A stretch of 63,347 bases of DNA from an uncultured Christensenella sp. (GTDB taxonomy: Bacteria; Bacillota; Clostridia; Christensenellales; UBA1242): contig CAZKOT010000001.1 of assembly GCA_964554475.1 (NCBI GenBank), forward strand, positions 1 to 63,347. The letters run 5' to 3'. Shown here piece by piece: positions 1 to 63,347 of the stretch (positions within the stretch are counted from its first letter, which is position 1; every line of letters begins with the position of its first letter). The notes under the pieces were generated by a model. That model saw only the letters and a list, made by a program, of their open reading frames with translations. It ran no database searches and had not been told where the DNA came from. The translations under genes and the position numbers were made by a program.

Positions 1-3000
1 AACTTATACAACCTGAAAAAGCACTATATTCAATTGTTGTAACCGTTTCAGGAATAATAACGTTAATTAATGATTCACAGGAAAAAAAGGTACCAAATAC
101 AATCGTTGAAATACCATATGGAATTTCAATTTCAGTTATTGCTGTTCCTCCAAAAGCCAAAGCACCAATTGATGTTACTGATGAAGGAATAATAACGCCC
201 GATAAACTGGAACAAAATCCAAATCCTCCCATTTCAATTGTCAAAAGTCCTTCAGGTAAATCAATGCTTTCCAAACTTGAACAATAAGCAAAGGCACCTG
301 TCCCAATTATTTCAATTCCCTCAGGGAAATTAACAATACTTGTTAAAGCGGAACAAAGAAGAAATGCATTATTTCCTATAGCTGTAATTCGACTTTCTGT
401 TTCAAAAGTAACTGTGCTTAAATTTGAGCACCCTTCAAAAGTAGAATCTCCAAGACTGGTTATTCTGTTTGGAATAGATATATTTACTAAACCTGTACAA
501 TCACGAAAAATATCTTCTACAATAACTAAATCACTACTGCCACCTTCAAATGTAACATTTGACAAACTTGTGCATTCTCTAAAAACTGAATCATTAATCA
601 AAGTTACACTAGAAGGAATAACAACATTATTTAATACAGCGCACTTCATAAAAGCATCATTATAAATGGTTTGAAGTTGACTTACCGTTTCAAAAGTTAC
701 ACTCGCTAAATTCACGCAATTATAAAAAGCACCTTCTCCTATAGTTGTTAGACTTTTTGGAATTTCAATTTCTGTTAAACTTGGGCAATTTTGAAATGCT
801 CGAGTTGCAATACTTACCAAATTTGTTGAAAAAGTTACACTTTGTAGCAAAGGGCACTCAGAAAAAGCATATTCTCCAATATGTGTTACACTGTTAGGAA
901 TGATAACGGAAACAATATTTAGTGAATTATTAAAACCAGCATAAGCAATTTGAAGAACTGGCTCACCTAAATATGTTGAAGGAATAGCAATATTAGCGTC
1001 AGTTACTGATCCTCTTGAAACTGAATAGCCACCTGGTATGGAGTAATATGTAAGTCCTTCGGTAAACATTTCTAACAAGCGTGATGATAATTCATTCCAT
1101 TCACTTGCAGCCGAATAAGTCGACATTGTTCCTATGGGGATAATAATTGAATAAGTTCCATTAAAAGCGTTACTATCTAATAGTGTAGGCGGAGTTTCGC
1201 GTAAAACTTTTATTTCGGTTAAACTCGTACAACCATTAAAAGCATTTGCACCAATTTCTGTAACACTTGAAGGAATTGTAACCGAAATTAAATCATTATT
1301 ATTTAAAAAGCCATTTTCTGCAACCTTGATTACAGACTGAGAATTATATTCGGACGGAATAACAATATGAGTATTACTTGCTGTTCCTCTTGAAACTTCA
1401 TATCCTCCCGTAATTGCGGTAAACAAAAGTCCCTCTGACCACTCAAACAAGCGAGAAGAAAGATTTGACCATTCTGAAGAATAGCTTGTGTATGCAGTTG
1501 TGGTTCCTGTAGGAATTTGAATTGGATAAGTTCCGGCAAAAGCATTATAATCAAGATAGGCTGGACTTTTACCTAATAAAGTAGCACTTGTCAAACTTGT
1601 GCATCCATTAAAAGCATTATTCCCGATTGCATTAACGCTGCTTGGAATTGTAACTGTTTGCAAACCTGTGCAACTCATAAACATGCTGTTTTCTATTCTC
1701 GTGAAACCTTCTTGAAAAGTCACACTCTCTAAACCTGTGCATTGTTCAAAAATTCCAACTCCCATGGATTGCAAACTTGCAGGAATTGTAACGCCTGTTA
1801 AACCAGAACAAAGTCTAAATGCATAAGTCCCAATTTCAGAAAGATTACTTGAAAGATTTAAATTTGTTAAATTTGGGCAGTTTTGAAATGCTTCATCAAC
1901 AATATGAGTAACATTATTTGACATTGAAACGCTTACTAAACTTTGAATTCCCCAAAAAGCCTGACTCTCAATCCTTGTAACACTTTCCGGTATTGTAACC
2001 GAAGTAATACTGCTGCCTCTAAATCCTTGGTAAGCAATTTGAATAACAGGTTCACTCCATAAATATGTTGAAGGTATAATAATATTTTGTGCAGTTTCAT
2101 TTCCTATTGAAACTTCATATCCTCCAGTAACTTGCGTGTAAAGTAATTTTTGGCCATAACTGTCTAATTCACATATCCTACCCGCAAAATGCAATTCACT
2201 CCATTCGCTTGCTGATGTATAAGCTGAAAATGTATTTGAAGGAATATAAATTGTGTAAGTTCCGTCAAAAGCATTACTATCAATCAATGTCGGTGGCGTT
2301 AGTGCCAAAACAGTAGCATTTGTCAAACCCGTGCAACCATAAAAAGCATTAGCGCCAATAGAAGCAACTAAATTTGGTATTTCAAATGTATCTAATGCTA
2401 CGCAACCTGCAAATGCACTTGTGCCGATTGTTCCCAAATAACTACCATTCTCAAAAATAACACTTTCCAAAAGTAAACATGCATTAAAATTGAATGGGTC
2501 AGGAGAAAGAGGGATTATAATAGAACTTGATGAAAAAACTTCAGTTCCCAATAAAGTTACACTTGCAGGAATTGTAATACTTGTTAAACTTGTGCAACCT
2601 GAAAATGCTTGATTGCCGATTGTTTCAACAGAATTTGGAAGAGTTATTGTTGTTAATGAACTACATCCTTGAAATGTTCCTGTGTTTATTACTGTCACAC
2701 CGTATGGGACTACAATTTCGGTAATTCCTGAAAGCATTCCAAAAGCCATTTCACCAATAGTTGTAACACCACTAGGTATTTCAATTGCACTTAAACCCGA
2801 AAATGCAAACGCTGCATATTCAATTGTTGTTAAAGTTGAAGGCAAATTTACTTCGGTTAAATTTGAACAGAGAACAAACATTCCTTGTCCTGTTATTGTA
2901 ACGCCTTCTTCATAAGTAACCGTGGTTAAATTTGTGCACCCTTGAAAAACTGCCATTCCAAAACTTGTTACCCCACCAGGTATTGTTATCTCTGAAATAC

Positions 3001-3706
3001 CCGTTTCCCGTAAAGCATTTTCCGCAATTGTTGTTACAGTTTGAGGAATTGTGAATGATGTTAAACCATTGCAACCTTGAAATGCACTGTCGCCAATTGT
3101 AGTTAAAGTACTTCCACTTGTAAATGTAACCGAAGCAAGACTCAAGCAATCTTGAAAAGCGTATTCTTCAATAATTAAAACGCTGTTTGGAATTACAACA
3201 GATGTTATACTACTGCTTTCAAAACCACTCATTGCAATTTGAATAACTGGTTGACTCAAGTAAGTCGGAGGAATATATATGTCCAAATCATTACATCCAC
3301 CAATTGAAACCTCAAACCCACCTGTAATTGCGCTAAAGAAAAGCAGTTCTGAATACGATTCAGCAAGTCTTGCTGATAATACAGTCCACTCACTTGCACC
3401 CGAGTAAGCTGATAATGTTCCTATAGGAATATAAATAAGATATGTTCCATCAAAAGAATTGCTATTTAATAATGATGGGGGAGTATCTCTTAAAATTTTT
3501 ACTTTTGTTAAGCCCGTACAACCGTAAAAAACACTAGTTCCTATACTGGAAACATTAGCAGGAATTATTACTTGTGTTAAACTTGTACAATTTTGAAACG
3601 AACCGCTGCTTAAACTTAAAACACTTGTTGGAATACTAACCTCAGTTAAATAAGCGCAAGCATAAAATACTCCCGGCTCAATTGCTGTAATGCCATAAAT
3701 GCATTA
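1..3706 (-). pseudogene. BspA-type leucine-rich-repeat surface protein, C-terminal continuation (partial). It runs off the window start and is out of frame with the upstream 3646..4887 segment by a 1-nt difference at an A/T run near 3697-3700.
   Basis: I translated the minus strand in the frame whose codon high-coordinate is congruent to 1 mod 3, sampling at about 58, 1018, 1498, 2038, 2518, 2998, 3358 and 3690. Every sample gave open, LRR-like peptide, for example 'IIPETVTTIEYSAFSGCIS', 'VTDANIAIPSTYLGE' and 'ISEITIPGGVTSFGMAVFQ'. No stop occurs in-window, which is why it is absent from the complete-ORF track. A TAA at 3704-3706 closes this frame on the upstream side. If the run were 4 nt instead of 3, the two segments would fuse into 'SNAFYGITAIEPGVFYACAYLTEVSIP...'. 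Confidence 0.55.
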
Positions 3707-4887
3707 CTCCCAATTGTGTTTAATTCGCTACCCTCTTCAAAAGTAACACTAGTTAAACCTGTGCAACCTCTAAAGGCATCGGCATTTATTTGTCTTATGC
3801 TAGACGGAATAAAAACCGAATCAATCATCACATTATCTAAAAATCCTCCAATTGCAACTTGATAAACGGGAAGCGTTTCATGCCCAACTATGCCGTCATC
3901 CCAATAGGGCAATATTTCAATTGCTGTTTCGGTTACCGAAACCCCACTAGCAATATAACCAGGTATGCTACCACCACCAGCATTAGAATCGTAAGTGTAT
4001 GTAATTCCGTCATCATCTATTGAATAAATTTTTGATGAATATTGACCCCAAGATGACGTAAAAGCACTCAATCTTGTGTAGAAAACATTAATTTTTAAAT
4101 TTGCTGAGCCCGAACCTGACCCAAACACTTCTGTTCCAAGATTTGCAGGTGAACTTGCAAAAACTGTTACTTCTAAATCTGCATGTGTGTTTGCAAATGC
4201 CATATATCCAATGTCTGTAACACTATTCGCAATTACTACTGAAGTTAAACTAACACAATTGTGAAATGCTTCATCTCCAATAATTGTTACATTGTTTGGA
4301 ATTTTTATTTCGCTTAAATTCGTACAATTAACAAAAGCACTATTAGGAATTGTTGTAAAATTGACATTCGAAGGTAAAGTGACGCTTGTTAAACCTGAGC
4401 AACCATAAAAAGCAAAAATTCCAATAGATGTCACACTATTTGGAATTGTTAAGTTTGTTAAACCACAACTAGCAAACGCCTCAGTTCCAATACTTATAAC
4501 GCTTTCAGGAATTACTATATCTGTTAAAGCTGAACAATTACTAAAGGATTGAAATCCTATGCTAATTACACTATTTGGAATAACCACACTTATATATGGT
4601 TCATTATCAAAAGCATTATCATCAATTATTCTAACAGGAAGTCCATTAAAAGTTGAGGGAATAACTAAATTTGTCCCTGCAAATGAACCACTTGAAGTAA
4701 CCGAGTAATAATCATCTTCACCATTATCGTGAAAAGTAAATTCGAGTCCACTTACTGGATCAATGTCAGCATATGTTCCCTTATTAAAAGCAACAGTAAG
4801 CCCCCAAATTCCCAAAGAGAGAGAAAGAATGGAAATTATTGTTACAACCAAACTTCTAACCCAAAAATTTACTGCTGTTTTAAACAT
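3646..4887 (-). CDS. BspA-type LRR surface protein, N-terminal segment (signal peptide/TM anchor plus LRRs). It is terminated prematurely by the frameshift.
   Basis: The track ORF is 413 aa. The N-terminal hydrophobic anchor is 'VRSLVVTIISILSLSLGIWGL'. Repeated 'IPNSVTSIGxxAFxxCxxLTSV' LRR units follow. A GAGGG RBS lies upstream of the ATG. The last 20 aa, 'MALQQLSREYFMLALI', are an out-of-frame read. Confidence 0.6.
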   Translation of the reverse strand: MFKTAVNFWVRSLVVTIISILSLSLGIWGLTVAFNKGTYADIDPVSGLEFTFHDNGEDDYYSVTSSGSFAGTNLVIPSTFNGLPVRIIDDNAFDNEPYISVVIPNSVISIGFQSFSNCSALTDIVIPESVISIGTEAFASCGLTNLTIPNSVTSIGIFAFYGCSGLTSVTLPSNVNFTTIPNSAFVNCTNLSEIKIPNNVTIIGDEAFHNCVSLTSVVIANSVTDIGYMAFANTHADLEVTVFASSPANLGTEVFGSGSGSANLKINVFYTRLSAFTSSWGQYSSKIYSIDDDGITYTYDSNAGGGSIPGYIASGVSVTETAIEILPYWDDGIVGHETLPVYQVAIGGFLDNVMIDSVFIPSSIRQINADAFRGCTGLTSVTFEEGSELNTIGSNAFMALQQLSREYFMLALI

Positions 4888-5139
4888 ATTTTATCCCTCA
4901 AATTTTATTTTCATTTGTTTTTTTTAATAACATTAATATCTCCAACAATCTTTATTCTCTTTGGTGGCAAGTGATTAATGATGAGTTCCTTTGTTATAAG
5001 TTATGTCTTTTATTTTAATTTTTTATTATTTAATATCTTAAAAAAACTCTCTTGCACCGACTTGTCCTCACTCTTTCGTAAGTCGTAATTCCGCATTTAT
5101 AATTGTATTTTGTTATTTGATTTGCGTTTTGTATTTTTG

Positions 5140-5346
5140 TTAATCTTTTTCATTTAACTTTTTAAGTAAAAACTCCAAATCTATTCCATGAACTTGTGCC
5201 GCTTCTTCAAGTGTTTCCATTTGAGTCATGGGACAGCCAAAGCAATGAAGACCAAAACCCATTAAAATTTGTGAGTTTTTTTTATCTTTTTCAATGACTT
5301 CTCCCAAAGTACTTTCTTTTGTAAATTTTTCTTTTATCTTACTCAT
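5140..5346 (-). CDS. DUF1858-like small redox-disulfide domain protein (hybrid-cluster-protein-associated type)
   Basis: 68 aa. It has 'GEVIEK..ILMGFGLHCFGCPMTQMETLEEAAQVHGIDLEFLLKKLN', a CxGC motif with the TLEEAA..HG pattern typical of that family. Confidence 0.5.
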   Translation of the reverse strand: MSKIKEKFTKESTLGEVIEKDKKNSQILMGFGLHCFGCPMTQMETLEEAAQVHGIDLEFLLKKLNEKD

Positions 5347-5390
5347 TATTTTCTTCCTTTTTATTTATTTCAAAGGCATAGTAACTAAAT

Positions 5391-6740
5391 TTAATTTCTT
5401 AATTTACCACTCAAATTCTCACCGCAAATTTCACATTCCTCATTTTCAGTTGAATTTTCAGCCCCGCAAAACTTACATCTTAAAACATTATTAGTATTAA
5501 CGTTATAATACAAATTATCAAGCGATAAGTCAACATATTTTTCGTCATTATTCGTATTAGTAACTTGTTTTTCGTCATTGTAAGGTGGCAAAGCACTGAC
5601 CGAAGAAAGTTTATCATCATTACGAGCTTTGAGTTGCAATTCCTGAGTGTCAAATTGCATATTCAATTTTCTAGGATTAGTTTCAACTGAAGAGGAAACT
5701 GCCGAAGAGCGAGGAACGCTTTCCAATGCCTCATTTTTTTTAGCCATTTTCTTTTTTTCTCTTTCCCACATCTCTTTTAAATAAATCTCATCATCTTCTA
5801 TCTTTTTATTTTGTCGCAAATCATTAGTTTCCACCTCATTTATATTTTGTGATTTGTATTTTGTATTTTGATTTGTAGAATGTAAATTATAATTTGCATT
5901 TTGATTTTTTTTCCCAATCATTTCAAATCCAACCCAAGATGAACTTTCGCTTTTAGCCCCACTTATTTTATTTTTATTTGTTTGTTTACTTTTCTCTTTT
6001 AAAATTTCAATCTCAGTTTTTTCTTCAATTTTTGAAAGGGAGTTTAATTTTTCAGTAATATTTTTAGGCAAATTAACATTTTCAAATGAAAACCCCAAAA
6101 GAACAACTCCAATTTTTTCCAATTTTTTGACCAAAATATTAAATACTTTATCAGTCAAACTAACTTTTTCAACAAGGTCATCAAAATCGTAATCCGACTT
6201 TTCAATTATTGAAATAACCATTTCACTAACAAAACTACAAAGCAATTTTTCCGCTTCATTAATTTTTAAATAATCATAAACTTTAAATAGTTCTTTCAAA
6301 AAACTTTCGGGCTCATTAATTTTGAATGCAAATTTTCCATCTGCTGAAACCTTAAAATAACCAACTCGTGGATCAAAGCACTCAACTTTGCGATATGTTT
6401 TCCATTTCAAATGTTCAAAAGGCGTTAAATTCAAAAAATAGGCATTTGGAGAAAATCTAGTTGGCAATGAGCCATCTTTTCTAATTTTTCCAAGACGAAA
6501 ATATTTAACAGATTTTGGCAAAATAACTGCTTTCAATTCATGTTTTCCAAAAGGAATTGTATCAAGAATTTTTCCTGATTTGGAAAGTACAAAAACAAAA
6601 TTTTCTGGAACGGTAATTTTGTTTCCAAGGTAAACATGACCTTTTTTTAATTTATAAGGAAAAAGGAGAACCGAACTGATGTCAAAATCAAGTTCAATAT
6701 CCTTTGAAAAAAATTTTTTAATTCTACTAAATAATCCCAC
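5391..6740 (-). CDS. SPFH-superfamily protein of the YdjI/COG4260 type, with an N/Q/K-rich low-complexity linker and a C-terminal zinc ribbon
   Basis: 449 aa. The N-terminus 'MGLFSRIKKFF...FPYKLKKGHVYLGNKITVPENFVFVLSKSGKILD' aligns by eye with B. subtilis YdjI. The C-terminal 'CKFCGAENSTENEECEICGENL' is a zinc ribbon, as in YdjI. Confidence 0.5.
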   Translation of the reverse strand: MGLFSRIKKFFSKDIELDFDISSVLLFPYKLKKGHVYLGNKITVPENFVFVLSKSGKILDTIPFGKHELKAVILPKSVKYFRLGKIRKDGSLPTRFSPNAYFLNLTPFEHLKWKTYRKVECFDPRVGYFKVSADGKFAFKINEPESFLKELFKVYDYLKINEAEKLLCSFVSEMVISIIEKSDYDFDDLVEKVSLTDKVFNILVKKLEKIGVVLLGFSFENVNLPKNITEKLNSLSKIEEKTEIEILKEKSKQTNKNKISGAKSESSSWVGFEMIGKKNQNANYNLHSTNQNTKYKSQNINEVETNDLRQNKKIEDDEIYLKEMWEREKKKMAKKNEALESVPRSSAVSSSVETNPRKLNMQFDTQELQLKARNDDKLSSVSALPPYNDEKQVTNTNNDEKYVDLSLDNLYYNVNTNNVLRCKFCGAENSTENEECEICGENLSGKLRN

Positions 6741-7024
6741 GTAATTATTATAACATTTAACATTTACAATTTCAATTCAATATTCATTATTTTAAAGTGA
6801 GAAATAGTAAGTTGTAAGTTGTGAGTTTTCATTTAATAATATTCATATTTGTATTTTGTTATTTGAGATTTTGAATTTACGTTATTGTAGTTTGCTATTT
6901 ATTATTTGTAATTTTTAATTTGTTAATTAATTTGTCGCTTAGTCTTGTAAAAAATTTGTCAAACAATGTCATAACACTCATAAAAAAAACATTGTTTAAT
7001 AATTTAAAATAGGGGGACTTTTCA

Positions 7025-8050
7025 ATGAACAAAATTTCACAAATTATTTCAAAAGAAGTTATCTCAATTTATGAGTGTGTTTCAGTAGGTTTTGTAAAAG
7101 ATGTTTTTTTTAACAAAAATTTAACAAAAGCAAAAAGTTTTATTATTTTTAACGATGAAAGTGAAATTGAAAATCAGGTTCGAAATTTTAAAATATATTG
7201 TTTAACAGAAGAAGGAATTTTAATTCGTAACACAAGTAAAATTGAAATCTTTACCGCTGAACGCAATAATCCAATCAACAAAAAAGTGGTGTCTTTATCC
7301 GGTAAGGATTTTGGAAAAGTTACCGATGTGATTATAGATGAAAAATGCAGTGTTATTTCAATTATAACAACAATCAAAGAAATAAAGCCCAATATTATTG
7401 TAGCAAATGGATTAAAGCATTTAATTATTAATGACGCTGAAATTGCTTCTTTAGGAGCAAAAAAAATTACTCAAGGACGCTTCCGACCAAGAATAGCTTT
7501 TAAAACAAACAACGAAGATTTGAAAGACATTAAAGTAAAAATTGTTCAATCCAAAGAAGAAAACAATTACAATTCAATAATTGAAAACACAAAAACAGAA
7601 GATAACTTACCACAACAACTTAAACAAATTGAAAATAATGAAAATACAAATTTTGAAAAAATTTTAACCACTCAATTAAAGCAAGAACCGCAATTAATTA
7701 TCCAAGAAGAAGAAAAATTTATTTTGGAACAAACACAAATACACCAAAATGAGAAAAAAGAATTACAAATTGAAAATGAGCAAGCAAAAATCTTTAATCA
7801 TGAAAAACAATCAAAAGAACAAATACCCCATCAAACTCAAATTCCTCAAATAAAAAGAAATAGTGTGCCTATTTTTCCTAGTAAAATATCTTCTGAAAAA
7901 GGAATAATTGGCAAAAAAATAGCACAAACGATTATAGGAATTAACAACGAAGTAATCATACGAAAAAACAACATTATTTCCGCCCATACACTAGAAGTAG
8001 CAAAAAAACATAATAAAATAAATGAATTGTTAACACATGTCAGCGACTAA
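7025..8050 (+). CDS. Hypothetical protein with PRC-barrel-like N-terminal repeats and a Q/E/N-rich central low-complexity region
   Basis: 341 aa. It has two 'IISKEVISIYECVSVGFVKDVFF' / 'VVSLSGKDFGKVTDVIIDEKCSVISI' beta-barrel-like segments resembling YlmC/YmxH PRC barrels. This assignment is weak. Confidence 0.3.
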   Translation: MNKISQIISKEVISIYECVSVGFVKDVFFNKNLTKAKSFIIFNDESEIENQVRNFKIYCLTEEGILIRNTSKIEIFTAERNNPINKKVVSLSGKDFGKVTDVIIDEKCSVISIITTIKEIKPNIIVANGLKHLIINDAEIASLGAKKITQGRFRPRIAFKTNNEDLKDIKVKIVQSKEENNYNSIIENTKTEDNLPQQLKQIENNENTNFEKILTTQLKQEPQLIIQEEEKFILEQTQIHQNEKKELQIENEQAKIFNHEKQSKEQIPHQTQIPQIKRNSVPIFPSKISSEKGIIGKKIAQTIIGINNEVIIRKNNIISAHTLEVAKKHNKINELLTHVSD

Positions 8051-8064
8051 AAATTTGTTAATGT

Positions 8065-8097
8065 GCTAAAGAAATTTTAAAAAAAAATTTCTTTAGC
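8065..8097. terminator. Bidirectional rho-independent terminator between convergent genes
   Basis: 'gctaaagaaatttt' / A9 loop / 'aaaatttctttagc' is a perfect 14-bp stem. A-runs or T-runs sit on either side depending on strand. Confidence 0.5.
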
Positions 8098-8170
8098 GTT
8101 GACAACCTTTTCAATTTTTTAAATCGTCAATGGGTAAGTCGTCAGTTTACCACTCGTATGTAGTTTGTAT

Positions 8171-8551
8171 TTATTTTACCTGTATCGGTGGTTTTTGCAT
8201 TAACAATTTTTGTTTCCTACTATATTTTTTCAACTCTTCAACATCTTTTTTAAGTTTTTCAATTTCGATTTTTTCTTCTTTTTTCATTTCACTATTTTTT
8301 TCTTCTTCCAACTTTTTTCGAATACGTATTTTTGCCGATTCTTCTTCTTCATGTAATTCCATTTCTTCAGCTTTTGAAATTTCTTTTGCAGATTTTCCAT
8401 GAAAAGCATCAAGCATACCTTGAATTAAACTTCTTTTTCCCTTTCTTCCAAATGATTCTTTATATGTTGCCAAAGGGAAAGTTGAAAAAGAACTAATGGG
8501 TTTTAAAAATTTACCAATTGCCCATCCTAGTTTTTTTAAAAAACCTTTCAT
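8171..8551 (-). CDS. Stand-alone copy of the C-terminal cytoplasmic tail domain of the adjacent VirB6/TcpH-like paralogs
   Basis: 126 aa. 'SSFSTFPLATYKESFGRKGKRSLIQGMLDAFHGKSAKEISKAEE...KKDVEELKKY' aligns with the last 110 aa of the 794-aa protein ('AAFSTFPMGEIKKAFGRSNKMALQSMLWAFQGKSSKEIEKQE...KKLKQDVERLKRE'). Its own RBS, 'aggagag', sits 8 nt before the ATG. It has no TM segment. Confidence 0.45.
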   Translation of the reverse strand: MKGFLKKLGWAIGKFLKPISSFSTFPLATYKESFGRKGKRSLIQGMLDAFHGKSAKEISKAEEMELHEEEESAKIRIRKKLEEEKNSEMKKEEKIEIEKLKKDVEELKKYSRKQKLLMQKPPIQVK

Positions 8552-8596
8552 TTTGCTACTCTCCTATATAAGCAACTGAAGAAAAAGCTATATTAA

Positions 8597-10981
8597 TTAT
8601 GGTGTTCCACCAGGTGGCTTAGGTTTTTTAGAAATTTCTCTCTTAAGTCTTTCAACATCTTGTTTAAGTTTTTTAACGTCCTCATTACCTCCGCCTCCGC
8701 CAGTTGTAACATCCTTACCTGATTTTGCAATTTTTTCATGAATTCTTGCTTTTGCTGCTTCTTCATCTTCATATTTCTTAATTGTTTCTTGTTTTTCAAT
8801 TTCTTTTGAAGATTTACCCTGGAATGCCCACAACATACTTTGTAGAGCCATTTTATTAGAACGTCCAAAAGCTTTTTTAATTTCACCCATAGGAAAGGTC
8901 GAAAATGCTGCCAAGTTTGAAAGAGGTAAAACATCAGCTGTCCATGAAGCGACCTTACTTGCACGAGTTCCCATAATTTCAGAAGATTTTTGACTTTTTA
9001 TTTCTCTAAAGGCTTTTTCTCCATAACCGCCTTTTTTATCTTTAAACTCATCAAAAGTTTGCCCGATATATTGTTTTGCATACAAACCTTCCATCATTGA
9101 GCCTTCACTTGATTCTTTCCAATCTTTGTAACTCTTATCTCCACCTTCATCTTGATAATCTTTGTAAGCCTCAGACATATTTTTAGTAAATTCTTCATTA
9201 CTTCCCGTTAAAGAATCAAAAGCTTGACGTGCTCCGCCACCTTGCCATTGTGATTCAGCCTCTTTTACCATGCCTTCATGTTTACCAAAAGATTTAACCT
9301 TTGTTCCAAAATCTTGGAGTTTTGCTCCAGCGCCCATTACACCACCAACAAATTTATGATCTCCCGGATGTTGTAGCTCTTCTTTTTTAGCTTTTTGCCA
9401 TTTAGACCCAATTACTTTTCCTGCAGTACGCCCAACTATCGTTGCCGGCAAAGCAGTTGCTTTAACCGCAAAACCTGCAGCAGCACCTGTGTATTTTGCA
9501 GCAGATGCCAATGTGTCACCAGTTTTTTCAACAAGTTCACCTCCAGCTGCAACTGCATCTTCACCACCAATAAGTCCGCTTAACAATTTAACAAACCCTT
9601 CAACAACAGTTAAGCCAACAATTATAAATAGTGTTGAAATAATCAAATTAATAACATAAATTGCACTACTCCAAGTTCCCGTTTCAGCAAAAAATTTAAT
9701 ATCATTTAGGTAAGGAAAAATTAGGAAAAACAAATTCATTCCAATAATTGCACCATAAGCACTCAATGCTTTTGAAAGAAAATTTTCCCGCCACTTATTA
9801 AATGCCTTTCCGCCGTCAAGAGGCATAACTGCAATAATAGGGGGTGAAATAATAAACAAAGCAACAATTTCAATAATACGTTTAACTAATGCCGCAGCAA
9901 TTTTAACAAAAATTGTAAGAGCAATAATAAAACAAGCAAATCCAATTAAGAAATTAAATTGCCACAAATCATAATAATACCAAATAAGTGCAACATCATA
10001 TTTTGAAAATCTTGTAACCGTTGATGGTGATGGAAAAACCATTCCACATTTAAGTGCATCCACACCATCACCAAATTGAAGTGTTTCAATGGTTGGTTTT
10101 AAATGAATGTTATTTGCAAACGCTTCATCAACCAATTGAGCGCATGCTTGAGCATCTGCCCCAGTGTCAAAAATCTGAAAATTTGAAATCCTATCTCTTT
10201 GTGATAATTGAAAAAAGCTCAAGTTTTCAGTGCTTAAATCTTCTTTAATAACCCAATAAGTATTATTTTGTCTAAATCTATTTGCATTATATGCCGCAGT
10301 TTTAAACATTAACCCACTGAATGAAGTTGTTGTTGTTGCAGGAGAATAAAAATAAAAAATATCATAATAAACATAAGACATTTGACCGTTACCCGCCTCA
10401 CCTTGAACAAGAAGGTTTTTAACATTTTGCATTTCTCCACCTGAATCCATATATTCAGTTTTAAACAATGTTCCGCCAGTTTCGCCGCCTGTTGTGGCAC
10501 TATCAAGAGCCATTAGCAAAATATCACTTAAAAATAATCCAAATATACAAGAAACAGGAACAATTAAAAATAAAAACAAACTTTTAATGCTTTTTGAAAT
10601 AATAATCAATTTGTTGTTTGAAGGTTTTTCTTTTGCACTATCTGCATCGGGCATATACTCTTGTCTAATAGTAGCAATAATAGTTGTAACAATTAAAAGA
10701 ATAACAGCAAAAATCACAAGCGCCCAAAATGCGTTTTTAATAGCAGGATAAGCAGAATCTGAAACAAAAATATTTCTAAGAAAAGAAAGTGCAATGTCTC
10801 CTGTTTGTGCTGTAGCATCTTCGCCAACATAATAGGTATCCAAACCAGCAAGTTTTCGCATTACAAGTTGTAAAGTATCGAGTAGCGACATTAAAGTAAC
10901 GCAAAGAAAATAAATAAGTTTAGGAATTAATGAAATTATTTCCCAAAACCAATCAAAGGGTGTCCAAGCCAAAAATTGCAT
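8597..10981 (-). CDS. Polytopic membrane protein, paralog A: candidate VirB6/TrbL-like (TcpH/ConG/Orf15 class) T4SS channel component
   Basis: 794 aa. Multiple predicted TM helices are present, for example 'AFWALVIFAVILLIVTTIIATI', 'LFLFLIVPVSCIFGLFLSDILL' and 'ALFIISPPIIAVMPLDGGKAF...IIGMNLFFLIFPYLN'. A Gly/Ala-rich segment is followed by a long K/E-rich tail. The size class matches Gram-positive VirB6-like proteins. It sits next to the VirD4-like gene. No direct motif proof is available. Confidence 0.4.
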   Translation of the reverse strand: MQFLAWTPFDWFWEIISLIPKLIYFLCVTLMSLLDTLQLVMRKLAGLDTYYVGEDATAQTGDIALSFLRNIFVSDSAYPAIKNAFWALVIFAVILLIVTTIIATIRQEYMPDADSAKEKPSNNKLIIISKSIKSLFLFLIVPVSCIFGLFLSDILLMALDSATTGGETGGTLFKTEYMDSGGEMQNVKNLLVQGEAGNGQMSYVYYDIFYFYSPATTTTSFSGLMFKTAAYNANRFRQNNTYWVIKEDLSTENLSFFQLSQRDRISNFQIFDTGADAQACAQLVDEAFANNIHLKPTIETLQFGDGVDALKCGMVFPSPSTVTRFSKYDVALIWYYYDLWQFNFLIGFACFIIALTIFVKIAAALVKRIIEIVALFIISPPIIAVMPLDGGKAFNKWRENFLSKALSAYGAIIGMNLFFLIFPYLNDIKFFAETGTWSSAIYVINLIISTLFIIVGLTVVEGFVKLLSGLIGGEDAVAAGGELVEKTGDTLASAAKYTGAAAGFAVKATALPATIVGRTAGKVIGSKWQKAKKEELQHPGDHKFVGGVMGAGAKLQDFGTKVKSFGKHEGMVKEAESQWQGGGARQAFDSLTGSNEEFTKNMSEAYKDYQDEGGDKSYKDWKESSEGSMMEGLYAKQYIGQTFDEFKDKKGGYGEKAFREIKSQKSSEIMGTRASKVASWTADVLPLSNLAAFSTFPMGEIKKAFGRSNKMALQSMLWAFQGKSSKEIEKQETIKKYEDEEAAKARIHEKIAKSGKDVTTGGGGGNEDVKKLKQDVERLKREISKKPKPPGGTP

Positions 10982-11117
10982 CTTTTTTCCTCCCTGCCTA
11001 TTACATTTCGATTATTGCAGTTACATCATTGCGAGAAAACATATTCCATGGCATTCACTTCATTCTCGTTATTTTATAAAAACGAAATGGGTAGCGTTGT
11101 TAAACAAAATGAAAATA

Positions 11118-13388
11118 TTATTTCTTTTTTGTTTGTGATTGTTCTGCTTTTGCTTTTTTTTGAACTTCGTAAGCAGCCTCTTCTTTTTTCTTAAGTCTCT
11201 TTTCTTCCATAAATCCAGCAATATCACCAAGTCCTTTGCCCATAAATGCCATTTGAGCAGCAGTAAATCCACCTTTTCCACCTTTAGTTGCAGCAGATTT
11301 CCATTCATCTTGTAGAAGGTCAGTAAGAAGTCCAATATGTTTTATGCCTGTTGCTCCAATTGCACTTGAAACTCTCGCTTTTCTTTGAGTTCCAATTTCT
11401 TGAAGTCTTTGTGCTTTTCCTTGTTTGACGTATGCATCTCTTTTTTCTTTTAGTGCTACATCTCTTGTTCTGCCTCCGGCGGAATACCTTTTTTCGGCTG
11501 TATCAAGTATTTGTTGTTCAATTTTAGCCTTTGCAGTTTGACCTTTTTCTGAACTTTCCCAATCTTCTCGGGTTAATGCAGCGGCACCTGAAGCTTTTGT
11601 AGTCATAGAATATCTTCCGTAAGCACTATCCATAGCATCTTCTTGATTTTTTTGTTCTTCCTTATATTCCTGACTTTGTCTTATTTCTTCGTTAAATTCT
11701 TCATTTGCTTTTTGTTTTTCTTCTCTATCAAATTTCTGTCCGTGTTCTTGTTCAATTTTTTCTTTTGTTTTCTTACTCGTTAAAAATTTTCCAGCAAATC
11801 CTCCCTCATCACGTATTTTGTTTGCTAAACCGGATTTTCCAATCTTTTTTCCAATTGCTCTTGCCCCTTTACCAGCGAGACCTCCTCCCATTGCTTTCAT
11901 TGCAAGACCTGCTGCTCCACCCGTTAATCGTGCAGCACCTGCAACCAATGAACCCACTTTTTCAGTTAGCTTTCCACCCGCTTCGGCGGCATCTTCTGCA
12001 CCAATCATTTTGCTAACCATTGCTAAAAAGGTGTTTATGACAGTCAATCCAACAATAATCATTAACGAACTTATCATAAGATTTAATAGGGCAGTAACAA
12101 TTGCAATGTCTCCGGTTTCAGGAAACAGTTTAATTTGATTTAAATACGGAAAAATCAAAAACAATAGATTCATTCCAATAATACATGCAAAAACCGAGAG
12201 TGCTTTTTGAAGAAAACTTTCACGCCATTTATTAAAAGACTTACCCTCATCAAGAGGCATTGTGGCAATAAAGGGTGGTGAAATAATAAAGAGAGCAACC
12301 ATCTCAATAATACGTTTCATTAAACCAAGAATAATATCAATAAATAATTTAATTGCAATGATTAAAAAAGCAAAACCAACAATATAATTAAAAAACCACA
12401 AATCATAATAGTACCAAACAAGTGGAACATTAAATTTTGAAAAATTCGAAATCTGTTGTTCATCTGTAATTGTCCATAATCCTAATTCTACAACTGAAGA
12501 AAAAGAACTGTCAACATTGATAGGTTTTGAACCTGGTGTTTGCCCCGTTCCTTTAAAAAAGACATGATTTGCAAAAGCTTCATCAATTAATTCAGCGGTT
12601 TTTTCTTTATCATCAGCATATAAATTAAATATATCAAAATGTGAAATTGTTGAAACTGTTCCCACTAAACGTTGAGAATATGTAACTCCACCATATTCTT
12701 TATTGATACGAACCCTGTTTGCATTATAAGCGGCAGATTTAAACATCATTCCGCTAAATGTTAAATTCCTCGTAGGCAATCCTTGTTCAAAAATATCAAA
12801 AAAACAATATGTTTGAGTATCAGCAATATTTTCACTATGCAGTTGACTTCTAGCAGTTGAATTAGACAAAAGTATCCCCCCAGTGGAAGTACTTGTCGTT
12901 GCACTGTCCATTGCTTGAAGAGCAATGTCTCCTAATGCAAGACCAAAAATACAAGAAAGAGGAACAATTAAAAACATAAAAAGACTACGAATGCTACTTT
13001 TGATTATTGTTAACTTATTATTTGATGGTTTTTCTTTTGAAGATTCTTGACCAGGCAAATATTCCTGTCTAATGATTGCAATAATTGTTGCAACAATTAA
13101 AAAAATTATGCCTAAAATAACCAATGCCCAAAATGCATTTTTTAAAGCGGGAAAACGTGAATCTGTAACAAAAATTTCTCTCATAAAACCAAGCGCAATA
13201 TCGCCTGTTTCAGGACTAGTACTATCACCTATATAATAGACATCAAGACCGGCAAGTTTACGCATAATCCATTGAAAAGCATCAAGAACACTCATTAATG
13301 AAACGCAAATAAAATAAATCAATTTGGGAATAATGTTAACCCAAGATGTAATCAAATCTTCAAAACTTAAAATAAATGATACTGACAA
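11118..13388 (-). CDS. Polytopic membrane protein, paralog B: tandem duplicate of paralog A and candidate VirB6/TrbL-like protein
   Basis: 756 aa. The N-terminal 170 aa and the membrane core are collinear with paralog A. Shared blocks include 'IPKLIYF(L/I)CV(T/S)LMS(L/V)LD', 'KEKPSNNKL', 'WYYYDLW(Q/F)FN', 'RIIE(I/M)VALFIISPP', 'MPLD(G/E)GK(A/S)FNKWRE' and 'IIGMNL(F/L)FLIFPYLN'. The central 250 aa are strongly diverged. Confidence 0.4.
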   Translation of the reverse strand: MSVSFILSFEDLITSWVNIIPKLIYFICVSLMSVLDAFQWIMRKLAGLDVYYIGDSTSPETGDIALGFMREIFVTDSRFPALKNAFWALVILGIIFLIVATIIAIIRQEYLPGQESSKEKPSNNKLTIIKSSIRSLFMFLIVPLSCIFGLALGDIALQAMDSATTSTSTGGILLSNSTARSQLHSENIADTQTYCFFDIFEQGLPTRNLTFSGMMFKSAAYNANRVRINKEYGGVTYSQRLVGTVSTISHFDIFNLYADDKEKTAELIDEAFANHVFFKGTGQTPGSKPINVDSSFSSVVELGLWTITDEQQISNFSKFNVPLVWYYYDLWFFNYIVGFAFLIIAIKLFIDIILGLMKRIIEMVALFIISPPFIATMPLDEGKSFNKWRESFLQKALSVFACIIGMNLLFLIFPYLNQIKLFPETGDIAIVTALLNLMISSLMIIVGLTVINTFLAMVSKMIGAEDAAEAGGKLTEKVGSLVAGAARLTGGAAGLAMKAMGGGLAGKGARAIGKKIGKSGLANKIRDEGGFAGKFLTSKKTKEKIEQEHGQKFDREEKQKANEEFNEEIRQSQEYKEEQKNQEDAMDSAYGRYSMTTKASGAAALTREDWESSEKGQTAKAKIEQQILDTAEKRYSAGGRTRDVALKEKRDAYVKQGKAQRLQEIGTQRKARVSSAIGATGIKHIGLLTDLLQDEWKSAATKGGKGGFTAAQMAFMGKGLGDIAGFMEEKRLKKKEEAAYEVQKKAKAEQSQTKKK

Positions 13389-13570
13389 TTAATTATTCCT
13401 TTATATTATTTTGACATTTTCATTCTTATTATAACAAAAAAAATGAAAAAGCGAAAAGATTTTTAATAAAATCTCTGCTTTAGTTTAAACTTAATACAAA
13501 AAATTAATAATAAAAAAATAATATTGCTTCAATAAATAGTTACAAAATAAAATAAAATTATGATTGTCTT

Positions 13571-15544
13571 TTAAAAATCGAAATCGGTGAAATCACTCCT
13601 TGTTCCCCCGCCCAATTTTTTATTTCTTTCAGTTATATCAAAATATATTGCCTTTTCGTCAAGATATTTGCTAGGAACATATTTTTCTGCCGCTTTACGT
13701 TGATCAAATTGTGGAGTTTTGAAGTAGGGTGTAAGTTGGGTTTTAATAGGGTTAACTTGAAATATTTTAATTATTGCTGTTCCAAAAGGAAGTTGACCTA
13801 ATTCATAAGGATAAATAAGTGGTCGCGAAACAACTTTTTTACTTGTTGTTTTATTTTCACCATCACCTTTTTCAGATTTACTAGAAGATTTATCCTCCAT
13901 TTCCATTGAAATTTCGCCACACATTTTTGAGTATTCTTCTTTTGTTTTTTGGTCCTCGGTTCCCAAATAAATTTGGATATTACAGTTTCCTCTTATTGTT
14001 TCAGCAACTTCTTTAGAATATTTGTTTTCAAGCTGAGAATAAGATTGAATAACAAGTTCAAAAAAAATATCACGAGAACGTGCAACTGTAATAATACTAT
14101 CCATCTTTGGAATTTTGGGTAAATTTGCGAACTCATCAAGTAAGAAGTACACTGTTTTGTCAAGTTTAAGTGATGGTTTAAGACTAGCTTTTTCAATTAA
14201 TTTTTTATATATTTGTGAAATACACATTGTTGCAATACAGTGTCTGCTCTCTTTTTCATCGGGTACTTTAATAAAAAGAACGGTCGGTTTGTCTGTGAAA
14301 TCGTCAAAATACATATCATTACCGCTTGTTGCGTAACAAATGCCGGCATCTTGAAAAATTGAAATTCTTGATTGTAGCACACCAATGTAACTTTTTGTTG
14401 TATTTGGAGCATTGTTAATAACCGTTGAAGTTAATGATTGCACCTTTGAAAGTTTGTCTCTTCCAATATTACAATATTGACGTAGTGTCCCAAAAATATT
14501 ATCAGGATCTGGGTCACGATAATTTGCAATTTTTCCAAGATTATAAAAATTAAATCTTTCTCTTGTCATTCCTAGTTCAGGATTTGAACTATCTTCAAGC
14601 ATTGCAAGCATAAGTCCAAAAAGAAAATCTTGTGCTCCACGCTCCCATGAAGTATCAGTTTTGCTTTCAATTGGAACAACAGTTGCAGCAATTTCACGAA
14701 GTTCGTTTTCTGCCATATCAATAAGTTCTTGTTTTTTTGACAAAGCATCTGTAACTGCCATTTCTTTTGTTGGATATGCAATTTTATTATATTCATACCA
14801 AACAGGTCCATAATTATTTGTTATTAATCTCAATCCACTATTAGGATTCGGTTTTCCTTCTCTATGTTCTTTTATCTCTCTTTCTAGATTGTGTGCTTTG
14901 TGGTACATCATATATGAGTTATCCATTGGATTCCAGCGTGTAGAAGCATATGGGTTACGAAGGTCAAGCACTTCAAGACGATATCCCGCTTCTTCAAGTT
15001 GAATTGAATGATTGTTAAAAAGTTCCCCTTTCGGGTCAGTAATCACCAAACAAGGTTTTTGTGCGGTGTGTGAAAGAATTCGTATTGCCGGTTCAATCAA
15101 AAGCGTTGTTTTACCCGAACCAGTTGTTCCAATAACAAGGGTGTGAATTGGATTATACATATTTATTAATAATTTTCCACCACTTACAAGATTACGTATA
15201 ACAATACCACTTCGTTTTATGGAAGAAAGTGCACCCCAATGAGTCGGTGTAAATTTAGAATCAGTTGCAAGTTCATTTAAAGTAATCCAACGAGAGTCAT
15301 AATATTGACTCATGGTTCCACTTTGTTTTGTTTTACCTTGTCCAAAATCTCCGCCTTTTTTAGGTGTTTTTGTTAATACATATATAATTGCTCCAACTGC
15401 AGCAAGACCAAAAGCTCCTAAAGTTGTGCTGTTTGTTAAAAGAAAAGGAATGTCGTCAAAACCATTTAATAAGCCCGAAACAACAACACCTGCAACATAT
15501 GAGAGAATAATTAAAACTACTAAATAAATAATTTTTTTCTTCAT
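13571..15544 (-). CDS. Type IV secretion coupling protein (VirD4/TraG/TraD family ATPase)
   Basis: 657 aa. Features in order: an N-terminal TM helix pair, Walker A 'VIGTTGSGKTT', Walker B 'VYFLLDEFANLPKIP', and the T4CP-typical 'QSYSQLENKY...IRGNCNIQIYLG' block. The C-terminus ends in the acidic/aromatic 'DFTDFDF'. Confidence 0.8.
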   Translation of the reverse strand: MKKKIIYLVVLIILSYVAGVVVSGLLNGFDDIPFLLTNSTTLGAFGLAAVGAIIYVLTKTPKKGGDFGQGKTKQSGTMSQYYDSRWITLNELATDSKFTPTHWGALSSIKRSGIVIRNLVSGGKLLINMYNPIHTLVIGTTGSGKTTLLIEPAIRILSHTAQKPCLVITDPKGELFNNHSIQLEEAGYRLEVLDLRNPYASTRWNPMDNSYMMYHKAHNLEREIKEHREGKPNPNSGLRLITNNYGPVWYEYNKIAYPTKEMAVTDALSKKQELIDMAENELREIAATVVPIESKTDTSWERGAQDFLFGLMLAMLEDSSNPELGMTRERFNFYNLGKIANYRDPDPDNIFGTLRQYCNIGRDKLSKVQSLTSTVINNAPNTTKSYIGVLQSRISIFQDAGICYATSGNDMYFDDFTDKPTVLFIKVPDEKESRHCIATMCISQIYKKLIEKASLKPSLKLDKTVYFLLDEFANLPKIPKMDSIITVARSRDIFFELVIQSYSQLENKYSKEVAETIRGNCNIQIYLGTEDQKTKEEYSKMCGEISMEMEDKSSSKSEKGDGENKTTSKKVVSRPLIYPYELGQLPFGTAIIKIFQVNPIKTQLTPYFKTPQFDQRKAAEKYVPSKYLDEKAIYFDITERNKKLGGGTRSDFTDFDF

Positions 15545-15981
15545 GCCAAAACCCCTTGAAAAATTTAATAAAATTTTATAATAACCAATTTTTTAAATTA
15601 TAAATTATGAATTTCATTAATAGGTTACACAAAAAGAAGATTTTAAGTCAAGTAAATGGAATGAAAGTAGAAAAATATATTGCGAATTTTCTTTTTCACA
15701 AATAAAAATAAAAAAGATATTTTTAAAATATCAAATTGTTTCACAACAAAAAATAAGTTTCATAATGAGGTTTCATATTAATTAATAAAAATTTAAGAAT
15801 ATAATTAAACTAATAGTTTAAAAAAAATTTAAAATTAAATTTAAATTAACAAAAAAAAATCAAAATTTGTTTTGAAGTTTTTTTTTATTATGTTAATATT
15901 ATTTTGTAAATTTAATTGCTTTTGAATAAATGCAATTTTATTGCGAAAAATACGAATAGAAAAATTGTTTTGGAGGAATAT

Positions 15982-16359
15982 ATGAATTATTTAGTAGCAG
16001 TAGCAAGCAAAATATTGGGTTTTGTTGCTTCCCCATTTCAAGTCGGTGGTTGGGAAAATATAGAAGATAGAATACCCGAGGATTTTGCTTGGATAAAAAA
16101 TGTTGTTGATGCCATCACCATGATACTTTGGCCACTTTTAATTGTTGTCGGTGCTGCGGGAATGATTTATGCTGTTATTCTTGGAGTTAACATGGCGAGA
16201 GCTGATTCAACTGAAAAAAGAGAAGAGGCGAAAAAACGTTTAATTAATGTTATTGTAGGAATGGCAATTGTAATTGGATTAATATTATTCATGCAATTAT
16301 TCATGTACGTCATAATGCCGAATTTCATACCAACAGTTGATTTAATACCAGCAGAATAA
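15982..16359 (+). CDS. Small two-TM membrane protein, possibly a VirB2/TrbC-like pilin or an accessory T4SS protein
   Basis: The track ORF starts at a TTG at 15916. An in-frame ATG at 15982 lies 5 nt after GGAGG. The product is 125 aa. A hydrophobic leader is followed by two TM helices, 'ITMILWPLLIVVGAAGMIYAVILGV' and 'VIVGMAIVIGLILFMQLFMYVIM', separated by a charged loop 'ARADSTEKREEAKKRL'. The gene is divergent from the T4CP operon across a 370-bp AT-rich spacer. Confidence 0.3.
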   Translation: MNYLVAVASKILGFVASPFQVGGWENIEDRIPEDFAWIKNVVDAITMILWPLLIVVGAAGMIYAVILGVNMARADSTEKREEAKKRLINVIVGMAIVIGLILFMQLFMYVIMPNFIPTVDLIPAE

Positions 16360-16371
16360 AAATAATAATAA

Positions 16372-16404
16372 AAACCTCTTTAACATTAAAGAGGTTTTTT
16401 TATT
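16372..16404. terminator. Rho-independent terminator, bidirectional between convergent genes
   Basis: 'aaacctcttta' / acat / 'taaagaggttt' is followed by T7. It starts 13 nt after the 16359 stop. Confidence 0.55.
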
Positions 16405-16446
16405 TTAATAAATTATTTTAGGTAGTCTCAAGGCGTCAATTTAAGA

Positions 16447-16707
16447 TTATAAATAATGGCTTCCAATAATATTATTCATTCTCAAAACCCTTCTAAAATT
16501 TTCCGCTTTTTCTTTGGTTTCAAAGCGTGTTCTTAAGTCTACGTTAAACTCCCCTTTTAAGAAATCACAGTAGTAATCTTTTATATCTGGGTCACTTAAA
16601 TCCCAATTTAAAATGCCATTATGTTCATCAACATCATAAAATTCGTCATATGTCCAAATAGTCGCTCCTTCCTCTAAAAGTTTTTTTAATCTTTCCCTTG
16701 TAATCAT
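16447..16707 (-). CDS. Hypothetical small acidic protein
   Basis: 86 aa. An AAGGAG RBS is present on the minus strand around 16727-16732. No recognisable domain was found. Confidence 0.4.
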   Translation of the reverse strand: MITRERLKKLLEEGATIWTYDEFYDVDEHNGILNWDLSDPDIKDYYCDFLKGEFNVDLRTRFETKEKAENFRRVLRMNNIIGSHYL

Positions 16708-16993
16708 TTTAAAACTCCTTTTTTGTTTAATTGTTTACTATTATCATATTAATATTTTCTATTAACAAGATTCGTATGCCATTTTTAGAATTGAGAATAT
16801 GTAAAGTTAGAAAGTGTGGCAATCTAAAATTTTATGTCGCTTTCCAACGATCTTTCTTCTCGCATTTTATTTCAACATGCTAATTCATTCATCTGCGATT
16901 TGTGTTTAGTATTTTGTAATTTGTTTTGGCATATTTTCTTTTCTATTACAAATTACTATTTATAATATATAATATAAAAACTATTATATTTAT

Positions 16994-17022
16994 TTGCTCA
17001 AAAAAAATGGTTATGTTAAAAT
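16994..17022 (+). promoter_or_regulatory. Candidate sigma-A promoter of the giant surface-protein gene
   Basis: TTGCTC, then 17 nt, then TAAAAT. It sits about 35 nt upstream of an AGAGG RBS and the ATG at 17056. Confidence 0.3.
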
Positions 17023-17055
17023 TATTTTGTCGAATTAAAACAATTTAGAGGTTTT

Positions 17056-20000
17056 ATGAAAAACCATCACAAGAAAACCTTGCTTTCGGTTATGTTTTCA
17101 CTCCTCCTTGCAATTACAGGTGGCTTTTTCTTAAATTTTCAAAAATTTCCATTAATTGCAAATGCTGATGATTTATTTACTCCCTCCTATCTTTCGATTT
17201 TTAAATATACCGAAAGTTCAACTCCTGGGGAATACACCAAAACAGGAAATACAATTTCACGTTTGGACGGAGTTTATTTAAATGAAGATCAAATTGTTAT
17301 TTTAAGACTTGCACACCCAGATGAAGCAGTTTCTTACGGAAACTATAAAATAGAAGTTTATGGAACAGAAATATTTTTAAATAAATCAGCAATCACATGG
17401 AGACCTGAATACACTGTAAATAATTATAACGAAACCCAATATGATTACATAGAAATGCGTTTTAATGTTTGGGCATCACCCTATGGAACAGAGGAACCCG
17501 ATGACGAAGGGAGATATGACATAAGTATTCAATATGTTGAATATTTTAACGGAGTAGCACTTCCATCAAAAACCTTAACTTATTCTTTTTATCTTTTCAA
17601 AACATCAAGTTATTATTTGGGAACCTATCCTGCTGTAACAATTTTAAATTTAGCAAGTTCATCTGACACAATTTTAGCAGGAGCATCTGCTTCTTATGCA
17701 AGAACTTTTCAGTATTATTACAAAAATAATGCACCATCAGAAACACGTCTTTCGCTCCCAGAACTATCATATAATCCCCAAAAATTTGAAATTAGAATTA
17801 CCAAAACAATTTACGGAATTAACACTGTAAGCTATATTAGTTTAAATTCATCTGGCGAAATTGTTCAAACCAATCCAATTGTAAAAATCCGTAAGACTGG
17901 CGAAACAAATGCTATTATTAATTTTAATGACATAGGAAATTACCAAATTGATTATATATTTGTTCACAAATATTTAGACAATGATGTGATTGTAACAGAG
18001 CCACTTACTAACGTAACAAATCAAACAAAATATGACCGAATGAATTTGTTTGGCTTTCAATTATTTCACACTGATATCAATTCTTCTGAAGCACAAAATC
18101 GTTTAGAATTTAAATCATTTGATTCTAACAACATTTTAAGAACTGGCTTTCAAACCGACGTAACTTACACTCATATTTCAGACAATTCTACAAATGCAAG
18201 ATATATTTCTTTTGCTGAAGAAGGACTAAACTCCTATTCAATTGTTCAAACAGATGGAATGAGTGAAACATTTCCATTGTCAACAATCAATTTTAACAAT
18301 GAAATTTTAACTCTTCCCAGCACAAATCAAGCACCAGTCGAACTTGAGTTTAATGGATCAATTTTAACTGATAATTCTTCCTTAATTAATGACAGTTATT
18401 ATTTAAAGCTTGACCACTATGACTCGACAGCAGGTAATACAAGAAATATTTGGAAAATGGAAAGAAATTATCGTGGAACAGCATTTACAGAACCCGGAAC
18501 ATATTTAGTAAAAGTCAGATATCAATCTCAAATATGTATGCAACCCGAGCGTTTTTTTACTCAATGGTTTTTCTTTAAAATTGTCAGTGAAACTCCAAAT
18601 TACACAGTAACAACTCAAAGCGGAACAAATTTACTTTCAAACGCATTCACAAAAGAGTCAGTTATCGTTAACGCCATAGAAAGTGAATATAACAATCCTT
18701 TTAATTCACCAACTCAACTATTTGTTTATTCAAAATCTTTTGAAAGCTCAACTTATTCAAATGAAACTTTAATAAATCCCCAAAGTCCTACCTCTTTTTC
18801 ATCAAAAGCAAATTATAAAGCAGTAATTAAATTCGGAAAAAACTTTTCTAAAAGTAAGAGTAGTTATTTTACCATCGACACAGATGAAATTTCTGGAATT
18901 ACAACAAGAACTGTTTCTTTTATTGATGGCAACTATCAAAAAAACTCGGCAATAAATTTTTTCTCGAATTCAGATGTTGCTGTCGAATGGAATGAAAAAG
19001 CAGCAAGTGGAAATATCACAACAGCTCAATATAAATTTATCCCTATCACAAAAACTACTTCAACTTTTTCTCATGCCCAACTCTTAAATTATTATGAAAA
19101 CCTAAGTCATTATATCCCAGTTAACTATGAAATCACTTACAATGGTGGATTAATACAAGCAGCTCCATACTCAAACACAGTAGGATCCTTAACCGTTCCA
19201 ACCGAAAAAGTAAAATCACAAGAAGGAATATATTTATTTAAAATTTCAGATTTGGCTGGTAATGTTGCCTACCATTCTTTTGTTATTGAGAAATCAGCTC
19301 CACGAGTTCTTCAAAAAACCTTGGGAGAATATCAAACAGATTTTTCAACATTAAATCTAGTAAGCGAAAATACAACTATTCAATGGGGTGAATATAAAGT
19401 AATTAAATTTAGCGGTTTAGATTTAACCGGAATTGATTTAAATGATTGGACAATCCCCGATGGACCTGACCCAGGAACTGAACGTGATGACCCAAATATT
19501 GACCCTTGGTTACTCTTACTTTTTAGAAACAAAGCAACAACTTTAGAGATGTCAAATTCGAATGCCGATTTTAAAAGAATTTTAATTGGCAGTGAAACAA
19601 ATCTTTTCTTATCTTCAAAAATAAAAACCAGCGAAGTAATGGTTCAAATTGGTGAAAAAAGAGTAATTGCGCAAACCGAAAACATTTATGCAGGTGGAGA
19701 ACCCTTGCCCGTTGAACAAATCGGTGGAATTAATTACTGTTTTGGTTATCAAATAAATATTGCAAATTTGGCCGGCACTATTATTTACGAAAACACCTAT
19801 TCATTTTTTGTAAATGATGAGAGTCAAACGAGAACGGGAGAATTCGCAACAACTCATAATATTGAGGTTTCAACAGACATTTCCAAAACTTCTGTTCGTT
19901 TTGCAACAAACGTTCCCTCAAATCCTTATGATGGTTTAAGTCGACATGATTACGAATTAACAGATTTAAGCAATCCAAATAATAGCACAAAATCGCTTTT

Positions 20001-23000
20001 TTACATGCCAATAAGCATAGATTTACTAGAATTACAGTACAAAGTTTCACCAGATCCCGGTTCAATTGAACTTGATGAAATAATCATTTATTTCTATCAA
20101 TATGTTTCAAATTATTTGATTTATACGGGACCGACAGGAATTTTGCAAAATAACATGTATTACACTCTTGATGAGGAAATTGAATATGAAACAGGACAAT
20201 TTGCTACTCTTCAATATTGTTTAACACAAAATATTTTTAGTTATTCAAATTTTCAGGTAGGAACAAGTTTTGTTCTTTCAAAAACTCCAATTGAAATAAT
20301 TGTTTACAGTTTCGAAGAAAACATTAATCTAGGAAATATTGACGGAGACTTATATGTTTGGGATATTAACACAGTTTACGACACCACAAGTGGAAAAACT
20401 TTAACAAACGAAGGAAAATATGAAATTTTCAGAACCTATCGTAATCTTGAAGGTGTTTCAACACTAGTTGCCGGTAACTATGATTTTATGACTAGAAAAA
20501 TTACATTTTATGTTGACAGACAAGATATAATTTCTTCACCAATTGTATTGTACATTGAACCCGATCCAAATCAGCCCATTCAACAAGAAAATTACATTCA
20601 AATAAGCCGTGTTGGTGGACATGGTTATTTGGAAGTATTATATATTTCACCTTCAGGTTCAGGTTTAGAAGAAAATAAATTTAAAGAATTATTTAGAGCA
20701 AAAAATTTAAATCCTGCATCTAAATTAAATATTTTTGAAACAAACAAACTTCCGGTAAAAATTAGTATGCCCTTATTGAAATTTGGTGATTTAATTGGCT
20801 CAAATTTCACTGCGTTCGCAAATTCACTTTTTTATGATTCAGTGCCAAATTCTTATATTAAAACGTTTGAAATTACAATTTCATTAAAGCATTTGCCCAC
20901 AGGAACAATAACAGCACAAACCTACACAATTGAAGCATCAAATCTACCACACATTCCGGGCAGTGGAAAAAGTAGCATTCAATTTGCACCTAATCTTTAC
21001 TTAATCACAACCGGAATAACAAACGGTTATATTGATTTTCCAACTTTTCACACCAGTGGGCAATACGAAATAACGCTTTCTCAAAACAATTCGCTTTTTA
21101 AAGGAAATCATTTAAATTTGATTTTTTATTTAGAAATTAAAAATCAAGCACCCGTTTTTTCTGTTGAAGATTCAAATGGCAATCCCCTTCAACCAAATAT
21201 TGACGAAACACTTTACTACACAAATGATGAACAAATCAAAGTAATATGGACTGATTCAACAAGTCCGTATATGGCAAAAATTAATTTAAATAAAATTCAA
21301 TACTTTGTTGGCACGGGTAGTTTACAAACTGTTAATCCTGTTGATATTACAACAGAAGGCTACAATCACTATTTTTCTTTAAATATTTCAGGACTTACAA
21401 GTGGTGCAAGAGTTACAATTCTTGTTGAATATGAAGGACAAGAATATTATTACTCGCCAGGTTTTTTTAGAAGCAGTAAAGTTGTTGAAATTGACAGAAT
21501 AGCACCAACAGCAAGTATTGAAAAGCTAATAACCAAGGTAAATGCAAGTTCAATTATTAATTCTGCGAACTTACGGCAAGGCCATCAACAGCAAGTAAAA
21601 TACAATAGAACAACAAAAGACCCCACAAGCATATTTAAAAACTTTGCATTTGCAGTTGATGTTCGCGATTTTAATACATTGATTTATTCTAATTTAGAAA
21701 GCGAACTATATTATAAAAATGTTCCAAACAAATACAGTGACATTTCATATAGCGAACTTGACCCTGCCCTTTCACCTCTTTCAACAATTCGTTATAGTGG
21801 AGATTATACAAGAATCTTAGACATCCAAGAAATTTACGACCTTGTTTCTTCTTCTGCATTTATTCCCTCTTATTATGAAATTGTCGAAGTTGATTTTGCA
21901 GGAAATATTACAGTATATTCAATTTATTTAACAGATTTATCAAAATTTGCAATTAATGAAGACTTAAACAATAATGGCATTTTGGATTCCAATGAAGACA
22001 TCAACGAAAACGGATTTTTGGATGTTAACAATCAAGATTTACTTTCATACGTAAGTGATATTAGTGGTGATTTAAAATTAAAACAAGATGAAATTGTAAG
22101 AAAAAATTATAATAGCACAATTTTTTCAAAAGGAAAATTTGAATTAATACGTATAAATGCTTTTGACTATCCATGGTCAATAATTAGTTATAACAATATT
22201 AGTTATTTAAATTCACCAAATCTTGAAGATGGCCAAGTTTACAAATGGGCAACCACAATAACAACGACAACACTTTCAAACGAAATAAATTTGGGAGTGT
22301 CAAGATATAATTATCCTATAATGATAAAAAACGTTCCCTATTTAAACATAAATATTCAAGTTGTAGTTTCAAACGCAATTCTTGATATTTCAGAACCCAG
22401 TGGAATCGCAACCTCTTTAACAGTTACAAAAACTCTCGCAAATGACACCCAATACATTAATTGGACATCAATAACAATTTGGGAATACATCGGTGGGAAT
22501 GTAACAAGAACAGCCGAGTTAAAAAATGGTGTTTCTGAACAAGGTGTTACAATTAATAATATATTAAGTTACAATGTTGTTGGCAACGTAACAACTTTCC
22601 AAATTGCAAATGTAAATGCAAGTGCAGGACCACATTATCGTTTTAGAATTTTTGATAATTTTTCTCAAACTTATACTTTTCATCATCTTTATGGACAAGA
22701 ATTTGTGGAAACAATTTCAAACGAAGACGGTTTGGCAACAATGAAAACAGACTTTTTCTACGAAAATGAGGGCGACGAACCCCAATTATTATACATAAGC
22801 AACAAACCTTTTATTTTCCGTTTTTACAAATCAATAACAACAGTAAAACTAACCGTTATGGCATTCAATTCTGTTTTAGGTTATGGATGGAGTGCAACAA
22901 ATATATACAACATATCAAAAGATTTGATTCCTAACCTCTCATGTTTTGGAATAATTAATAATAGCAATCCTTCATTTATTGAACTAAACTTAAGACCAAA

Positions 23001-25098
23001 TCTTGAGCATTTAGATTATATTCTTAATTTCGCCAATCCAAATTTTACAGGTCCATCATTTTACTATATTATTGAATCTACAACAAATGTTCTTAGTGGT
23101 GTTGTTGGCGAAGATGCAACAGAAATTGAAACATTTAGATTTAATGTTAATATGCTACTTCCAAAAATTGAATTACGAGGAAAATATAGGCAAGATTTAA
23201 ACGGACTGTTTATCAATAACAATATGACTTCTGACCCCGTAACAGTTGAATTTGCTGACACTTCCATCTTTACATATCCAGTTGAAATTTGGATTTCAAA
23301 AAATGGAGAACCACTTCAAAAAATAACTTCTGGACAAACTTTTACAGATGTTGGCGTTTACACAATTGTTAGAAAATGGACTAATGCAATGGATGTTTTT
23401 GAGGAACCCCAATTATCATTCACAATTTCAGATGCCGCAAGTCAGTTTTACAATGTTGCTGTAAAGGTTACTGGGGAAGAAAGATATGCTGTTATTTCTA
23501 CGACAGGTAATCCATACGTTTTGGTAGATAGTCAAAGCAGTGGTTTAACGAGTATTTATTCTCATTATATTGTAAATACCCTTGATTTTGTTATTAATTT
23601 AAACACTTCGCAAAATGTTGAAATTTTAGAAAATACCTACGAAAATCAGACACTAAAATTTACCGATACAAAAAACGGTGTGAACACTTTTATTCGTACA
23701 ATTTCAAATTACAACTCATCACCAACCTCATACGTTAATTATTTTGAAACAAAAATTGCAATAACCTACATTCCTCCTTCAAGTAAATTGTTAAACAATT
23801 TCACTTATACCGACACACAAGTTGATCAAAGGCCTTTTACTTACAGCGAATTAATTTATTCGATTAACAAAAGTGCACAAAGTGCCGACAGTTTAATAAT
23901 TTCATGGAATAATTATTATAGAATTCCCGAAAATAAAGTCATTGTTGAAATTAGATATGGTCTTGAAAATCAATTAATTTCTTTAGCGGGAATGACAACA
24001 AGAAATGAGGTTAATTCAATTATTTTAAATCGTTCGGGTTATTACTTGTTCACCTTTAGAGATTTAGCGGGAAATATTCATAAATTTGATTACAGTGCTT
24101 CGGTTTTAAACAGTTCAACTTCGTATGAATTTGTATATATAAAAAATGTGGTTTTTAATGTTAATAATGCATCTCCAATTCCTTATGCAATCTACAATTC
24201 CGATGTTGTCATTAACTTACCATCCGATTCTCTTGCCTACTATGATGTCAATGCTCAACCGTCCATAAAAGTATTAAAAAATGGCGAAATTTACAAAGAC
24301 TATACTTCTTCAACTGCTGAAAGAAAATACACGTTTACTGAGCCAGGACTATACCAAGTAAGTTTTTCAGCAAAACGACTAGGAAATGAAATTAGAGAAG
24401 AGACATATAGTTTTCAAATAATTAGAGCAAATGAACTTTGCTGGACATTTAATATTGACCAGTACGAAAATTATTACATTAAACAAATAATCAAAAATGG
24501 GGTTGACATAACAAGGGCACTTTCAAATAGTTCAATTGGAGCAATTATTTATGTTCAAACAGTTTTACCAAACGAAAGTGTTGTTAATCTTCCTTATTTA
24601 AAAGAACTTTGGGTTTCATTATATGATGAAAAAACGGGTGCAGGCAATTACTCAATTACAATAGGAACAAATAATGATTTGGGACAAGAATTTTCATTTT
24701 CTTTTAAAATTAATTCTGCCACAGCGCCAATTTCAGTTTCACTTGCGGAAGGAGAATCTACAACAGACACAATAACTGTGAAATTTAATGCAAAAAATCT
24801 TTTTGACAATGTTGGAGATTGTATTGTTCGTATTTATCCAAATAAAGACATTATAATAAACTCTGAATATTTTGAACAACCTGACTACATTGAGAATTAT
24901 GAAGTTAATATTACAAAAATCGGTGATAGTTATGTGCAAATTTTAACTCCAAGTGGACGACTTTTGTACAGTTATAGAGTGATACGTAATCAACCTTTAA
25001 ACTCCATTGCAATTATTCTAATTACCGTTGCATCATTAGTTGGAATTGGATTAACAATTATGTTTATTCTGCTTCGAAGGAGAATGAAAATTAGATAA
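17056..25098 (+). CDS. Giant cell-surface protein (2,680 aa) with a signal peptide, C-terminal TM anchor and tandem EF-hand-like calcium-binding loops
   Basis: Uninterrupted ORF. The N-terminal signal is 'LLSVMFSLLLAITGGFFLNF...IANADD'. The C-terminal anchor is 'IAIILITVASLVGIGLTIMFILLRRRMK'. 'DLNNNGILDSNEDINENGFLDVNNQD' at 21961-22038 holds the calcium loops. The sequence is T/S/N-rich, typical of an extracellular protein. Confidence 0.7.
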   Translation: MKNHHKKTLLSVMFSLLLAITGGFFLNFQKFPLIANADDLFTPSYLSIFKYTESSTPGEYTKTGNTISRLDGVYLNEDQIVILRLAHPDEAVSYGNYKIEVYGTEIFLNKSAITWRPEYTVNNYNETQYDYIEMRFNVWASPYGTEEPDDEGRYDISIQYVEYFNGVALPSKTLTYSFYLFKTSSYYLGTYPAVTILNLASSSDTILAGASASYARTFQYYYKNNAPSETRLSLPELSYNPQKFEIRITKTIYGINTVSYISLNSSGEIVQTNPIVKIRKTGETNAIINFNDIGNYQIDYIFVHKYLDNDVIVTEPLTNVTNQTKYDRMNLFGFQLFHTDINSSEAQNRLEFKSFDSNNILRTGFQTDVTYTHISDNSTNARYISFAEEGLNSYSIVQTDGMSETFPLSTINFNNEILTLPSTNQAPVELEFNGSILTDNSSLINDSYYLKLDHYDSTAGNTRNIWKMERNYRGTAFTEPGTYLVKVRYQSQICMQPERFFTQWFFFKIVSETPNYTVTTQSGTNLLSNAFTKESVIVNAIESEYNNPFNSPTQLFVYSKSFESSTYSNETLINPQSPTSFSSKANYKAVIKFGKNFSKSKSSYFTIDTDEISGITTRTVSFIDGNYQKNSAINFFSNSDVAVEWNEKAASGNITTAQYKFIPITKTTSTFSHAQLLNYYENLSHYIPVNYEITYNGGLIQAAPYSNTVGSLTVPTEKVKSQEGIYLFKISDLAGNVAYHSFVIEKSAPRVLQKTLGEYQTDFSTLNLVSENTTIQWGEYKVIKFSGLDLTGIDLNDWTIPDGPDPGTERDDPNIDPWLLLLFRNKATTLEMSNSNADFKRILIGSETNLFLSSKIKTSEVMVQIGEKRVIAQTENIYAGGEPLPVEQIGGINYCFGYQINIANLAGTIIYENTYSFFVNDESQTRTGEFATTHNIEVSTDISKTSVRFATNVPSNPYDGLSRHDYELTDLSNPNNSTKSLFYMPISIDLLELQYKVSPDPGSIELDEIIIYFYQYVSNYLIYTGPTGILQNNMYYTLDEEIEYETGQFATLQYCLTQNIFSYSNFQVGTSFVLSKTPIEIIVYSFEENINLGNIDGDLYVWDINTVYDTTSGKTLTNEGKYEIFRTYRNLEGVSTLVAGNYDFMTRKITFYVDRQDIISSPIVLYIEPDPNQPIQQENYIQISRVGGHGYLEVLYISPSGSGLEENKFKELFRAKNLNPASKLNIFETNKLPVKISMPLLKFGDLIGSNFTAFANSLFYDSVPNSYIKTFEITISLKHLPTGTITAQTYTIEASNLPHIPGSGKSSIQFAPNLYLITTGITNGYIDFPTFHTSGQYEITLSQNNSLFKGNHLNLIFYLEIKNQAPVFSVEDSNGNPLQPNIDETLYYTNDEQIKVIWTDSTSPYMAKINLNKIQYFVGTGSLQTVNPVDITTEGYNHYFSLNISGLTSGARVTILVEYEGQEYYYSPGFFRSSKVVEIDRIAPTASIEKLITKVNASSIINSANLRQGHQQQVKYNRTTKDPTSIFKNFAFAVDVRDFNTLIYSNLESELYYKNVPNKYSDISYSELDPALSPLSTIRYSGDYTRILDIQEIYDLVSSSAFIPSYYEIVEVDFAGNITVYSIYLTDLSKFAINEDLNNNGILDSNEDINENGFLDVNNQDLLSYVSDISGDLKLKQDEIVRKNYNSTIFSKGKFELIRINAFDYPWSIISYNNISYLNSPNLEDGQVYKWATTITTTTLSNEINLGVSRYNYPIMIKNVPYLNINIQVVVSNAILDISEPSGIATSLTVTKTLANDTQYINWTSITIWEYIGGNVTRTAELKNGVSEQGVTINNILSYNVVGNVTTFQIANVNASAGPHYRFRIFDNFSQTYTFHHLYGQEFVETISNEDGLATMKTDFFYENEGDEPQLLYISNKPFIFRFYKSITTVKLTVMAFNSVLGYGWSATNIYNISKDLIPNLSCFGIINNSNPSFIELNLRPNLEHLDYILNFANPNFTGPSFYYIIESTTNVLSGVVGEDATEIETFRFNVNMLLPKIELRGKYRQDLNGLFINNNMTSDPVTVEFADTSIFTYPVEIWISKNGEPLQKITSGQTFTDVGVYTIVRKWTNAMDVFEEPQLSFTISDAASQFYNVAVKVTGEERYAVISTTGNPYVLVDSQSSGLTSIYSHYIVNTLDFVINLNTSQNVEILENTYENQTLKFTDTKNGVNTFIRTISNYNSSPTSYVNYFETKIAITYIPPSSKLLNNFTYTDTQVDQRPFTYSELIYSINKSAQSADSLIISWNNYYRIPENKVIVEIRYGLENQLISLAGMTTRNEVNSIILNRSGYYLFTFRDLAGNIHKFDYSASVLNSSTSYEFVYIKNVVFNVNNASPIPYAIYNSDVVINLPSDSLAYYDVNAQPSIKVLKNGEIYKDYTSSTAERKYTFTEPGLYQVSFSAKRLGNEIREETYSFQIIRANELCWTFNIDQYENYYIKQIIKNGVDITRALSNSSIGAIIYVQTVLPNESVVNLPYLKELWVSLYDEKTGAGNYSITIGTNNDLGQEFSFSFKINSATAPISVSLAEGESTTDTITVKFNAKNLFDNVGDCIVRIYPNKDIIINSEYFEQPDYIENYEVNITKIGDSYVQILTPSGRLLYSYRVIRNQPLNSIAIILITVASLVGIGLTIMFILLRRRMKIR

Positions 25099-25125
25099 AA
25101 AAACGCACTTTTTTGTGCGTTTTTT
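25099..25125. terminator. Rho-independent terminator, shared by convergent genes
   Basis: 'aaaacgcac' / tttttt / 'gtgcgtttt' plus a T-run, immediately after the 25098 stop. Confidence 0.55.
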
Positions 25126-25138
25126 AATAATAAAAGAA

Positions 25139-26074
25139 TCAAGCGAAGTCAAAAGAATTATTTTTATCAACATCATTTTTATTATAATGATATTTATGTA
25201 TATATTCATTATAAAGTCTTAACAAATTTGGATTAGGAAAATCTGAAAGATTTTTTTGTTCAGATTTAAAAACAATTTTTTTCTCTTTTGATCCTATGTT
25301 TTTTTTATCTTGTTTTGTTGTTGATACCATTAATTTAACATCATTTCTATCTGATCCATTTTTGCTAAAAGCAAATGCGTATTCTGTAATTATATTATTT
25401 TGGTCTTTTTTTGATTTTTGTTGGAAAATTATAATTTGACCTTTATCATTAGGATTATTTTTAAGCTTTTTTTCAAAAAATTTAATCGAATTCTCATCAA
25501 TCGGGTTACATTCAAATTCTTTTAATAATTTTTCTATTTTTGCAAAATCATTTAATGAATTTGCTTTTTGCCTATGAAATTCAATGTATTTGTTTTCAAT
25601 ATCGGAAGCTATTGAAGAATATAAACCTTTCCATGATGCTTTAGCAAGTATTTTATCTTCATAAACTACGTAACCATATTCAGTTGGATGATACAACGAA
25701 TCGTTGATTTCTCTGTCGTCCTGATCAAAAACAAAAAGATTGTCTGTTCTAATCGGATCTTTAATTTTATGAAAAACATATCCTGACAAAGGAATAACAA
25801 ATATTGGATACTTATAGACTTTTACATGTCTGCTGTCAGCTGTTGTATAAAGAAATTCCTTACGCAGTTTGACTTCAAGAACGCATTTTGGAACATTGTG
25901 AAATTTATCTTCAAGTAAAATAATTTTAACGTCGTCGACATCTTTATCTTGTAATCTAGATTTACATTCATTTACACCACTTTGGTGTACGTATTGGATA
26001 ACATCATCAATTCTTTTAATTCTTAATCCCATAGTAAAATTTCCTTTTATAACAATTATAATTTTGAAAGTCAA
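25139..26074 (-). CDS. Hypothetical protein. The likely true start is the internal Met 'MGLRIKR' near 26032.
   Basis: 311-aa track ORF. An AAGGA RBS precedes the second ATG. No recognisable domain was found. It is co-oriented with the Rho-like gene just upstream. Confidence 0.4.
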   Translation of the reverse strand: MTFKIIIVIKGNFTMGLRIKRIDDVIQYVHQSGVNECKSRLQDKDVDDVKIILLEDKFHNVPKCVLEVKLRKEFLYTTADSRHVKVYKYPIFVIPLSGYVFHKIKDPIRTDNLFVFDQDDREINDSLYHPTEYGYVVYEDKILAKASWKGLYSSIASDIENKYIEFHRQKANSLNDFAKIEKLLKEFECNPIDENSIKFFEKKLKNNPNDKGQIIIFQQKSKKDQNNIITEYAFAFSKNGSDRNDVKLMVSTTKQDKKNIGSKEKKIVFKSEQKNLSDFPNPNLLRLYNEYIHKYHYNKNDVDKNNSFDFA

Positions 26075-26127
26075 TGTTAATTTAAAAAGAGTTGTTTGTA
26101 AATAATTAAAAAATTTTTTCTTTAAAA

Positions 26128-27246
26128 TTATTTTTTAAAAATTTTATCTGCGTTTTTAATAAGGTCATTTTTATAAAATGAATTTTCTTTTTCATGACTT
26201 AAACAACTTGCAAAAGTGGTAATACTCGCTCCAGTTTGCAAAACTTTTCCCGTATTAAAAATTCTTTTTGTAATTCTAACTGCTTCAACAGTATTATTTG
26301 TTCTTTCATTTTCAATTGCAAAAAACATTTCAAGTCCATTTAATATTCCAAAAATATCAAAAAGAACCAAAATAACTTTATTTCCCTCAAGTAAAAGTGA
26401 ATTCACATGGTTTATTGCATCAATAGTTGCATCATACAGTCTAATAGGATGATCCTCTAAAAGTGAGTAAATAAATTCACCCTCAAAATCTTTTTCAATT
26501 TGTAATTTTGTGTAAACTGAAATATTAGGAGCTAAGGCAACAACTTTAAACAATTTAAAAAGGGGCTTAATGGTTTCTTTCATTTTTGAAATTGAATCTT
26601 TGAATGTTTCGCCGATGAAAAGAACATTTTCCCCTTCATTCACGCCTTCCAAATTTTTTAACGGAACTTCTTTAAGAACAACCTGGTCATTTTTTTTCAA
26701 ATCTCTATTTTTTAAAACTTGATGATTATTTATACTTTCAATTTCAACCAAAACATAATAGCTTGTTAATTGATTTGCAACGCCTTCAATTTTATCTCCC
26801 TCAATAAGAGAATGTTCATTAATAAAACTATCTGGAACAGAAACCAAAATTTCATTACTTAAGTTTACTTTAAAGTAATAATTATTTGATTGAGTTTTTC
26901 TCAGAAAACCTTTAACTTCAACTCTTTCTGGATTTGCCACCTTACTTTGTGCAAATTGCAAACTTGCAGAAACTTTTTGAGCAATTTTTTTGTTTAGAAC
27001 CACTTCAGTTAATTCTTTTGGAACAAATATATCTAAAACACTTTCTATTTTTTTAATTGATTTTGGAGGACGACCTTTAACCGAAATTTTTTGAGGTATC
27101 ATTTCACCGCAAGAAATTTTTAATATTAATTCTTCTAATTCTTTTCTTTTTTTTGTTGTAGCCGAAGAAATGCCCAACCTACGAGCAAGTTCACGTAACT
27201 CATAAACTCCAAATTCTTTCAATTTTTCTTCTTTGTAACTCTTCAT
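26128..27246 (-). CDS. Rho-like protein with Rho_N and Rho CSD RNA-binding domains but degenerate ATPase motifs (no Walker A)
   Basis: 372 aa. 'YELRELARRLGISSATTKKRKELEELI' is a Rho_N helix-hairpin. 'VEVKGFLRKTQSNNYYFKVNLSNEILVSVPDSFINEHSLIEGDKIEGV...YYVLVEIESIN' aligns with E. coli Rho 'GFGFLR...[23 protein letters not shown]...YFALLKVNEVN'. The P-loop position reads 'LFIGETFKDSIS', not GxxxxGKT. 'VILVLFDIFGILNG' aligns with Rho 'VIILLDSITRLARAYN'. Confidence 0.5.
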   Translation of the reverse strand: MKSYKEEKLKEFGVYELRELARRLGISSATTKKRKELEELILKISCGEMIPQKISVKGRPPKSIKKIESVLDIFVPKELTEVVLNKKIAQKVSASLQFAQSKVANPERVEVKGFLRKTQSNNYYFKVNLSNEILVSVPDSFINEHSLIEGDKIEGVANQLTSYYVLVEIESINNHQVLKNRDLKKNDQVVLKEVPLKNLEGVNEGENVLFIGETFKDSISKMKETIKPLFKLFKVVALAPNISVYTKLQIEKDFEGEFIYSLLEDHPIRLYDATIDAINHVNSLLLEGNKVILVLFDIFGILNGLEMFFAIENERTNNTVEAVRITKRIFNTGKVLQTGASITTFASCLSHEKENSFYKNDLIKNADKIFKK

Positions 27247-27536
27247 GTCTCCTCCAAAATTATTTTAACACTTTTACTAAAATTTCCCAAATTATTCCCT
27301 ATTTTTTGATAAATTTAGAAAAGTTTTTTCTTGTTATTTTAAATTATAATTAGGTTCAAGCAATAAGTCAATAGAGAATGCATAATTCACAAAAAATTAT
27401 TGTTTTATTCATTTTTTACAAAGTGTTATTGTCTTTGCAAGTTTTGTTCATAAAAATGTGCTCCACTCAATATTAAATATTTCCAATTTTAGAAAAAATT
27501 TTCATTACTTGAAATAAATTTGCTTTTTAAATTAAA

Positions 27537-27573
27537 AATTGTGCTCTTAAAAACTAAAGCACAATTTTTTAAG
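27537..27573. terminator. Symmetric rho-independent terminator downstream of the giant lipoprotein gene
   Basis: 'aaaattgtgct' / 12-nt loop / 'agcacaatttt' carries an A-run on one side and a T-run on the other. It lies 60 nt past the 27630 stop on the minus strand. Confidence 0.5.
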
Positions 27574-27629
27574 CTAACGATAATAATACGCATTTATTTG
27601 GTGGCAAAGCAGTAAAACCTTAGTAAGTT

Positions 27630-30600
27630 TTATGGATAGAGTATGTAAGTACTTTCCCAAATTAAAACAGGATAGGTTCCGCCACTATTCCAAACATTTG
27701 AATAAAGTGCATTAAGTTCATTGAAAAGATTCACCGTTGAAATATCAATTGAATTAAAATTTCCAGGTGGATTATTTATAGGTGAAACACCTATAACAGA
27801 AATGTAATAATTATAAACTCCTGACGAAAGAGATGTTGCCCCCGATAATCCAACTAGCAGTCCCAAATATCGAGTTGTCAATCCTCCTGGACTTCCAAGA
27901 ATTGAATTACTTTCCGAAATTAAGGTTGTTGTGAACGAATTGTTAATTTTTCCACCATTTTGATTTGCTATATATCCAGAAATACCACCAATATATGCAT
28001 TACGAGCTGATGTTGCAGTATTTAAATATTCAACAATTAAACTACTAGCGATATTATAACAATTTCTTATTATACCTTCATTTCTTCCGGTAATTGCTCC
28101 AACATAAGTGTTTGAAGCAGTTCCAAGAGTAATTTTTGCCCTTAAATTACCTTTATTATAACATTCAACAATTTTTCCAATTAAGTTTTCTGAAGAAGAT
28201 GTTCCACCAAAATTAAATGCAGCAACTCCTCCAATATTTACTGTTTTTGCTCTTCCTGTAATATTTGCTAGATTTCCGCTTTTTCGAATTGTTCCTGTAT
28301 AGGTTGTTTCACCCTCAGTTATTTGATTGTTTGCGTAAGCAATTCCGCCGATTGTCAATTCTGAACTTGTTATATCAGTATCATTAAAATCCAAAGTTGC
28401 GAGGTTCACACAAAGTTCAATAATTCCATAATTGTTGCATGCAATTCCACCATAGTAGTAATATATTCCAGCAGTAGTTGCTGAAGAGAATGAAACATTC
28501 TTGATTTGACAGTATGAAATTAAACCAAAATTTTCATTTACTAGTGATGAAAACCTGAGCGAATTAACATCAGTAGAGGAAATATTTCCGTGAGAAATAT
28601 TGGCAATTATATTAAGATTTTTAATAATACCATTAGCATTTAATCTAACAAACAAACCAATATTTGTTGCTTTAATTGATGTTGTGTTTGTAAAACTCCA
28701 ACTTATAGTCTTATTATCTCCGTCATAAATTCCACCAAATGTCGAAATCATTACATCAACAAGAGTTAAGTTTGCAGTTTGTTTAAAATTAAACACTTTT
28801 TCTATTTCTTCAACTATTCCATCACCGTCATTATCTTTTATTAAATATGTTGGCTTTGTCGGTCTGTAAATCATGTTTGCAAACTGCACTGAAGTTGCAA
28901 TGTTATAAGGATTTGATTCTGTTCCTTCCCCACTTTCAAACAAATTAAAATTAATCAAAGTAAATTCGTGATCAACTCCCTCAATTGTCAAAACAAAACT
29001 AGAATGATTGATTAGTCCATTTTCACTTACAGAATTAAAGAAATATTTAAACTCAGAAGCAATGCTTCCATCTGGTGTGATTGCACAAACCTTAATTCTA
29101 TGAAGACCAATCAATTCGGGCATAAATTCCATTACTGTTGAGGTATATGTTCTTGTTGATAAAACATTAAATGTTTCAGTGCTCTCGTTCCATGAAACAA
29201 TTTCATCAACTATTCTAAAAGTCCCAGAACCAGAATGTGTCCATGCAATTTTTCTTGAACTTGAGAAATAGGAAAAATCTTCAATTGCAACTGGTGGAGT
29301 AACATCATATCTCACACTGTAATCTGACATTAAAACATTATTTGAATCTGTAATTGGTATTACACAAATTTTGAAATATAAGGTCCCCGCACTAATTAAT
29401 GATTGAATACCCGGAGTAATTGGATCAGTATCAAACATACTTTCAATTTGACCATAATAATAAGAAGGAATTGAAGATTCATATTGTCCAAGTATTGCAA
29501 TTTCTGCATATGTTTCACCATCATAACTATACTTAAACAAGTAATCATATCCAGTAACCCCGACTACATTACCCGTAAATCTCCATTTAATAATGAATCC
29601 ACCATCAGGAGATGGATCAGACAAGTATTCAACACTATCGATTTCAGTAAGTTTTTTGAAATTACCACCCAAAGTTTCATTTGAATTAATATGTTCTTCC
29701 CCACCTAACGCTTTGATTTTTACCTCATAATCAACGTTAACTCCTAAACTTTCAAATTTAATAATATCATCCCCTGTTAATTGTGAAGGATTAAATTCAT
29801 TTGTTAAAGTTGTAAAAGTAACAACTTGAGGCAATCTTGTGAATGTTAACAAATATGAAGTACTTTGAGTGACCTCATTCCATCTAATAACTCCATTATC
29901 AATTCTAACATTAGAAACTTGTTGCAGTTTTGTAAATTCGGCATGTGAAGCTTCTAAAGTTTTTCCAATTAAATATTTGTAAATTTTTCCATCAGTGTGC
30001 TCAAACTCACCATTTGAGTATGGTTGAATAGAAACATCATAATCACCCGCAAGATAAGCTTGAAACATTTCAATAAACTCGGGCGGAGGAGATGGATTTT
30101 CAACGCTTAACCATTGACCAATGAAATCATAAAGAACGAACGTATCTCCCAACCAAGCGAAAGTGGAATATTCTTCGTAATGGAAAGGATTGTAAATATG
30201 AGTGCCGAAAAACGAAATTTTATATCCTGTAACGTTGCTTCCACCCAAATCAGTAACATTTCTCCAAACCAGATTTCCCTCATGAACTCCAATACTTGCT
30301 ACGGAATTAAGCATAACTGCATTAATACCATCCATATAACTCGAAATTGCATAAATAGGAGATCCTCCAAAAGAACTGGTTGTTGTTCCAATGGTTCGGA
30401 AATTGTAATTGTTATAACCTGGAGTAATAGATTCATAAATAGAGGTAAGACCCACTTCACCATATGGTAAATCAAACACTAATAACTGTGTTGAAGTTTG
30501 AACATAAACAAGATAACCACTGTTGTTTAAGACATTCGCCCATTCAAATCTTCCATGAACAATGTCAACGGATGGCGAATCAAGTTTACTTATTTCTCCT

Positions 30601-33600
30601 AAATCTGTTACTTTTCCTGATATTACATTTGTTCCGTTACCAATAGCTTGAATAGATAATTCATAGATAATTATATTTGTTTCACCATCTCTTGTTTCAA
30701 GCGGAAGAAAATCCCAACTGCTACCTGTGTGCAAAGCTTCATAAGTATCAATACCTGGTGATTGAGGCACTGCAATAATATTATAACCTGTTGCAAGTCC
30801 ACTAGAACTATATCCAAGAACTCCTCCATCCATGTTTGCATTAACGGTTGGTAATACAGTTATGTTTACTGCGGTTGATGGGTAACCATGAATTGTCATA
30901 TTACTATCACCACTGACAAAAACATATAATCTGTATTGTCCTGCAGGTAAAATGTCTGCATTTACTAGGTCTACCAAATTTACACTTCTATTATCATTGT
31001 CTCTTGTTGCAATTTGAAAACGATTTCCATTTGCAATATTTTCTGCAAGGACAGTGTAGTCAAATTTATCAGTTGTTGAATAATGATATCCTGCTTTAAT
31101 AGGATAGGTTGACTCGCTCCATGACAATACATAATTATCAATACTAACCGAAGTCGGCGCTGAAGGAATGTAAACGTTAATTCCCAAGTTATATCTTGAA
31201 TTGAGCCAATTATAATCATCTCCATTTTGCTTTACAGAAATTGTATAAAATCCCGAAGGAACATTTGTAAGTTCATTTGTAAACCAATTCATAACTGGCC
31301 AACCAAATTCAAAATCTTCACTTAATCCCAAATAACCTCTAATAACTTCCCAATCTTCAGGACTTGCATCCACCATATTAGGTCTAAAGAAATTTGCAGC
31401 AGGAACAGTGTAATAATTAAACCCCGTTCCCCCCTCATTTTGTAATCTTAATATAATAGTATTATTGTCAAGTTCATCTGGCCAAGGATTGTAATTAAAA
31501 GGTAAATTCGATGGAATAAAACGATAAGGGGTTGTCGAACTGAATTCATAATCCCAATTAGCATCACTCCATAAGAGTGTTCCATTTTGCACAATTAAAT
31601 TTTGAGGAGCGGACAATTTAACTACGGGTGCTAAAAATCCAATATTATACGACTCAAAACAGCCCAAACCACTCGGTGCAATTTTTAAGGAATCATTTGT
31701 GCAAACTGCACGCACACCCAAAAAGTAATACAAGTTTTCATTTAATTCTCCAAAATAATCTGGCAATTCCCAACTCCACGAAGCATTTTGCATTGAATCA
31801 AGAAGTGTCGGGGGAGTTGAAATAAATGTAAGATATGTGATTTCATCTTCATATCCCCATTCACCTTCGCCAATTTCGATTAATTGTGGTTGTCTATAAT
31901 AAATATAATAACCGTTTGCTCCACTTACATTATCCCAATAAAGATAACCATTTTCAACATAAACCGGAACTTCTGAAAGTTTGGTAAAATTATAATTAAT
32001 TGAATATGCTGAAGAAATGAAATAATAACCGCCAACTTCAGGTTCGCTTTTTCCGTCAATACGAACTTTAAATGTATAAGTTCCACTTTGATAGTATAAA
32101 TCATTCAAACTATCATTATATTCATCACTATTCATTTCCAAATAACTATCTAAAAAATTTAAATGATTGTAGTTATAAATATACGCAAACCCACCTTCAT
32201 AATGTAAACAGCTCATTGTAATGCTATAAGTTCTGTCTGCCACTGCTTGCCACGAAACTGTAAATTGATTTTTTGAACTTTCATTCCAATCAAAAGTAAA
32301 ATCATTAGATGAATCATTTGGATTTGGAGTCAATCTTATATTTAGAGTGCTTGAAGATAAATCTGAATTTAATAAATTACTTGATGCAGAAGAAGTTGCC
32401 ATAATTGCAAAAGTATAATCCACATCATTTTGAAGTTGTTGTGCTCCGCTATAAAAAGCACTACTTAATCCAATAAAATATCCCGAATCAAGCCGTGATT
32501 CGTCAAGGTTATAATTACGATTAAGAAGGGTTTCTTTTGCAATAAAATTAGTTGTCCAATCATCATCTATGAAAACTTTAAATTCACCATTTAAAATTGA
32601 AATTTCGGTTGGTGCAATAAGTTTATGTGCTGTGTAATTTAAATCTTGATAAGAGTAACTTCCGCCAGGCAGAGAAGTATAACTCATCCTATAGCGTGAA
32701 TCCAAAATAATGTTTTCACTTTTAATGATTCCTGCTTCCAAATTACCACTACATTTCAAATTAGCAACAATATCTCCCGAAATACCTGTAAGAAGATTGT
32801 TTTTTGTTGTTGGTGAAGCAATTTGAATATAATTTAATTCGGTTTGAAGAACTCTTAAAAGATATCCTTGGCAATCAACATCATCAGTACTATTCCATGT
32901 TAAAACACCATTCAAAGCATAAATATTATTAACTGGTGCTAGTCTTTTACCCGAAATTTGAGTAATTTTTGAATCTAAAAATCCATTCATAGAAACTTTT
33001 ATTGTGATTGTAAAAATTCCTGTAGGAATGTAAAAATTTAAATCTTCTGTTATAGGGTAAATTAGTTTTCCAGCAACTGGAGACAATTCATTATTTTGGT
33101 AACTTGTTCCTGCAACGGAAAGAGTGTAAATAGCATTTATTGGATTACTTTCAATGTCGGCCTGCAATGAAATACTTTGTTCATCATTGTTTGCTTTTAA
33201 AAATCCGTCAAAAGTAAGAGCATTTAATTTGGTGCGAGTTGGTGCAGAAGTTGCCGAATTAATTGCATTTAAAGTACCATTATAAAAAGCAAACACTTCA
33301 AAGATATATGTCCCTCCAACTACTTCAACTCCTTGATATGTCCAAATGTCAGGAAATTCCCATACCTGATTTGAGTTTAAAATAACTGGGACTTCTGTAA
33401 CATCTAAAATAACAGTATCAATTCCATCTGTATGTTTAACCGTTAAAGAAAATTGAGCATTACTGTTAACAATGCTTTCGTCAATGGTTAAATATGTGCC
33501 AAAAATATCAATTGAAGGTGCATCTAATTTTTGTTTTGCAATAACACTACTTGCTCCTGAAAAATAATACCTTCCATTAATTTGAGTGTCTCTATCCCCA

Positions 33601-36600
33601 AACGGTAAAACATAAAAATCAATTATTCCAGAAAAAGTAATATCTGCAAAAATTTCGCTTGTGAAATCATTATAAATATTTGAAGTGAAAACAGGAGTTG
33701 TAGGGGAATATCCCGATTTATGATAATAAGCATAATAACCCAAGTCAACTGATGCTGTAGTGCCAGCCCAACTGAAAACAGCAAGTTGATTAACTGCCAA
33801 ATTTGTAATGGAAGGAAGTCTTTGAATAATTATTTCTTCCGAAAAATCCGAATTATAATAATTCTCGGCATTTGCCATTACTCTAACATTAAAAATTCCA
33901 TTTGGAGCATTTTCAAAAATTAAATCTTCAGTGCTAAATGAATTTGTGTAGGTAATTGCAAAAGGTGTTTCAAAATTATTAATATAAACATTATATTTTT
34001 CTGCACCGCTCACCAAATCCCATGAAATTGTAACTTCAAGCTGCTCAACTGTGTCTTCTGCTTCAGCAATAACATTTAAAACCTGTGCTAATTTTATTAA
34101 GTTAGTTATAGTGGAAAATTGAGAAGATAGAAAACCTGTATAAGGATTTGTTAAAGTCAATTCTTCCACAACTATTGCACGAATTCTAACTTCATATATT
34201 CCTGCGTCTGAAATAAAATTTGCAATCGAGGTATGGAAAATGGAAATTGAAGTAACAGGGGTTCCTGCTTCAAAAGCATTAACAACAATTGAAATATTTT
34301 CCTCACTCGAATTCTCAATAATAATTTCGTAACGGTTAGCATTTGCAGTTTGCACCCAACTTATAACATCATTATCTATTAAAGGTGCATTCATTGTTGT
34401 AATTCTGTCAAGATTAAAAGAATTAACAGCACTATTTAAGTAATAAACATCCCCGCCTTCTAATCTACCCGCTCCAATTAACCTAGTTGCGATTGATTCA
34501 CCCGTTGTCGTGACAAAAGAAATTGAATAAGAGGATGAATTATTTATATTTGCGACTGTTTCTTCATTACCCGTCCCTTCATTGAAAATAACACTTGAAA
34601 CTTCATTTGTTAAATTATAAATTGAAAAAATTTCACTATCAAAAACAGTTACTTCGGTAACAGCGGGCAATCTCGTCAGTGTAAAAATTGTAATTTCGGA
34701 AGGAATAAAATTTGAATTGACAGCATAAAGAGTTAAAACGTAATTACGCACGGCAAGTGTATTTGAAAAAAGCGCATTAGTATTTATTATAAATTCTTCA
34801 GGAGCACCGTCAACAGAAACAAAAAAACCCGTGGCGCTTTGAACAGCTCCCCATGAAACAGTTACCGATGTTTGATTTAAAGTTAATTCTGGAGTTACAT
34901 TTGTAATAAGTGGGGTCTCAAGTTTAGTAACTTCAAGAGCATTCGAAAACAATGAAGAAATAAAACTTGCGTTCTCTGTATTAACTGTAACATCTTCAAT
35001 AACGCTTTTTACTGAAAAACTAAAATTCTCGTCTAACTCAGCAAAGACAGCAGGATAATCATTTAAATCTAATGAGTTAGTACTAGAAATTAACGTTTGA
35101 GAATAAGTAAGACCTTTTGTAATAATAACTTCATAATACTCTGCATCCGCATTTTCATTCCAACTCAAAATAAAATCTGTAAAGCTTAAATTATTTGGTG
35201 TTGAAAGTCTATTAATAGTGAATGTAGCTGTTGCACTGTCCAAATAATAAGGTGAAGAAATTGTTTCCAAAGCAACAAAATTAATAACAATTTCATTTGT
35301 TACACTAAATTCAAATGTAGAAAAGTTGATTTGAACTCCTTCCACAGTAGCATAGATTTGCTCTGCTGAAAGTTTTGTTAAAAGTGAAGGGTCAATCACC
35401 ATTGTAATTTCTTCGTTTTCTGAAATTAAAATTGAAGTTGGGGAGATTAATTTTTCAACTGTTATTTCTGTTGGTAATGACTTGAAAAGATTTCCAACTC
35501 CACCATCATCAGCGCTATCATTTAGCGAAAGAGCAATGGCATTAAAGAAATAAATTCCAACATTTAAAACAATGTCCGAAACATTGTGCATTCTATCAGT
35601 TCCTGTTAATCTAACAAGTCGTTCCGATAATTCCAGTACTCCATCATCGTTATAATCGCAATAAATATCGTAAGCTTCAGCATTTACAATGGTTGAAACA
35701 GTTAAATTTCCATTTTCTCTATTAAAAGTCAAAGTGGGTGAAGCGAGAGTTGAAAAAACCCTATAAACAATGGAAGAAGAAAAATCAATTGCATTTAAAA
35801 TCGTATTATTGTCGCCCATTGCTTTTACTGAGAAAATATAATCCCCAAATGGTAAATTTGCAAAAGTATATTGCAAATTTTCAGTTGTTCCGTTAATGTA
35901 AAATTCACCATCTCTCGTTAATTCAAAATTATATGTAACTGCATTTTCAATTTCGTTCCAATTCCATGTAACGTTTTCACCGTTAACCATATGAGTTGGA
36001 GCGGAAGAAATATTTGCAAGTCTTATAATAGTAATTTCTGTTGGCAAAGAATCAATTAAATTTCCGCCCGCGTCAAAATTATCATCTGTTGAAACCGCAA
36101 CTGCAGAAAAAACAAAACTTCCTGAAACATCAACAATATGCGAAACATCACAAACTCCCCCATTTTGCAAAAGAACAACGGGTTCGCCAAGTGCATCAAG
36201 TAAAACATCACCATCATATAAAAGAATATATTCATCTGCATTTTGAATTGAATTTCCAAATGGTATAACTGTTAGTTGCTCGGTTTCATTATCAAAAGTT
36301 AAAACGGGTGAATCTAATTGTGTAAAAATTCTAAAAGAAACAGAACCAAAATCCATTGAATCCAAATAATTTTGATTATTGCCTATTGCCTTTATAAAAA
36401 ATTCGTAATCCCCAAAAGTAAAATCATCAAGTGAATAAGTAGAATATGTAGTTGTTCCGTTCCTAAAGGGACCTGGATTCTCGTCCTTGTAAATTTCAAA
36501 ACTATAATTAACTGCTCCAGTGATCCCATCCCAAGTTATCGTTTCATCAATTAAAGGAGTAATATATGTTGTATCACTCAACGGTGTAATATTTGCAAGT

Positions 36601-38309
36601 CTAACAACATTATAATTTGCAGGTTCTGCTGAAAGTAAATAATAACCTTCTTTTAATTCTAGTTCTTCGTCATATTCAAATTCATCATCAAAAGGAGAAA
36701 CACTTATTATATAGGGTTCGTCACCACTTTTTGCAATAGGAAAAAGACTGTTAGTTGAGCCTAATGTTAAAGTAATTGTTGTCGTACCACTTTGAGTTGA
36801 AGCAATATTTTCACCGTCAATTGTAACAGTATAACCCAAAGCACCTTCTGAACGTATAAAATTTAATGAACTAATGCCTCCACTTGTATTATGTAATAAA
36901 CCTGAAATATTACCTAATTGTTTAATATTTAAAATATTTGAAAAATCACTTGCAACCTCAAATTCTTGTGTGGGCATTTGTCTTGAAAAAACCTCAAAAA
37001 TTCCTGCGCTTTGTTCAAATGTGTAAAAATCTTCCGGTTGAAGAAAAGAATCTCCCATGGGCAAAACAACCACTGAAGTTACGGTATTTCTAATAAGTAT
37101 TTGTGTGTTTGATAATGTTGTTGAAACAGACTTTGTTAGCGGAGAAAATGAAATCGTGGGCGGAGCAAGTTTAACAACAGTTATTTGATTTGAATCTGCA
37201 CTATCAAGGGAAATAATATCCTCTGTTACTGCACCAATTGCTTTAATAGTAATAAGATTATTCCCAATTTCCCATTCTTCAAAATTATCATGAGAAACAG
37301 TTAATTTATCAATAGTTCTAGTCCCCAAACTATCAGTTATTGTTAAAACATATTTTGAAATTAAAGATGCCTGTGAATAGTCCCATGAGATTCTATCATT
37401 TGAAAAAGAAATTTCTGGAGCAACTAGTCGTGTAAGGTTAACAGTTTCAGTTGCACTTGTGTAAACAATATCTTCAATTGTTAAGACGGCATTAACACTA
37501 ATTGAATAATCATCAACAGATGACATATCATCAGGAATAATGAAATTACTATCGCTTGTTTGATAATTACTACTTGTTTGAGGAACAGTTAATTTATTAA
37601 AAACAATATTATATAAAACTCCCTCAACCCCAACTTCAGTCCAAGAGAGCGTTGAGGTGCTGGGACTAAAATTTAAATTTGTAGGCGTAGGAACCACTGC
37701 AAAAGAAAAAATGGCAGGTTCAGAATTATTATAACCCTCTCTTTTTGCAATAACAGTAGCAGAATAAATTCCACTGGCAAGAGGAATTTTTTCTTTTATA
37801 TTAACATTATTCGTAAAAACATTTTCAGATTCAAATTGTAAAACATCATTTTGAAATATTTGAATATTATAAGAAGTTGCAAAAATCGTAGGCGAAATTG
37901 AGGTAGCATTCCAACTAAGATAGCTTGTTTCACTATTATATGTAAAACCAGTAACTGAGTTAAATTGTTCAAGATGTCTCTCTACTGTAACGGTGAAATA
38001 TGCATAACTTTTTCCAACATTTGCTTCAATAAGTGCTATTCCTTCATTGACAGCAAAAAGGGTAAAAGTATTAGGGTCAACATAAGCGATGTTTTGGTTA
38101 TTTGATTTAAATTTAACTTGCTGAACTATAGCTCCTCCAGAAGCAATCAACAAAGGTTTAATATCAATCGTGTCACCTTCTTGCATAACAGTATTTTCTT
38201 CTAAAAATTCAACTTTGTAATTTTGAGTAACATCTTCTCCACATGCAGAAAACAAGCCCATCGAAAACAAGCACACAAACAATAAAATAAATTTTTTGAT
38301 TTTTTTCAA
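27630..38309 (-). CDS. Giant surface lipoprotein (3,559 aa) with an N-terminal Big_2-like domain, long FN3-like/Ig-like arrays and a C-terminal GLUG-motif beta-helix region
   Basis: The start is TTG. The lipobox is 'LFSAC' at residues 19-23. 'VTQNYKVEFLEENTVMQEGDTIDIKP...NIAYVD' is Big_2-like. Recurrent 'LSW..V.GA..Y.V' FN3-like units follow. The C-terminal 'NIGGVAAFNFG...GGIAYANNQ...VGAITGRNEGIIRNCYN' shows GLUG/right-handed beta-helix periodicity. Confidence 0.7.
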   Translation of the reverse strand: MKKIKKFILLFVCLFSMGLFSACGEDVTQNYKVEFLEENTVMQEGDTIDIKPLLIASGGAIVQQVKFKSNNQNIAYVDPNTFTLFAVNEGIALIEANVGKSYAYFTVTVERHLEQFNSVTGFTYNSETSYLSWNATSISPTIFATSYNIQIFQNDVLQFESENVFTNNVNIKEKIPLASGIYSATVIAKREGYNNSEPAIFSFAVVPTPTNLNFSPSTSTLSWTEVGVEGVLYNIVFNKLTVPQTSSNYQTSDSNFIIPDDMSSVDDYSISVNAVLTIEDIVYTSATETVNLTRLVAPEISFSNDRISWDYSQASLISKYVLTITDSLGTRTIDKLTVSHDNFEEWEIGNNLITIKAIGAVTEDIISLDSADSNQITVVKLAPPTISFSPLTKSVSTTLSNTQILIRNTVTSVVVLPMGDSFLQPEDFYTFEQSAGIFEVFSRQMPTQEFEVASDFSNILNIKQLGNISGLLHNTSGGISSLNFIRSEGALGYTVTIDGENIASTQSGTTTITLTLGSTNSLFPIAKSGDEPYIISVSPFDDEFEYDEELELKEGYYLLSAEPANYNVVRLANITPLSDTTYITPLIDETITWDGITGAVNYSFEIYKDENPGPFRNGTTTYSTYSLDDFTFGDYEFFIKAIGNNQNYLDSMDFGSVSFRIFTQLDSPVLTFDNETEQLTVIPFGNSIQNADEYILLYDGDVLLDALGEPVVLLQNGGVCDVSHIVDVSGSFVFSAVAVSTDDNFDAGGNLIDSLPTEITIIRLANISSAPTHMVNGENVTWNWNEIENAVTYNFELTRDGEFYINGTTENLQYTFANLPFGDYIFSVKAMGDNNTILNAIDFSSSIVYRVFSTLASPTLTFNRENGNLTVSTIVNAEAYDIYCDYNDDGVLELSERLVRLTGTDRMHNVSDIVLNVGIYFFNAIALSLNDSADDGGVGNLFKSLPTEITVEKLISPTSILISENEEITMVIDPSLLTKLSAEQIYATVEGVQINFSTFEFSVTNEIVINFVALETISSPYYLDSATATFTINRLSTPNNLSFTDFILSWNENADAEYYEVIITKGLTYSQTLISSTNSLDLNDYPAVFAELDENFSFSVKSVIEDVTVNTENASFISSLFSNALEVTKLETPLITNVTPELTLNQTSVTVSWGAVQSATGFFVSVDGAPEEFIINTNALFSNTLAVRNYVLTLYAVNSNFIPSEITIFTLTRLPAVTEVTVFDSEIFSIYNLTNEVSSVIFNEGTGNEETVANINNSSSYSISFVTTTGESIATRLIGAGRLEGGDVYYLNSAVNSFNLDRITTMNAPLIDNDVISWVQTANANRYEIIIENSSEENISIVVNAFEAGTPVTSISIFHTSIANFISDAGIYEVRIRAIVVEELTLTNPYTGFLSSQFSTITNLIKLAQVLNVIAEAEDTVEQLEVTISWDLVSGAEKYNVYINNFETPFAITYTNSFSTEDLIFENAPNGIFNVRVMANAENYYNSDFSEEIIIQRLPSITNLAVNQLAVFSWAGTTASVDLGYYAYYHKSGYSPTTPVFTSNIYNDFTSEIFADITFSGIIDFYVLPFGDRDTQINGRYYFSGASSVIAKQKLDAPSIDIFGTYLTIDESIVNSNAQFSLTVKHTDGIDTVILDVTEVPVILNSNQVWEFPDIWTYQGVEVVGGTYIFEVFAFYNGTLNAINSATSAPTRTKLNALTFDGFLKANNDEQSISLQADIESNPINAIYTLSVAGTSYQNNELSPVAGKLIYPITEDLNFYIPTGIFTITIKVSMNGFLDSKITQISGKRLAPVNNIYALNGVLTWNSTDDVDCQGYLLRVLQTELNYIQIASPTTKNNLLTGISGDIVANLKCSGNLEAGIIKSENIILDSRYRMSYTSLPGGSYSYQDLNYTAHKLIAPTEISILNGEFKVFIDDDWTTNFIAKETLLNRNYNLDESRLDSGYFIGLSSAFYSGAQQLQNDVDYTFAIMATSSASSNLLNSDLSSSTLNIRLTPNPNDSSNDFTFDWNESSKNQFTVSWQAVADRTYSITMSCLHYEGGFAYIYNYNHLNFLDSYLEMNSDEYNDSLNDLYYQSGTYTFKVRIDGKSEPEVGGYYFISSAYSINYNFTKLSEVPVYVENGYLYWDNVSGANGYYIYYRQPQLIEIGEGEWGYEDEITYLTFISTPPTLLDSMQNASWSWELPDYFGELNENLYYFLGVRAVCTNDSLKIAPSGLGCFESYNIGFLAPVVKLSAPQNLIVQNGTLLWSDANWDYEFSSTTPYRFIPSNLPFNYNPWPDELDNNTIILRLQNEGGTGFNYYTVPAANFFRPNMVDASPEDWEVIRGYLGLSEDFEFGWPVMNWFTNELTNVPSGFYTISVKQNGDDYNWLNSRYNLGINVYIPSAPTSVSIDNYVLSWSESTYPIKAGYHYSTTDKFDYTVLAENIANGNRFQIATRDNDNRSVNLVDLVNADILPAGQYRLYVFVSGDSNMTIHGYPSTAVNITVLPTVNANMDGGVLGYSSSGLATGYNIIAVPQSPGIDTYEALHTGSSWDFLPLETRDGETNIIIYELSIQAIGNGTNVISGKVTDLGEISKLDSPSVDIVHGRFEWANVLNNSGYLVYVQTSTQLLVFDLPYGEVGLTSIYESITPGYNNYNFRTIGTTTSSFGGSPIYAISSYMDGINAVMLNSVASIGVHEGNLVWRNVTDLGGSNVTGYKISFFGTHIYNPFHYEEYSTFAWLGDTFVLYDFIGQWLSVENPSPPPEFIEMFQAYLAGDYDVSIQPYSNGEFEHTDGKIYKYLIGKTLEASHAEFTKLQQVSNVRIDNGVIRWNEVTQSTSYLLTFTRLPQVVTFTTLTNEFNPSQLTGDDIIKFESLGVNVDYEVKIKALGGEEHINSNETLGGNFKKLTEIDSVEYLSDPSPDGGFIIKWRFTGNVVGVTGYDYLFKYSYDGETYAEIAILGQYESSIPSYYYGQIESMFDTDPITPGIQSLISAGTLYFKICVIPITDSNNVLMSDYSVRYDVTPPVAIEDFSYFSSSRKIAWTHSGSGTFRIVDEIVSWNESTETFNVLSTRTYTSTVMEFMPELIGLHRIKVCAITPDGSIASEFKYFFNSVSENGLINHSSFVLTIEGVDHEFTLINFNLFESGEGTESNPYNIATSVQFANMIYRPTKPTYLIKDNDGDGIVEEIEKVFNFKQTANLTLVDVMISTFGGIYDGDNKTISWSFTNTTSIKATNIGLFVRLNANGIIKNLNIIANISHGNISSTDVNSLRFSSLVNENFGLISYCQIKNVSFSSATTAGIYYYYGGIACNNYGIIELCVNLATLDFNDTDITSSELTIGGIAYANNQITEGETTYTGTIRKSGNLANITGRAKTVNIGGVAAFNFGGTSSSENLIGKIVECYNKGNLRAKITLGTASNTYVGAITGRNEGIIRNCYNIASSLIVEYLNTATSARNAYIGGISGYIANQNGGKINNSFTTTLISESNSILGSPGGLTTRYLGLLVGLSGATSLSSGVYNYYISVIGVSPINNPPGNFNSIDISTVNLFNELNALYSNVWNSGGTYPVLIWESTYILYP

Positions 38310-38538
38310 TGCTTTCCTCTTTAGATTAACATTCCATTACTCTATTTTAGTATAACTATTTGAAAATTTTTAAAACTGAAAATATAAACTAATCTCATTT
38401 GTAACGTAAAATTCTTTTTTTCCTTTTCTTTCCAATTAAAACAGGAGGTCAAAATCTAAAATAGTTTTCGAAGGTCTAACCAAAGCGCTCAATTAGTCAG
38501 TTATAAATCTTAATTATTTAATCCATGTCCATTTTAAT

Positions 38539-39285
38539 TTACTTCACACGAATGATTTTTGAAAAACTTTCTGGATTCAAACTAGCACCTCCAATTAGTC
38601 CTCCATTAACACCTTCCGCTTTCAAAACTATTTTTACATTTTCGGGTTTAACACTACCGCCATAAAGTATAGCAACCTCTTTTGCAGCTTTTTCTGAAAA
38701 ATTTTGAGTAATTACTTCTCTAATAAATTTTGCGACTTCTTCGATTTGTTCTTTTGTTGGAATTTTTCCCGTTCCAATTGCCCAAATAGGCTCATAAGCA
38801 ATGACAATGTTATTAAGTTCATTTTCATAAAGTCCACTTAAGCCCTGTTCAATTTGTTGTTTTAAAACAATTTTTGTTTTATCACTTTCTCTTTCAGCCA
38901 AACTTTCACCAATGCAAAAAATTACCCCAAGTCCATTCTTGAGAAGTTGTTTTATTTTTGCATTAACACTTTGATTACTTTCCCCAAAATATTTTCTTCT
39001 TTCACTATGCCCAACCAAAACAAGTTCGCATGAAAGATCTTTAAGCATATTTGCGCTAATTTCACCCGTAAACTCACCACTATCTTTTTCGTGAACATTT
39101 TGAGCACCTAATAAAATTTTTGTACCTTTAAGCATTTTTCTTGCAAGGGGTATGTTTGTAAAAGGAAAGCAAATTGCAATTTTATTATTTGCTTCTTCCA
39201 CAAGAGGAATAAGAGTATTTAAATATTTTTTTGTCTCTTCCTCGGTAAAATTCATTTTTAAATTTCCAATAATAAATTTTTTCAT
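38539..39285 (-). CDS. tpiA: Triose-phosphate isomerase
   Basis: 248 aa. It has 'IIGNLKMNFT', 'VLVGHSERR', 'AYEPIWAIGTGK' and 'ILYGGSV', all canonical TIM motifs. Confidence 0.92.
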   Translation of the reverse strand: MKKFIIGNLKMNFTEEETKKYLNTLIPLVEEANNKIAICFPFTNIPLARKMLKGTKILLGAQNVHEKDSGEFTGEISANMLKDLSCELVLVGHSERRKYFGESNQSVNAKIKQLLKNGLGVIFCIGESLAERESDKTKIVLKQQIEQGLSGLYENELNNIVIAYEPIWAIGTGKIPTKEQIEEVAKFIREVITQNFSEKAAKEVAILYGGSVKPENVKIVLKAEGVNGGLIGGASLNPESFSKIIRVK

Positions 39286-39294
39286 ATTTATCTC

Positions 39295-40488
39295 CTATGC
39301 GTTAATATCTATAACGTCTTCAATAACTTCAACTCCGGGTAAAATCTCACCTTCTAAAAGCTTTAAACTTGCTCCGCCTCCAGTTGAAATATGTGAAATT
39401 TTATCCGCTTTACCAATTGAATTGATTGCAGCAATTGAATCACCGCCGCCAATTATTGTGGTTCCTTTAACTTTTGCAACTTGATTTGCAACCTTTTTTG
39501 TTCCTTTAATGTAATTTTCAAATTCAAAAACACCAAGTGGTCCATTCCAAACAACTGTTTTTGCTTTTTTAATTTCCTTAATAAAACGTTTTACTGTTGC
39601 AGGTCCAATGTCCAATCCCATTAAGTCAGGGGGAATATCTCCCTTAATTCTTTTTGAAGGTGCAGTAGGACTAAAAACCGCTGCACAAAGATGGTCTGTT
39701 GGCAACAAAATTTCAACCTCTTGTTTTTCTGCTTCATCAAGAATTTGTTTTGCAAGTGTTAATTTATCATTATCAACAAGTGATTGTCCCACGCCATAAC
39801 CCTTTGCACTTAAAAAGGTGTAAGCCATTCCTCCACCCAAACAAATTTTGTCAACAGTTTTGAGTAAATTCAAAACAACATAAATTTTATCTGAAACTTT
39901 AGCTCCACCCATAATTGCAATAAATGGTCTTTGAGGATTAGATAAAGTTGAAAGAATGGTGTTAACTTCTTTTGCCATTAAATAACCCACTGCATTAGGA
40001 AGCAATTTTGCAACACCAACAATTGAAGCATGTGCACGGTGTGCTGTTCCAAATGCATCATTGACATATATATCAGCAAGTGATGCAAGTTGTTTTGCAA
40101 AAATCGGGTCGTTATTTTCTTCACCTTTAACAAATCTAAGATTTTCAAGAAGCAAAATTTCTCCAACGTTAAGATTTTTTGCTTTTTCAATTGCATCTGG
40201 ACCAACAATATCTTTTGCGAAAAAAACTTTGTTAATCATTAGATTAATTAATCTTTTAGCAACAGGAATAAGAGAATACTTCATATTAAATTCGCCATTA
40301 GGTCTACCCAAATGAGAACAAATAATTAATCTTGCCCCTTTTGATAAGAGATATTTAATTGTGGGCAATTCACTAACTATACGAGTATCATCTGTTATAT
40401 TTCCACTGTCATCAAGGGGAACGTTAAAATCCACTCGAAGAAGCACTCTTTTACCTTTTACATCTATTTGTTCAATTGTTCGTTTCAT
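39295..40488 (-). CDS. pgk: Phosphoglycerate kinase
   Basis: 397 aa. It has 'VLLRVDFNVPL', 'LSKGARLIICSHLGRP', 'IGGGDS' and 'STGGGASL'. It sits immediately upstream of tpiA, as in Bacillus. Confidence 0.92.
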   Translation of the reverse strand: MKRTIEQIDVKGKRVLLRVDFNVPLDDSGNITDDTRIVSELPTIKYLLSKGARLIICSHLGRPNGEFNMKYSLIPVAKRLINLMINKVFFAKDIVGPDAIEKAKNLNVGEILLLENLRFVKGEENNDPIFAKQLASLADIYVNDAFGTAHRAHASIVGVAKLLPNAVGYLMAKEVNTILSTLSNPQRPFIAIMGGAKVSDKIYVVLNLLKTVDKICLGGGMAYTFLSAKGYGVGQSLVDNDKLTLAKQILDEAEKQEVEILLPTDHLCAAVFSPTAPSKRIKGDIPPDLMGLDIGPATVKRFIKEIKKAKTVVWNGPLGVFEFENYIKGTKKVANQVAKVKGTTIIGGGDSIAAINSIGKADKISHISTGGGASLKLLEGEILPGVEVIEDVIDINA

Positions 40489-40767
40489 AAGTTTTTTCCA
40501 TCCTTTTATCTATTATTTATTTTATCACAAAGATTAATTTTCAAACAAACAGTTTTGCGTGAAAAATTATTAAAATTTAAGGTTGGAAATTATGAATTTA
40601 GATTAATATCGAATATACTTGAGAAAAAAAACTCAATTTAGATTTTTTATATTTTGTCTTTATTAATTTATTTGATTTGTCTTTCCAAAGTTTCTTTTAA
40701 AAAAAATCTACAACGTCTAAATCTTGCTTTTTTTTAATTAGTCAATCGTAAGTCGTAAGCTTCCACC

Positions 40768-41790
40768 TCATTTTTTTTGTATTTTATTATTTTTTAAAAA
40801 TGCTTCCAGTTTTTCAACCATAAAATCTAAATCATCCATATGACAAATTTCAAGTTTTAATGTGGGAGCATTATAACCTTTTAAATACCACAAAAAATGT
40901 TTTCTCAGGTGTAAATTAAGAAACTTATCATCATATTTTGTTCTTAAAAGTCTAACATGCTCATTCAAGCAATTAATAAGAAGATTGCTTTGCTCATTAA
41001 CTTTAATTTGTTTTTTTTCACTTTTTAAAATTGAAAAAATCCATGGTTTTCCAAGCGCACCACGAGCAAGTGAAACTCCATCAACTTTTGTTTCAAGCAT
41101 TTTTTTATAACTAACTTCATCTACAATATCACCATTGCCAATAACAGGAATTTTTGTTGAGGTCTTAATTTTTGCAATTTCTTCATAATTTACTTTTCCA
41201 CTATACATTTGTTGCCGAACTCTTCCATGAACCGTTAACAAACTGGCACCTGCATCTTCACAGGCACGTGCCACTTCACAGCCATTAATGCTTTTTTCAT
41301 CAATACCAATGCGAATTTTTGCAGTAATAGGTTTTTTTGTTGCTCGAACGCAAGATGAAATAATTTTATAAATTTTATAAGGGTTTTTTAACAAAGCACT
41401 ACCCTCACCATTATTAAAAATTTTTGGAGCAGGGCAACCGAAATTTAAATCAAAAAAATCAAAATTTGAAAGCGCTTCAAGTTTTAAAACTTTTTCATAA
41501 TCACTTTCATCATTTCCAAAAAGTTGAACTGCGGAGGGTTTTTCTTCGGGTAAACAAAAAAGCATATTCTCGGTCTTTTTGTTTTTATGCAATAGGGCCT
41601 TAACACTAATCATCTCAGTGTAAGAAAGATCTGCCCCAAATTTTCGGCAAATTGCACGAAAAGCAAAATCACCAACACCTGCCATAGGAGATAAAAAAAT
41701 AGGATTTTTAAAAATAGATTTACCAATTTTAATCATGAAATTATTATATATTAAACACAAAAAAATAACAAAATTAAAAACGTATATCAA
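40768..41790 (-). CDS. dus: tRNA-dihydrouridine synthase (DusB-like)
   Basis: It has 'IFLSPMAGVGDFAFRAIC', 'GADLSYTEMISVKAL', 'VQLFGND' and 'DLNFGCP'. The true start may be the internal 'MIKIGKS' (ATG near 41736) rather than the TTG at 41790. Confidence 0.8.
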   Translation of the reverse strand: MIYVFNFVIFLCLIYNNFMIKIGKSIFKNPIFLSPMAGVGDFAFRAICRKFGADLSYTEMISVKALLHKNKKTENMLFCLPEEKPSAVQLFGNDESDYEKVLKLEALSNFDFFDLNFGCPAPKIFNNGEGSALLKNPYKIYKIISSCVRATKKPITAKIRIGIDEKSINGCEVARACEDAGASLLTVHGRVRQQMYSGKVNYEEIAKIKTSTKIPVIGNGDIVDEVSYKKMLETKVDGVSLARGALGKPWIFSILKSEKKQIKVNEQSNLLINCLNEHVRLLRTKYDDKFLNLHLRKHFLWYLKGYNAPTLKLEICHMDDLDFMVEKLEAFLKNNKIQKK

Positions 41791-41958
41791 CTATTTGCCC
41801 TTTCTCAATTTTTTTATAAAAAGTATAAAGTTTATAAACAATCATTCTCGCAAGAAAATTGCTATCTTTAAAATTATGCTAAAAAAATATCTGTTGACCT
41901 AGTTTTAATAATGCATTATAATTTTTAAATCTAAGAATAATTTCAAAGGAGAAAACTT

Positions 41959-42555
41959 ATGGCAGAATTATTTAAATATTATTATGACGGTTTAAGATTG
42001 ACAGAAAAAGATTCTTTTTTTAAACTTGACAAAAATTTGGCAAGTTTAATAATTACAAATTTGAATCAAGAAAGTTTGGGGAATTGCGTATGCTATTGCT
42101 GTTCAAATTTGGAAAATGTGGTTTTTCCCAAAAATTTAAAAAACGTTAAATTTGGAGCATTTTATGGTTGCGAATCATTAAAAGTGGCATTTTTCCAAGA
42201 TGAATTAAAAGTTATTGGCGATTCTTCTTTTAAATTTTCTGGTTTAGAAATCCTAATTATACCTGAAAACATCTCAAGCATTGGAGAATCTGCGTTTCAT
42301 GGCACACCACTTAAAATAATTGTTTTTGGAAATCACATTATTGATGTTTCAAAAGTGAATGACAAGAGAAAAATTACACTCGCTTACTTAAAAGAAAAAA
42401 CAAAAACGGCCCCGAAACTTTCACTTGATGAACTAAATTTAATTAATGATGCAAAGAAAGAATATTCTGAAAATCAAGAAAATAGTGTTAAAAAATTTGT
42501 TAACATATTAAAAAACTATAAAAATAAATCTTTAAATAATTCAAAAGAATTTTAG
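41959..42555 (+). CDS. Small BspA-type leucine-rich-repeat protein
   Basis: 198 aa. It has the repeat units 'NLENVVFPKNLKNVKFGAFYGCESLKV' and 'LIIPENISSIGESAFHGTPLKIIVFGN'. Confidence 0.45.
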   Translation: MAELFKYYYDGLRLTEKDSFFKLDKNLASLIITNLNQESLGNCVCYCCSNLENVVFPKNLKNVKFGAFYGCESLKVAFFQDELKVIGDSSFKFSGLEILIIPENISSIGESAFHGTPLKIIVFGNHIIDVSKVNDKRKITLAYLKEKTKTAPKLSLDELNLINDAKKEYSENQENSVKKFVNILKNYKNKSLNNSKEF

Positions 42556-42564
42556 GAGCGTAAA

Positions 42565-42966
42565 ATGGAAAGGTTAAACCATCGAGAAATTTTATCGCAA
42601 ATTATTTTTGACGGAAAATCAATTCCAGAAGAAAGCGAAGTAATTGCTGATGGAAAAATTTTAATTATTCCCACTTCAATTGATTTTAATTATTCGAAAA
42701 AGAAATCTTTTCAAGAATGGAAAAAAATTAAACTGATTATTTTTAATGATAGAATTATCAATGTCGAAAATAATCGCAAATCCTATTTGATGCTTGAATA
42801 TTTTTTCGAAAGAATTAAAACTTCTCCAAAAATATCAAATTCGAAAATAAAAAAAATTCTTAATTTTATTAAAAATTTCCAAATAGAAAAAAGTAAGTTG
42901 GAAAAATTTGTTTCAAGGTTAGTTAACATAACAAAAGAATACGAAATGAAAATTATAATGAATTAA
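42565..42966 (+). CDS. Hypothetical protein, possibly a degenerate LRR-like protein co-transcribed with 41959..42555
   Basis: 133 aa. It follows the previous stop by 9 nt. 'GKILIIPTSIDF' is a weak LRR-like unit. Confidence 0.3.
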   Translation: MERLNHREILSQIIFDGKSIPEESEVIADGKILIIPTSIDFNYSKKKSFQEWKKIKLIIFNDRIINVENNRKSYLMLEYFFERIKTSPKISNSKIKKILNFIKNFQIEKSKLEKFVSRLVNITKEYEMKIIMN

Positions 42967-42973
42967 TTAAATT

Positions 42974-44569
42974 TTACGTTGACTTTTCCAAATTGTTTTT
43001 TTGCAATTTAAAATCTTTAAAATTCAAAATCCTAAAGACAAATAAAACTCCAAAATAAAAGATAACAGCCACTGAAACACAAAGTAAGCTTGAAAAAACA
43101 TCATTATAATTTTTCATTAAATTTTTAATGCCCAAAACAAGTAATCCCATTAAACAAGTTGCAATTAAGGGAATTAAAATATCTTTTAAATTCATTTCAA
43201 TGCCAATTTTTTGTTTTAAAAAAAACATATTTAAAACACACAAAAAACAGAAAGAAAAAACATTTGCAAGTGCCAAACCCACAATAGCAAATTTTGGAAC
43301 TAAAACAAAAACTAAAACAACATTAACAACAAACAATAAAATCAAATTTAAAAGTACTTTAAATTCTTGCCGTAAACACTGAAGTATAACGGTAGAAATT
43401 TGAGCAAGTGAAGTGAATAAAATTGAAAGGGACGAAACTTGCATCAACTCGACCGAAAGGTCAAAAAATTCAAATGGAATTACTTTTGAAAAAGCAATAT
43501 TTAAAATGTTGGGTGCTAAAAGTAAAATGCCAACAACGCAAGGAAGGGTTAGAATCCATATCGTTTTAAAACATTTTCTAATAATATTTTTTGCCGAAGC
43601 AAAATTATTTTTTGCAACATGAAAACTTAATGAAGGAATTAAAATAATAGCAAGAGCGGTTGAAAAAATTGTGGGGAAATTAATTATTGAACCAACAATA
43701 CCGGTTTCAATTCCAAATAAAGTTGTCGCAATTTCTTGACTAAATCCGCTTTTATTCAAAAGTTTTACAACACTAAATCCCTGAAATGCACTCATAAGGG
43801 GAATAAAAAGTGATGATAGAGTAAGAGTTAAAGTGAATTTTAGCATACCTCTTATTTCACCTTTGCTTTCATTTTTTGAATTGTTAAAAATTTTTTGATT
43901 ATTATTAAAGAGTTTTTCTTTATTATTTCCCGCTTCCCTTAACTCTTTACTTCTAAAAGTGTAAATGATGAGAAATAAAAAAGAAATTATTTCCGAAATT
44001 GCAAGGCCTAAAAATGCACCAAAAATTCCCCACTCTAAACCTTTTTTTGCAAATTCTGCTGATAAAAAAAGTCCAAAAAAAAGTTTAAAAATTACCTCTA
44101 AAACTTGAGAAAAAAAAGTCGGGAACATATTTTCGTATCCTTGAAAAAGTCCTCGAAATGCAACAATCAAACACGAAAAAAATATTGTCGGTGCAAGAGC
44201 ATAATAACTCCTATAAATAGTTTCTTCTCCCTGAAAGATTGCAAGACGTTTTGCAAAAAGTAAAAATGAAATTGCAAAAAGTGCTCCTATCAAAAAACAT
44301 GCAAAAAAACCTATTAAAAAAAATCTTTTAATTTTTTGCTCTTGGTTATATGCTCTTGCAGAAGCAATGTATTTTGCCATTGCAGTTGGTAATCCCCCAC
44401 TAACAAAAACAAGAAGAAAGGAGTAAACTGGAAAGAGTATTTGATAAATTCCAATACCATTTGCTCCCAAAATGTTTGCAAGAGGAATTTTATAAAAAGC
44501 ACCAGCAAACTTACAAATAAATCCTCCTAAGGTTAAGAGAAAAGCATTTTTGAAAAATTGTTTTTTCAT
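42974..44569 (-). CDS. MOP-superfamily flippase (SpoVB / MurJ / polysaccharide-biosynthesis-protein family)
   Basis: 531 aa with about 14 TM helices. The N-terminus 'FLLTLGGFICKFAGAFYKIPLANILGANGIGIYQILFPVYSFLLVFVSGGLPTAMAKYIA' matches the SpoVB/Wzx signature region. Confidence 0.6.
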   Translation of the reverse strand: MKKQFFKNAFLLTLGGFICKFAGAFYKIPLANILGANGIGIYQILFPVYSFLLVFVSGGLPTAMAKYIASARAYNQEQKIKRFFLIGFFACFLIGALFAISFLLFAKRLAIFQGEETIYRSYYALAPTIFFSCLIVAFRGLFQGYENMFPTFFSQVLEVIFKLFFGLFLSAEFAKKGLEWGIFGAFLGLAISEIISFLFLIIYTFRSKELREAGNNKEKLFNNNQKIFNNSKNESKGEIRGMLKFTLTLTLSSLFIPLMSAFQGFSVVKLLNKSGFSQEIATTLFGIETGIVGSIINFPTIFSTALAIILIPSLSFHVAKNNFASAKNIIRKCFKTIWILTLPCVVGILLLAPNILNIAFSKVIPFEFFDLSVELMQVSSLSILFTSLAQISTVILQCLRQEFKVLLNLILLFVVNVVLVFVLVPKFAIVGLALANVFSFCFLCVLNMFFLKQKIGIEMNLKDILIPLIATCLMGLLVLGIKNLMKNYNDVFSSLLCVSVAVIFYFGVLFVFRILNFKDFKLQKNNLEKST

Positions 44570-44732
44570 AAATTTAGTATTTGTTAAAAAAAAAGAAATA
44601 TTTTAAATTTTTTTTATGTAAAAATTTTCAGTTTAATAAATGATAAAAGAAAATACTGACTAAAAATTCTTTCAATGCAACGCTCAAGGTTTACCAAATC
44701 GTCTCTTTTTAAGTCTTTTTTCAATTTACCTA

Positions 44733-44761
44733 TTGACAAGTAAAAAAATGAATATTATAAT
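44733..44761 (+). promoter_or_regulatory. Consensus sigma-A promoter (TTGACA, 17 nt, TATAAT)
   Basis: Perfect -35 and -10 hexamers with a 17-nt spacer, 35 nt upstream of the AGGAGG/ATG at 44796. Confidence 0.5.
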
Positions 44762-44795
44762 ATACACATTTTAACCAAGAAGGAGGAATACTTTT

Positions 44796-45068
44796 ATGAC
44801 AAAACGTGATGAAGATGTGATCATTTCAAAAGAAACACTTAGACGTCAATTAAATGCTTACAGAAGAAAAGTGAAAGCATGTGAAAAAATTGTTAAAAAT
44901 TTTGCGGAGGACCCCACTTTTATTCTTTCTGCATCTGATTTAAGCATTTTTAATCCTGACACATTTGATTTAAAAGAACTTGCACATATTGATTTCAACA
45001 ATAACTCAGAAGAATCTTTTGAACCAAAAAATGAAATAGGTAGCAATTTGTTTGAACTAAATTTGTAA
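44796..45068 (+). CDS. Hypothetical small protein
   Basis: 90 aa. It has a strong promoter and RBS and is followed by a terminator. No domain was recognised. Confidence 0.45.
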   Translation: MTKRDEDVIISKETLRRQLNAYRRKVKACEKIVKNFAEDPTFILSASDLSIFNPDTFDLKELAHIDFNNNSEESFEPKNEIGSNLFELNL

Positions 45069-45088
45069 AAGACAACCAAAATAATTAA

Positions 45089-45123
45089 TTCGCTCAAACC
45101 TTTCGTTTTGAGCGAATTTTTTT
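45089..45123 (+). terminator. Rho-independent terminator
   Basis: 'ttcgctcaaa' / cctttcg / 'tttgagcgaa' followed by T7. Confidence 0.55.
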
Positions 45124-45276
45124 GTTATAATTAAAATAAAAATTTTTTTATTCATTCTTTATCCTAAAAAATTCAACCTTTTTCTAAAAATAGAAATAAT
45201 CTTTCAAATTTCATATATGTCCTAAAAAACCCAACTTGTTAAACTATGCATATCACAAAAAAAGAGGTAATAAAAA

Positions 45277-45711
45277 ATGACAACAAATTCAGTAAAAATT
45301 AATCCAGTATTAAAAGGCAACCCAATAATAAGCGCTTTGCAAGCAAACAAACTTATTAAGTTTTTTGAGACAAAAAAAAATTGGAAACTTCCAAGTAATA
45401 TGGAAGAAGGAATAAATCAACTTGAGGAGCACTATTTTTTTAAAGAGCACTCTTTAAAAGTTCATTTAATTAGAAATAAATTTGTAGAAAATAATGAAAC
45501 TGAGATTGCTTGTAAATATGCTGATATATTAGATTTTTTAGCTTACACTGTAAAACGAACAGGTTTTTGCAAAATTTTATGGAAACAAATTTACGAATTA
45601 ACAGGTCCCGAAATTTGCGAGCTTATGAAAACAAAATTTTTAGAGGCAAAGCATAAATGCTCAAAAGCAGTAAAAAAATGTGAAGAAATTCTCACTGAAC
45701 ATGAGTTTTAA
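45277..45711 (+). CDS. Hypothetical protein
   Basis: 144 aa. An AGAGGT RBS precedes it. No domain was recognised. Confidence 0.4.
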   Translation: MTTNSVKINPVLKGNPIISALQANKLIKFFETKKNWKLPSNMEEGINQLEEHYFFKEHSLKVHLIRNKFVENNETEIACKYADILDFLAYTVKRTGFCKILWKQIYELTGPEICELMKTKFLEAKHKCSKAVKKCEEILTEHEF

Positions 45712-45822
45712 CTAACTATTTAAATATTAGTTTAAAAATTTATTTGCTTTTTCAGAGCTTATCTGCTTTGAATTTTTTACAAACTTTATCACAAAAAGCA
45801 GAAGTAATTTCGTCTAAATTCT

Positions 45823-46617
45823 TTATAAATTTAAACTTGCTACAAGTTCTCTATTTAAAATTATTGCTTGAATATAAGCATATTTTAACTGTGAAGAAAA
45901 AATACTACTTTGTTCACTTGCTTCAGAAATTAGTTTTTCAGTCATTGCTTCAAGTTCTATTATTTTTGTTCTAATTTTAATTATTTCATTGTTTAATTTA
46001 TTATTAAAAGAATTATCAAATGATTTTTTAATTTCATCAATATAATTTCTTTCTTCATTTACCAAAAGTTTACATTCCGTAAGTGATTTTATTGATGTGT
46101 CAAGTTCAATTGAAATATTATAAAGCTTTTTGAAAATTTCTTTGAAAAGGTTAATTGAATTTGTCATTGTGATTTTTTCAGCAGATGAAAAATTCATATC
46201 GATTTTAATTTCGCCAATATCTATTTCAACAATTTCAGAATCAATTTTGTCATCACCTAATTTATCACGAACTTTAATAGCATCGTTTTCGTTTTCATAA
46301 GCGCTTGCTAAGATATAATACTGCTCTTCCTTTTTAAAAACGAAGCCGGCGCCACCTTTTTGTTTTATTTCCAAAGCAAAGTTGTCAGCACTTTCTTTTG
46401 AAAGCGTTTTATTAAGCGAAATTGCGTAAATTTTGTAAGAGGAAGATTTTGAACCTGTTGCATTTAAAAAAGCAAAATCTCCCAAAGTTAAAACACTTGA
46501 AAAAAGATCTGCCAAAACAAAAATTAATGCTAAAGAAACACAAATGGTTATTATGCCAAATATACCCATGCTTTTTGACACACCAACCTTGACACTCATT
46601 AAGTTCTCCTTTAACAT
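45823..46617 (-). CDS. Membrane-anchored protein with a SPOR-like (sporulation-related repeat) peptidoglycan-binding domain
   Basis: 264 aa. The TM helix is 'MGIFGIITICVSLALIFVLA'. 'YKIYAISLNKTLSKESADNFALEIKQKGGAGFVFKKEEQYYILASAYENENDAIKVRDKL' fits the SPOR fold pattern. Confidence 0.4.
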   Translation of the reverse strand: MLKENLMSVKVGVSKSMGIFGIITICVSLALIFVLADLFSSVLTLGDFAFLNATGSKSSSYKIYAISLNKTLSKESADNFALEIKQKGGAGFVFKKEEQYYILASAYENENDAIKVRDKLGDDKIDSEIVEIDIGEIKIDMNFSSAEKITMTNSINLFKEIFKKLYNISIELDTSIKSLTECKLLVNEERNYIDEIKKSFDNSFNNKLNNEIIKIRTKIIELEAMTEKLISEASEQSSIFSSQLKYAYIQAIILNRELVASLNL

Positions 46618-46768
46618 ATTTCTATGCTAATCATTAAAAGTAAATGATTATTTTAAGATTTTTTGAAAATTAAAAAATTTCAAAAACATAAAAATTATAT
46701 TTGTCTCGTTGACCTTTCTAAAAATATTTTGTTTCGACAAACAAATCAAATTAAACTGTTTAAAATTT

Positions 46769-46797
46769 TTGACAAGAAAATTTTAAATGACTATAAT
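46769..46797 (+). promoter_or_regulatory. Consensus sigma-A promoter upstream of groES (TTGACA, 17 nt, TATAAT). No CIRCE element.
   Basis: Perfect hexamers. The resulting leader before groES is about 180 nt. I could not find TTAGCACTC-N9-GAGTGCTAA anywhere in 46618-46975. Confidence 0.45.
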
Positions 46798-46975
46798 TTT
46801 TATTATATATGGAAAAGTGGGAGAAAAAAAATAGAAAGAAAAGTTGAAATTTAATAATTTGTTATTAATATAAAAAATTAATTTATTTTATTTAAAAAAC
46901 AAAATTTAATTATAACTCAACTTTCCTACTTTTTATATTCTACTTTTTACTTAATTTTATAATGGAGGAAAAAAA

Positions 46976-48890
<1,915 letters not shown>

Positions 48891-48930
48891 CACGCAAATG
48901 ATTATTCAATTAAAACAAAAAAATATTAAA

Positions 48931-48958
48931 GTCGTAGAAAATTATCTACGACTTTTTT
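48931..48958 (+). terminator. Rho-independent terminator after groEL
   Basis: 'gtcgtaga' / aaatta / 'tctacgac' followed by T6. Confidence 0.6.
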
Positions 48959-49054
48959 AATTGCAAAATTTTATATTAATCATATTTTGGGGTATTGTCT
49001 TTGATTGTATGGTTTAATTTTTTTTCTTTAATCTTAATAAAATTAATAAGTAAA

Positions 49055-49783
49055 TCAGTTTTCTTTTTTCTCTTCTCTAACATAAATTTTATAAAGCTCT
49101 AATGCTCTTTGTCTAAAAATTTCAGCAATTTCTTTCATATCTTTTTTTTCTGCAAGCATTTTGTTAATGTAAAGAGGCTTATCAATAATCATTTTATTTG
49201 TTTTTTTAGAAAAATAAACATTGTAAATAGGAACGTCAATTTTTGATTTTTTAAAATATAATTTTGAAAGTGACGCAAAACCCTGAAAATACTCAATAGG
49301 CATGTCAAAATAACCATGTGAAGAATCTTCGGGATAAATTAATATACTAATATTTTCATCAAGAACTTTGAAACTTTTGGAAAAGGTTGAAAAAATTCGA
49401 TTATCTTTATAAGTTGAAATCAAACCTACAGAACGATAAAGCATTTTTGAAAATAGCGCAAAAAGGGTGGCAACAATAAAAGATTTAAATTTTCCCAAAT
49501 GAAGTTTTTGCTGATAAAATACATAATAAAGATATTTCCAGCGATCACGATAACCTCCATTCATTTCATATGTACCCCAAGGAATATAATATTTCGGGAA
49601 AAACAACTCGTAAGTCATAGGTCCTTTTGCTGCGCTGTGATTTGCAATGATAATTGACCTGTCGGCAATTTCTTTATTTTTGTCAAGATAAATAAATGTT
49701 GGCTTTTTTTTAAATAACCTAACAATTTTTTTTAAAAAATTAAAAAACCAGTTTCTTTTTTTCTTTACCTTGTATTTTTCCAT
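49055..49783 (-). CDS. PlsC-family lysophospholipid acyltransferase-like protein
   Basis: 242 aa. It has 'IIIANHSAAKGP' (the HX4D-region analogue) and 'LIYPEDS' (the FPEGT-block analogue). The fit is moderate. Confidence 0.4.
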   Translation of the reverse strand: MEKYKVKKKRNWFFNFLKKIVRLFKKKPTFIYLDKNKEIADRSIIIANHSAAKGPMTYELFFPKYYIPWGTYEMNGGYRDRWKYLYYVFYQQKLHLGKFKSFIVATLFALFSKMLYRSVGLISTYKDNRIFSTFSKSFKVLDENISILIYPEDSSHGYFDMPIEYFQGFASLSKLYFKKSKIDVPIYNVYFSKKTNKMIIDKPLYINKMLAEKKDMKEIAEIFRQRALELYKIYVREEKKEN

Positions 49784-50042
49784 ATTAATCCTTTTGATAA
49801 ATTTGTTTTTTTATAAGCCCTTTAAACTGATAAAGTTAGAAAGTAGCAAAGATTTTCTTCATCTTTTATAGAAGAAAAATTAATTCTTTTATAATAAGTT
49901 TAACATAAAAAGAAAATATTTACTAATTCCCTCACTATACTTTTTGCAATTTTTTAAAAAATTTTATGTTTTTTTAATTATAATTTTCCTTTTTAATTAG
50001 TTTTGGTAATTAAATCAAGAATTGCTATAATAATATTATTAA

Positions 50043-51182
50043 ATGAAAAAAGAAAAAATAAAAAATAAAAGAAGTCCTAAATACGTAAGAGTTCTAGCAA
50101 GTGTTATAGTTGGCATGATTTTTTTTACTATTACTTTTTCTCTCGTTGTTCTTTGGGGAACCGAAAGTATTTTTGAATTAATTAATACAGTTCAAAGTGT
50201 TGAAACTCGTCCGCTCGAAATTGGGATAGATGAAAATGATGGATATTATTATATTAAAAATGATAATGACGAAGAACCCATTAAAATTCTTCAATTAACA
50301 GACATACATCTAACATGCAGTATTATGACTCTTTGGCAGGACAAATTAGCGGTTGAAGCAGTTATTCAGATTGTCAACAACACAAAACCAGATTTAATTA
50401 TTCTAACCGGGGATTTAATTTATCCTTCAGTTTATTGTTTAAACAATGACTTGCAATCAAAAGCATTGGGAACTTTATTTGAATCATTTGAAATTCCTTG
50501 GGCTTTGGTTTACGGTAATCACGATGCTGAAAATTTTGCAACTCTTTCCAAAACACAACTTTCTAATTATTTTTCTTCTCTTGAGTTTTGCATGTTTCAA
50601 AGAGGACCAGAAAACATAACAGGTCAAGGAAATTACATAATAAAATTACTTGATGAAGCAGGAGAACTTACAAATGCTCTTGTATTGATGGACAGTAATG
50701 CTGCATTGGGTATTGCAAGATATGACAAAATTCATGATGACCAAGTAGAATGGTATAAAACCGAAATTGCAAAAATGAGAAATTCTTTAAATGAGATTGT
50801 CCCTTCTTATCTCTTTATTCACATTCCGCTTAACGAGTATGACGATGCATGGAAACTTTATGAAAGCGGAAGCACTGAAGTAACCTATTTCTTTGGAATT
50901 AAAGAATGGTGGAGAGTGGCAGCACCTCACGAACGTGGAAAAATGTTTAAGGCAATACTCGAAATGGGTAGTACAAAGGCAGTTTTTTGTGGCCATGACC
51001 ATTTAAATACTTTTTCAATTTCCTATAAAGCAATACGTTTAACTTATGGGATGAGCATTGATTATGTTGCAGATATAGGAATTTTTGGAAAAACAAAACA
51101 AAGAGGTGGAACACTTTTAGAAATTGAAAACGAAAATTTTGAAATAAAACAAGTTCCACAAGAAAATGGATTTAGACCTTGA
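50043..51182 (+). CDS. Membrane-anchored calcineurin-like metallophosphoesterase
   Basis: 379 aa. The N-terminal TM helix is followed by 'ILQLTDIHL', 'ILTGDLIY', 'VYGNHD' and 'FCGHDH' metal-binding motifs. Confidence 0.65.
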   Translation: MKKEKIKNKRSPKYVRVLASVIVGMIFFTITFSLVVLWGTESIFELINTVQSVETRPLEIGIDENDGYYYIKNDNDEEPIKILQLTDIHLTCSIMTLWQDKLAVEAVIQIVNNTKPDLIILTGDLIYPSVYCLNNDLQSKALGTLFESFEIPWALVYGNHDAENFATLSKTQLSNYFSSLEFCMFQRGPENITGQGNYIIKLLDEAGELTNALVLMDSNAALGIARYDKIHDDQVEWYKTEIAKMRNSLNEIVPSYLFIHIPLNEYDDAWKLYESGSTEVTYFFGIKEWWRVAAPHERGKMFKAILEMGSTKAVFCGHDHLNTFSISYKAIRLTYGMSIDYVADIGIFGKTKQRGGTLLEIENENFEIKQVPQENGFRP

Positions 51183-51251
51183 AAAAAAAATTAAAGTCTA
51201 CAATAAAATATGATTAAAAGAAAGAAAATTAATTTTTACTTTTCCGTTTTT

Positions 51252-51569
51252 TTACCTTCTAATATAAGTCATGCAATATGGTTTTTCGGCAATTGAATTA
51301 ACCGTAATACCGTTTGCAGTGCAATTTCCATTATTATTAAAAACACATGAGGCTTTGCAATCAATATCAATTTTCGCCATATCCCTCATGGGTGCATACT
51401 CGGGTGTTTTCTCGAACATAGTTTTGCTTGTATCAGGTGTTTTTTTGTCAGATTTTTCAAAAGTTGAACAAATAATATTTTTATTAACCAAAATATCTTT
51501 TGCTTGACAAGCAAATCTATCATTAAAAACACAATTTGTTTTTCTACATCTAATATCCATTTTATTCAA
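51252..51569 (-). CDS. DUF1540 domain protein (two Cys-rich repeats)
   Basis: 105 aa. Two copies of 'C.KT.CVFN....C.A..I.V......C.T' are present. DUF1540 is typical of endospore-forming Firmicutes. Confidence 0.55.
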   Translation of the reverse strand: MNKMDIRCRKTNCVFNDRFACQAKDILVNKNIICSTFEKSDKKTPDTSKTMFEKTPEYAPMRDMAKIDIDCKASCVFNNNGNCTANGITVNSIAEKPYCMTYIRR

Positions 51570-51770
51570 TTACAAATTACAGTGTAATTTTCGATCTCCT
51601 TTCTTGCTTTAAAAATAATAAATATCACTTTACCTATTTAGATTAATTTTAAATTGTTCTAATAATTAATTATATTATTTCAAAAAATTTGCAATTTATC
51701 CGCTCTTTATGTAAAATAAAAAGAGAAATGAAATACAAAATTCCTAGTTCTCAATTTATTAAGGGGTTTA

Positions 51771-52217
51771 ATGAAAGTAATATTATTAAAAGATGTTAAA
51801 GGAAGTGGAAAAGCTGGTGATATTTTGAATGTTGCTGATGGCTTTGCAAGAAATTTTTTATTTAAAAATAATTTGGCAAAACCTGCAGACAATGTCAACT
51901 TACAAGCAAATTTAGCGCAAAAAAAAGCAGAAGAATTTCGCAAAGAGAAAGAACGTTTGCAAGCAGTAGAATTATCAAAAAAAATAGAAGGAAAAACAAT
52001 TACTCTCTCGGTTAAGTGTGGGGAAAATAAAAAAATTTTCGGCTCTGTAACAACGAAAGAAATTGCCGACAGCTTAAAAAATTTCACAAACACCGAAATT
52101 GACAAGCGAAAAATAATATTAAAAGAACCTTTAAAAAACACTGGTATTTTTAATTTATCAATTAAACTTCATCCCCTTGTCAGTGCAAATTTTAAATTAA
52201 AAATAATTGAAGGTTAA
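51771..52217 (+). CDS. rplI: 50S ribosomal protein L9
   Basis: 148 aa. '[30 protein letters not shown]'. Confidence 0.92.
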
Positions 52218-52234
52218 AAACCTTCAATTTTTTT
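52208..52234 (+). terminator. Rho-independent terminator overlapping the rplI stop
   Basis: 'tgaaggtt' / aaa / 'aaccttca' followed by T7. Confidence 0.55.
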
Positions 52235-52339
52235 CATTAATAAGATTTTGTAAAATATGACTATTATGTTTATTCTGATTTGGTAAAAATCATAATATTG
52301 TACTTTTACATTTTAAATTTAAAAAATTAATGTGAAATT

Positions 52340-52750
52340 TTACATCTCGGCTTGCTTTTGCGTAGTAGGATATTTTTGTTTTGATTTCTGAATCCATTCT
52401 AAAACTTGTTCATAGTCTATCTCACCCTTTGCAATACCTAAACCATAGTTAATTATTTCTTCATTAGATAAATTTAATTTTATTCCATTCACTTCCAAAA
52501 ATGTTATCATTGTCAACATACCAACTCTTTTATTCCCATCACAAAATGGATGATTGGTAATAATATTGATTCCTAACCGTGTGCCTTTCTCCTCAATTGT
52601 TGGAAGCAATTCTTGACCCTTATGAGTTGCAAAACAACTTTCAATAGCTGAATCTAACACACCCAAATTTAAAACTCCCGACTCTCCACCGGTTGATGCA
52701 ATTATTTTTTTCTGAAATTCTATTATAGTATTTTTATTAAATTTAATCAT
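52340..52750 (-). CDS. doc: Type II toxin Doc (Fic/Doc family kinase)
   Basis: 136 aa. 'HPFCDGNKRVGM' matches the Doc signature Hx(F)x(D/N)GNKR. Confidence 0.75.
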   Translation of the reverse strand: MIKFNKNTIIEFQKKIIASTGGESGVLNLGVLDSAIESCFATHKGQELLPTIEEKGTRLGINIITNHPFCDGNKRVGMLTMITFLEVNGIKLNLSNEEIINYGLGIAKGEIDYEQVLEWIQKSKQKYPTTQKQAEM

Positions 52751-53007
52751 TTACTTAGCACCTCAAAAGCATATTGATGCTTTTTTAAAATTCTGTTTGA
52801 AATTATTTCAATTTTTTCTTCATCTGTTAAAATCAAAAATGCACCATTTTCAATTTTTTGAATAACATATTTGGGTTTTTTGTCTTTTATTATAACGACA
52901 TGACCATATTTTTCAACCTTTTTCAAAACACCAGAAATATTTTCTTTTGCTTCAACAAGTGAAACAAATTGTTCATTACCAGTATTTTCTTGTTTTTCGT
53001 TTGCCAT
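52747..53007 (-). CDS. Phd/YefM-like antitoxin
   Basis: 86 aa. Its stop overlaps the doc start by 4 nt (ATGA), the classic antitoxin-then-toxin order. The Phd assignment rests on size and position only. Confidence 0.5.
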   Translation of the reverse strand: MANEKQENTGNEQFVSLVEAKENISGVLKKVEKYGHVVIIKDKKPKYVIQKIENGAFLILTDEEKIEIISNRILKKHQYAFEVLSK

Positions 53008-53160
53008 TTTTTACTCCTGTTATTATTTTACTCTATATTCTAAAAAAATTCAATATATTTAAAAAAATTTTATTAGTTATTTTTTTAAAATTAAAATATT
53101 CAAATGTAATGTCATATTTTTTTTATCCCATCAATAAAATATAAAGAAAAGGGGGAGACA

Positions 53161-54666
53161 ATGGAAGAAGAAAAATTTTTGGCGGTGAACAAAAATGAGT
53201 TTGAAAGTAAACAGGTTCTAGTAGAATGCGTAATCAACTTGGAAAATGGAGAACAAATTGACAAAGTATTATCTCTTTCTGCAGATGCATTTATTACAAG
53301 TGTTGAAGTCCTTGATAAAGAAGGTAAAATTTCGGGGGAAATTTATACCTCAGTTTTGTTCCAAACTCCTGATGGTCTAGTTGGAACAATTGCATCTGTC
53401 AGTTCGTTTCATGAAACTTTCAAAAATGATACTTTGGCGCCACAACAAAAAGTTAATGGGGAGGCAAAAATTGTTTCAATCACTCCAACTTCTGTTAGCG
53501 AAAGTTCTTTTAAAATACTAGTAACTGCCGAAATACAACTCATTTATGTTGGAAATACAAAAGTCGATGTTTACAGTAATGAGGAAGAAGGTTTTTGTTC
53601 AAAATTTGGACAAATTGAAACAAGCATTCTTACTGATGACATTATTGTTGACATAAAACCTGAAATTAAAGTTACAGTAAAAGAAAATATTAATAAAATA
53701 CTCATTGTCGACTCCAATGCAATCATTAAAGAACTAACAGCGGGGGCAGGTTTTGTTTCTGTTACAGGAGAAATAAATACTTATTTAGTTTACATTAAAG
53801 AAGAAGGCGTCTTAGCCACATCTCAAACAAGCGATACTTTTAAAGAAGAAATTGAAGTTGCAAATGCAAGTAAGGAAAGTTTAATTGAAATTTGGGCAAA
53901 AGTGCGTAAGAGTGAATTAAAAGCGATAGTTGATAATAATGAAAACATAACAATAACAACTCCCATTGCGCTTAATTTAAAGGTTTACGGAAAACAAGAA
54001 ATCCCTGTTTCAACGGATATTTACAGTTTAAAGAACGAACTAGAACTTGTTAAAACTCAAATTACAAATGTTAAACCTCTATCCCCTAAATTTTTTGAAG
54101 GAAAAATTGAAGGAAATTTAACTCTTTCGGAAAACGATTTACGTATTGACAAAATTTTAGCTCTCAGTGCCCCGAGATTAACCCTTAGTAATTATTACGT
54201 TAATGATGGTGAGGTTAATCTTGATGGAATTGTTCAAGCAAATGTAATTTATTTAAATGACACTGAAAATATTGTAAGTTCGGTTGAAATTGAAGTTCCT
54301 TTCGTTGTAAGTGAAAAAATTCCCGAAGAAAATGGATTAATAAAACTTACAGCACAAGCTGTGCTTTCGGATTGCGATATACTTGCAAAACGTGGTAAAG
54401 AAATTTATTTTGATTGTAAAATTAAAGCATATGTTAATTTGTGGACTGAAGAAAATTTTGAAGTAATTAGTGGAGCAACCGTTGGTAGAGGTTATCCAGA
54501 AAAAGATGCATCAATAGAAATCTTTTTTGCTCGTAGCGGTAACACTTTTTGGGATATTGCAAAAGAATTAAAAATAACTCAAGATGTTTTGGTTAGTCAA
54601 AATCCAACATTAACTGATCCATTAATTGCAGATGAAAAAGTTGTTGTATATTACGGAATTGATTAA
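53161..54666 (+). CDS. DUF3794 (SPOCS) domain protein with a C-terminal LysM domain
   Basis: 501 aa. Repeated beta-rich modules carry 'LSADA(F/V)...V' patterns. The C-terminal 'NTFWDIAKELKITQDVLVSQNPTLTDPLIADEKVVV' is LysM. Confidence 0.5.
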   Translation: MEEEKFLAVNKNEFESKQVLVECVINLENGEQIDKVLSLSADAFITSVEVLDKEGKISGEIYTSVLFQTPDGLVGTIASVSSFHETFKNDTLAPQQKVNGEAKIVSITPTSVSESSFKILVTAEIQLIYVGNTKVDVYSNEEEGFCSKFGQIETSILTDDIIVDIKPEIKVTVKENINKILIVDSNAIIKELTAGAGFVSVTGEINTYLVYIKEEGVLATSQTSDTFKEEIEVANASKESLIEIWAKVRKSELKAIVDNNENITITTPIALNLKVYGKQEIPVSTDIYSLKNELELVKTQITNVKPLSPKFFEGKIEGNLTLSENDLRIDKILALSAPRLTLSNYYVNDGEVNLDGIVQANVIYLNDTENIVSSVEIEVPFVVSEKIPEENGLIKLTAQAVLSDCDILAKRGKEIYFDCKIKAYVNLWTEENFEVISGATVGRGYPEKDASIEIFFARSGNTFWDIAKELKITQDVLVSQNPTLTDPLIADEKVVVYYGID

Positions 54667-54721
54667 AGAAAAAAAGATATTTGAATTTCAAAAATTTAAA
54701 ATAAAACAAATTTAAAACAAA

Positions 54722-54748
54722 CAACGGAAAGAAAACCGTTGTTTTTTA
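54722..54748 (+). terminator. Rho-independent terminator
   Basis: 'caacgg' / aaagaaaa / 'ccgttg' followed by T6. Confidence 0.5.
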
Positions 54749-54843
54749 ATTTTCTATTTGATTGACAATATAAATATATACTTTTATAATAATACTAATC
54801 GTAAGTAATGACTTAAAGTAGTTCATTAATTTGAGTGAGAAAA

Positions 54844-56520
54844 ATGGATATAAAATTAGAAATTGCAAAATTAATTACAATCGAAGGTAAAAACGAAAAA
54901 GAAATTAAAGAACTGATTTCGTTTGCTCCTTCAAATGAAATGGGAGATTATGCTCTTCCATGTTTTTCAATGGCAAAAGAAAAGAAAATTTCTCCACAAA
55001 TTATTGCAAAAGAAATACAATCAAATTTAGTGAAAAATAATTTAATAAAAAAAACCGAAATTGCGGGTGGATATTTGAATTTCTTTTTAAATAGAAAAGA
55101 GATTGCAAAAATGGTTTTAAAAGAAAGTGTTTTACCTAGCTTTTTTTGTGAAAATCTTGGAAAAAATAAAATTGCGTGTATTGAATACTCATCGGTTAAT
55201 TTGGCAAAGTTTATGCATATTGGGCATTATAATTGCACAATCTTAGGAGAGTGTATTGCTCGTCTTCATGAGTTTTTGGGCTATAAAGTAATTAGAATTA
55301 ATTATTTAGGAGATTACGGAACACCATTTGGAAAAATGGTTTTAGCTTTTCAGATGTGGGGCAAAAAAGAAGACATTGAAAAAGAAGGGGTCGCAGCAAT
55401 TCAAAAACTTTACATTCGGTTTAATCAAGAAGAACGAGATGAACTTCTTGAAAAAGCACGTGCCGTCTCTAAAAAAATTGAAGAGAAAGAGGGCGAAGAG
55501 TACTTGATTTACAAATGGTTTATTGAAATTTCAACAAAAGAAGCAAAAAAAATCATTGAAAGACTGGGAATTAAATTTGATGATTGGAGAGGAGAAAGCA
55601 CTTACAACAAACAACTAAAAAACATAGTTGCAGAATTAAAAGAAAAAGGATTAGCAAAGAATAGCGAAGGGGCTGTTATTGTTGATTTAAGTGATGTTGG
55701 CTATGGAGTTGCCGTTGTAGAACGAAAAGACGGAGGAAGTCTCTACTTAACTCGTGATTTAGTGGCAATTGAAGACAGATTTAATCTTTACAACTTTGAT
55801 AAACATATTTATGTAACAGGATTAGCACAGAATCAGCACTTTGAAAATATTTTTGAAATTTGCAAAAGACTTAAAAGACCTTATGCGAAAAAATTACAAC
55901 ATATTGGTTACGGGATTTTTTCAATGCCCGAAGGAAAAATCGCTAGTCGTTTCGGTAAACAGGCTATTTTGGAAGAAATTTTAGAATTTGCAAACAAAAA
56001 AGCGCGTGAAATCATTTCAGGAAGAAAATTTTCAATTGAAGATGAGAAAAAAGTCGCTGATGTTATTGCACAAGGTGCAATGGCATTTTCAATTTTAAAA
56101 ATTGAAACAATTAAAGATAAAGTTTTTGATCTTAAAAGTGCAATTTCTTTTGACGGCGACACGGCACCTTACATTCAATACACCTATGCAAGATGCTGTA
56201 GTTTACTTCGAAAACGAACCCTAAAAGAAAAAGAAATTTCGAATTTTTCATTTTTTGAAAACATAAACGCTTTTACAATTTTAAAAGAGATTAATAATTT
56301 CAAACAAACAATTATAGATTCTTATAAAAACAATGAACCTTGCTATATAGCAAGAAGTATTCTTAATATTGCAAAAAATTTTAATGCTTTTTATAATAAT
56401 GGGGAAAAAATTATTTCCTCCGAAAATGAGAACGAAAAATTGGCTCTCGTTACTATTGTTCAAAAAACACTTAAGTTGGGATTAAATTTACTTTGTATTG
56501 AAACACTGGAAGAGATGTAA
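54844..56520 (+). CDS. argS: Arginine--tRNA ligase
   Basis: The track begins at a GTG at 54835. The ATG at 54844 gives 'MDIKLEIAKL'. The class-I HIGH region is 'SSVNLAKFMHIGHYNCTILGE'. The domain order is arginyl-tRNA-synthetase N-domain, then catalytic domain, then DALR anticodon-binding domain. Confidence 0.88.
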   Translation: MDIKLEIAKLITIEGKNEKEIKELISFAPSNEMGDYALPCFSMAKEKKISPQIIAKEIQSNLVKNNLIKKTEIAGGYLNFFLNRKEIAKMVLKESVLPSFFCENLGKNKIACIEYSSVNLAKFMHIGHYNCTILGECIARLHEFLGYKVIRINYLGDYGTPFGKMVLAFQMWGKKEDIEKEGVAAIQKLYIRFNQEERDELLEKARAVSKKIEEKEGEEYLIYKWFIEISTKEAKKIIERLGIKFDDWRGESTYNKQLKNIVAELKEKGLAKNSEGAVIVDLSDVGYGVAVVERKDGGSLYLTRDLVAIEDRFNLYNFDKHIYVTGLAQNQHFENIFEICKRLKRPYAKKLQHIGYGIFSMPEGKIASRFGKQAILEEILEFANKKAREIISGRKFSIEDEKKVADVIAQGAMAFSILKIETIKDKVFDLKSAISFDGDTAPYIQYTYARCCSLLRKRTLKEKEISNFSFFENINAFTILKEINNFKQTIIDSYKNNEPCYIARSILNIAKNFNAFYNNGEKIISSENENEKLALVTIVQKTLKLGLNLLCIETLEEM

Positions 56521-56615
56521 GTGATTTTAAATTTGGTTTATTTATGGTTTTTATTTAATTGGAAATACTAAACATATTATTTGACTTTGAAAAGGTTTAA
56601 GACTAAAATTTATTT

Positions 56616-59600
56616 ATGAAATTTTCCAATTTATCAAAAAAGAATTTTAAATCTTTTATATTTCTTTTTATTACTTTTGCACTATTTTTTTGTGCAGGAC
56701 TTGTTTTTTATTGTGATAAAGAAAACAGAAACGAAAGTAGCAATAATTACGATTACACTTACACACAAAAAATAAACAATCTTGCTGAAAGTGTAGGCTT
56801 TTCCGCTCCCCTTCAAAGTTTTTACGAATACGGAGGTTCCCCAATTACTGTTTATAATTTTTTGGTTGTAGCGCGTTTTAATGGCGAAGCTGAAAAGATG
56901 ACTTCACAAACAACTTTGGATATGGGAACTCCTTCAACCGCTGATGATATTACCTTAACCCACTATGAATTAATTGACAGAATGTTTAATTCAACTTCAG
57001 AATATTCTGTAAAAAGATATTATCAAGAAATTTCAAATGGAAGATTAAATTTGCAAACAATTTTTGTTATAGGGGAAACCTCATTACAATTAACTCAAAC
57101 AAGGTCCGAATGCGGAAACAAAGATTATAATGGTGGAACAGGATATGATCCAAATGCAACTCACACTTTTGGCGGATACACAGCAAAAGTTTCAGAATTA
57201 ATTGAATACGAAATTTTAAATCAAATTTGCGGCGAGGCAACAGATTTTATTGAGGATTATTATCCCGCTACTTCGGATTTCAATAATGATAACTATATTG
57301 ACAGTATTTCGATATTATTACTTCCCGACCCTTACGATACTTCCATAAATCCGGATGACCCTGGCGAAGTGGTAATTAATTGGGCAGATTTATTATGGGC
57401 ACACAGCAATAATGTTAATTTGTGGGCAATTAACACTTATGGTTCATCTTTTACATCATTAGGTTACGATTGTGATATTGAAAATTTTCGATACACTTAC
57501 AATTTTGAAACAATTGATGCGGGGAAATATATGATGGAACGACTTGATTTGTTTAACCCTAATCCTAGTGGTTACCCCAAAAACAATACAGCAGTTCATG
57601 AGTTAGGGCATGTCTTAGGTTGGCCTGATTATTACATGTATTATGGAACAGGTTGGCCTGCAACTGACTCGGAAGAAGACACGAGAGCTGTTGATGGTTG
57701 GGACATCATGAGTTACAATCATTTTGGTTACCCACAATATCCTTTAACTTATAACCGATTAAAACAAGATTGGTTAGATGAGCAAAATATTGTTGAAATT
57801 ATGGCAAACGGAGAATATTCAATTAAACCAACAAATTATGAAAAAATTGCCGAACTTGAATCTATTGAAGTTGAAAATGATGATTTACCACAAAACAGAG
57901 TTTTTGCTTACAAAATTCAATCTACCATTTATCCCGAACAATCAATTTGGCTTGAATACAGAAAACAGTATGAAGGATCTTTTGAAAATAACGATGATGC
58001 TGTTGCAAGTGAAGGTTTAATTGTTTACCGTGTTGACGAAGGATTTAATGCGGCGGCAGGTTATGAAGATTATCTCTCTGCCGGAAATGTTGGAGCAGTC
58101 CCTTACAATGTTTATGTTTTTCGCAACCAACCGGTTTTACCAATTTCACAAGAATACATAAAAACCCGCTACTCTGCACCCTTAAATTTGGATAACAGCA
58201 GTATGGGAGACGAAGCATTACACACGGGTGTTTACACTCCATTAGGAGAAAGAACTTTTACTGCATGTGATATTACTTGGCAAGATTATCCTTCAGGACT
58301 TTCCCAAAGTCAAATAACATCTTCACAAGTAAGCTTTCCAGACAGTGAAATTGTAATTGAAATTACTTCAATAAATCCAACAACTCATGAATTGATTTTT
58401 CAAATTACGTGGGAAGAATTAGCACCAGAAAGCACAGCTATTTTAAGAGAAGATTTCGTAGATTCAAATCTTTATGACAAACTTTTAGATTTAGCAGGCA
58501 AAGAACAAAGTGAAACACTTTTTTCAAATGATTTAATTGAAGAAGAAAGTCTTGATTTATCAAATGGAAATTACACCAGTTTAGAAGGTTTTGAGCAATT
58601 ATATTTTTACAATCTTCAAGTTGTTAATTTAGCAAACAATCAATTAAATAATATTATACAAATCAATAACATTGCAAACAATAATCCAAATGCAAAATTT
58701 ATCCTTGTGGGAAATAGATTTGTTCTTTCAAGTTTAAATTTAGAAAACGAACTCCGTAATTTAAAATATATTTGGGGATTTCAAAAACAAATTTTTCCTC
58801 ATGAGCAAAATTATTTAAGCGAAAATTACCTAATCAATGCGTCAGTATCATTTTCGTATTTTTGGCATGATAATTATTATTCTTCTTTTTCTTCAACAAA
58901 TCTATCATTTTTCATAAATGACTCATTGGTTAGTAGTTCATTAAATATTCAAACTTTAAATTGCGTTACAGGAACAAACACTTTTGTTTTTAACGGAACG
59001 GGTGAACAAAATTTTTCATCAACTTTGAGCATTACTTTAATCAGCGCAACTCTTTCAAGTGAGATTCAAGACATTGAAAGAAAGGGTGAAATGCCTTATG
59101 TTATTATAAATGGTACAAGTGAGACGGTAACAATCACACGGAATCCCGAAAACATTTCAACCGATACAGTAAGTGATTATTTCAGTGTAATTTGGACAAT
59201 TCAATTAACATCAAAACCTGCTGTTAGTGTGACTATTGAACGTCTTAATTACTTTAGAATAATTGATACAGTTTCTCCCGAAATTACAATTTTAGGTGAA
59301 GAGCAAATTAATATACTCCAAGGCGAAAGTATAGCATTACCAACAAAAGAATTGCAAATTGATGACAGCGGAGAAATCGACCTAGATTACACTTTTATAT
59401 CCTCACCTCTTGGAACTGAAACTAATTATTGGACAAAAACCTATTATGAAATAATTTTTAATAGTGAAACAGAAACCATAGAAATTATTGACACATTAAC
59501 AACTCTTACAGGAAGTGAAGAAGAGGGATTGTATGCTATTGGTTATCAGTGTTTTGATGGCTCTGGAAACAGTTCAGAAATTGTTTATAGACGTGTTTTC

Positions 59601-60338
59601 ATTACACTTTCACTTATAGACACTCAAGCACCAAATATTGCTCTTTTGGGAAATGAAGTAATATATTTAAACAAAGATGCAGAATTTTTAGATGATGGAA
59701 TTAATGTTTGGGACAATTTTGACGCAGATGCTCAACTTACAATTATTGTAAATTTATATGTAAAAAATGATGGCGAATTTGATTTAATTGAAACAAATGA
59801 TGTCAGTGGAATTTATTATTTTAATTTTACTCCAACCATATGTGGAGAATATCTTTTAAGTTATCAAGCAACTGACACCTCCGAAAATGAATCCGAAATT
59901 ATTTCAAGAACAATTCACGTTATTCACCAACCTTTGTCATCATTAGAAATTGAACCCATTAATTACGCCACGCAGTATAAAACGGGCACTAGTGTGGAAT
60001 TTCAAATAGACTTATCACAGTACTCTTCAACTGACTACAATTTTGATTCTATTTTCATTTGGTATGTTAACGGAATAGAAGTTCAACGAGGGACAGAAAA
60101 AACTCTTACTTATGAATTTCAAACACCTGGAGAATACACAGTATCAGTAAGTGTGGAGAATCTAACAGAACTTGGAATAATTGAAATTGTTGACGGACAA
60201 GCATACACTGTAATAGTGGTTAGTTCCACAGTTTTTGAACAATATGGAATATATATTATCGCAGGTGGTATAATCTTAATTGTCATTTTCATTGTTATTT
60301 CTGTTGTAATAAACAGACGAAGAAAATTTTATTTTTAA
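56616..60338 (+). CDS. M6 (InhA-like) zinc metallopeptidase-domain surface protein with LRR and Ig-like regions and a C-terminal TM anchor
   Basis: 1,240 aa. The N-terminal anchor is 'FIFLFITFALFFCAGLVFYC'. 'NTAVHELGHVLGWPDYYMY' is HExxH plus the PDYY of M6 immune-inhibitor-A peptidases. 'NLQVVNLANNQLNNI' is LRR. The C-terminal 'IIAGGIILIVIFIVISVVINRRRKFYF' is a TM anchor. Confidence 0.55.
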   Translation: MKFSNLSKKNFKSFIFLFITFALFFCAGLVFYCDKENRNESSNNYDYTYTQKINNLAESVGFSAPLQSFYEYGGSPITVYNFLVVARFNGEAEKMTSQTTLDMGTPSTADDITLTHYELIDRMFNSTSEYSVKRYYQEISNGRLNLQTIFVIGETSLQLTQTRSECGNKDYNGGTGYDPNATHTFGGYTAKVSELIEYEILNQICGEATDFIEDYYPATSDFNNDNYIDSISILLLPDPYDTSINPDDPGEVVINWADLLWAHSNNVNLWAINTYGSSFTSLGYDCDIENFRYTYNFETIDAGKYMMERLDLFNPNPSGYPKNNTAVHELGHVLGWPDYYMYYGTGWPATDSEEDTRAVDGWDIMSYNHFGYPQYPLTYNRLKQDWLDEQNIVEIMANGEYSIKPTNYEKIAELESIEVENDDLPQNRVFAYKIQSTIYPEQSIWLEYRKQYEGSFENNDDAVASEGLIVYRVDEGFNAAAGYEDYLSAGNVGAVPYNVYVFRNQPVLPISQEYIKTRYSAPLNLDNSSMGDEALHTGVYTPLGERTFTACDITWQDYPSGLSQSQITSSQVSFPDSEIVIEITSINPTTHELIFQITWEELAPESTAILREDFVDSNLYDKLLDLAGKEQSETLFSNDLIEEESLDLSNGNYTSLEGFEQLYFYNLQVVNLANNQLNNIIQINNIANNNPNAKFILVGNRFVLSSLNLENELRNLKYIWGFQKQIFPHEQNYLSENYLINASVSFSYFWHDNYYSSFSSTNLSFFINDSLVSSSLNIQTLNCVTGTNTFVFNGTGEQNFSSTLSITLISATLSSEIQDIERKGEMPYVIINGTSETVTITRNPENISTDTVSDYFSVIWTIQLTSKPAVSVTIERLNYFRIIDTVSPEITILGEEQINILQGESIALPTKELQIDDSGEIDLDYTFISSPLGTETNYWTKTYYEIIFNSETETIEIIDTLTTLTGSEEEGLYAIGYQCFDGSGNSSEIVYRRVFITLSLIDTQAPNIALLGNEVIYLNKDAEFLDDGINVWDNFDADAQLTIIVNLYVKNDGEFDLIETNDVSGIYYFNFTPTICGEYLLSYQATDTSENESEIISRTIHVIHQPLSSLEIEPINYATQYKTGTSVEFQIDLSQYSSTDYNFDSIFIWYVNGIEVQRGTEKTLTYEFQTPGEYTVSVSVENLTELGIIEIVDGQAYTVIVVSSTVFEQYGIYIIAGGIILIVIFIVISVVINRRRKFYF

Positions 60339-60621
60339 AATTTATACGAATAAAATGCGGCAGCATTTAGATCAAACGAAGTTTGGCCGTGTGAGGTTAT
60401 GAGAGAAAAGAAGGTTTAATGGCTAAAATGCGAAAGCATTCATGTCCGCGTTAAAATTTATTGTCTCTCATATCTTCAAAAAACAACAAATTATTTTAAA
60501 AATTTCCATAAATCGTTTGCATTTTTATTTTTATTCTTGTTATAATGTGAACATAAAATGTTTTAACAATTTAATAATTTGTTTGGCAACTGACCTGCCA
60601 AATTATGTATTATTAATTAAT

Positions 60622-60808
60622 TTGTGGAAATGTGGATAACTTTGCTAATTTGCATAATGTTTTCCACATTTTTTTATTTTTTTTGAGAAAAGTATAAATA
60701 TTTAACTATATGAATAAATATAAGGTTGTGGAAATGTGGATAACTTGTACCCGTTAGAACATAATTAAGACTTTATCAAATGTTTTCAATTGACAAAAAT
60801 GTGGATAA
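60622..60808. promoter_or_regulatory. DnaA-box cluster
   Basis: Perfect 9-mers TGTGGATAA (reverse complement of TTATCCACA) occur at 60631-60639, 60735-60743 and 60800-60808. Weaker TGTGGAAA-type boxes occur at 60622, 60726 and, on the reverse strand, 60661. The exact 21-mer 'ttgtggaaatgtggataactt' is duplicated 104 bp apart. Confidence 0.5.
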
Positions 60809-60890
60809 CGTTTACAATAAAAACACTCATGAAATAATTATGCATTACTACAATTTAAAAGCTTTAAAAATATATGTTAATTAGGAGAAT

Positions 60891-61289
60891 ATTATCAATA
60901 TTAAAGAATTAAACCCTATCGTTTTAGCATTTATTGGTGATGCTGTTCACACACTTTTTATTCGTAAAAGTGTTATTAATTTCAATGATACTTCAATAAA
61001 AAATTATAATCGCTTGACTTCAAAATTTTGTAGTGCAGTCTGGCAAGCAAAGGTTTTAGATGAAATTCGAAACACTTTAACAGAAAACGAAAATGAAATA
61101 ATAAGAAAAGCAAGAAACTCTAAAACTAATAATATTGCAAAAAACACAAGTATTGAAGAATATAAAAAAGCAACATCACTTGAGGCCTTAATAGGATTTC
61201 TATATCTAAATAGAGATGAAAAAAGACTGGAAGAAATATTAACTTGTTGTTTAAAAGGAATTGAAAATGCTGATTTCGGGAAAAAATAG
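60891..61289 (+). CDS. mrnC: Mini-ribonuclease III (MrnC/YazC)
   Basis: 'LNPIVLAFIGDAVHTLFIRKSVI' carries the RNase III catalytic signature. '...KARNSKTNNIAKNTSIEEYKKATSLEALIGFLYL' aligns with B. subtilis YazC. The frame is closed by a TAG at 60882-60884. The only possible starts before the conserved N-terminus are ATT or ATC (60891, 60894, 60900), after AGGAGA at 60883-60888. The track's TTG at 61014 would delete the catalytic motif. Confidence 0.55.
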   Translation: MINIKELNPIVLAFIGDAVHTLFIRKSVINFNDTSIKNYNRLTSKFCSAVWQAKVLDEIRNTLTENENEIIRKARNSKTNNIAKNTSIEEYKKATSLEALIGFLYLNRDEKRLEEILTCCLKGIENADFGKK

Positions 61290-61971
61290 TGTTTTTGAAG
61301 CAATTCAAAACGAAAAAACAATCAATAAAATTCAAATTTTGAAAAATGCACATGGATTTGAAAAAATAATTCAAATCGCAAAAGAAAAAGGTGTGCGTTT
61401 TGAATTTGTTGACAGGGTAGTTTTAGACAAGCAATTACAAAATCATCAAAATGTTATTGCTGAAGTAATTGATTTTGTTTACAGCAGTATTGAAGAATTG
61501 CTTAAAAAAGACAACAAAGAACAACTAATAGTAATTTTGGATGGAATTGAAGACCCTCACAATTTCGGAGCAATAATAAGAAATTGCGAGTGTGCAGGTG
61601 TCGACGGAATTATAATTTCAAAGCATAGGGCAGTTCCAATTAATGACACTGTTTTAAAAGCAAGTGCTGGAGCGGTCGCAAATGTAAAAATTGCAAGGAT
61701 AACAAACATCAATCAAGCAATTGAAGAATTAAAAGAAAATGGATTTTGGATTTATGCCTGTGAGGCTGATGGAAAAAATGTTTACCAAACAAAATTAAAT
61801 GGTAAAATTGCTATTATTATAGGAAATGAAGGATTTGGAATAAGCAAATTAACCAAAGAAAAAGCAGATGAAAAAATTTCAATTCCACTTTACGGAAAAA
61901 TTAATTCGCTTAATGCTTCGGTGGCATGTGGAATAATTCTTTTTGAAATTTTAAGACAAAAAAATCAATAA
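61261..61971 (+). CDS. rlmB: 23S rRNA (guanosine-2'-O)-methyltransferase RlmB (SpoU/TrmH family)
   Basis: 236 aa. It has 'VILDGIEDPHNFGAIIRNCECAGVDGIII', 'IIGNEGFGIS' and 'SLNASVACGIILFE'. The position after mrnC matches the Bacillus order. Confidence 0.8.
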   Translation: MKMLISGKNSVFEAIQNEKTINKIQILKNAHGFEKIIQIAKEKGVRFEFVDRVVLDKQLQNHQNVIAEVIDFVYSSIEELLKKDNKEQLIVILDGIEDPHNFGAIIRNCECAGVDGIIISKHRAVPINDTVLKASAGAVANVKIARITNINQAIEELKENGFWIYACEADGKNVYQTKLNGKIAIIIGNEGFGISKLTKEKADEKISIPLYGKINSLNASVACGIILFEILRQKNQ

Positions 61972-61995
61972 CAAAATTTAGGGGATTAAGAATAA

Positions 61996-62589
61996 ATGCG
62001 TGAATTTACCAATGAAGAATTAGTTGAAAAGGTAAAAAAAGGAAATGAAGTTGCAATTGAAATTTTATTTGCCCGTTTTAAAGCGCTTTTAAACAAAATT
62101 TCGAGAAGTTTTTTTCTTTTAGGTGGCGACAACGAAGACGTTATGCAAGAAGCGATGTTAGGACTTTACAAAGCTTGCTTAAACTACAAAGGAGGAGGGG
62201 AAACTTCCTTCAAAACCTTTGCAATTCTTTGCATAAAGCGAAATATTTTAAGTGCTATAAAAAAAAATAACACCATGAAAAACAAAATTTTAAACGAAAG
62301 TATTTCATTATCCAAAATTTTTTTTAATGAGGAAGAAGATGTTACAATTTCCTGCGACATATTATATCCCGATGAAAAAATAATTGAAAACGAAAGTTAT
62401 GAAGAAGTCAAAAAATTAATTTGTTCAAAACTATCACATCTTGAATTAAAAATTTTAAATCAATTTCTCATGGGATTGTCATATGATGAAATGTCAAAAA
62501 AATTAGACGTAACCAAAAAAAGTATAGATAATGCACTAAGACGAATCAAAGTAAAATTGCAATTTCTTTTACATAGAAAAATAAAATAA
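61996..62589 (+). CDS. sigH: RNA polymerase sigma factor SigH
   Basis: 197 aa. 'SFFLLGGDNEDVMQEAMLGLYKA' and 'KSIDNALRRIKVKL' match B. subtilis SigH 'SYFLIGADREDIVQEGMIGLYKS' and 'KSIDNALQRVKRKL'. Synteny with rlmB supports the call. Confidence 0.8.
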   Translation: MREFTNEELVEKVKKGNEVAIEILFARFKALLNKISRSFFLLGGDNEDVMQEAMLGLYKACLNYKGGGETSFKTFAILCIKRNILSAIKKNNTMKNKILNESISLSKIFFNEEEDVTISCDILYPDEKIIENESYEEVKKLICSKLSHLELKILNQFLMGLSYDEMSKKLDVTKKSIDNALRRIKVKLQFLLHRKIK

Positions 62590-62608
62590 TATTATTAAAT
62601 TTAAAATC

Positions 62609-62962
62609 TTAATTTTTATCAAAGGGATTATCCCTTTCTCTTTTGTTAGCTTCATGAATTTCTTTATCAAGTTCAACCGCTTGTACATTATCTCGCTTTG
62701 CGTTATTAAAATTTTCATCATTCTGTGTGTTTTTTCTTTTAAAATTAAACCCATTATCATTAATTTTAATTTTTCCTCTTTGTTTAAAAGTCATTAAAAC
62801 CATCCAAATTGCTGCAAAGCCAATTATTATATAAATCATGCGACTTAAAAAACTTGATTGTGTACCAAAAAAACCAGCAACAAAATCATATTGCATTAAT
62901 CCAATTGAAAGCCAGTTGGCAGCACCAACAAGAAGTAACACATAACAAATTAAGGTTATCAT
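62609..62962 (-). CDS. DUF378-family small membrane protein
   Basis: 117 aa. It has 'LLLVGAANWLSIGLMQYDFVAGFFGTQSSFLSRMIYIIIGFAAIWM', the typical DUF378 two-helix core. Confidence 0.5.
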   Translation of the reverse strand: MITLICYVLLLVGAANWLSIGLMQYDFVAGFFGTQSSFLSRMIYIIIGFAAIWMVLMTFKQRGKIKINDNGFNFKRKNTQNDENFNNAKRDNVQAVELDKEIHEANKRERDNPFDKN

Positions 62963-63057
62963 TGCTCACTCCTTAACTTTAGTAATAAAAATAGTTTGTG
63001 CTGTAATAATTTTTTTATGCTATTTATACTTTTTTTTGGTTTTACTGCTTAATTTTT

Positions 63058-63347
63058 TTGCCACCAAAAACATGGAGCAAATCGACATGTTTTTGCGTTT
63101 GGTGGCATAAGCAAAAAAAATCGGCCGTTTGCTGATTGATTTTTTATAAATTAAAAAATCGAGCAAACAAGCCCATTTCAAATAAAAATTTGCATACCTT
63201 AATCTTTTCTTGCGAAAACTTCGCACGAGAGTTGCCACCAAAAACATGGAGTAAATCGACATGTTTTTGCGTTTGGTGGCATAAGCAAAAAAATCGGCCG
63301 TTTGCTGATTGATTTTTTATAAATTAAAAAATCAAGCAAACAAGCCC
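63058..63347. repeat. Tandem direct repeat, two copies of a roughly 116-bp element separated by 57 bp, each with two internal imperfect palindromes
   Basis: Copy 1 is at 63058-63174. Copy 2 is at 63232-63347 and truncated by the window edge. The copies are about 97% identical with 3 differences. The first palindrome is 'gccaccaaaaacatg...catgtttttgcgtttggtggc'. The second is 'ggccgtttgct...agcaaacaagccc'. Confidence 0.65.

Follow-up and report, generated by a model that had tools for sequence, protein, structure and literature searches.

We are inclined to regard the locus described here, which lies in a 63-kb window (the whole stretch of DNA that was analysed), as a reduced chromosomal derivative, passed on vertically, of a monoderm type IV secretion/conjugation apparatus, and not as a mobile element or a wreck. 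The conserved set comprises the VirD4 coupling ATPase, a candidate VirB2-like pilin, between one and three extended VirB6-like proteins, each with a free copy of their cytoplasmic tail behind it, and a giant surface protein with a C-terminal anchor. The best reading of this gene set, by analogy, is a domesticated minimal envelope machine derived from a type IV secretion system (T4SS), with a logic that appears closest to that of the archaeal Ced and the Patescibacteria systems.

The coupling ATPase (T4CP; 657 aa; positions 13571–15544, minus strand) proved to be the bona fide VirD4/TraG protein that had been proposed. It matches the Pfam families T4SS-DNA_transf (E 5e-50), TraG-D_C (8e-35) and TrwB_AAD_bind (3.5e-29) as well as NCBIfam conju_CD1115 (290 bits, cut-off 250), carries a Walker A motif (GTTGSGKT at residue 139) and a Walker B motif (YFLLDE at residue 466), and begins with two hydrophobic (TM) helices. 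Its chromosomal orthologs form more than 100 metagenomic clusters at 58–77% identity, whereas the nearest plasmid VirD4 is 28% identical.

On the same strand, two extended VirB6-like polytopic membrane proteins are encoded in tandem: paralog A (756 aa, TTG start; 11118–13388) and paralog B (794 aa; 8597–10981). They share 41% identity over their full length (E 1e-175), which bears out their description as paralogs, and both contain six hydrophobic helices and a Gly/Ala-rich segment and end in a charged tail of ~250–280 aa. Paralog B consists of a TM core (residues 1 to ~500) with an inserted alpha/beta domain (~165–340), followed by a C-terminal tail that is charged and disordered. Among curated sequence families, these proteins match only the NCBIfam transmembrane families of mycoplasma ICEs, for which both paralogs exceed the curated cut-offs; paralog A scores 117.6 bits against MMCAP2_0566_fam (cut-off 90) and 74.2 bits against ICE_Mbov_0396_TM (cut-off 70). 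The best structural match of the VirB6-like protein is DotA. There was no sequence-level match to Pfam TrbL, and a profile comparison with one Gram-positive TrbL/VirB6 was also empty. The original prediction stands as far as the VirB6-like character of the paralogs is concerned; a specific kinship to TcpH, ConG and Tn916 Orf15 gained no support. A tblastn search with the N-terminal domain gave no match in 72,556 plasmids.

The small ORF at 8171–8551 (minus strand) encodes a stand-alone protein of 126 aa without a TM helix. Over 109 aa it shares 41% identity with residues 687–790 of paralog B (E 2e-18) and therefore corresponds, as suspected, only to the C-terminal tail of the paralogs. An HMM built from tail ORFs of this kind matched 24 loci, and in 20 of them, from both context classes, it identified a small ORF directly 3′ of the final VirB6-like gene. 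Among the 38 species-level loci for which 5 kb or more was available on each side, 31 have a VirB6-like gene without the other module genes, so its function may not depend on VirD4.

Across a divergent AT-rich spacer (15545–15981) from virD4 lies the previously noted mini-protein with two TM helices (125 aa from ATG; 15982–16359, plus strand). A leader-like N-terminus precedes the helices, which are linked by a charged loop, MARADSTEKREEAKKR, unchanged in 62 sequences. The protein is VirB2/pilin-like according to Pfam T4SS_pilin (29.0 bits, cut-off 26.6) and scores slightly below the cut-off for the NCBIfam pilin-like family ICE_MMCAP2_0565 (39.1 bits, cut-off 40). PF18895 is present in nearly all of its 323 homologs, and its AF2 model is a helical hairpin (pLDDT 82). 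It is worth stressing that PF18895 owes the name "pilin" to a prediction. The spacer is presumed to be a promoter region serving both arms; it holds generic promoter-like matches only, with no excess over shuffle expectation, and the divergent junction of VirD4 and pilin was found again in most related loci. Right after the pilin gene, a perfect hairpin with a 13-bp stem and A and T runs at its sides (16370–16399) looks like a bidirectional terminator.

The conserved module is larger than first noted, and the gene at 17056–25098 (plus strand) belongs to it. It encodes a giant surface protein of 2680 aa, without a family match in Pfam or NCBIfam, that is built from a Sec signal peptide, a beta-rich, S/T/N/Y-rich body and a C-terminal TM anchor with RRRMKIR after it. 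Orthologs of 2300–2600 aa (26–41% identical) adjoin the pilin or VirD4 gene in at least 15 related loci. Further along, positions 27630–38309 encode a protein of 3559 aa with a lipoprotein signal, after which come TIM and PGK; the flanks are indeed giant surface proteins and then glycolysis genes. Related loci do not conserve the 3559-aa gene together with the module. The window as a whole is crowded with giant BspA-type and lipoprotein adhesins. On the other side, Pfam identified DUF1858 (5140–5346, minus strand), SPFH/Band_7 (5391–6740, minus strand) and PRC-barrel (7025–8050, plus strand) proteins, and this trio adjoins a VirB6-like gene in many related loci.

Module genes were found in 78 species-representative genomes and in metagenome contigs. 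The carriers are MAGs of uncultured gut Clostridia, some of which bear the label Christensenellales, Catabacter, Christensenella or Caccovivens. The genes occur in at least seven different orders, flanked by housekeeping genes (the S10 ribosomal operon, rplK-rplA, uvrC, ksgA/tatD, engB, hflX, obg and a class I, GlnS/GltX-type, aminoacyl-tRNA synthetase gene). The components are dispersed in certain lineages, with pilin and VirD4 at one locus and the VirB6-like and tail genes elsewhere; some pilin–VirD4 loci have no VirB6-like gene within 10 kb. Across many species, all module genes remain intact and subject to purifying selection, with dN/dS values of 0.03–0.06 for VirD4, 0.05–0.25 for the pilin-like gene, 0.08–0.20 for the VirB6-like proteins, 0.11 for the giant and 0.16 for the tail gene.

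Neither VirB4 nor a relaxase or integrase had been seen near these genes, and the same holds for the entire window: Pfam scans of most ORFs of at least 100 aa revealed none of the three. Likewise, phmmer searches of all stop-to-stop ORFs of at least 40 aa with Firmicute VirB4, VirB3, TrbL and MobP3 relaxase found none of the four (for VirB4, no match at E ≤ 1), and the window contains no tRNA, no Rfam match and no att-like direct repeats. For the relatives, we inspected ~20 kb per locus in addition to the 63 kb of the source genome. VirB4 was not found within 10 kb of more than 90 related loci, nor in the precomputed Pfam annotation of loci L001–L008 and L088–L093, and the gaps held no conserved VirB3-like small gene. 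All P-loop ORFs of at least 350 aa in 86 loci belonged to module families or to other, nearly all housekeeping, proteins (eight of the nine non-module clusters were checked with Pfam), and none was VirB4-like; within the module they comprised VirD4 and, through chance occurrences of the motif, the giant and VirB6-like proteins. The single relaxase and the only integrases among the related loci belong to an element with an integrase and a MobL relaxase that adjoins VirD4 in locus L066, a separate insertion with no pore genes in the sequence covered, which stops at the relaxase gene. In none of the observed gene orders do VirB4, relaxase or integrase form part of the module.

These genes suggest how such a machine might operate. 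The VirB6-like proteins would make up a channel or platform in the membrane, much like the pentamers of TrwI and DotA, and on it the pilin-like protein could build a short conduit or fibre that crosses the wall. Beneath the platform a hexamer of VirD4 would dock, possibly via the long charged VirB6 tails, and the free tail protein might act as a competitor or regulator. VirD4 would pick the substrate and drive it across the single membrane, and the giant protein would make or stabilise contact with the target cell. Our guess, by analogy, is that the substrate is DNA, either in intraspecies exchange or in the transfer of relaxase-bearing integrated elements without a pore of their own; this would resemble archaeal Ced, with a VirD4-type instead of a VirB4-type motor. 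The main alternative would be protein delivery.

The strongest competitor, which we consider possible but clearly less probable, is a complete chromosomal T4SS that is merely dispersed, with VirB4 (and VirB3, VirB8, perhaps a hydrolase and a relaxase) encoded elsewhere, as in the Rickettsia rvh islands and in Patescibacteria. VirB4 is considered universal, the hallmark subunit of every T4SS known so far (PMC12857230), and only 148 of 5,713 Patescibacteria T4CP homologs lie near virB4. As the parts are scattered in some of our relatives, virB4, virB3, virB8 or a relaxase may indeed lie elsewhere in the genome. However, across more than 90 loci with at least seven gene orders, virB4 adjoins none of the four conserved families, and the gaps lack a conserved VirB3-like small gene. 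A non-transporting surface organelle, in which a pilin fibre and a giant adhesin sit on the VirB6-like platform and VirD4 is exapted for assembly or regulation, seems rather unlikely. It would be comparable to Bartonella Trw, which kept pilus production and lost translocation; pilus-only T4SS derivatives have been described in a review, and T4CP exaptation was raised in a Patescibacteria preprint. Pilin and VirD4 are always accompanied by a giant or a 750-aa anchored surface protein, and the abundance of adhesins in the window fits this idea as well. Known pilus biogenesis, however, needs VirB4 (with VirB11) rather than VirD4, and the conservation of VirD4, higher than that of any other part, together with its intact Walker motifs, points to an active motor.

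The remaining two explanations go back to the original prediction. A decayed ICE that has lost VirB4, relaxase and integrase would be consistent with the pilin and VirB6-like proteins having their sequence relatives among mycoplasma ICE proteins, and with the annotation of this VirD4 family on conjugative plasmids. We nevertheless regard it as very improbable: the genes are all intact, with dN/dS of 0.03–0.2, the locus is conserved in dozens of species in chromosomal housekeeping synteny, att repeats and integrase are absent from the window, and the channel protein has no detectable plasmid homologs. The same observations, together with the missing tRNA, lead us to consider the locus chromosomal and functional and favour the other option offered at the time, a module retained and repurposed. 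The suggested purpose was export linked to the giant envelope proteins; read as a dedicated export system for the adjacent giants, it is the least credible of all, despite the tight and conserved linkage of a 2300–2700-aa protein with pilin and VirD4. Both giants carry Sec-type signals and are therefore Sec substrates that need no T4CP, and the larger one is not a conserved companion of the module. With its own signal peptide and stop-transfer anchor, the 2680-aa protein makes more sense as a surface component that functions alongside the machine than as an exported substrate.

Several known systems resemble our preferred reading, a chromosomal descendant of a monoderm apparatus, in different respects. 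The Firmicute CD1115-VirD4 conjugative plasmid T4SS (for example B. thuringiensis pBMB64) shares the VirD4 subfamily by NCBIfam, and its local order of VirD4, small membrane protein and VirB6/TrbL recalls the pilin and VirB6-like genes of the window. It differs in having MobP3 relaxase, PrgI/VirB3 and VirB4 in one operon, its VirD4 shares only 28% identity with that of the window, and its TrbL (285 aa) has no profile relation to our paralogs. Extended VirB6 proteins (DotA of Dot/Icm, TcpH and ConG of MPF_FA, the RvhB6 arrays) likewise have at least five hydrophobic helices, central and C-proximal hydrophilic domains, a length of 700–900 aa and unstructured regions, but they work with VirB4; the likeness of TcpH, ConG and Orf15 to our paralogs is one of general features. 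Tandem VirB6 paralogy is also present in rvh.

Mycoplasma ICEs carry similar conjugation genes, namely CDS5 (VirD4), the Mbov_0396/MMCAP2_0566 TM families and the Mbov_0395/MMCAP2_0565 pilin-like family, in a minimal apparatus without VirB1 or VirB8. Their consecutive tag numbers suggest that the pilin-like and TM genes are adjacent, as in the window. In contrast to the fixed chromosomal genes studied here, which have no linked VirB4, these elements are mobile and possess VirB4 (CDS17) and a DDE recombinase; their TM proteins measure ~300 aa, compared with 750–800 aa, an inserted domain and a long tail in the window.

Patescibacteria (CPR) have domesticated monoderm T4SSs, chromosomal, kept under selection and mostly without a relaxase, with PF18895 VirB2-like pilins, VirB6 and an often unlinked T4CP. 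Those systems, which belong to an epibiont phylum, have VirB4, TrsD and VirB3 at their core, three proteins not found with the module, whereas our host is of an endospore lineage of Clostridia (SipL, GerA, YpeB); the giant anchored surface protein and the tail mini-gene are specific to the window system. The proteins of archaeal Ced show no detectable sequence relationship to those of the window beyond the P-loop, and its motors (CedB, CedD) are VirB4-like rather than VirD4. Nevertheless, the DNA-import system Ced (and Ted) is likewise a simplified chromosomal T4SS derivative with a VirB2-like two-helix protein, two VirB6 paralogs (CedA, CedE), one class of motor ATPase and no relaxase, and Ced is used for the exchange of chromosomal DNA.

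The window has a G+C content of about 30%, and the standard bacterial code translates it without difficulty. The module lies at positions 8171–25098. Its reverse strand carries, in reading order, the gene of a VirD4 coupling ATPase (13571–15544, 657 aa), those of two polytopic paralogs (11118–13388, 756 aa, and 8597–10981, 794 aa) and a small tail ORF (8171–8551, 126 aa). A divergent spacer of 437 bp separates VirD4 from the forward-strand gene of a pilin-like two-helix membrane protein (15982–16359, 125 aa), directly 3′ of which a perfect 13-bp hairpin terminator precedes the forward-strand gene of a giant surface protein (17056–25098, 2680 aa). A DUF1858/SPFH/PRC-barrel trio (5140–8050), syntenic with the VirB6-like genes in many relatives, lies on the other side. 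The original prediction had described the genes at 8171–16404 and noted no VirB4, relaxase or integrase within 8–20 kb on either side; the ORF map, Pfam, NCBIfam and phmmer bore out every particular.

Pfam placed the ATPase in T4SS-DNA_transf (5e-50), TraG-D_C (8e-35) and TrwB_AAD_bind (3.5e-29), and the NCBIfam model conju_CD1115 scored 290 bits against a cut-off of 250. Two N-terminal TM helices, the Walker A motif GTTGSGKT and the Walker B motif YFLLDE were recognized. With this membrane anchor, both Walker motifs, the T4SS-DNA_transf and TraG-D_C domains and all-alpha domains, the protein has the full set of features of a type IV coupling protein (T4CP), and on sequence grounds its identity as VirD4 is unambiguous. 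Orthologs (more than 100 clusters) are 58–77% identical, while the nearest VirD4 among the 72,556 plasmids searched is only 28% identical.

The two paralogs share 41% identity end to end (E 1e-175). Both match, above cut-off, two NCBIfam families of mycoplasma ICE transmembrane proteins (NF045848 and NF045889), namely the MMCAP2_0566 conjugal transfer family (118 and 124 bits, cut-off 90) and the Mbov_0396 ICE transmembrane family (74 and 85 bits, cut-off 70). In each, six hydrophobic helices and a hydrophilic domain in the middle are followed by a tail of 250–280 residues that is charged, rich in Gly and Ala and modelled with low confidence; helix count, central domain and tail fit the definition of an "extended VirB6" (PMC12857230). 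An AlphaFold2 model of residues 1–530 of the 794-aa paralog (69 homologs, pLDDT 82, pTM 0.78) predicts an alpha/beta domain (approximately 165–340) inserted between long membrane helices. Foldseek matches to the model were weak (E 0.1–0.4), and most of the top probabilities, up to 0.98, belonged to TrwI chains; as modelled, the VirB6-like protein is polytopic with a TrwI- or DotA-like fold. Among PDB sequences, a profile of the VirB6-like alignment found only low-complexity tail matches.

The predicted VirB6-like character of the paralogs was upheld by the TrwI matches and the extended-VirB6 architecture, but not by direct comparison with TrbL. No Pfam family, TrbL included, matched at E ≤ 0.01, and hhalign against one Gram-positive TrbL, that of the B. 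thuringiensis conjugative plasmid pBMB64, gave a probability of 0.4%. Because of these two null results, we consider the VirB6 assignment well supported, though short of proof. A word-indexed protein search returned 181 homologs of the 794-aa paralog, and an exhaustive phmmer search with its residues 1–530 reached at least 2001 clusters (50% identity) with E-values no higher than 1e-3, all from metagenomes or MAGs. Two related loci carry three VirB6-like paralogs in tandem (L074, 9965–17724; L078, 5157–11831), each array preceded by an unannotated protein of 663–773 aa without a significant Pfam family; neither VirD4 nor pilin was found within these two loci.

Over 109 residues, the tail ORF shares 41% identity with the C-terminal end of the 794-aa paralog, approximately its last 100 residues (E 2e-18). 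An HMM built from tail ORFs matched a small ORF at 24 loci, which include both context classes; at 20 of them this ORF lies directly 3′ of the last VirB6-like gene, which indicates a conserved gene; this recurrence rules out the view of an "orphan" ORF as debris.

The pilin-like protein, a candidate VirB2-like pilin, matches the Pfam family T4SS_pilin (PF18895; 29.0 bits, gathering score 26.6) and falls slightly short of the NCBIfam Mbov_0395/MMCAP2_0565 "pilin-like" model (39.1, cut-off 40). There are 323 homologs, and nearly all of 120 among the matches listed carry PF18895. The topology is that of this family: a leader, then two hydrophobic helices with a short charged loop between them. 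The structural model likewise predicts a leader helix and a helical hairpin, for which Foldseek against the PDB returned solely non-specific helical hairpins (E > 1). In an alignment of 62 sequences (A3), there is free variation at both ends, in the N-terminal leader as in the C-terminus, while 12 of the 16 positions of the inter-helix loop MARADSTEKREEAKKR (residues 71–86) are identical in all 62 and the remaining four in at least 90%. A loop this strict is unusual in a membrane protein of such small size and hints at a conserved interaction partner. In mycoplasma ICEs, the pilin-like and TM families are named after consecutive locus tags, so the two genes are apparently adjacent there too.

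The 2680-aa protein begins with a Sec signal peptide (…LIANA/DD), and at its C-terminus a TM helix precedes the residues RRRMKIR; the body between them is beta-rich, with much S, T, N and Y, and Pfam and NCBIfam recognized no known domain in it. At no fewer than 15 loci an ortholog (2300–2600 aa, 26–41% identical) neighbours either pilin or VirD4, and in two others (L088, L090) a 750-aa protein of like topology takes its place. The giant gene and the tail gene are parts of the unit. The original prediction had suggested, as one example, contact-dependent export linked to the adjacent giant proteins. The link stands for the 2680-aa protein and fails for the second giant, a 3559-aa lipoprotein, which is not conserved with the module. 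As for cargo, the 2680-aa protein is a Sec substrate with its own stop-transfer anchor, which argues for a partner of the machine and against an exported substrate.

Pfam scans took in most window ORFs of at least 100 aa; tRNA and Rfam scans found no element in the window. Genes of very large surface proteins, those of the LRR type included, occupy a large share of the window. A giant BspA-type LRR surface-protein gene (1–4887, reverse) runs past the left window end and is split by a frameshift near 3646–3700, where a T run one base too short (AATGCATTTATGGC) breaks the repeat that should read ...GSNAF-YGITAIE...; slipped-strand phase variation, a pseudogene and an error of sequencing or assembly are all possible explanations. 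The 3559-aa lipoprotein (27630–38309, reverse) has no known domain, and towards its C-terminus it is similar to the GLUG/beta-helix region seen in the 750-aa surface proteins encoded ahead of pilin in L088 and L090. A 1240-aa protein (56616–60338, forward) combines an M6-metalloprotease-like domain (Pfam) with PKD/Ig-like repeats and a C-terminal TM helix. After the giant gene comes a 372-aa protein (26128–27246, reverse) weakly similar to Rho N-terminal and RNA-binding domains, with the ATPase part apparently missing; it keeps this position in a distant relative (L089, 19748–20872). The core genes identified by Pfam encode TIM, PGK, Dus, a MurJ-like flippase, GroEL, ArgRS, L9, a SpoU methylase, a sigma factor and a SipL-like protein; amid core genes lies a small Fic/DOC-family protein (52340–52750, reverse).

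A scan of GTDB species representatives with the VirB6-like family yielded 78 loci, all from uncultured gut Clostridia; the informative labels are Christensenellales, Catabacter sp., Christensenella sp., Candidatus Caccovivens and Candidatus Caccopulliclostridium, and many others are generic. Mapping the window proteins on these loci, together with individual homolog look-ups, revealed at least seven arrangements of this one gene set. In the window and seven related loci (L001–L005, L009, L012), giant and pilin diverge from VirD4, two VirB6-like genes and the tail. Elsewhere, giant and VirD4 diverge from pilin, one VirB6-like gene and the tail (L008, L014, L015, L019, L020, L093), or VirD4 diverges from pilin, giant and a VirB6-like gene (L056; L053 and L064 show the giant–VirB6 part). 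Pilin and VirB6-like gene also stand opposite VirD4 and giant (L089), and VirD4 opposite pilin and two VirB6-like genes (L076). Two orders come without a VirB6-like gene nearby: giant and VirD4 opposite pilin (L091), and a 750-aa anchored surface protein followed by pilin and VirD4 (L088, L090). Approximately 60 further loci hold a lone VirB6-like gene (800–950 aa), often with a tail mini-ORF.

Two features vary among these loci. The gap between virD4 and the first VirB6-like gene, 182 bp in the window, is unusually long (460–730 bp) in L009 (7073–7806) and L012 (7351–7814); it holds no conserved ORF there, and a regulatory function or a small RNA is possible. A family of soluble 180–255-aa proteins without a Pfam match or a homolog in the window (cluster c32) adjoins the module in one lineage (L001–L005, L010; e.g., L002, 14548–15240) and in another sits between the VirB6-like gene and VirD4 (L066, 14438–14986; L080, 10114–10680).

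Two readings had been offered, a decayed conjugative-element remnant and a retained, repurposed module. Across species the module stands in conserved housekeeping synteny, flanked by the S10 ribosomal operon, rpmG-secE-nusG-rplK-rplA, uvrC upstream with rplK-rplA downstream, ksgA/tatD with engB, hflX with a class I (GlnS/GltX-type) aminoacyl-tRNA synthetase gene, or ogg with obg. Between related species, dN/dS is 0.03–0.06 for VirD4, 0.08–0.20 for the VirB6-like proteins, 0.05–0.25 for pilin, 0.11 for the giant and 0.16 for the tail, rough ratios given that dS is 1–2.4 for most pairs and thus near saturation. By tblastn, the VirB6-like domain had no match on the 72,556 plasmids. Around the module we found no att-like direct repeats, only paralog repeats, and in the window no integrase or recombinase, relaxase or att repeat that would mark a mobile element. 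Given this conservation, the low dN/dS, the gap between chromosomal and plasmid VirD4 identities, and the absence of VirB6-like plasmid matches and att-like repeats, a decayed ICE remnant is essentially excluded, and the sister-genome comparison supports a retained chromosomal system.

VirB4 has been called the "signature subunit of all T4SSs described to date" (PMC12857230). Neither the 63-kb window nor the 10 kb around each of the more than 90 related loci yielded a VirB4, DUF87 or AAA_10 protein, so at this scale the module lacks the co-encoded VirB4 of a canonical T4SS. We surveyed every ORF of at least 350 aa with a Walker A motif in 86 loci. All belonged to module families (VirD4, and giant and VirB6-like proteins in which the motif occurs by chance) or to other, nearly all housekeeping, proteins: UvrA, UvrB, FeoB, PBP, a RecF/ABC-like protein, a glucanotransferase, an oxidoreductase and one serine recombinase. 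None was VirB4-like (8 of the 9 non-module clusters were Pfam-checked). Precomputed Pfam tables for 14 loci (L001–L008, L088–L093) held no VirB4, and the virD4–VirB6 gaps no conserved small VirB3-like gene. A conserved divergent neighbour of solo VirB6-like genes (cluster c1, approximately 610 aa), considered as a cryptic VirD4/VirB4, is UvrC. Against ORFs of at least 40 aa in the window and loci, phmmer with VirB4, PrgI/VirB3, TrbL and MobP3 of pBMB64, a plasmid of the CD1115 type, returned a single relaxase, in L066. A virB4 encoded far from the module is a live possibility, since module parts are dispersed in some lineages, and we give it a substantial minority chance. The boldest reading, which we hold to be less likely than not, is a first T4SS-derived machine without any VirB4. 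VirD4 would power a translocon built on VirB6 and VirB2 and equipped with a giant adhesin, and a large spore-forming clade of gut Clostridia would have fixed it on the chromosome as a core system for contact-dependent DNA exchange or protein delivery between cells.

In L066, two tyrosine integrases and a MobL-family relaxase (17669–21732) lie directly beside the chromosomal VirD4, and the visible part of this element has no pore genes. The equivalent site in L080 (13394–15077) holds a RimK-like gene instead, which is why the element looks separately inserted. The 40%-identical L066 VirD4 was considered as part of an ICE; this was rejected, as L080 shares the VirD4 context with no element. The L066 element may be an integrative mobilisable element dependent on the resident machine.

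The analysis shows directly which genes are present, their topology and fold class, and that they are conserved and fixed on the chromosome; a mechanism can be proposed by analogy with R388 and Dot/Icm. VirB6-like proteins would oligomerise into a membrane platform or protochannel, onto which the pilin-like hairpin would be fed from the membrane. A VirD4 hexamer docked below would provide substrate selection and energy; docking or regulation may be the task of the long, charged tails of VirB6 and of the separately encoded tail copy. Cell–cell contact would come from the anchored giant, as it does from adhesins in Gram-positive conjugation. Because the architecture parallels the archaeal Ced system, we favour DNA as the putative substrate, in intraspecies exchange or in service to relaxase-only integrated elements such as that of L066; protein delivery, or a role in pilus formation or adhesion only, is still a credible alternative.

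We regard the module as a domesticated, minimal T4SS derivative in Bacillota; our literature search found no paper on this VirB6-like family, the module or DUF8208. It is a candidate route of gene flow or cell–cell interaction in abundant, uncultured gut lineages and a natural experiment on the role of VirB6 tails and their free copies. Tools for T4SS classification and detection rest on VirB4 as the one universal subunit and would miss this conserved VirD4–VirB6–VirB2 set, as no VirB4 is linked to it.

The nearest sequence relatives of the module are mycoplasma ICE proteins. Nearest in logic are archaeal Ced and the chromosomal T4SS of Patescibacteria, the latter with the same pilin Pfam family, no relaxase and a T4CP that is often unlinked. 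VirB2 homologs are stated to be absent from Gram-positive T4SSs, Patescibacteria excepted (PMC12857230); in many gut Clostridia, a pilin-like family with an invariant loop is conserved. Archaeal Ced combines a VirB2-like protein with a pair of VirB6 paralogs and a single motor; it has no relaxase, and it transports chromosomal DNA. In Ced the motor is a VirB4-like ATPase (CedB/CedD) working with CedA (VirB6) and CedA1/A2, whereas the ATPase of the module is VirD4 and matches CedB in the P-loop only (E 7e-4, 18 bits, cut-off 700); the likeness is one of architecture only. All three systems have a VirB4-class ATPase, while the module encodes none locally. Were VirB4 truly absent, the assumption of its universality would be overturned and no smaller bacterial T4SS derivative than the module would be known. 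If virB4 does lie elsewhere in the genome, as the conservative reading has it, the module would still be a second domesticated, relaxase-less monoderm T4SS after that of Patescibacteria, now in Bacillota.

What the first reader, a model, noticed from the sequence alone, without database searches (positions are those of the whole stretch)
26128..27246. ATPase-dead Rho paralogue between the two giant surface-protein genes
The N-terminal 150 aa carry an unmistakable Rho_N motif and the Rho primary RNA-binding cold-shock domain, aligning to E. coli Rho through 'GFLR...VSVP..I....L..GD.I.G...YYVLVEIESIN'. The RecA-like region keeps Rho-like spacing, but the P-loop is replaced by 'LFIGETFKDS' and the Walker B region by 'VVALAPNISVY'. 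Such a protein could bind nascent RNA at Rho sites without translocating. It might act as a Rho antagonist or antiterminator, or as an RNA-binding regulator. It sits with an unknown 297-311 aa gene directly between two long genes of 8 and 10.7 kb whose transcripts would be prime Rho targets.
Basis: partly seen in the sequence, partly recalled or inferred. Interest (0 to 1): 0.65.

Follow-up and report, generated by a model that had tools for sequence, protein, structure and literature searches.

The report
Motor-less relic of termination factor Rho
This gene encodes a shortened copy of the bacterial transcription terminator Rho that keeps Rho's nucleic-acid-binding front end but has lost its ATP-driven motor; it belongs to a large, selectively maintained and so far undescribed family in uncultured gut Clostridia that probably descends from the original rho gene itself.

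Summary
The ORF at 26128..27246 (-) is real and encodes 372 aa. It is a true Rho homologue. A profile of the family hits solved Rho structures at E=1.5e-14, and the AlphaFold model's 50 best PDB matches are all Rho (E=5e-17). The Walker A loop, the catalytic Glu, the Q/R loops and the C-terminal ~75 aa with the Arg finger are all gone.

The protein is not a one-off. At least 131 clusters at 50% identity share this build, all from MAGs of uncultured Clostridia and annotated "hypothetical". dN/dS is 0.06-0.2 in both halves.

A graded series links it to canonical Clostridial Rho, which already carries the same Rho_N + "GRPPK" module. Forms with and without a P-loop sit at the same locus (spoIIR-sleB-ypeB-X). 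Other members lie beside fba, prs or rpiB, which are neighbours of canonical rho. It therefore looks like a degenerate orthologue rather than an extra paralogue, but whether a second rho exists could not be tested.

It has its own promoter and terminators. The upstream giant gene is clade-specific. Many family members have no giant neighbour. The Rho-antagonist idea is unsupported. Most likely it is an ATP-independent nucleic-acid-binding protein.

The parts
26128..27246 (-). Rho-derived, P-loop-less protein ('X'), 372 aa
   Evidence: ORF. Family profile vs PDB Rho, E=1.5e-14. Foldseek top 50 matches are all Rho. dN/dS 0.06-0.2 in relatives.
27118..27222 (-). Rho_N helix-extended-helix domain (aa 9-43). 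It is the most conserved part of the family: R18 and R22 are invariant in 96 sequences.
   Evidence: Pfam Rho_N E=1.4e-3. NCBIfam Rho alignment from aa 6. Invariant columns. 65% mean identity against ~40% for the rest.
27061..27078 (-). 'KGRPPK' AT-hook-like motif (aa 57-62) in a basic, low-confidence linker (aa 48-104). G58 and R59 are invariant.
   Evidence: invariance. (pLDDT 48-58). (net charge +6). The same motif occurs in canonical Clostridial Rho.
26719..26934 (-). Rho-type OB (cold-shock-like) domain, aa 105-176. The aromatic residues equivalent to Rho F64 (Y124) and Y110 (Y163/Y164) are kept. The Y80 equivalent is not kept in this clade.
   Evidence: Pfam Rho_RNA_bind E=1.5e-3. Profile alignments. 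Column counts. Alignment.
26131..26631 (-). Degenerate RecA-like domain, aa 206-372, ending where Rho's C-terminal subdomain would begin
26593..26622 (-). 'LFIGETFKDS', the position of Walker A (Rho 'LIVAPPKAGKT'). There is no G-K-T/S.
26512..26544 (-). 'VVALAPNISVY', the position of Rho 'LMVLLIDERPEEV'. Catalytic Glu211 and Arg212 are lost.
26350..26376 (-). 'VILVLFDIF', the true Walker B position (Rho 'VIILLDSIT'). Asp297 is retained.
27343..27371 (-). Sigma-70-type promoter-like site TTGACT-17-TATAAT (11/12), ~97 nt upstream of the ATG. GGAGGAG lies before the start codon.
   Evidence: This is a consensus match only, and the number of such sites in the region is not above shuffles.
27534..27569 (-). 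Hairpin plus U-run downstream of the 3,559-aa gene (terminator-like), separating it from X
   Evidence: -15.5 kcal/mol, z=-3.3..
25098..25125 (-). A/U-flanked hairpin between the convergent genes (bidirectional terminator-like)
   Evidence: -12.9 kcal/mol, z=-5.8.
25139..26074 (-). Orphan ORF, 311 aa from TTG, more likely 297 aa from ATG at 26032. It is not part of the conserved unit.
   Evidence: No Pfam, NCBIfam, PADLOC or PHROGs hit. No tblastn hit in any locus.
27630..38309 (-). 3,559-aa surface protein gene upstream of X on the same strand. It is a neighbour only in the closest clade.
17056..25098 (+). 2,680-aa surface protein gene convergent with X. It is an old neighbour, homologous in loci whose X is only ~25-30% identical.

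Best explanation
The gene encodes a degenerate descendant of the Clostridial-type Rho factor, the type that carries Rho_N, an 'RGRPPK' motif and an insertion before the OB domain.

It keeps the three N-terminal nucleic-acid-binding elements:
- the Rho_N helix-extended-helix domain;
- a basic linker with an AT-hook-like GRPPK;
- the OB fold, with part of the primary RNA-binding pocket.

It also keeps the core of the RecA fold. It has lost everything needed to burn ATP and pull RNA: Walker A, the catalytic Glu, the Q and R loops, the Arg finger and the C-terminal subdomain.

It therefore cannot terminate transcription as Rho does. Most likely it acts as an ATP-independent binder of single-stranded RNA (possibly also of AT-rich DNA), with the dead RecA domain serving as a scaffold. 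It is expressed from its own promoter.

It is most likely what has become of the lineage's own rho gene (a positional orthologue), not an extra copy. Its position between two giant genes is inherited gene order rather than a functional unit.

Shown: homology, motif losses, family size, purifying selection, shared loci.
Inferred: nucleic-acid binding, orthology, absence of a functional link to the giant genes.
For: - Homology and fold.
- Motif mapping and losses.
- Family size and motifs: 131 representatives at E<1e-30 and 760 at E<1e-10. Of the 187 sequences held, 4 contain an [AG]xxxxGK[ST] string; 2 of these lie in the OB domain and only P0167 has it at the Walker A position.
- Annotation: every family member that carries a source name is a 'hypothetical protein' (JGI: transcription termination factor) from Clostridia MAGs.
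- Purifying selection: dN/dS is 0.06-0.2 in both the N-terminal and C-terminal halves.
- The N-terminus is the most conserved and most basic part.
- Graded series from canonical Rho. It runs through P0145 ('SPKTDTAL'), long forms without Walker A, and the P0167 subfamily (Walker A present, 'DKRPED'), to 161 short forms.
- Canonical gut Clostridial Rho already has Rho_N + 'RRGRPPK'.
- Same locus, sipL-spoIIR-sleB-ypeB-X, for P0167 (Walker A present; Pfam ATP-synt_ab 63.7 bits), P0199 and P0194.
- Neighbours match those of canonical rho:
  - X neighbours: fba-hpf-X in 9 loci (8 directly adjacent), prs-X, LMW phosphatase + rpiB upstream of X.
  - Canonical rho neighbours: fba, glpX, rpmE and prs, fba, the atp operon.
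- Own transcription signals.
- No relatives in phages, plasmids or viral contigs.
Against: - Whether a canonical rho exists elsewhere in these genomes was not tested. Only 10-kb flanks could be read.
- Nucleic-acid binding is inferred from conserved residues and charge. In this clade the Y80-equivalent aromatic residue of the pyrimidine pocket is not conserved.
- The oligomeric state is unknown.
- The neighbour-joining tree behind the 'series' is crude and could partly reflect long-branch ordering.
- The convergent 2,600-aa gene stays next to X across 25-56% identity, which leaves room for a functional link.
- In many loci X is followed by a membrane-protein gene and a DivIVA-like gene. This hints at a role outside transcription.
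Confidence: 0.6

Rival explanations
1. First reader's model. X is an extra, ATPase-dead paralogue that competes with an active Rho. It would do so either by occupying rut-like RNA or by poisoning mixed rings, and would thereby protect the very long transcripts of the flanking giant genes from Rho termination.
For: - The OB domain and part of the pyrimidine pocket are retained.
- The giant-X-giant arrangement recurs in L023, L027 and L029.
- The convergent giant gene is an old neighbour.
Against: - The positional evidence favours an orthologue.
- No canonical rho was found in any fetched sequence.
- X has its own promoter and terminators.
- At least 17 loci have no giant neighbour.
- The C-terminal subdomain and Arg finger, which form much of the Rho ring interface, are missing.
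Confidence: 0.12
2. X has become a DNA-binding, nucleoid- or division-associated protein. The helix-extended-helix (SAP/LEM-like) domain plus the AT-hook-like GRPPK would bind AT-rich duplex DNA in a ~30% GC genome. X would work with the membrane protein and the DivIVA-domain protein encoded downstream in many relatives.
For: - The HeH domain and GRPPK are the only (nearly) invariant parts across 96 sequences.
- The N-terminus is basic.
- The order X, 165-199-aa membrane protein, DivIVA-like gene is conserved with two different upstream contexts.
- ftsK lies nearby in some loci.
Against: - The same HeH + GRPPK module is present in canonical, presumably RNA-directed Clostridial Rho.
- The window's own clade lacks the membrane/DivIVA partners near X.
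- The DivIVA match is weak (E=0.003).
Confidence: 0.2
3. X is a decaying remnant of rho with no function.
For: All catalytic motifs are lost and the C-terminus is truncated.
Against: - dN/dS is 0.06-0.2 in both halves.
- Length is constant at ~365-400 aa over at least 131 clusters at 50% identity.
- Reading frames are intact in all loci.
- Start signals are well formed.
Confidence: 0.03
4. X is still an NTPase or motor that uses a non-canonical nucleotide site.
For: The Walker B Asp is retained. The RecA core is predicted with high confidence.
Against: - There is no phosphate-binding loop, no catalytic Glu and no Arg finger.
- The RNA-contacting Q/R loops are remodelled.
- No conserved Gly-rich or Lys/Ser/Thr motif replaces them in 96 sequences.
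Confidence: 0.03

Closest known systems
Canonical Rho of gut Clostridia with an N-terminal insertion ('Type 2' Rho in PMC11347177), e.g. P0236, P0275, P0278
   Same: - The same Rho_N sequence signature ('GIFQLRDLAR..G..SPT.K..ELI').
- The same '[KR]GRPPK' motif directly after it.
- The same OB fold and RecA core.
- Shared neighbours fba and prs.
   Different: The canonical proteins have PPKAGKT, IDERPEEV, LLDS/LMDS, the Q/R loops, a full C-terminus of 75-99 aa and a long disordered insertion. X has none of these and is ~170 aa shorter.
E. coli, T. thermophilus and M. tuberculosis Rho (solved structures 1pv4, 8hsj, 7oqh)
   Same: Best sequence-profile and structural matches. RMSD is 3.6 A over ~299 columns to 7oqh.
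   Different: Identity is 13-18%. X has no ATPase motifs, no Arg finger and no C-terminal subdomain. Ring formation is unknown.
Second 'Group B / Type 4' Rho copies of Actinomycetota and the PVC group (PMC11347177)
   Same: They are divergent Rho-family genes beyond the standard factor.
   Different: The pattern is the opposite. Those copies lack the N-terminal domain but keep the RNA-binding and ATPase domains. X keeps the N-terminus and loses the ATPase.
Rho_N-only proteins: plant RHON1 and cyanobacterial DUF4912 'Rho-like' proteins (PMC13613805)
   Same: They reuse the Rho_N domain without a motor.
   Different: They have neither the Rho OB domain nor a RecA-like domain. X retains both folds.
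Rho inhibitors Psu, Rof/YaeO (structures 8pex, 8w8d seen among the Rho hits)
   Different: They are unrelated folds that bind Rho. X is itself a Rho homologue. No phage or plasmid relatives were found.

Membership tests
Transcription termination factor Rho (functional, TIGR00767/NF006886 sense) | Whole-protein score above the curated equivalog cut-off | tested here: not met
   27.5 bits against a cut-off of 315, and 22 bits against 509. Only model positions 3-134 are matched.
Transcription termination factor Rho (functional) | Rho_N helix bundle at the N-terminus | tested here: met
   - Pfam Rho_N E=1.4e-3, below the gathering score for the single sequence.
- The domain is recognised in relatives P0020-P0024.
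- Helices at aa 2-45 in the model.
- The signature is shared with canonical Clostridial Rho.
Transcription termination factor Rho (functional) | OB/cold-shock primary RNA-binding domain with aromatic pocket residues (F64, Y80, Y110, E108, R66) | tested here: inconclusive
   The fold is present. The F64 and Y110 equivalents are aromatic, and R66 is K/R. The Y80 equivalent is aromatic in 106 of 165 family members but not in the window's clade. E108 is replaced in the window protein.
Transcription termination factor Rho (functional) | Walker A P-loop (PPKAGKT) | tested here: not met
   The position reads 'GETFKDS'. Only 1 of the 187 sequences held (P0167) has a GK[ST] motif at the Walker A position (4 contain an [AG]xxxxGK[ST] string anywhere). 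Ten more Walker-A-positive forms appear among P0167's own relatives.
Transcription termination factor Rho (functional) | Catalytic Glu211 / Arg212 (IDERPEE) | tested here: not met
   The position reads 'APNISVY'.
Transcription termination factor Rho (functional) | Walker B Asp265 | tested here: met
   'VLFD', with D297 conserved in at least 90% of close relatives.
Transcription termination factor Rho (functional) | Secondary RNA site (Q-loop K283/T286, R-loop K326) | tested here: not met
   These columns are gaps or variable residues. The region is predicted as helices.
Transcription termination factor Rho (functional) | Arg finger R366 and C-terminal subdomain | tested here: not met
   The protein ends at about Rho residue 345. 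The C-terminal region is 0-1 aa long in the window's clade.
Transcription termination factor Rho (functional) | Hexameric ring; RNA-dependent ATPase and helicase activity | not testable with these tools
   Needs a multimer prediction or biochemistry.
Rho superfamily by descent (homologue of Rho) | Significant profile and structural similarity across the OB and RecA domains in Rho order | tested here: met
   E=1.5e-14. Foldseek E=4.7e-17 with Rho as all 50 best matches. E. coli Rho finds the intermediates P0199, P0167 and P0194 by tblastn at 1e-29 to 6e-15.
   None was found in the 63-kb window or in ~0.6 Mb of flanks. Positional evidence favours orthology.

The most novel reading that the evidence does not exclude
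A whole radiation of uncultured, low-GC gut Clostridia has turned its only rho gene into a motor-less protein and kept it under strong selection. If so, lineages scored as 'Rho-negative' still use Rho's N-terminal crown (HeH, AT-hook-like motif, OB) for a new, ATP-independent job. That job could be RNA chaperoning, termination or antitermination without translocation, or nucleoid or division-linked nucleic-acid binding.
Probability: 0.4. Interest if true: 0.75.

Novelty: new variant of a known kind. Interest (0 to 1): 0.6.

Why it matters
Rho is regarded as a conserved ATP-driven motor. Surveys classify genomes as Rho-positive or Rho-negative by the presence of the RNA-binding and ATPase domains.

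A large family under purifying selection that keeps Rho's front end and the RecA scaffold, but none of the motor chemistry, is a natural separation-of-function experiment. It asks what the Rho N-terminal domain does on its own.

It would also change how termination is inferred in many uncultured gut Clostridia. The graded series, from intact forms through forms with partial motif loss to short forms, offers a rare view of an essential-type enzyme becoming a pseudo-enzyme.

Finally, it flags a conserved 'GRPPK' motif in canonical Clostridial Rho. That motif is not mentioned in the passages of the two Rho papers I read.

Tried and rejected
- Single-sequence search against PDB sequences found nothing relevant. 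The family profile was needed.
- An exact look-up of the window protein's contig failed. Cluster look-ups gave no organism names or accessions.
- I searched all fetched DNA for a canonical rho, rpmE, prfA and tdk next to X. None was present.
- I tried to detect co-occurrence by matching 'longest contig' lengths between X clusters and the canonical Rho clusters listed. There were no coincidences, but only 120 of 1,944 hits were shown, so this is uninformative.
- The supplement of PMC13613805, which might list Rho-negative Clostridia, is not held.
- The afdb50 fold library was unavailable.
- A phage, plasmid or defence origin is rejected. There were no PADLOC or PHROGs hits, and no tblastn hits in plasmids, phages or IMG/VR.
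- The 311-aa ORF as a partner of X is rejected, because it has no homologue in any other locus.
- Co-transcription with the upstream giant gene is judged unlikely: a hairpin terminator and then a promoter lie between them.
- Rfam and tRNA scans of the window were empty.
- The A2 alignment was too diverse for pattern scans.
Full report
**Observation.** The ORF at 26128..27246 on the minus strand is present and encodes 372 aa.

- Alone, it matches Pfam Rho_N (aa 9-43, E=1.4e-3) and Rho_RNA_bind (aa 113-176, E=1.5e-3), both below the gathering scores.
- It matches the NCBIfam Rho equivalogs only over their first ~134 positions: E=1.2e-6 and 27.5 bits, against a cut-off of 315.
- A single-sequence search of PDB sequences found nothing relevant.
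- The protein database returned 25 relatives of 364-401 aa. A profile of 23 of them (A1) hits solved Rho chains at E=1.5e-14 (T. thermophilus) and ~2e-12 (E. coli). The alignment runs from the OB domain to about Rho residue 331.
- An AlphaFold2 model built on that alignment has mean pLDDT 81 and pTM 0.71. Only the linker at aa ~50-100 is poorly defined.
- Foldseek against the PDB returns Rho as all 50 best matches: E=4.7e-17, TM 0.5-0.6, and RMSD 3.6 A over ~299 columns to M. tuberculosis Rho.

Homology to Rho across both domains is therefore secure.

**Motif mapping.** The HMMER and MAFFT alignments give the following correspondences.

| Rho element | Rho sequence | Window protein | State |
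|---|---|---|---|
| Walker A | LIVAPPKAGKT | LFIGETFKDS (aa 209-218) | lost |
| Catalytic Glu211 / Arg212 strand | LMVLLIDERPEEV | VVALAPNISVY (aa 235-245) | lost |
| Walker B | VIILLDSIT | VILVLFDIF (aa 291-299) | Asp kept (D297, at least 90% of close relatives) |

- The Q-loop and R-loop positions are gaps or variable residues, and the region is predicted as helices.
- The protein stops at about Rho residue 345. The C-terminal subdomain with Arg finger R366 is therefore missing.
- In the OB domain the equivalents of F64 and Y110 remain aromatic and R66 is Lys/Arg. The Y80 equivalent is not aromatic in this clade.

**The family.**

- An exhaustive profile search of 1.84 billion cluster representatives found 131 proteins at E<1e-30, 760 at E<1e-10 and 1,939 at E<1e-3. 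Most are 350-400 aa.
- Among the 187 sequences then held, four contain an [AG]xxxxGK[ST] string. Two of those lie in the OB domain. Only P0167 has the motif at the Walker A position in the alignment.
- Genome hits are all MAGs labelled uncultured Clostridia, Firmicutes, Christensenellales, Catabacter or (one) Lachnospiraceae. Family members that carry a source name are 'hypothetical protein [Clostridia bacterium]', and JGI calls one a 'transcription termination factor'.
- Across 96 divergent members the only invariant residues besides the initiator Met are R18 and R22 in the Rho_N helix and G58 and R59 of a 'GRPPK' motif. Nearly invariant positions include the rest of Rho_N, P60/K62, G113, G150/D151 and G205.
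- The Rho_N segment is the best conserved part, at 65% mean identity to the window protein against 31-45% elsewhere.
- The N-terminal 104 residues carry net charge +10, whereas the OB and RecA-like parts are neutral to acidic.
- Nei-Gojobori dN/dS between relatives of 60-98% identity is 0.06-0.27, mostly below 0.2, and is similar in the two halves.

This is a maintained protein, not a decaying gene.

**Origin.**

- Aligning the family with canonical Rho shows a graded series:
  - canonical Rho;
  - P0145 (Walker A 'SPKTDTAL', other motifs intact);
  - long forms of 445-493 aa that keep 'I[DN]ERPED' and a C-terminus but lack Walker A and the Walker B Asp (P0102, P0199, P0118);
  - the P0167 subfamily (Walker A 'GSGKT' in 10 members, but Lys in place of Glu211);
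  - 161 short forms, including the window protein.
- The neighbour-joining tree behind this ordering is crude.
- E. coli Rho finds the intermediates directly by tblastn at 1e-29 to 6e-15.
- P0167 passes Pfam's cut-offs for ATP-synt_ab and Rho_RNA_bind.
- Canonical gut Clostridial Rho proteins (P0236, P0275 'transcription termination factor Rho [Firmicutes bacterium]', P0278, P0254) already carry the same Rho_N signature followed by 'RRGRPPK', before a long insertion. This holds for 37 of 93 canonical hits.
- The family therefore derives from this Clostridial 'Type 2' Rho.

**Orthologue or paralogue?** Whole genomes could not be searched, so this rests on position.

- P0167 (P-loop present), P0199 and P0194 (P-loop absent) all lie directly after sipL-spoIIR-sleB-ypeB.
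- P0145 lies directly after prs. A canonical 548-aa gut Rho lies three genes after prs, beside fba and near the atp operon.
- Tepidimicrobium rho lies in fba-tal-glpX-glpX-rho-rpmE.
- In 9 loci of the family the order is fba-hpf-X (in one of them three ORFs lie between hpf and X). In L028 a low-molecular-weight phosphatase gene and rpiB lie upstream of X.
- From my own knowledge of the B. subtilis map, atp, rpiB (ywlF), ywlE, spoIIR, rpmE, rho, glpX and fbaA all belong to one old syntenic block.
- No canonical rho, rpmE or prfA occurs in the window or in ~0.6 Mb of fetched flanks.

I conclude, at perhaps 60-65% confidence, that X is the lineage's own rho gone motor-less. PMC13613805 notes that Clostridia include both Rho-positive and Rho-negative species when Rho is defined by its RNA-binding and ATPase domains. 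X would be scored negative under that definition.

**Surroundings.** On the minus strand the order is pgk, tpiA, the 3,559-aa gene, X, then the 311-aa ORF. These converge on the 2,680-aa gene, which follows a T4SS pilin gene and is flanked by a VirD4-type coupling protein gene.

- Between the 3,559-aa gene and X lie three elements:
  - a 14-bp hairpin with a U-run at 27569..27534 (-15.5 kcal/mol, z=-3.3);
  - a TTGACT-17-TATAAT site at 27371..27343;
  - a GGAGG before the ATG.
- A strong A/U-flanked hairpin at 25098..25125 closes the unit. X thus looks like its own transcription unit.
- The upstream giant gene accompanies X only in the closest relatives (L001, L002, L023, L024, L027, L029).
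- The convergent giant gene accompanies X more widely. This includes L030-L032, where X is only ~25-30% identical and the giant gene is 27-28% identical.
- In at least 17 other loci there is no giant gene.
  - In most of these X is followed co-directionally by a 165-199-aa membrane protein gene and a DivIVA-domain gene.
  - In the others X lies between pfkA and a lipoprotein gene, near spo0A.
- The 311-aa ORF has no homologue in any locus and no family hit.

**Mechanism.** Without a P-loop, catalytic Glu, RNA-contacting loops or Arg finger, the protein cannot be an RNA translocase. What selection preserves is the Rho_N helix pair, the GRPPK motif in a basic flexible linker, the OB fold with part of its aromatic pocket, and the structural core of the RecA fold.

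- The most economical reading is an ATP-independent nucleic-acid-binding protein that uses Rho's primary-site architecture, with the dead RecA domain as a scaffold.
- RNA is the default ligand, because canonical Clostridial Rho carries the same module.
- AT-rich DNA binding is a serious alternative. It is suggested by the HeH plus AT-hook-like combination, which I know as a DNA-binding pairing, and by the DivIVA-like neighbours.
It also needs either ring mixing, which is doubtful without the C-terminal subdomain, or competition for RNA.

**Novelty.** The 2024 survey of Rho diversity covered 2,730 RefSeq genomes (PMC11347177). [quoted passage not shown] It does not describe the inverse pattern, with the N-terminus kept and the ATPase dead. 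PMC13613805 describes only Rho_N-only proteins in cyanobacteria. No dedicated Pfam or NCBIfam model exists. I therefore rate this as a new variant of a known kind, found only in uncultured Clostridia so far. No relatives occur in phage, plasmid or viral-contig collections.

**Limits.**
- No whole-genome check for a second rho was possible.
- There is no multimer model.
- The tree is crude.
- Promoter calls in AT-rich DNA are weak evidence.
- All functional statements are inferences.

Noticed in passing
window 8597..25098; also L023, L028, L032: A T4SS-like set is kept next to the Rho-like gene in lineages whose Rho-like proteins are only 25-50% identical. It comprises a VirD4-type coupling protein (13571..15544, -), a T4SS pilin (15916..16359, +), a 2,680-aa surface protein with signal peptide and C-terminal anchor (17056..25098, +), and two paralogous 794/756-aa proteins with no family hit (8597..10981 and 11118..13388, -). 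It looks like an old chromosomal feature rather than a recent conjugative element.
   Followed up: partly
window 25139..26074 (-): Orphan ORF (311 aa from TTG, more likely 297 aa from ATG at 26032 with an AAGGAA upstream). It has no Pfam, NCBIfam, PADLOC or PHROGs hit and no homologue in 36 related loci. It appears to be a lineage-specific insertion between the Rho-like gene and the convergent giant gene.
   Followed up: partly
L004, L007, L008, L010-L012, L014, L017, L005, L006, L020, L025 (downstream of the match): In most of the family the Rho-like gene is followed on the same strand by a 165-199-aa polytopic membrane protein gene and a DivIVA-domain protein gene. This holds with two different upstream contexts (fba-hpf, or hslVU...Zn-peptidase), which suggests a conserved three-gene unit.
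   Followed up: partly
P0236, P0275, P0278, P0254 (canonical Rho, aa ~55-70); L034: Canonical gut Clostridial Rho proteins carry an AT-hook-like 'RRGRPPK' motif immediately after Rho_N, ahead of their long disordered insertion. It is present in 37 of 93 canonical hits. The Rho survey passages I read do not mention this motif.
   Followed up: partly
P0167, P0205-P0217 (L033 4485-5891): A subfamily of ~460-aa Rho-like proteins keeps Walker A (GSGKT) and Walker B (DD) but has Lys in place of the catalytic Glu211 ('DKRPED'). These may bind nucleotide without hydrolysing it, an intermediate state in the loss of the motor.
   Followed up: no
L004, L007, L014, L020, L025 upstream of the match: A TATAAT box lies only 6-17 nt before the presumed start codon of the Rho-like gene, and no Shine-Dalgarno sequence is visible. 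The mRNA may be leaderless, or my start-codon choice may be wrong.
   Followed up: no
window 53161..54666, 61261..62589; L030, L032, L033: Sporulation and germination genes (sipL, spoIIR, sleB, ypeB, spo0A, the gerA operon) and the rlmB-sigH region recur around the Rho-like gene in relatives. The window has sipL and rlmB-sigH ~26-35 kb away. These reduced, low-GC uncultured Clostridia therefore appear to be spore formers.
   Followed up: no
window 3646..4887 (-), 56616..60338 (+): Further surface-protein genes are present: a BspA-type leucine-rich-repeat protein and a 1,240-aa protein with a weak Ig-like surface domain. The window is unusually rich in large surface proteins.
   Followed up: no

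Follow-up and report, generated by a model that had tools for sequence, protein, structure and literature searches.

A conserved cluster of DnaA boxes, probably outside oriC, upstream of mrnC, rlmB and a SigH-like sigma factor gene in an uncultured Christensenella

In a 63,347-nt stretch of DNA from an uncultured Christensenella sp. (hereafter, the window), we identified a cluster of DnaA boxes upstream of mrnC, rlmB and a SigH-like sigma factor gene that we interpret, from its sequence, as a conserved non-oriC DnaA-box cluster which probably represses these genes and titrates DnaA. The cluster has a well-defined anatomy built around two identical tandem double boxes, is conserved in related loci, overlaps a promoter, and lies away from any switch in GC skew or gene orientation.

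An exact-match scan of the window detected three perfect TGTGGATAA boxes, at 60631-60639, 60735-60743 and 60800-60808, all on the plus strand; the window has no further copy on either strand, against an expectation of 0.68. Under a first-order Markov model, a triple of perfect boxes within 200 bp has an expectation of ~2e-6 and was seen in none of 300 simulations. One-mismatch boxes are found across the window at the background level (21 against 22 expected), so the signal is a local cluster and not a box-rich genome. The 186 bp at 60623-60808 contain eight boxes with at most two mismatches (three perfect, one with one mismatch and four with two), making this the densest 250-bp stretch of the window against a background of about one such box per 250 bp, with several consensus or near-consensus DnaA boxes gathered in one intergenic region. 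The components of the cluster are as follows:

60622-60642, plus strand: 21-mer TTGTGGAAATGTGGATAACTT, copy 1, an exact repeat of copy 2
60623-60639, plus strand: double box of copy 1, a tandem of the degenerate box TGTGGAAAT (60623-60631, 2 mismatches) and the perfect box TGTGGATAA (60631-60639)
60643-60725, no strand: AT-rich spacer between the double boxes
60660-60668, minus strand: reverse DnaA box TTTTCCACA with one mismatch, facing copy 1
60709-60717, plus strand: weak co-oriented box TATGAATAA with 2 mismatches, 9 bp 5' of copy 2
60726-60746, plus strand: 21-mer TTGTGGAAATGTGGATAACTT, copy 2, with a degenerate box (60727-60735) and a perfect box (60735-60743)

Both 21-mers thus consist of two co-oriented boxes that are offset by 8 bp and have one base in common. 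They reside in a gap of 552 bp (60339-60890) that extends from the end of the upstream ORF at 60338, a gene for a 1240-aa surface protein (an M6-like protease with PKD domains), to mrnC at ~60891, and has a GC content of 25%, compared with 30% for the window. The stretch between the double boxes is still poorer in GC (18.6% for 60640-60725, within the lowest 5.4% of 86-bp windows), an AT-richness that is unremarkable for intergenic DNA in a 30% GC genome. A preliminary description of this DNA had already recorded the three perfect boxes in a single orientation, the exact repetition of the 21-mer at 60622 and 60726, and an AT-rich gap of about 550 bp, all of which we confirmed. The GTGGAAA half-site that it placed before each box holds for boxes 1 and 2 but not for box 3, which is preceded by TTGACAAAAA, the -35 hexamer of a promoter. 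The position of box 3 in the promoter spacer, the tandem nature of the double boxes and the 10-bp classes of their spacing, described below, had been overlooked.

The promoter overlapping box 3 and the genes that follow it are:

60790-60818, plus strand: sigma-70-type promoter, TTGACA (60790-60795), N17, TACAAT (60813-60818), an 11/12 match and the best in the gap
60891-61289, plus strand: mrnC (Mini-III RNase), the first downstream gene (Pfam Ribonuclease_3, E = 1e-19)
61261-61971, plus strand: rlmB (23S rRNA 2'-O-methyltransferase), overlapping the end of mrnC (Pfam SpoU_methylase; NCBIfam TIGR00186)
61996-62589, plus strand: SigH-like sigma factor gene, 25 bp past rlmB (Pfam Sigma70_r2 and r4)

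The third perfect box lies entirely inside the 17-nt promoter spacer, 4 nt past the -35 hexamer, and the promoter is ~70 bp 5' of the mrnC ribosome-binding site. The Shine-Dalgarno sequence of mrnC is AGGAG at 60883-60887, which leaves only ATT (60891) and ATC (60894) as candidate starts; from the stop codon (60882-60884) up to 61014 there is no in-frame ATG, GTG or TTG, yet homology to Mini-III begins at ~60900. It therefore seems that mrnC either uses a rare non-canonical start codon or contains a sequencing error. The preliminary description had named the downstream genes mrnC-rlmB-sigH. The first two identifications are borne out by family matches, with RlmB scoring 250 bits against NCBIfam TIGR00186 (cutoff 160). 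The third is valid in a weaker form: the best NCBIfam models for the sigma factor are those of SigH (163 bits, E = 6e-48), but the score does not reach the equivalog cutoffs (208-295), and the gene is therefore called SigH-like here. The three genes likely form one operon. Elsewhere in the window (53161-54666), we found a gene whose 501-aa product carries SipL (SPOCS) domains; SipL is a spore-coat morphogenesis factor of Clostridia, and this protein suggests that the organism forms spores, consistent with the presence of the SigH-like gene.

Several other features of the window were noted. The region immediately 5' of the cluster, 60340-60612, shows moderate RNA structure (z = -2.7) with a long hairpin at 60392-60478, and includes a promoter-like TTGCAT-18-TGTTATAAT (~60517-60546), identified by eye and absent from the promoter scan, followed by a terminator-like hairpin at 60581-60603. 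This region could encode a short transcript or represent the terminator region of the upstream gene; its features are not conserved in the closest relative, L149. A known RNA element in the gap was ruled out, as no Rfam family matched at gathering thresholds over the window, the single weak match across 60300-63347 having E = 0.39, and ARAGORN found no tRNA genes in the window. Downstream, at 63058-63347, there is a tandem direct repeat of ~174 bp in two copies that are 98% identical, the second running off the end of the window, each containing a long hairpin (GCCACCAAA...TTTGGTGGC); the weak Rfam hit just mentioned is the sole family match for this repeat. In the left part of the window, genes of the conjugation type (13571-15544, VirD4/TraG coupling protein; 15916-16359, T4SS pilin) are accompanied by two giant ORFs, of 2680 aa (17056-25098, plus strand) and 3559 aa (27630-38309, minus strand), which together suggest an integrated conjugative element at 8000-38400.

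The conservation of the cluster was assessed in about 15 related loci, comprising 11 metagenome stretches, four hisS-linked loci (L087, L124, L147 and L152) and the genome locus L002. The site sits 5' of homologues of the MrnC, RlmB and SigH proteins of the window in 11 of the metagenome stretches listed; where RlmB is present in the related loci, it is 48-64% identical to that of the window. Conservation of the boxes in relatives had been proposed as a check in the preliminary description, and both double boxes are kept in 12 related loci. Specifically, two copies of the 18-mer occur in every one of the 12 loci compared, with copy 1 invariant in 11 and copy 2 in all 12. In an alignment of twelve sequences, the window among them, the sole change within a double box is one substitution in one copy, in L143, whereas the spacer between these invariant elements has diverged in sequence. 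The start-to-start distance between the double boxes is 104 bp in the window and 106, 96, 94, 94, 105, 95 (in many loci) and 85 bp in the others, that is, over the 12 loci it falls into classes of 85, 94-96 and 104-106 bp that differ by steps of ~10 bp, or about one helical turn. This pattern suggests that the two double boxes need to lie on one face of the helix, although only two or three independent 10-bp changes underlie the classes. Action with helical phasing has likewise been described for a distal DnaA box of the B. subtilis incC (PMC6669920).

The minor boxes are preserved to different extents. A reverse box is found 10-30 bp 3' of copy 1 in several relatives (TTATTCACA in L002, TTATCCACA in L152, TTATACACA in L088 and ATATCCACA in L149), and the weak box at 60709-60717 is partly retained as (A/T)TG(A/T)ATAA, with L123 having TGTGAATAA, only 1 mismatch from the consensus. 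The promoter-embedded box recurs in L149/L176 and L120/L165, likewise 4 nt after the -35 hexamer, the first gene in L120/L165 being hisS and not mrnC. It is absent from L002, L123/L143, L197, L124 and L087, about half of the related lineages, and in the lineages without it the cluster is ~90-230 bp 5' of the first gene. Two further observations concern the mrnC start. L149, the closest relative (7379-7388), and also L176 have a fourth perfect TGTGGATAA, besides that in the promoter spacer, which extends over the start codon of mrnC (AGGAGcaaATGTGGATAA), and in L002 (3600-3625), L123 and L197, TATAAT is located 4-7 nt 5' of the mrnC ATG without a Shine-Dalgarno sequence; the latter arrangement suggests that the subclade lacking the promoter box might make leaderless mRNAs.

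The genomic neighborhood of the cluster is variable on both sides. The upstream neighbors include the surface protease, tilS, spo0A, thrS, or gyrA with a UvrD-like helicase, and the downstream neighbors are either mrnC-rlmB(-sigH) or hisS; in all lineages, the cluster is directly 5' of, and co-oriented with, the first gene of a plus-strand block. In two loci, a divergent spo0A gene (encoding Spo0A_C and receiver domains) lies upstream of the cluster region (L002, 767-1573, where tilS intervenes between spo0A and the cluster; L120, 16-399), so that the cluster there is situated between two master regulators of sporulation initiation. In a scan of species genomes based on RlmB, the best relatives were 51-53% identical and the cluster was present in one of 80 loci (L002); it was absent from L001 and L003, the closest relatives by RlmB in that scan.

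The architecture of the double boxes points to DnaA as their ligand. Read on the opposite strand, the double box (TTATCCACATTTCCACA) agrees with the oriC box#6/#7 pair of B. subtilis (TTATCCACAAATCCACA) in 15 of 17 positions, with an equal 8-bp offset, and presents tandem co-oriented boxes of which the upstream one is nearest to consensus, as in the basal unwinding system (BUS) of B. subtilis, the module of box and trios in its oriC. The oriC scaffold used for comparison, ACTTATCCACAAATCCACAGGCCC, followed by DnaA-trios, comes from Pelliciari et al. 2021 (PMC8287927, supplementary oligonucleotide table). In a contig scan, the 19-mer TTGTGGAAATGTGGATAAC was present in at least 120 metagenome stretches that represent at least 72 distinct contexts, in DNA of 24-71% GC, and tblastn searches at the 19-mer loci with E. 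coli DnaA, DnaN, RecF and RpmH as queries showed that, among the matches listed, about 20 adjoin dnaA, dnaN or rpmH. In L200/L094, L173 and L084, the 19-mer is located 63-72 bp before dnaN, in the order box#6 then box#7, and is followed by CTA, TTA or ATA repeats; judged by sequence, this combination is the published basal-unwinding layout. The occurrence of the 19-mer at dnaN-linked origins, together with the match to box#6/#7, implies that the double box is a widespread, origin-grade DnaA anchor. Thus, DnaA is the likely ligand of the double boxes, on the assumption that the DnaA of this lineage has the same specificity. For the other 19-mer contexts among the matches listed, a Pfam survey of the flanking genes gave no dominant family. 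One group of 19 human-gut contigs (the L083 group, e.g. L126 and L179) carries the 19-mer once, unrelated to dnaA or mrnC and flanked by ORFs without informative families; this may be a further non-oriC DnaA site in a very common human-gut organism.

Alternatively, the 21-mers could be operators for a different protein (Spo0A, AbrB or another factor) and only resemble DnaA boxes. The conservation of 18-19 bases, which is beyond the need of a single 9-mer box, would be in line with such an operator, as would the proximity of spo0A in L002 and L120 and the presence of TGTGGAA, one base away from the Spo0A box consensus, TGTCGAA. That one mismatch, however, falls on the conserved C of the Spo0A motif, the repeat matches an experimentally defined B. 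subtilis box pair, and the identical 19-mer is found at dnaA-dnaN origins in bacteria of 24-71% GC, far beyond the spore formers, so we consider an operator of another kind highly unlikely. For Spo0A and AbrB in particular, we rejected this reading on account of the motif mismatch and the recurrence of the 19-mer at origins across phyla. Mobile-element ends, another conceivable source of direct repeats, were rejected given the equivalent conserved locus and the match to the DnaA consensus.

With DnaA as the likely ligand, the question arises whether the cluster is itself a replication origin, relocated or second, whose tandem boxes would deliver DnaA to adjacent trios so that the AT-rich spacer is opened. 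The preliminary description preferred a non-oriC cluster of the Bacillus type but kept open an oriC relocated by rearrangement; the former preference is supported by the conservation, the double-box geometry and the unswitched skew, and the latter has become very improbable. In favor of an origin, the double box belongs to the oriC box#6/#7 type, the 18.6% GC spacer occupies the side at which an origin should unwind, and each copy passes a lenient published rule, which calls for three or more DnaA-trios (3'-GAT-5', or NAN at the least) no further than 16 bp from the box on the weak-box side: NAN-triplet runs within 16 nt number 3 at copy 1 and 4 at copy 2. Yet runs of this length arise by chance with P = 0.49 (at least three) and 0.21 (at least four), the trio test being non-discriminating in AT-rich DNA and giving low scores even for true origins such as L200; moreover, the runs beside the double boxes are free of TAG repeats and have no conserved counterparts among the relatives. 

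The two defining properties of an origin, location at a GC-skew minimum with a switch in gene orientation and linkage to dnaA and/or dnaN, the usual situation in Firmicutes, are both missing at the cluster, and for this reason we give the origin reading so little weight. GC skew is positive on both sides of the cluster in the window and in all 12 related loci, and the genes 5' of the cluster are mainly on the plus strand wherever the length of the flank allows this to be judged, whereas at dnaA-linked control loci (e.g. L163, L201, L144, L101 and L105) the skew passes from negative to positive and the genes diverge. The cumulative GC-skew minimum of the window is instead at ~44-46 kb, where it coincides with a change in gene orientation. 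No DnaA box with one mismatch or fewer was found between 39.8 and 47.9 kb, and this minimum likely results from a minus-strand gene block together with the conjugative element to its left, rather than from an origin. As the preliminary description had stated, neither dnaA nor dnaN is nearby: both are absent from the window in a Pfam scan that took in 30 of the 36 ORFs with 110 aa or more, among them every ORF whose size would suit DnaA or DnaN, so that there is no dnaA within 60 kb upstream and 2.7 kb downstream of the cluster. Tblastn found neither gene in the related metagenome loci, nor was either among the called genes of L203, a 22-kb locus that likewise shows no skew or orientation switch at its cluster. 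The cluster is therefore, as expected outside oriC, free of a skew or orientation switch and of flanking dnaA or dnaN. We also considered inferring proximity to oriC, a typical though not strictly defining trait of clusters of the B. subtilis type, from gyrA, which adjoins the cluster in L124/L147/L152, and dropped this line of reasoning given that in L203, gyrB-gyrA is 2-7 kb 5' of the cluster and not beside dnaA, which is not within 12 kb.

As a conserved non-oriC cluster, the element most likely operates as follows. The two identical tandem double boxes would serve as high-affinity DnaA anchors with the geometry of the oriC box#6/#7 pair. At a distance of 104 bp, about ten helical turns, DnaA bound at both anchors would be on one face of the helix and could cooperate, with the boxes that lie between them, one reverse and one weak, presumably helping to bridge the two. 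When abundant or active, DnaA would fill box 3 with the help of the anchors further upstream, and RNA polymerase would be blocked. Through such repression, the expression of two genes for ribosome maturation and of a SigH-like sporulation sigma factor would depend on replication status, while the cluster as a whole would keep DnaA off oriC, that is, titrate it. A point against this model is that, by analogy with the B. subtilis BUS, filaments begun at the double boxes would extend away from the promoter.

How much of this function is gene-specific is where the main rival reading departs. Promoter occlusion cannot be the conserved core function because about half of the related lineages lack the promoter box, and since the flanking genes vary on both sides, an autonomous DnaA sink fits at least as well as gene-specific control. 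Under a pure sink, or 'decoy origin', the cluster would bind DnaA-ATP as the oriC anchor does and in this way only damp initiation, as do E. coli datA and the B. subtilis clusters, without a gene-specific role and with the promoter box secondary, a reading that we regard as possible but unlikely. Its appeal is that the invariant part of the element is the oriC-type pair of double boxes and not the promoter box, in a setting where neighboring genes differ among lineages, and that deletion of all six B. subtilis clusters results in over-initiation (PMC3245932). It does not readily account for the presence of a box at the same spot of an 11/12 promoter across three lineages that differ in their first gene, which suggests a transcriptional role, or for the position of the cluster in all lineages, co-oriented with and directly 5' of the first gene of a plus-strand block. 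The dual reading, repression combined with titration, parallels the two roles demonstrated for the six B. subtilis clusters and remains the one we favor. In a more daring version of the 'decoy origin', which we find doubtful, the paired oriC anchors in register would capture DnaA-ATP while the promoter box silences the SigH-like operon, coupling initiation to sporulation; to our knowledge, Clostridia lack Sda.

These findings extend the range of non-oriC DnaA-box clusters, which so far have been characterized mainly in B. subtilis and E. coli, to an uncultured lineage of gut Clostridia, where a very stereotyped cluster with two oriC-type tandem boxes appears to be under strong selection. In some members, the cluster is wired to the promoter of an operon for ribosome maturation and a SigH-like sigma factor, a candidate route from replication status to decisions on growth and sporulation in Clostridia. 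If the 'decoy origin' version were true, replication initiation would be directly coupled to sporulation entry in these bacteria. The 19-mer, which recurs at origins across phyla, may in addition be useful for seeding metagenome searches that look for origins and DnaA sinks.

The closest known counterparts are the six non-oriC DnaA-box clusters of B. subtilis, which bind DnaA cooperatively, control neighboring genes and titrate DnaA (PMC3245932). In that organism, dnaA, ywlC and yydA are repressed and sda is activated, and loss of all six clusters leads to over-initiation (PMC3245932, PMC4447404). Like them, the cluster described here consists of intergenic consensus or near-consensus boxes outside oriC and beside a promoter, but it differs in its locus (mrnC/hisS-rlmB-sigH) and lineage (uncultured Clostridia), in having two identical oriC-type double boxes with spacings that differ by 10 bp, and in the conservation of an equivalent site over many species. 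At the dnaA, ywlC and yydA promoters, as here, a DnaA box covers the core promoter and should exclude RNA polymerase; in contrast, here a single perfect box is placed exactly in the -35/-10 spacer and combined with distal double boxes, and the genes under control would be those for Mini-III, RlmB and a SigH-like sigma factor. With box#6/#7 of the B. subtilis incC, the anchor of the BUS (PMC8287927, PMC6669920, PMC10721633), the double boxes share the co-oriented pair, the 8-bp offset and the upstream consensus box. Unlike incC, the cluster has the module twice in the same orientation and is without a convincing or conserved trio array, a switch in skew or gene orientation, or dnaA/dnaN.

The E. 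coli datA locus is, as summarized in PMC3245932, similarly a chromosomal high-affinity DnaA-box cluster that reduces the DnaA available for oriC. Unlike the present cluster, datA is not promoter-embedded, and only the sink analogy carries over. With the help of IHF, datA stimulates DnaA to hydrolyze its bound ATP, and we know of no IHF in Firmicutes. A full-text search of a literature library turned up neither an earlier description of DnaA boxes at mrnC or sigH in Clostridia nor one of this operon as a DnaA target. As a type, the element is already known; its locus, its lineage and its design, with two oriC anchors in register, are new details.
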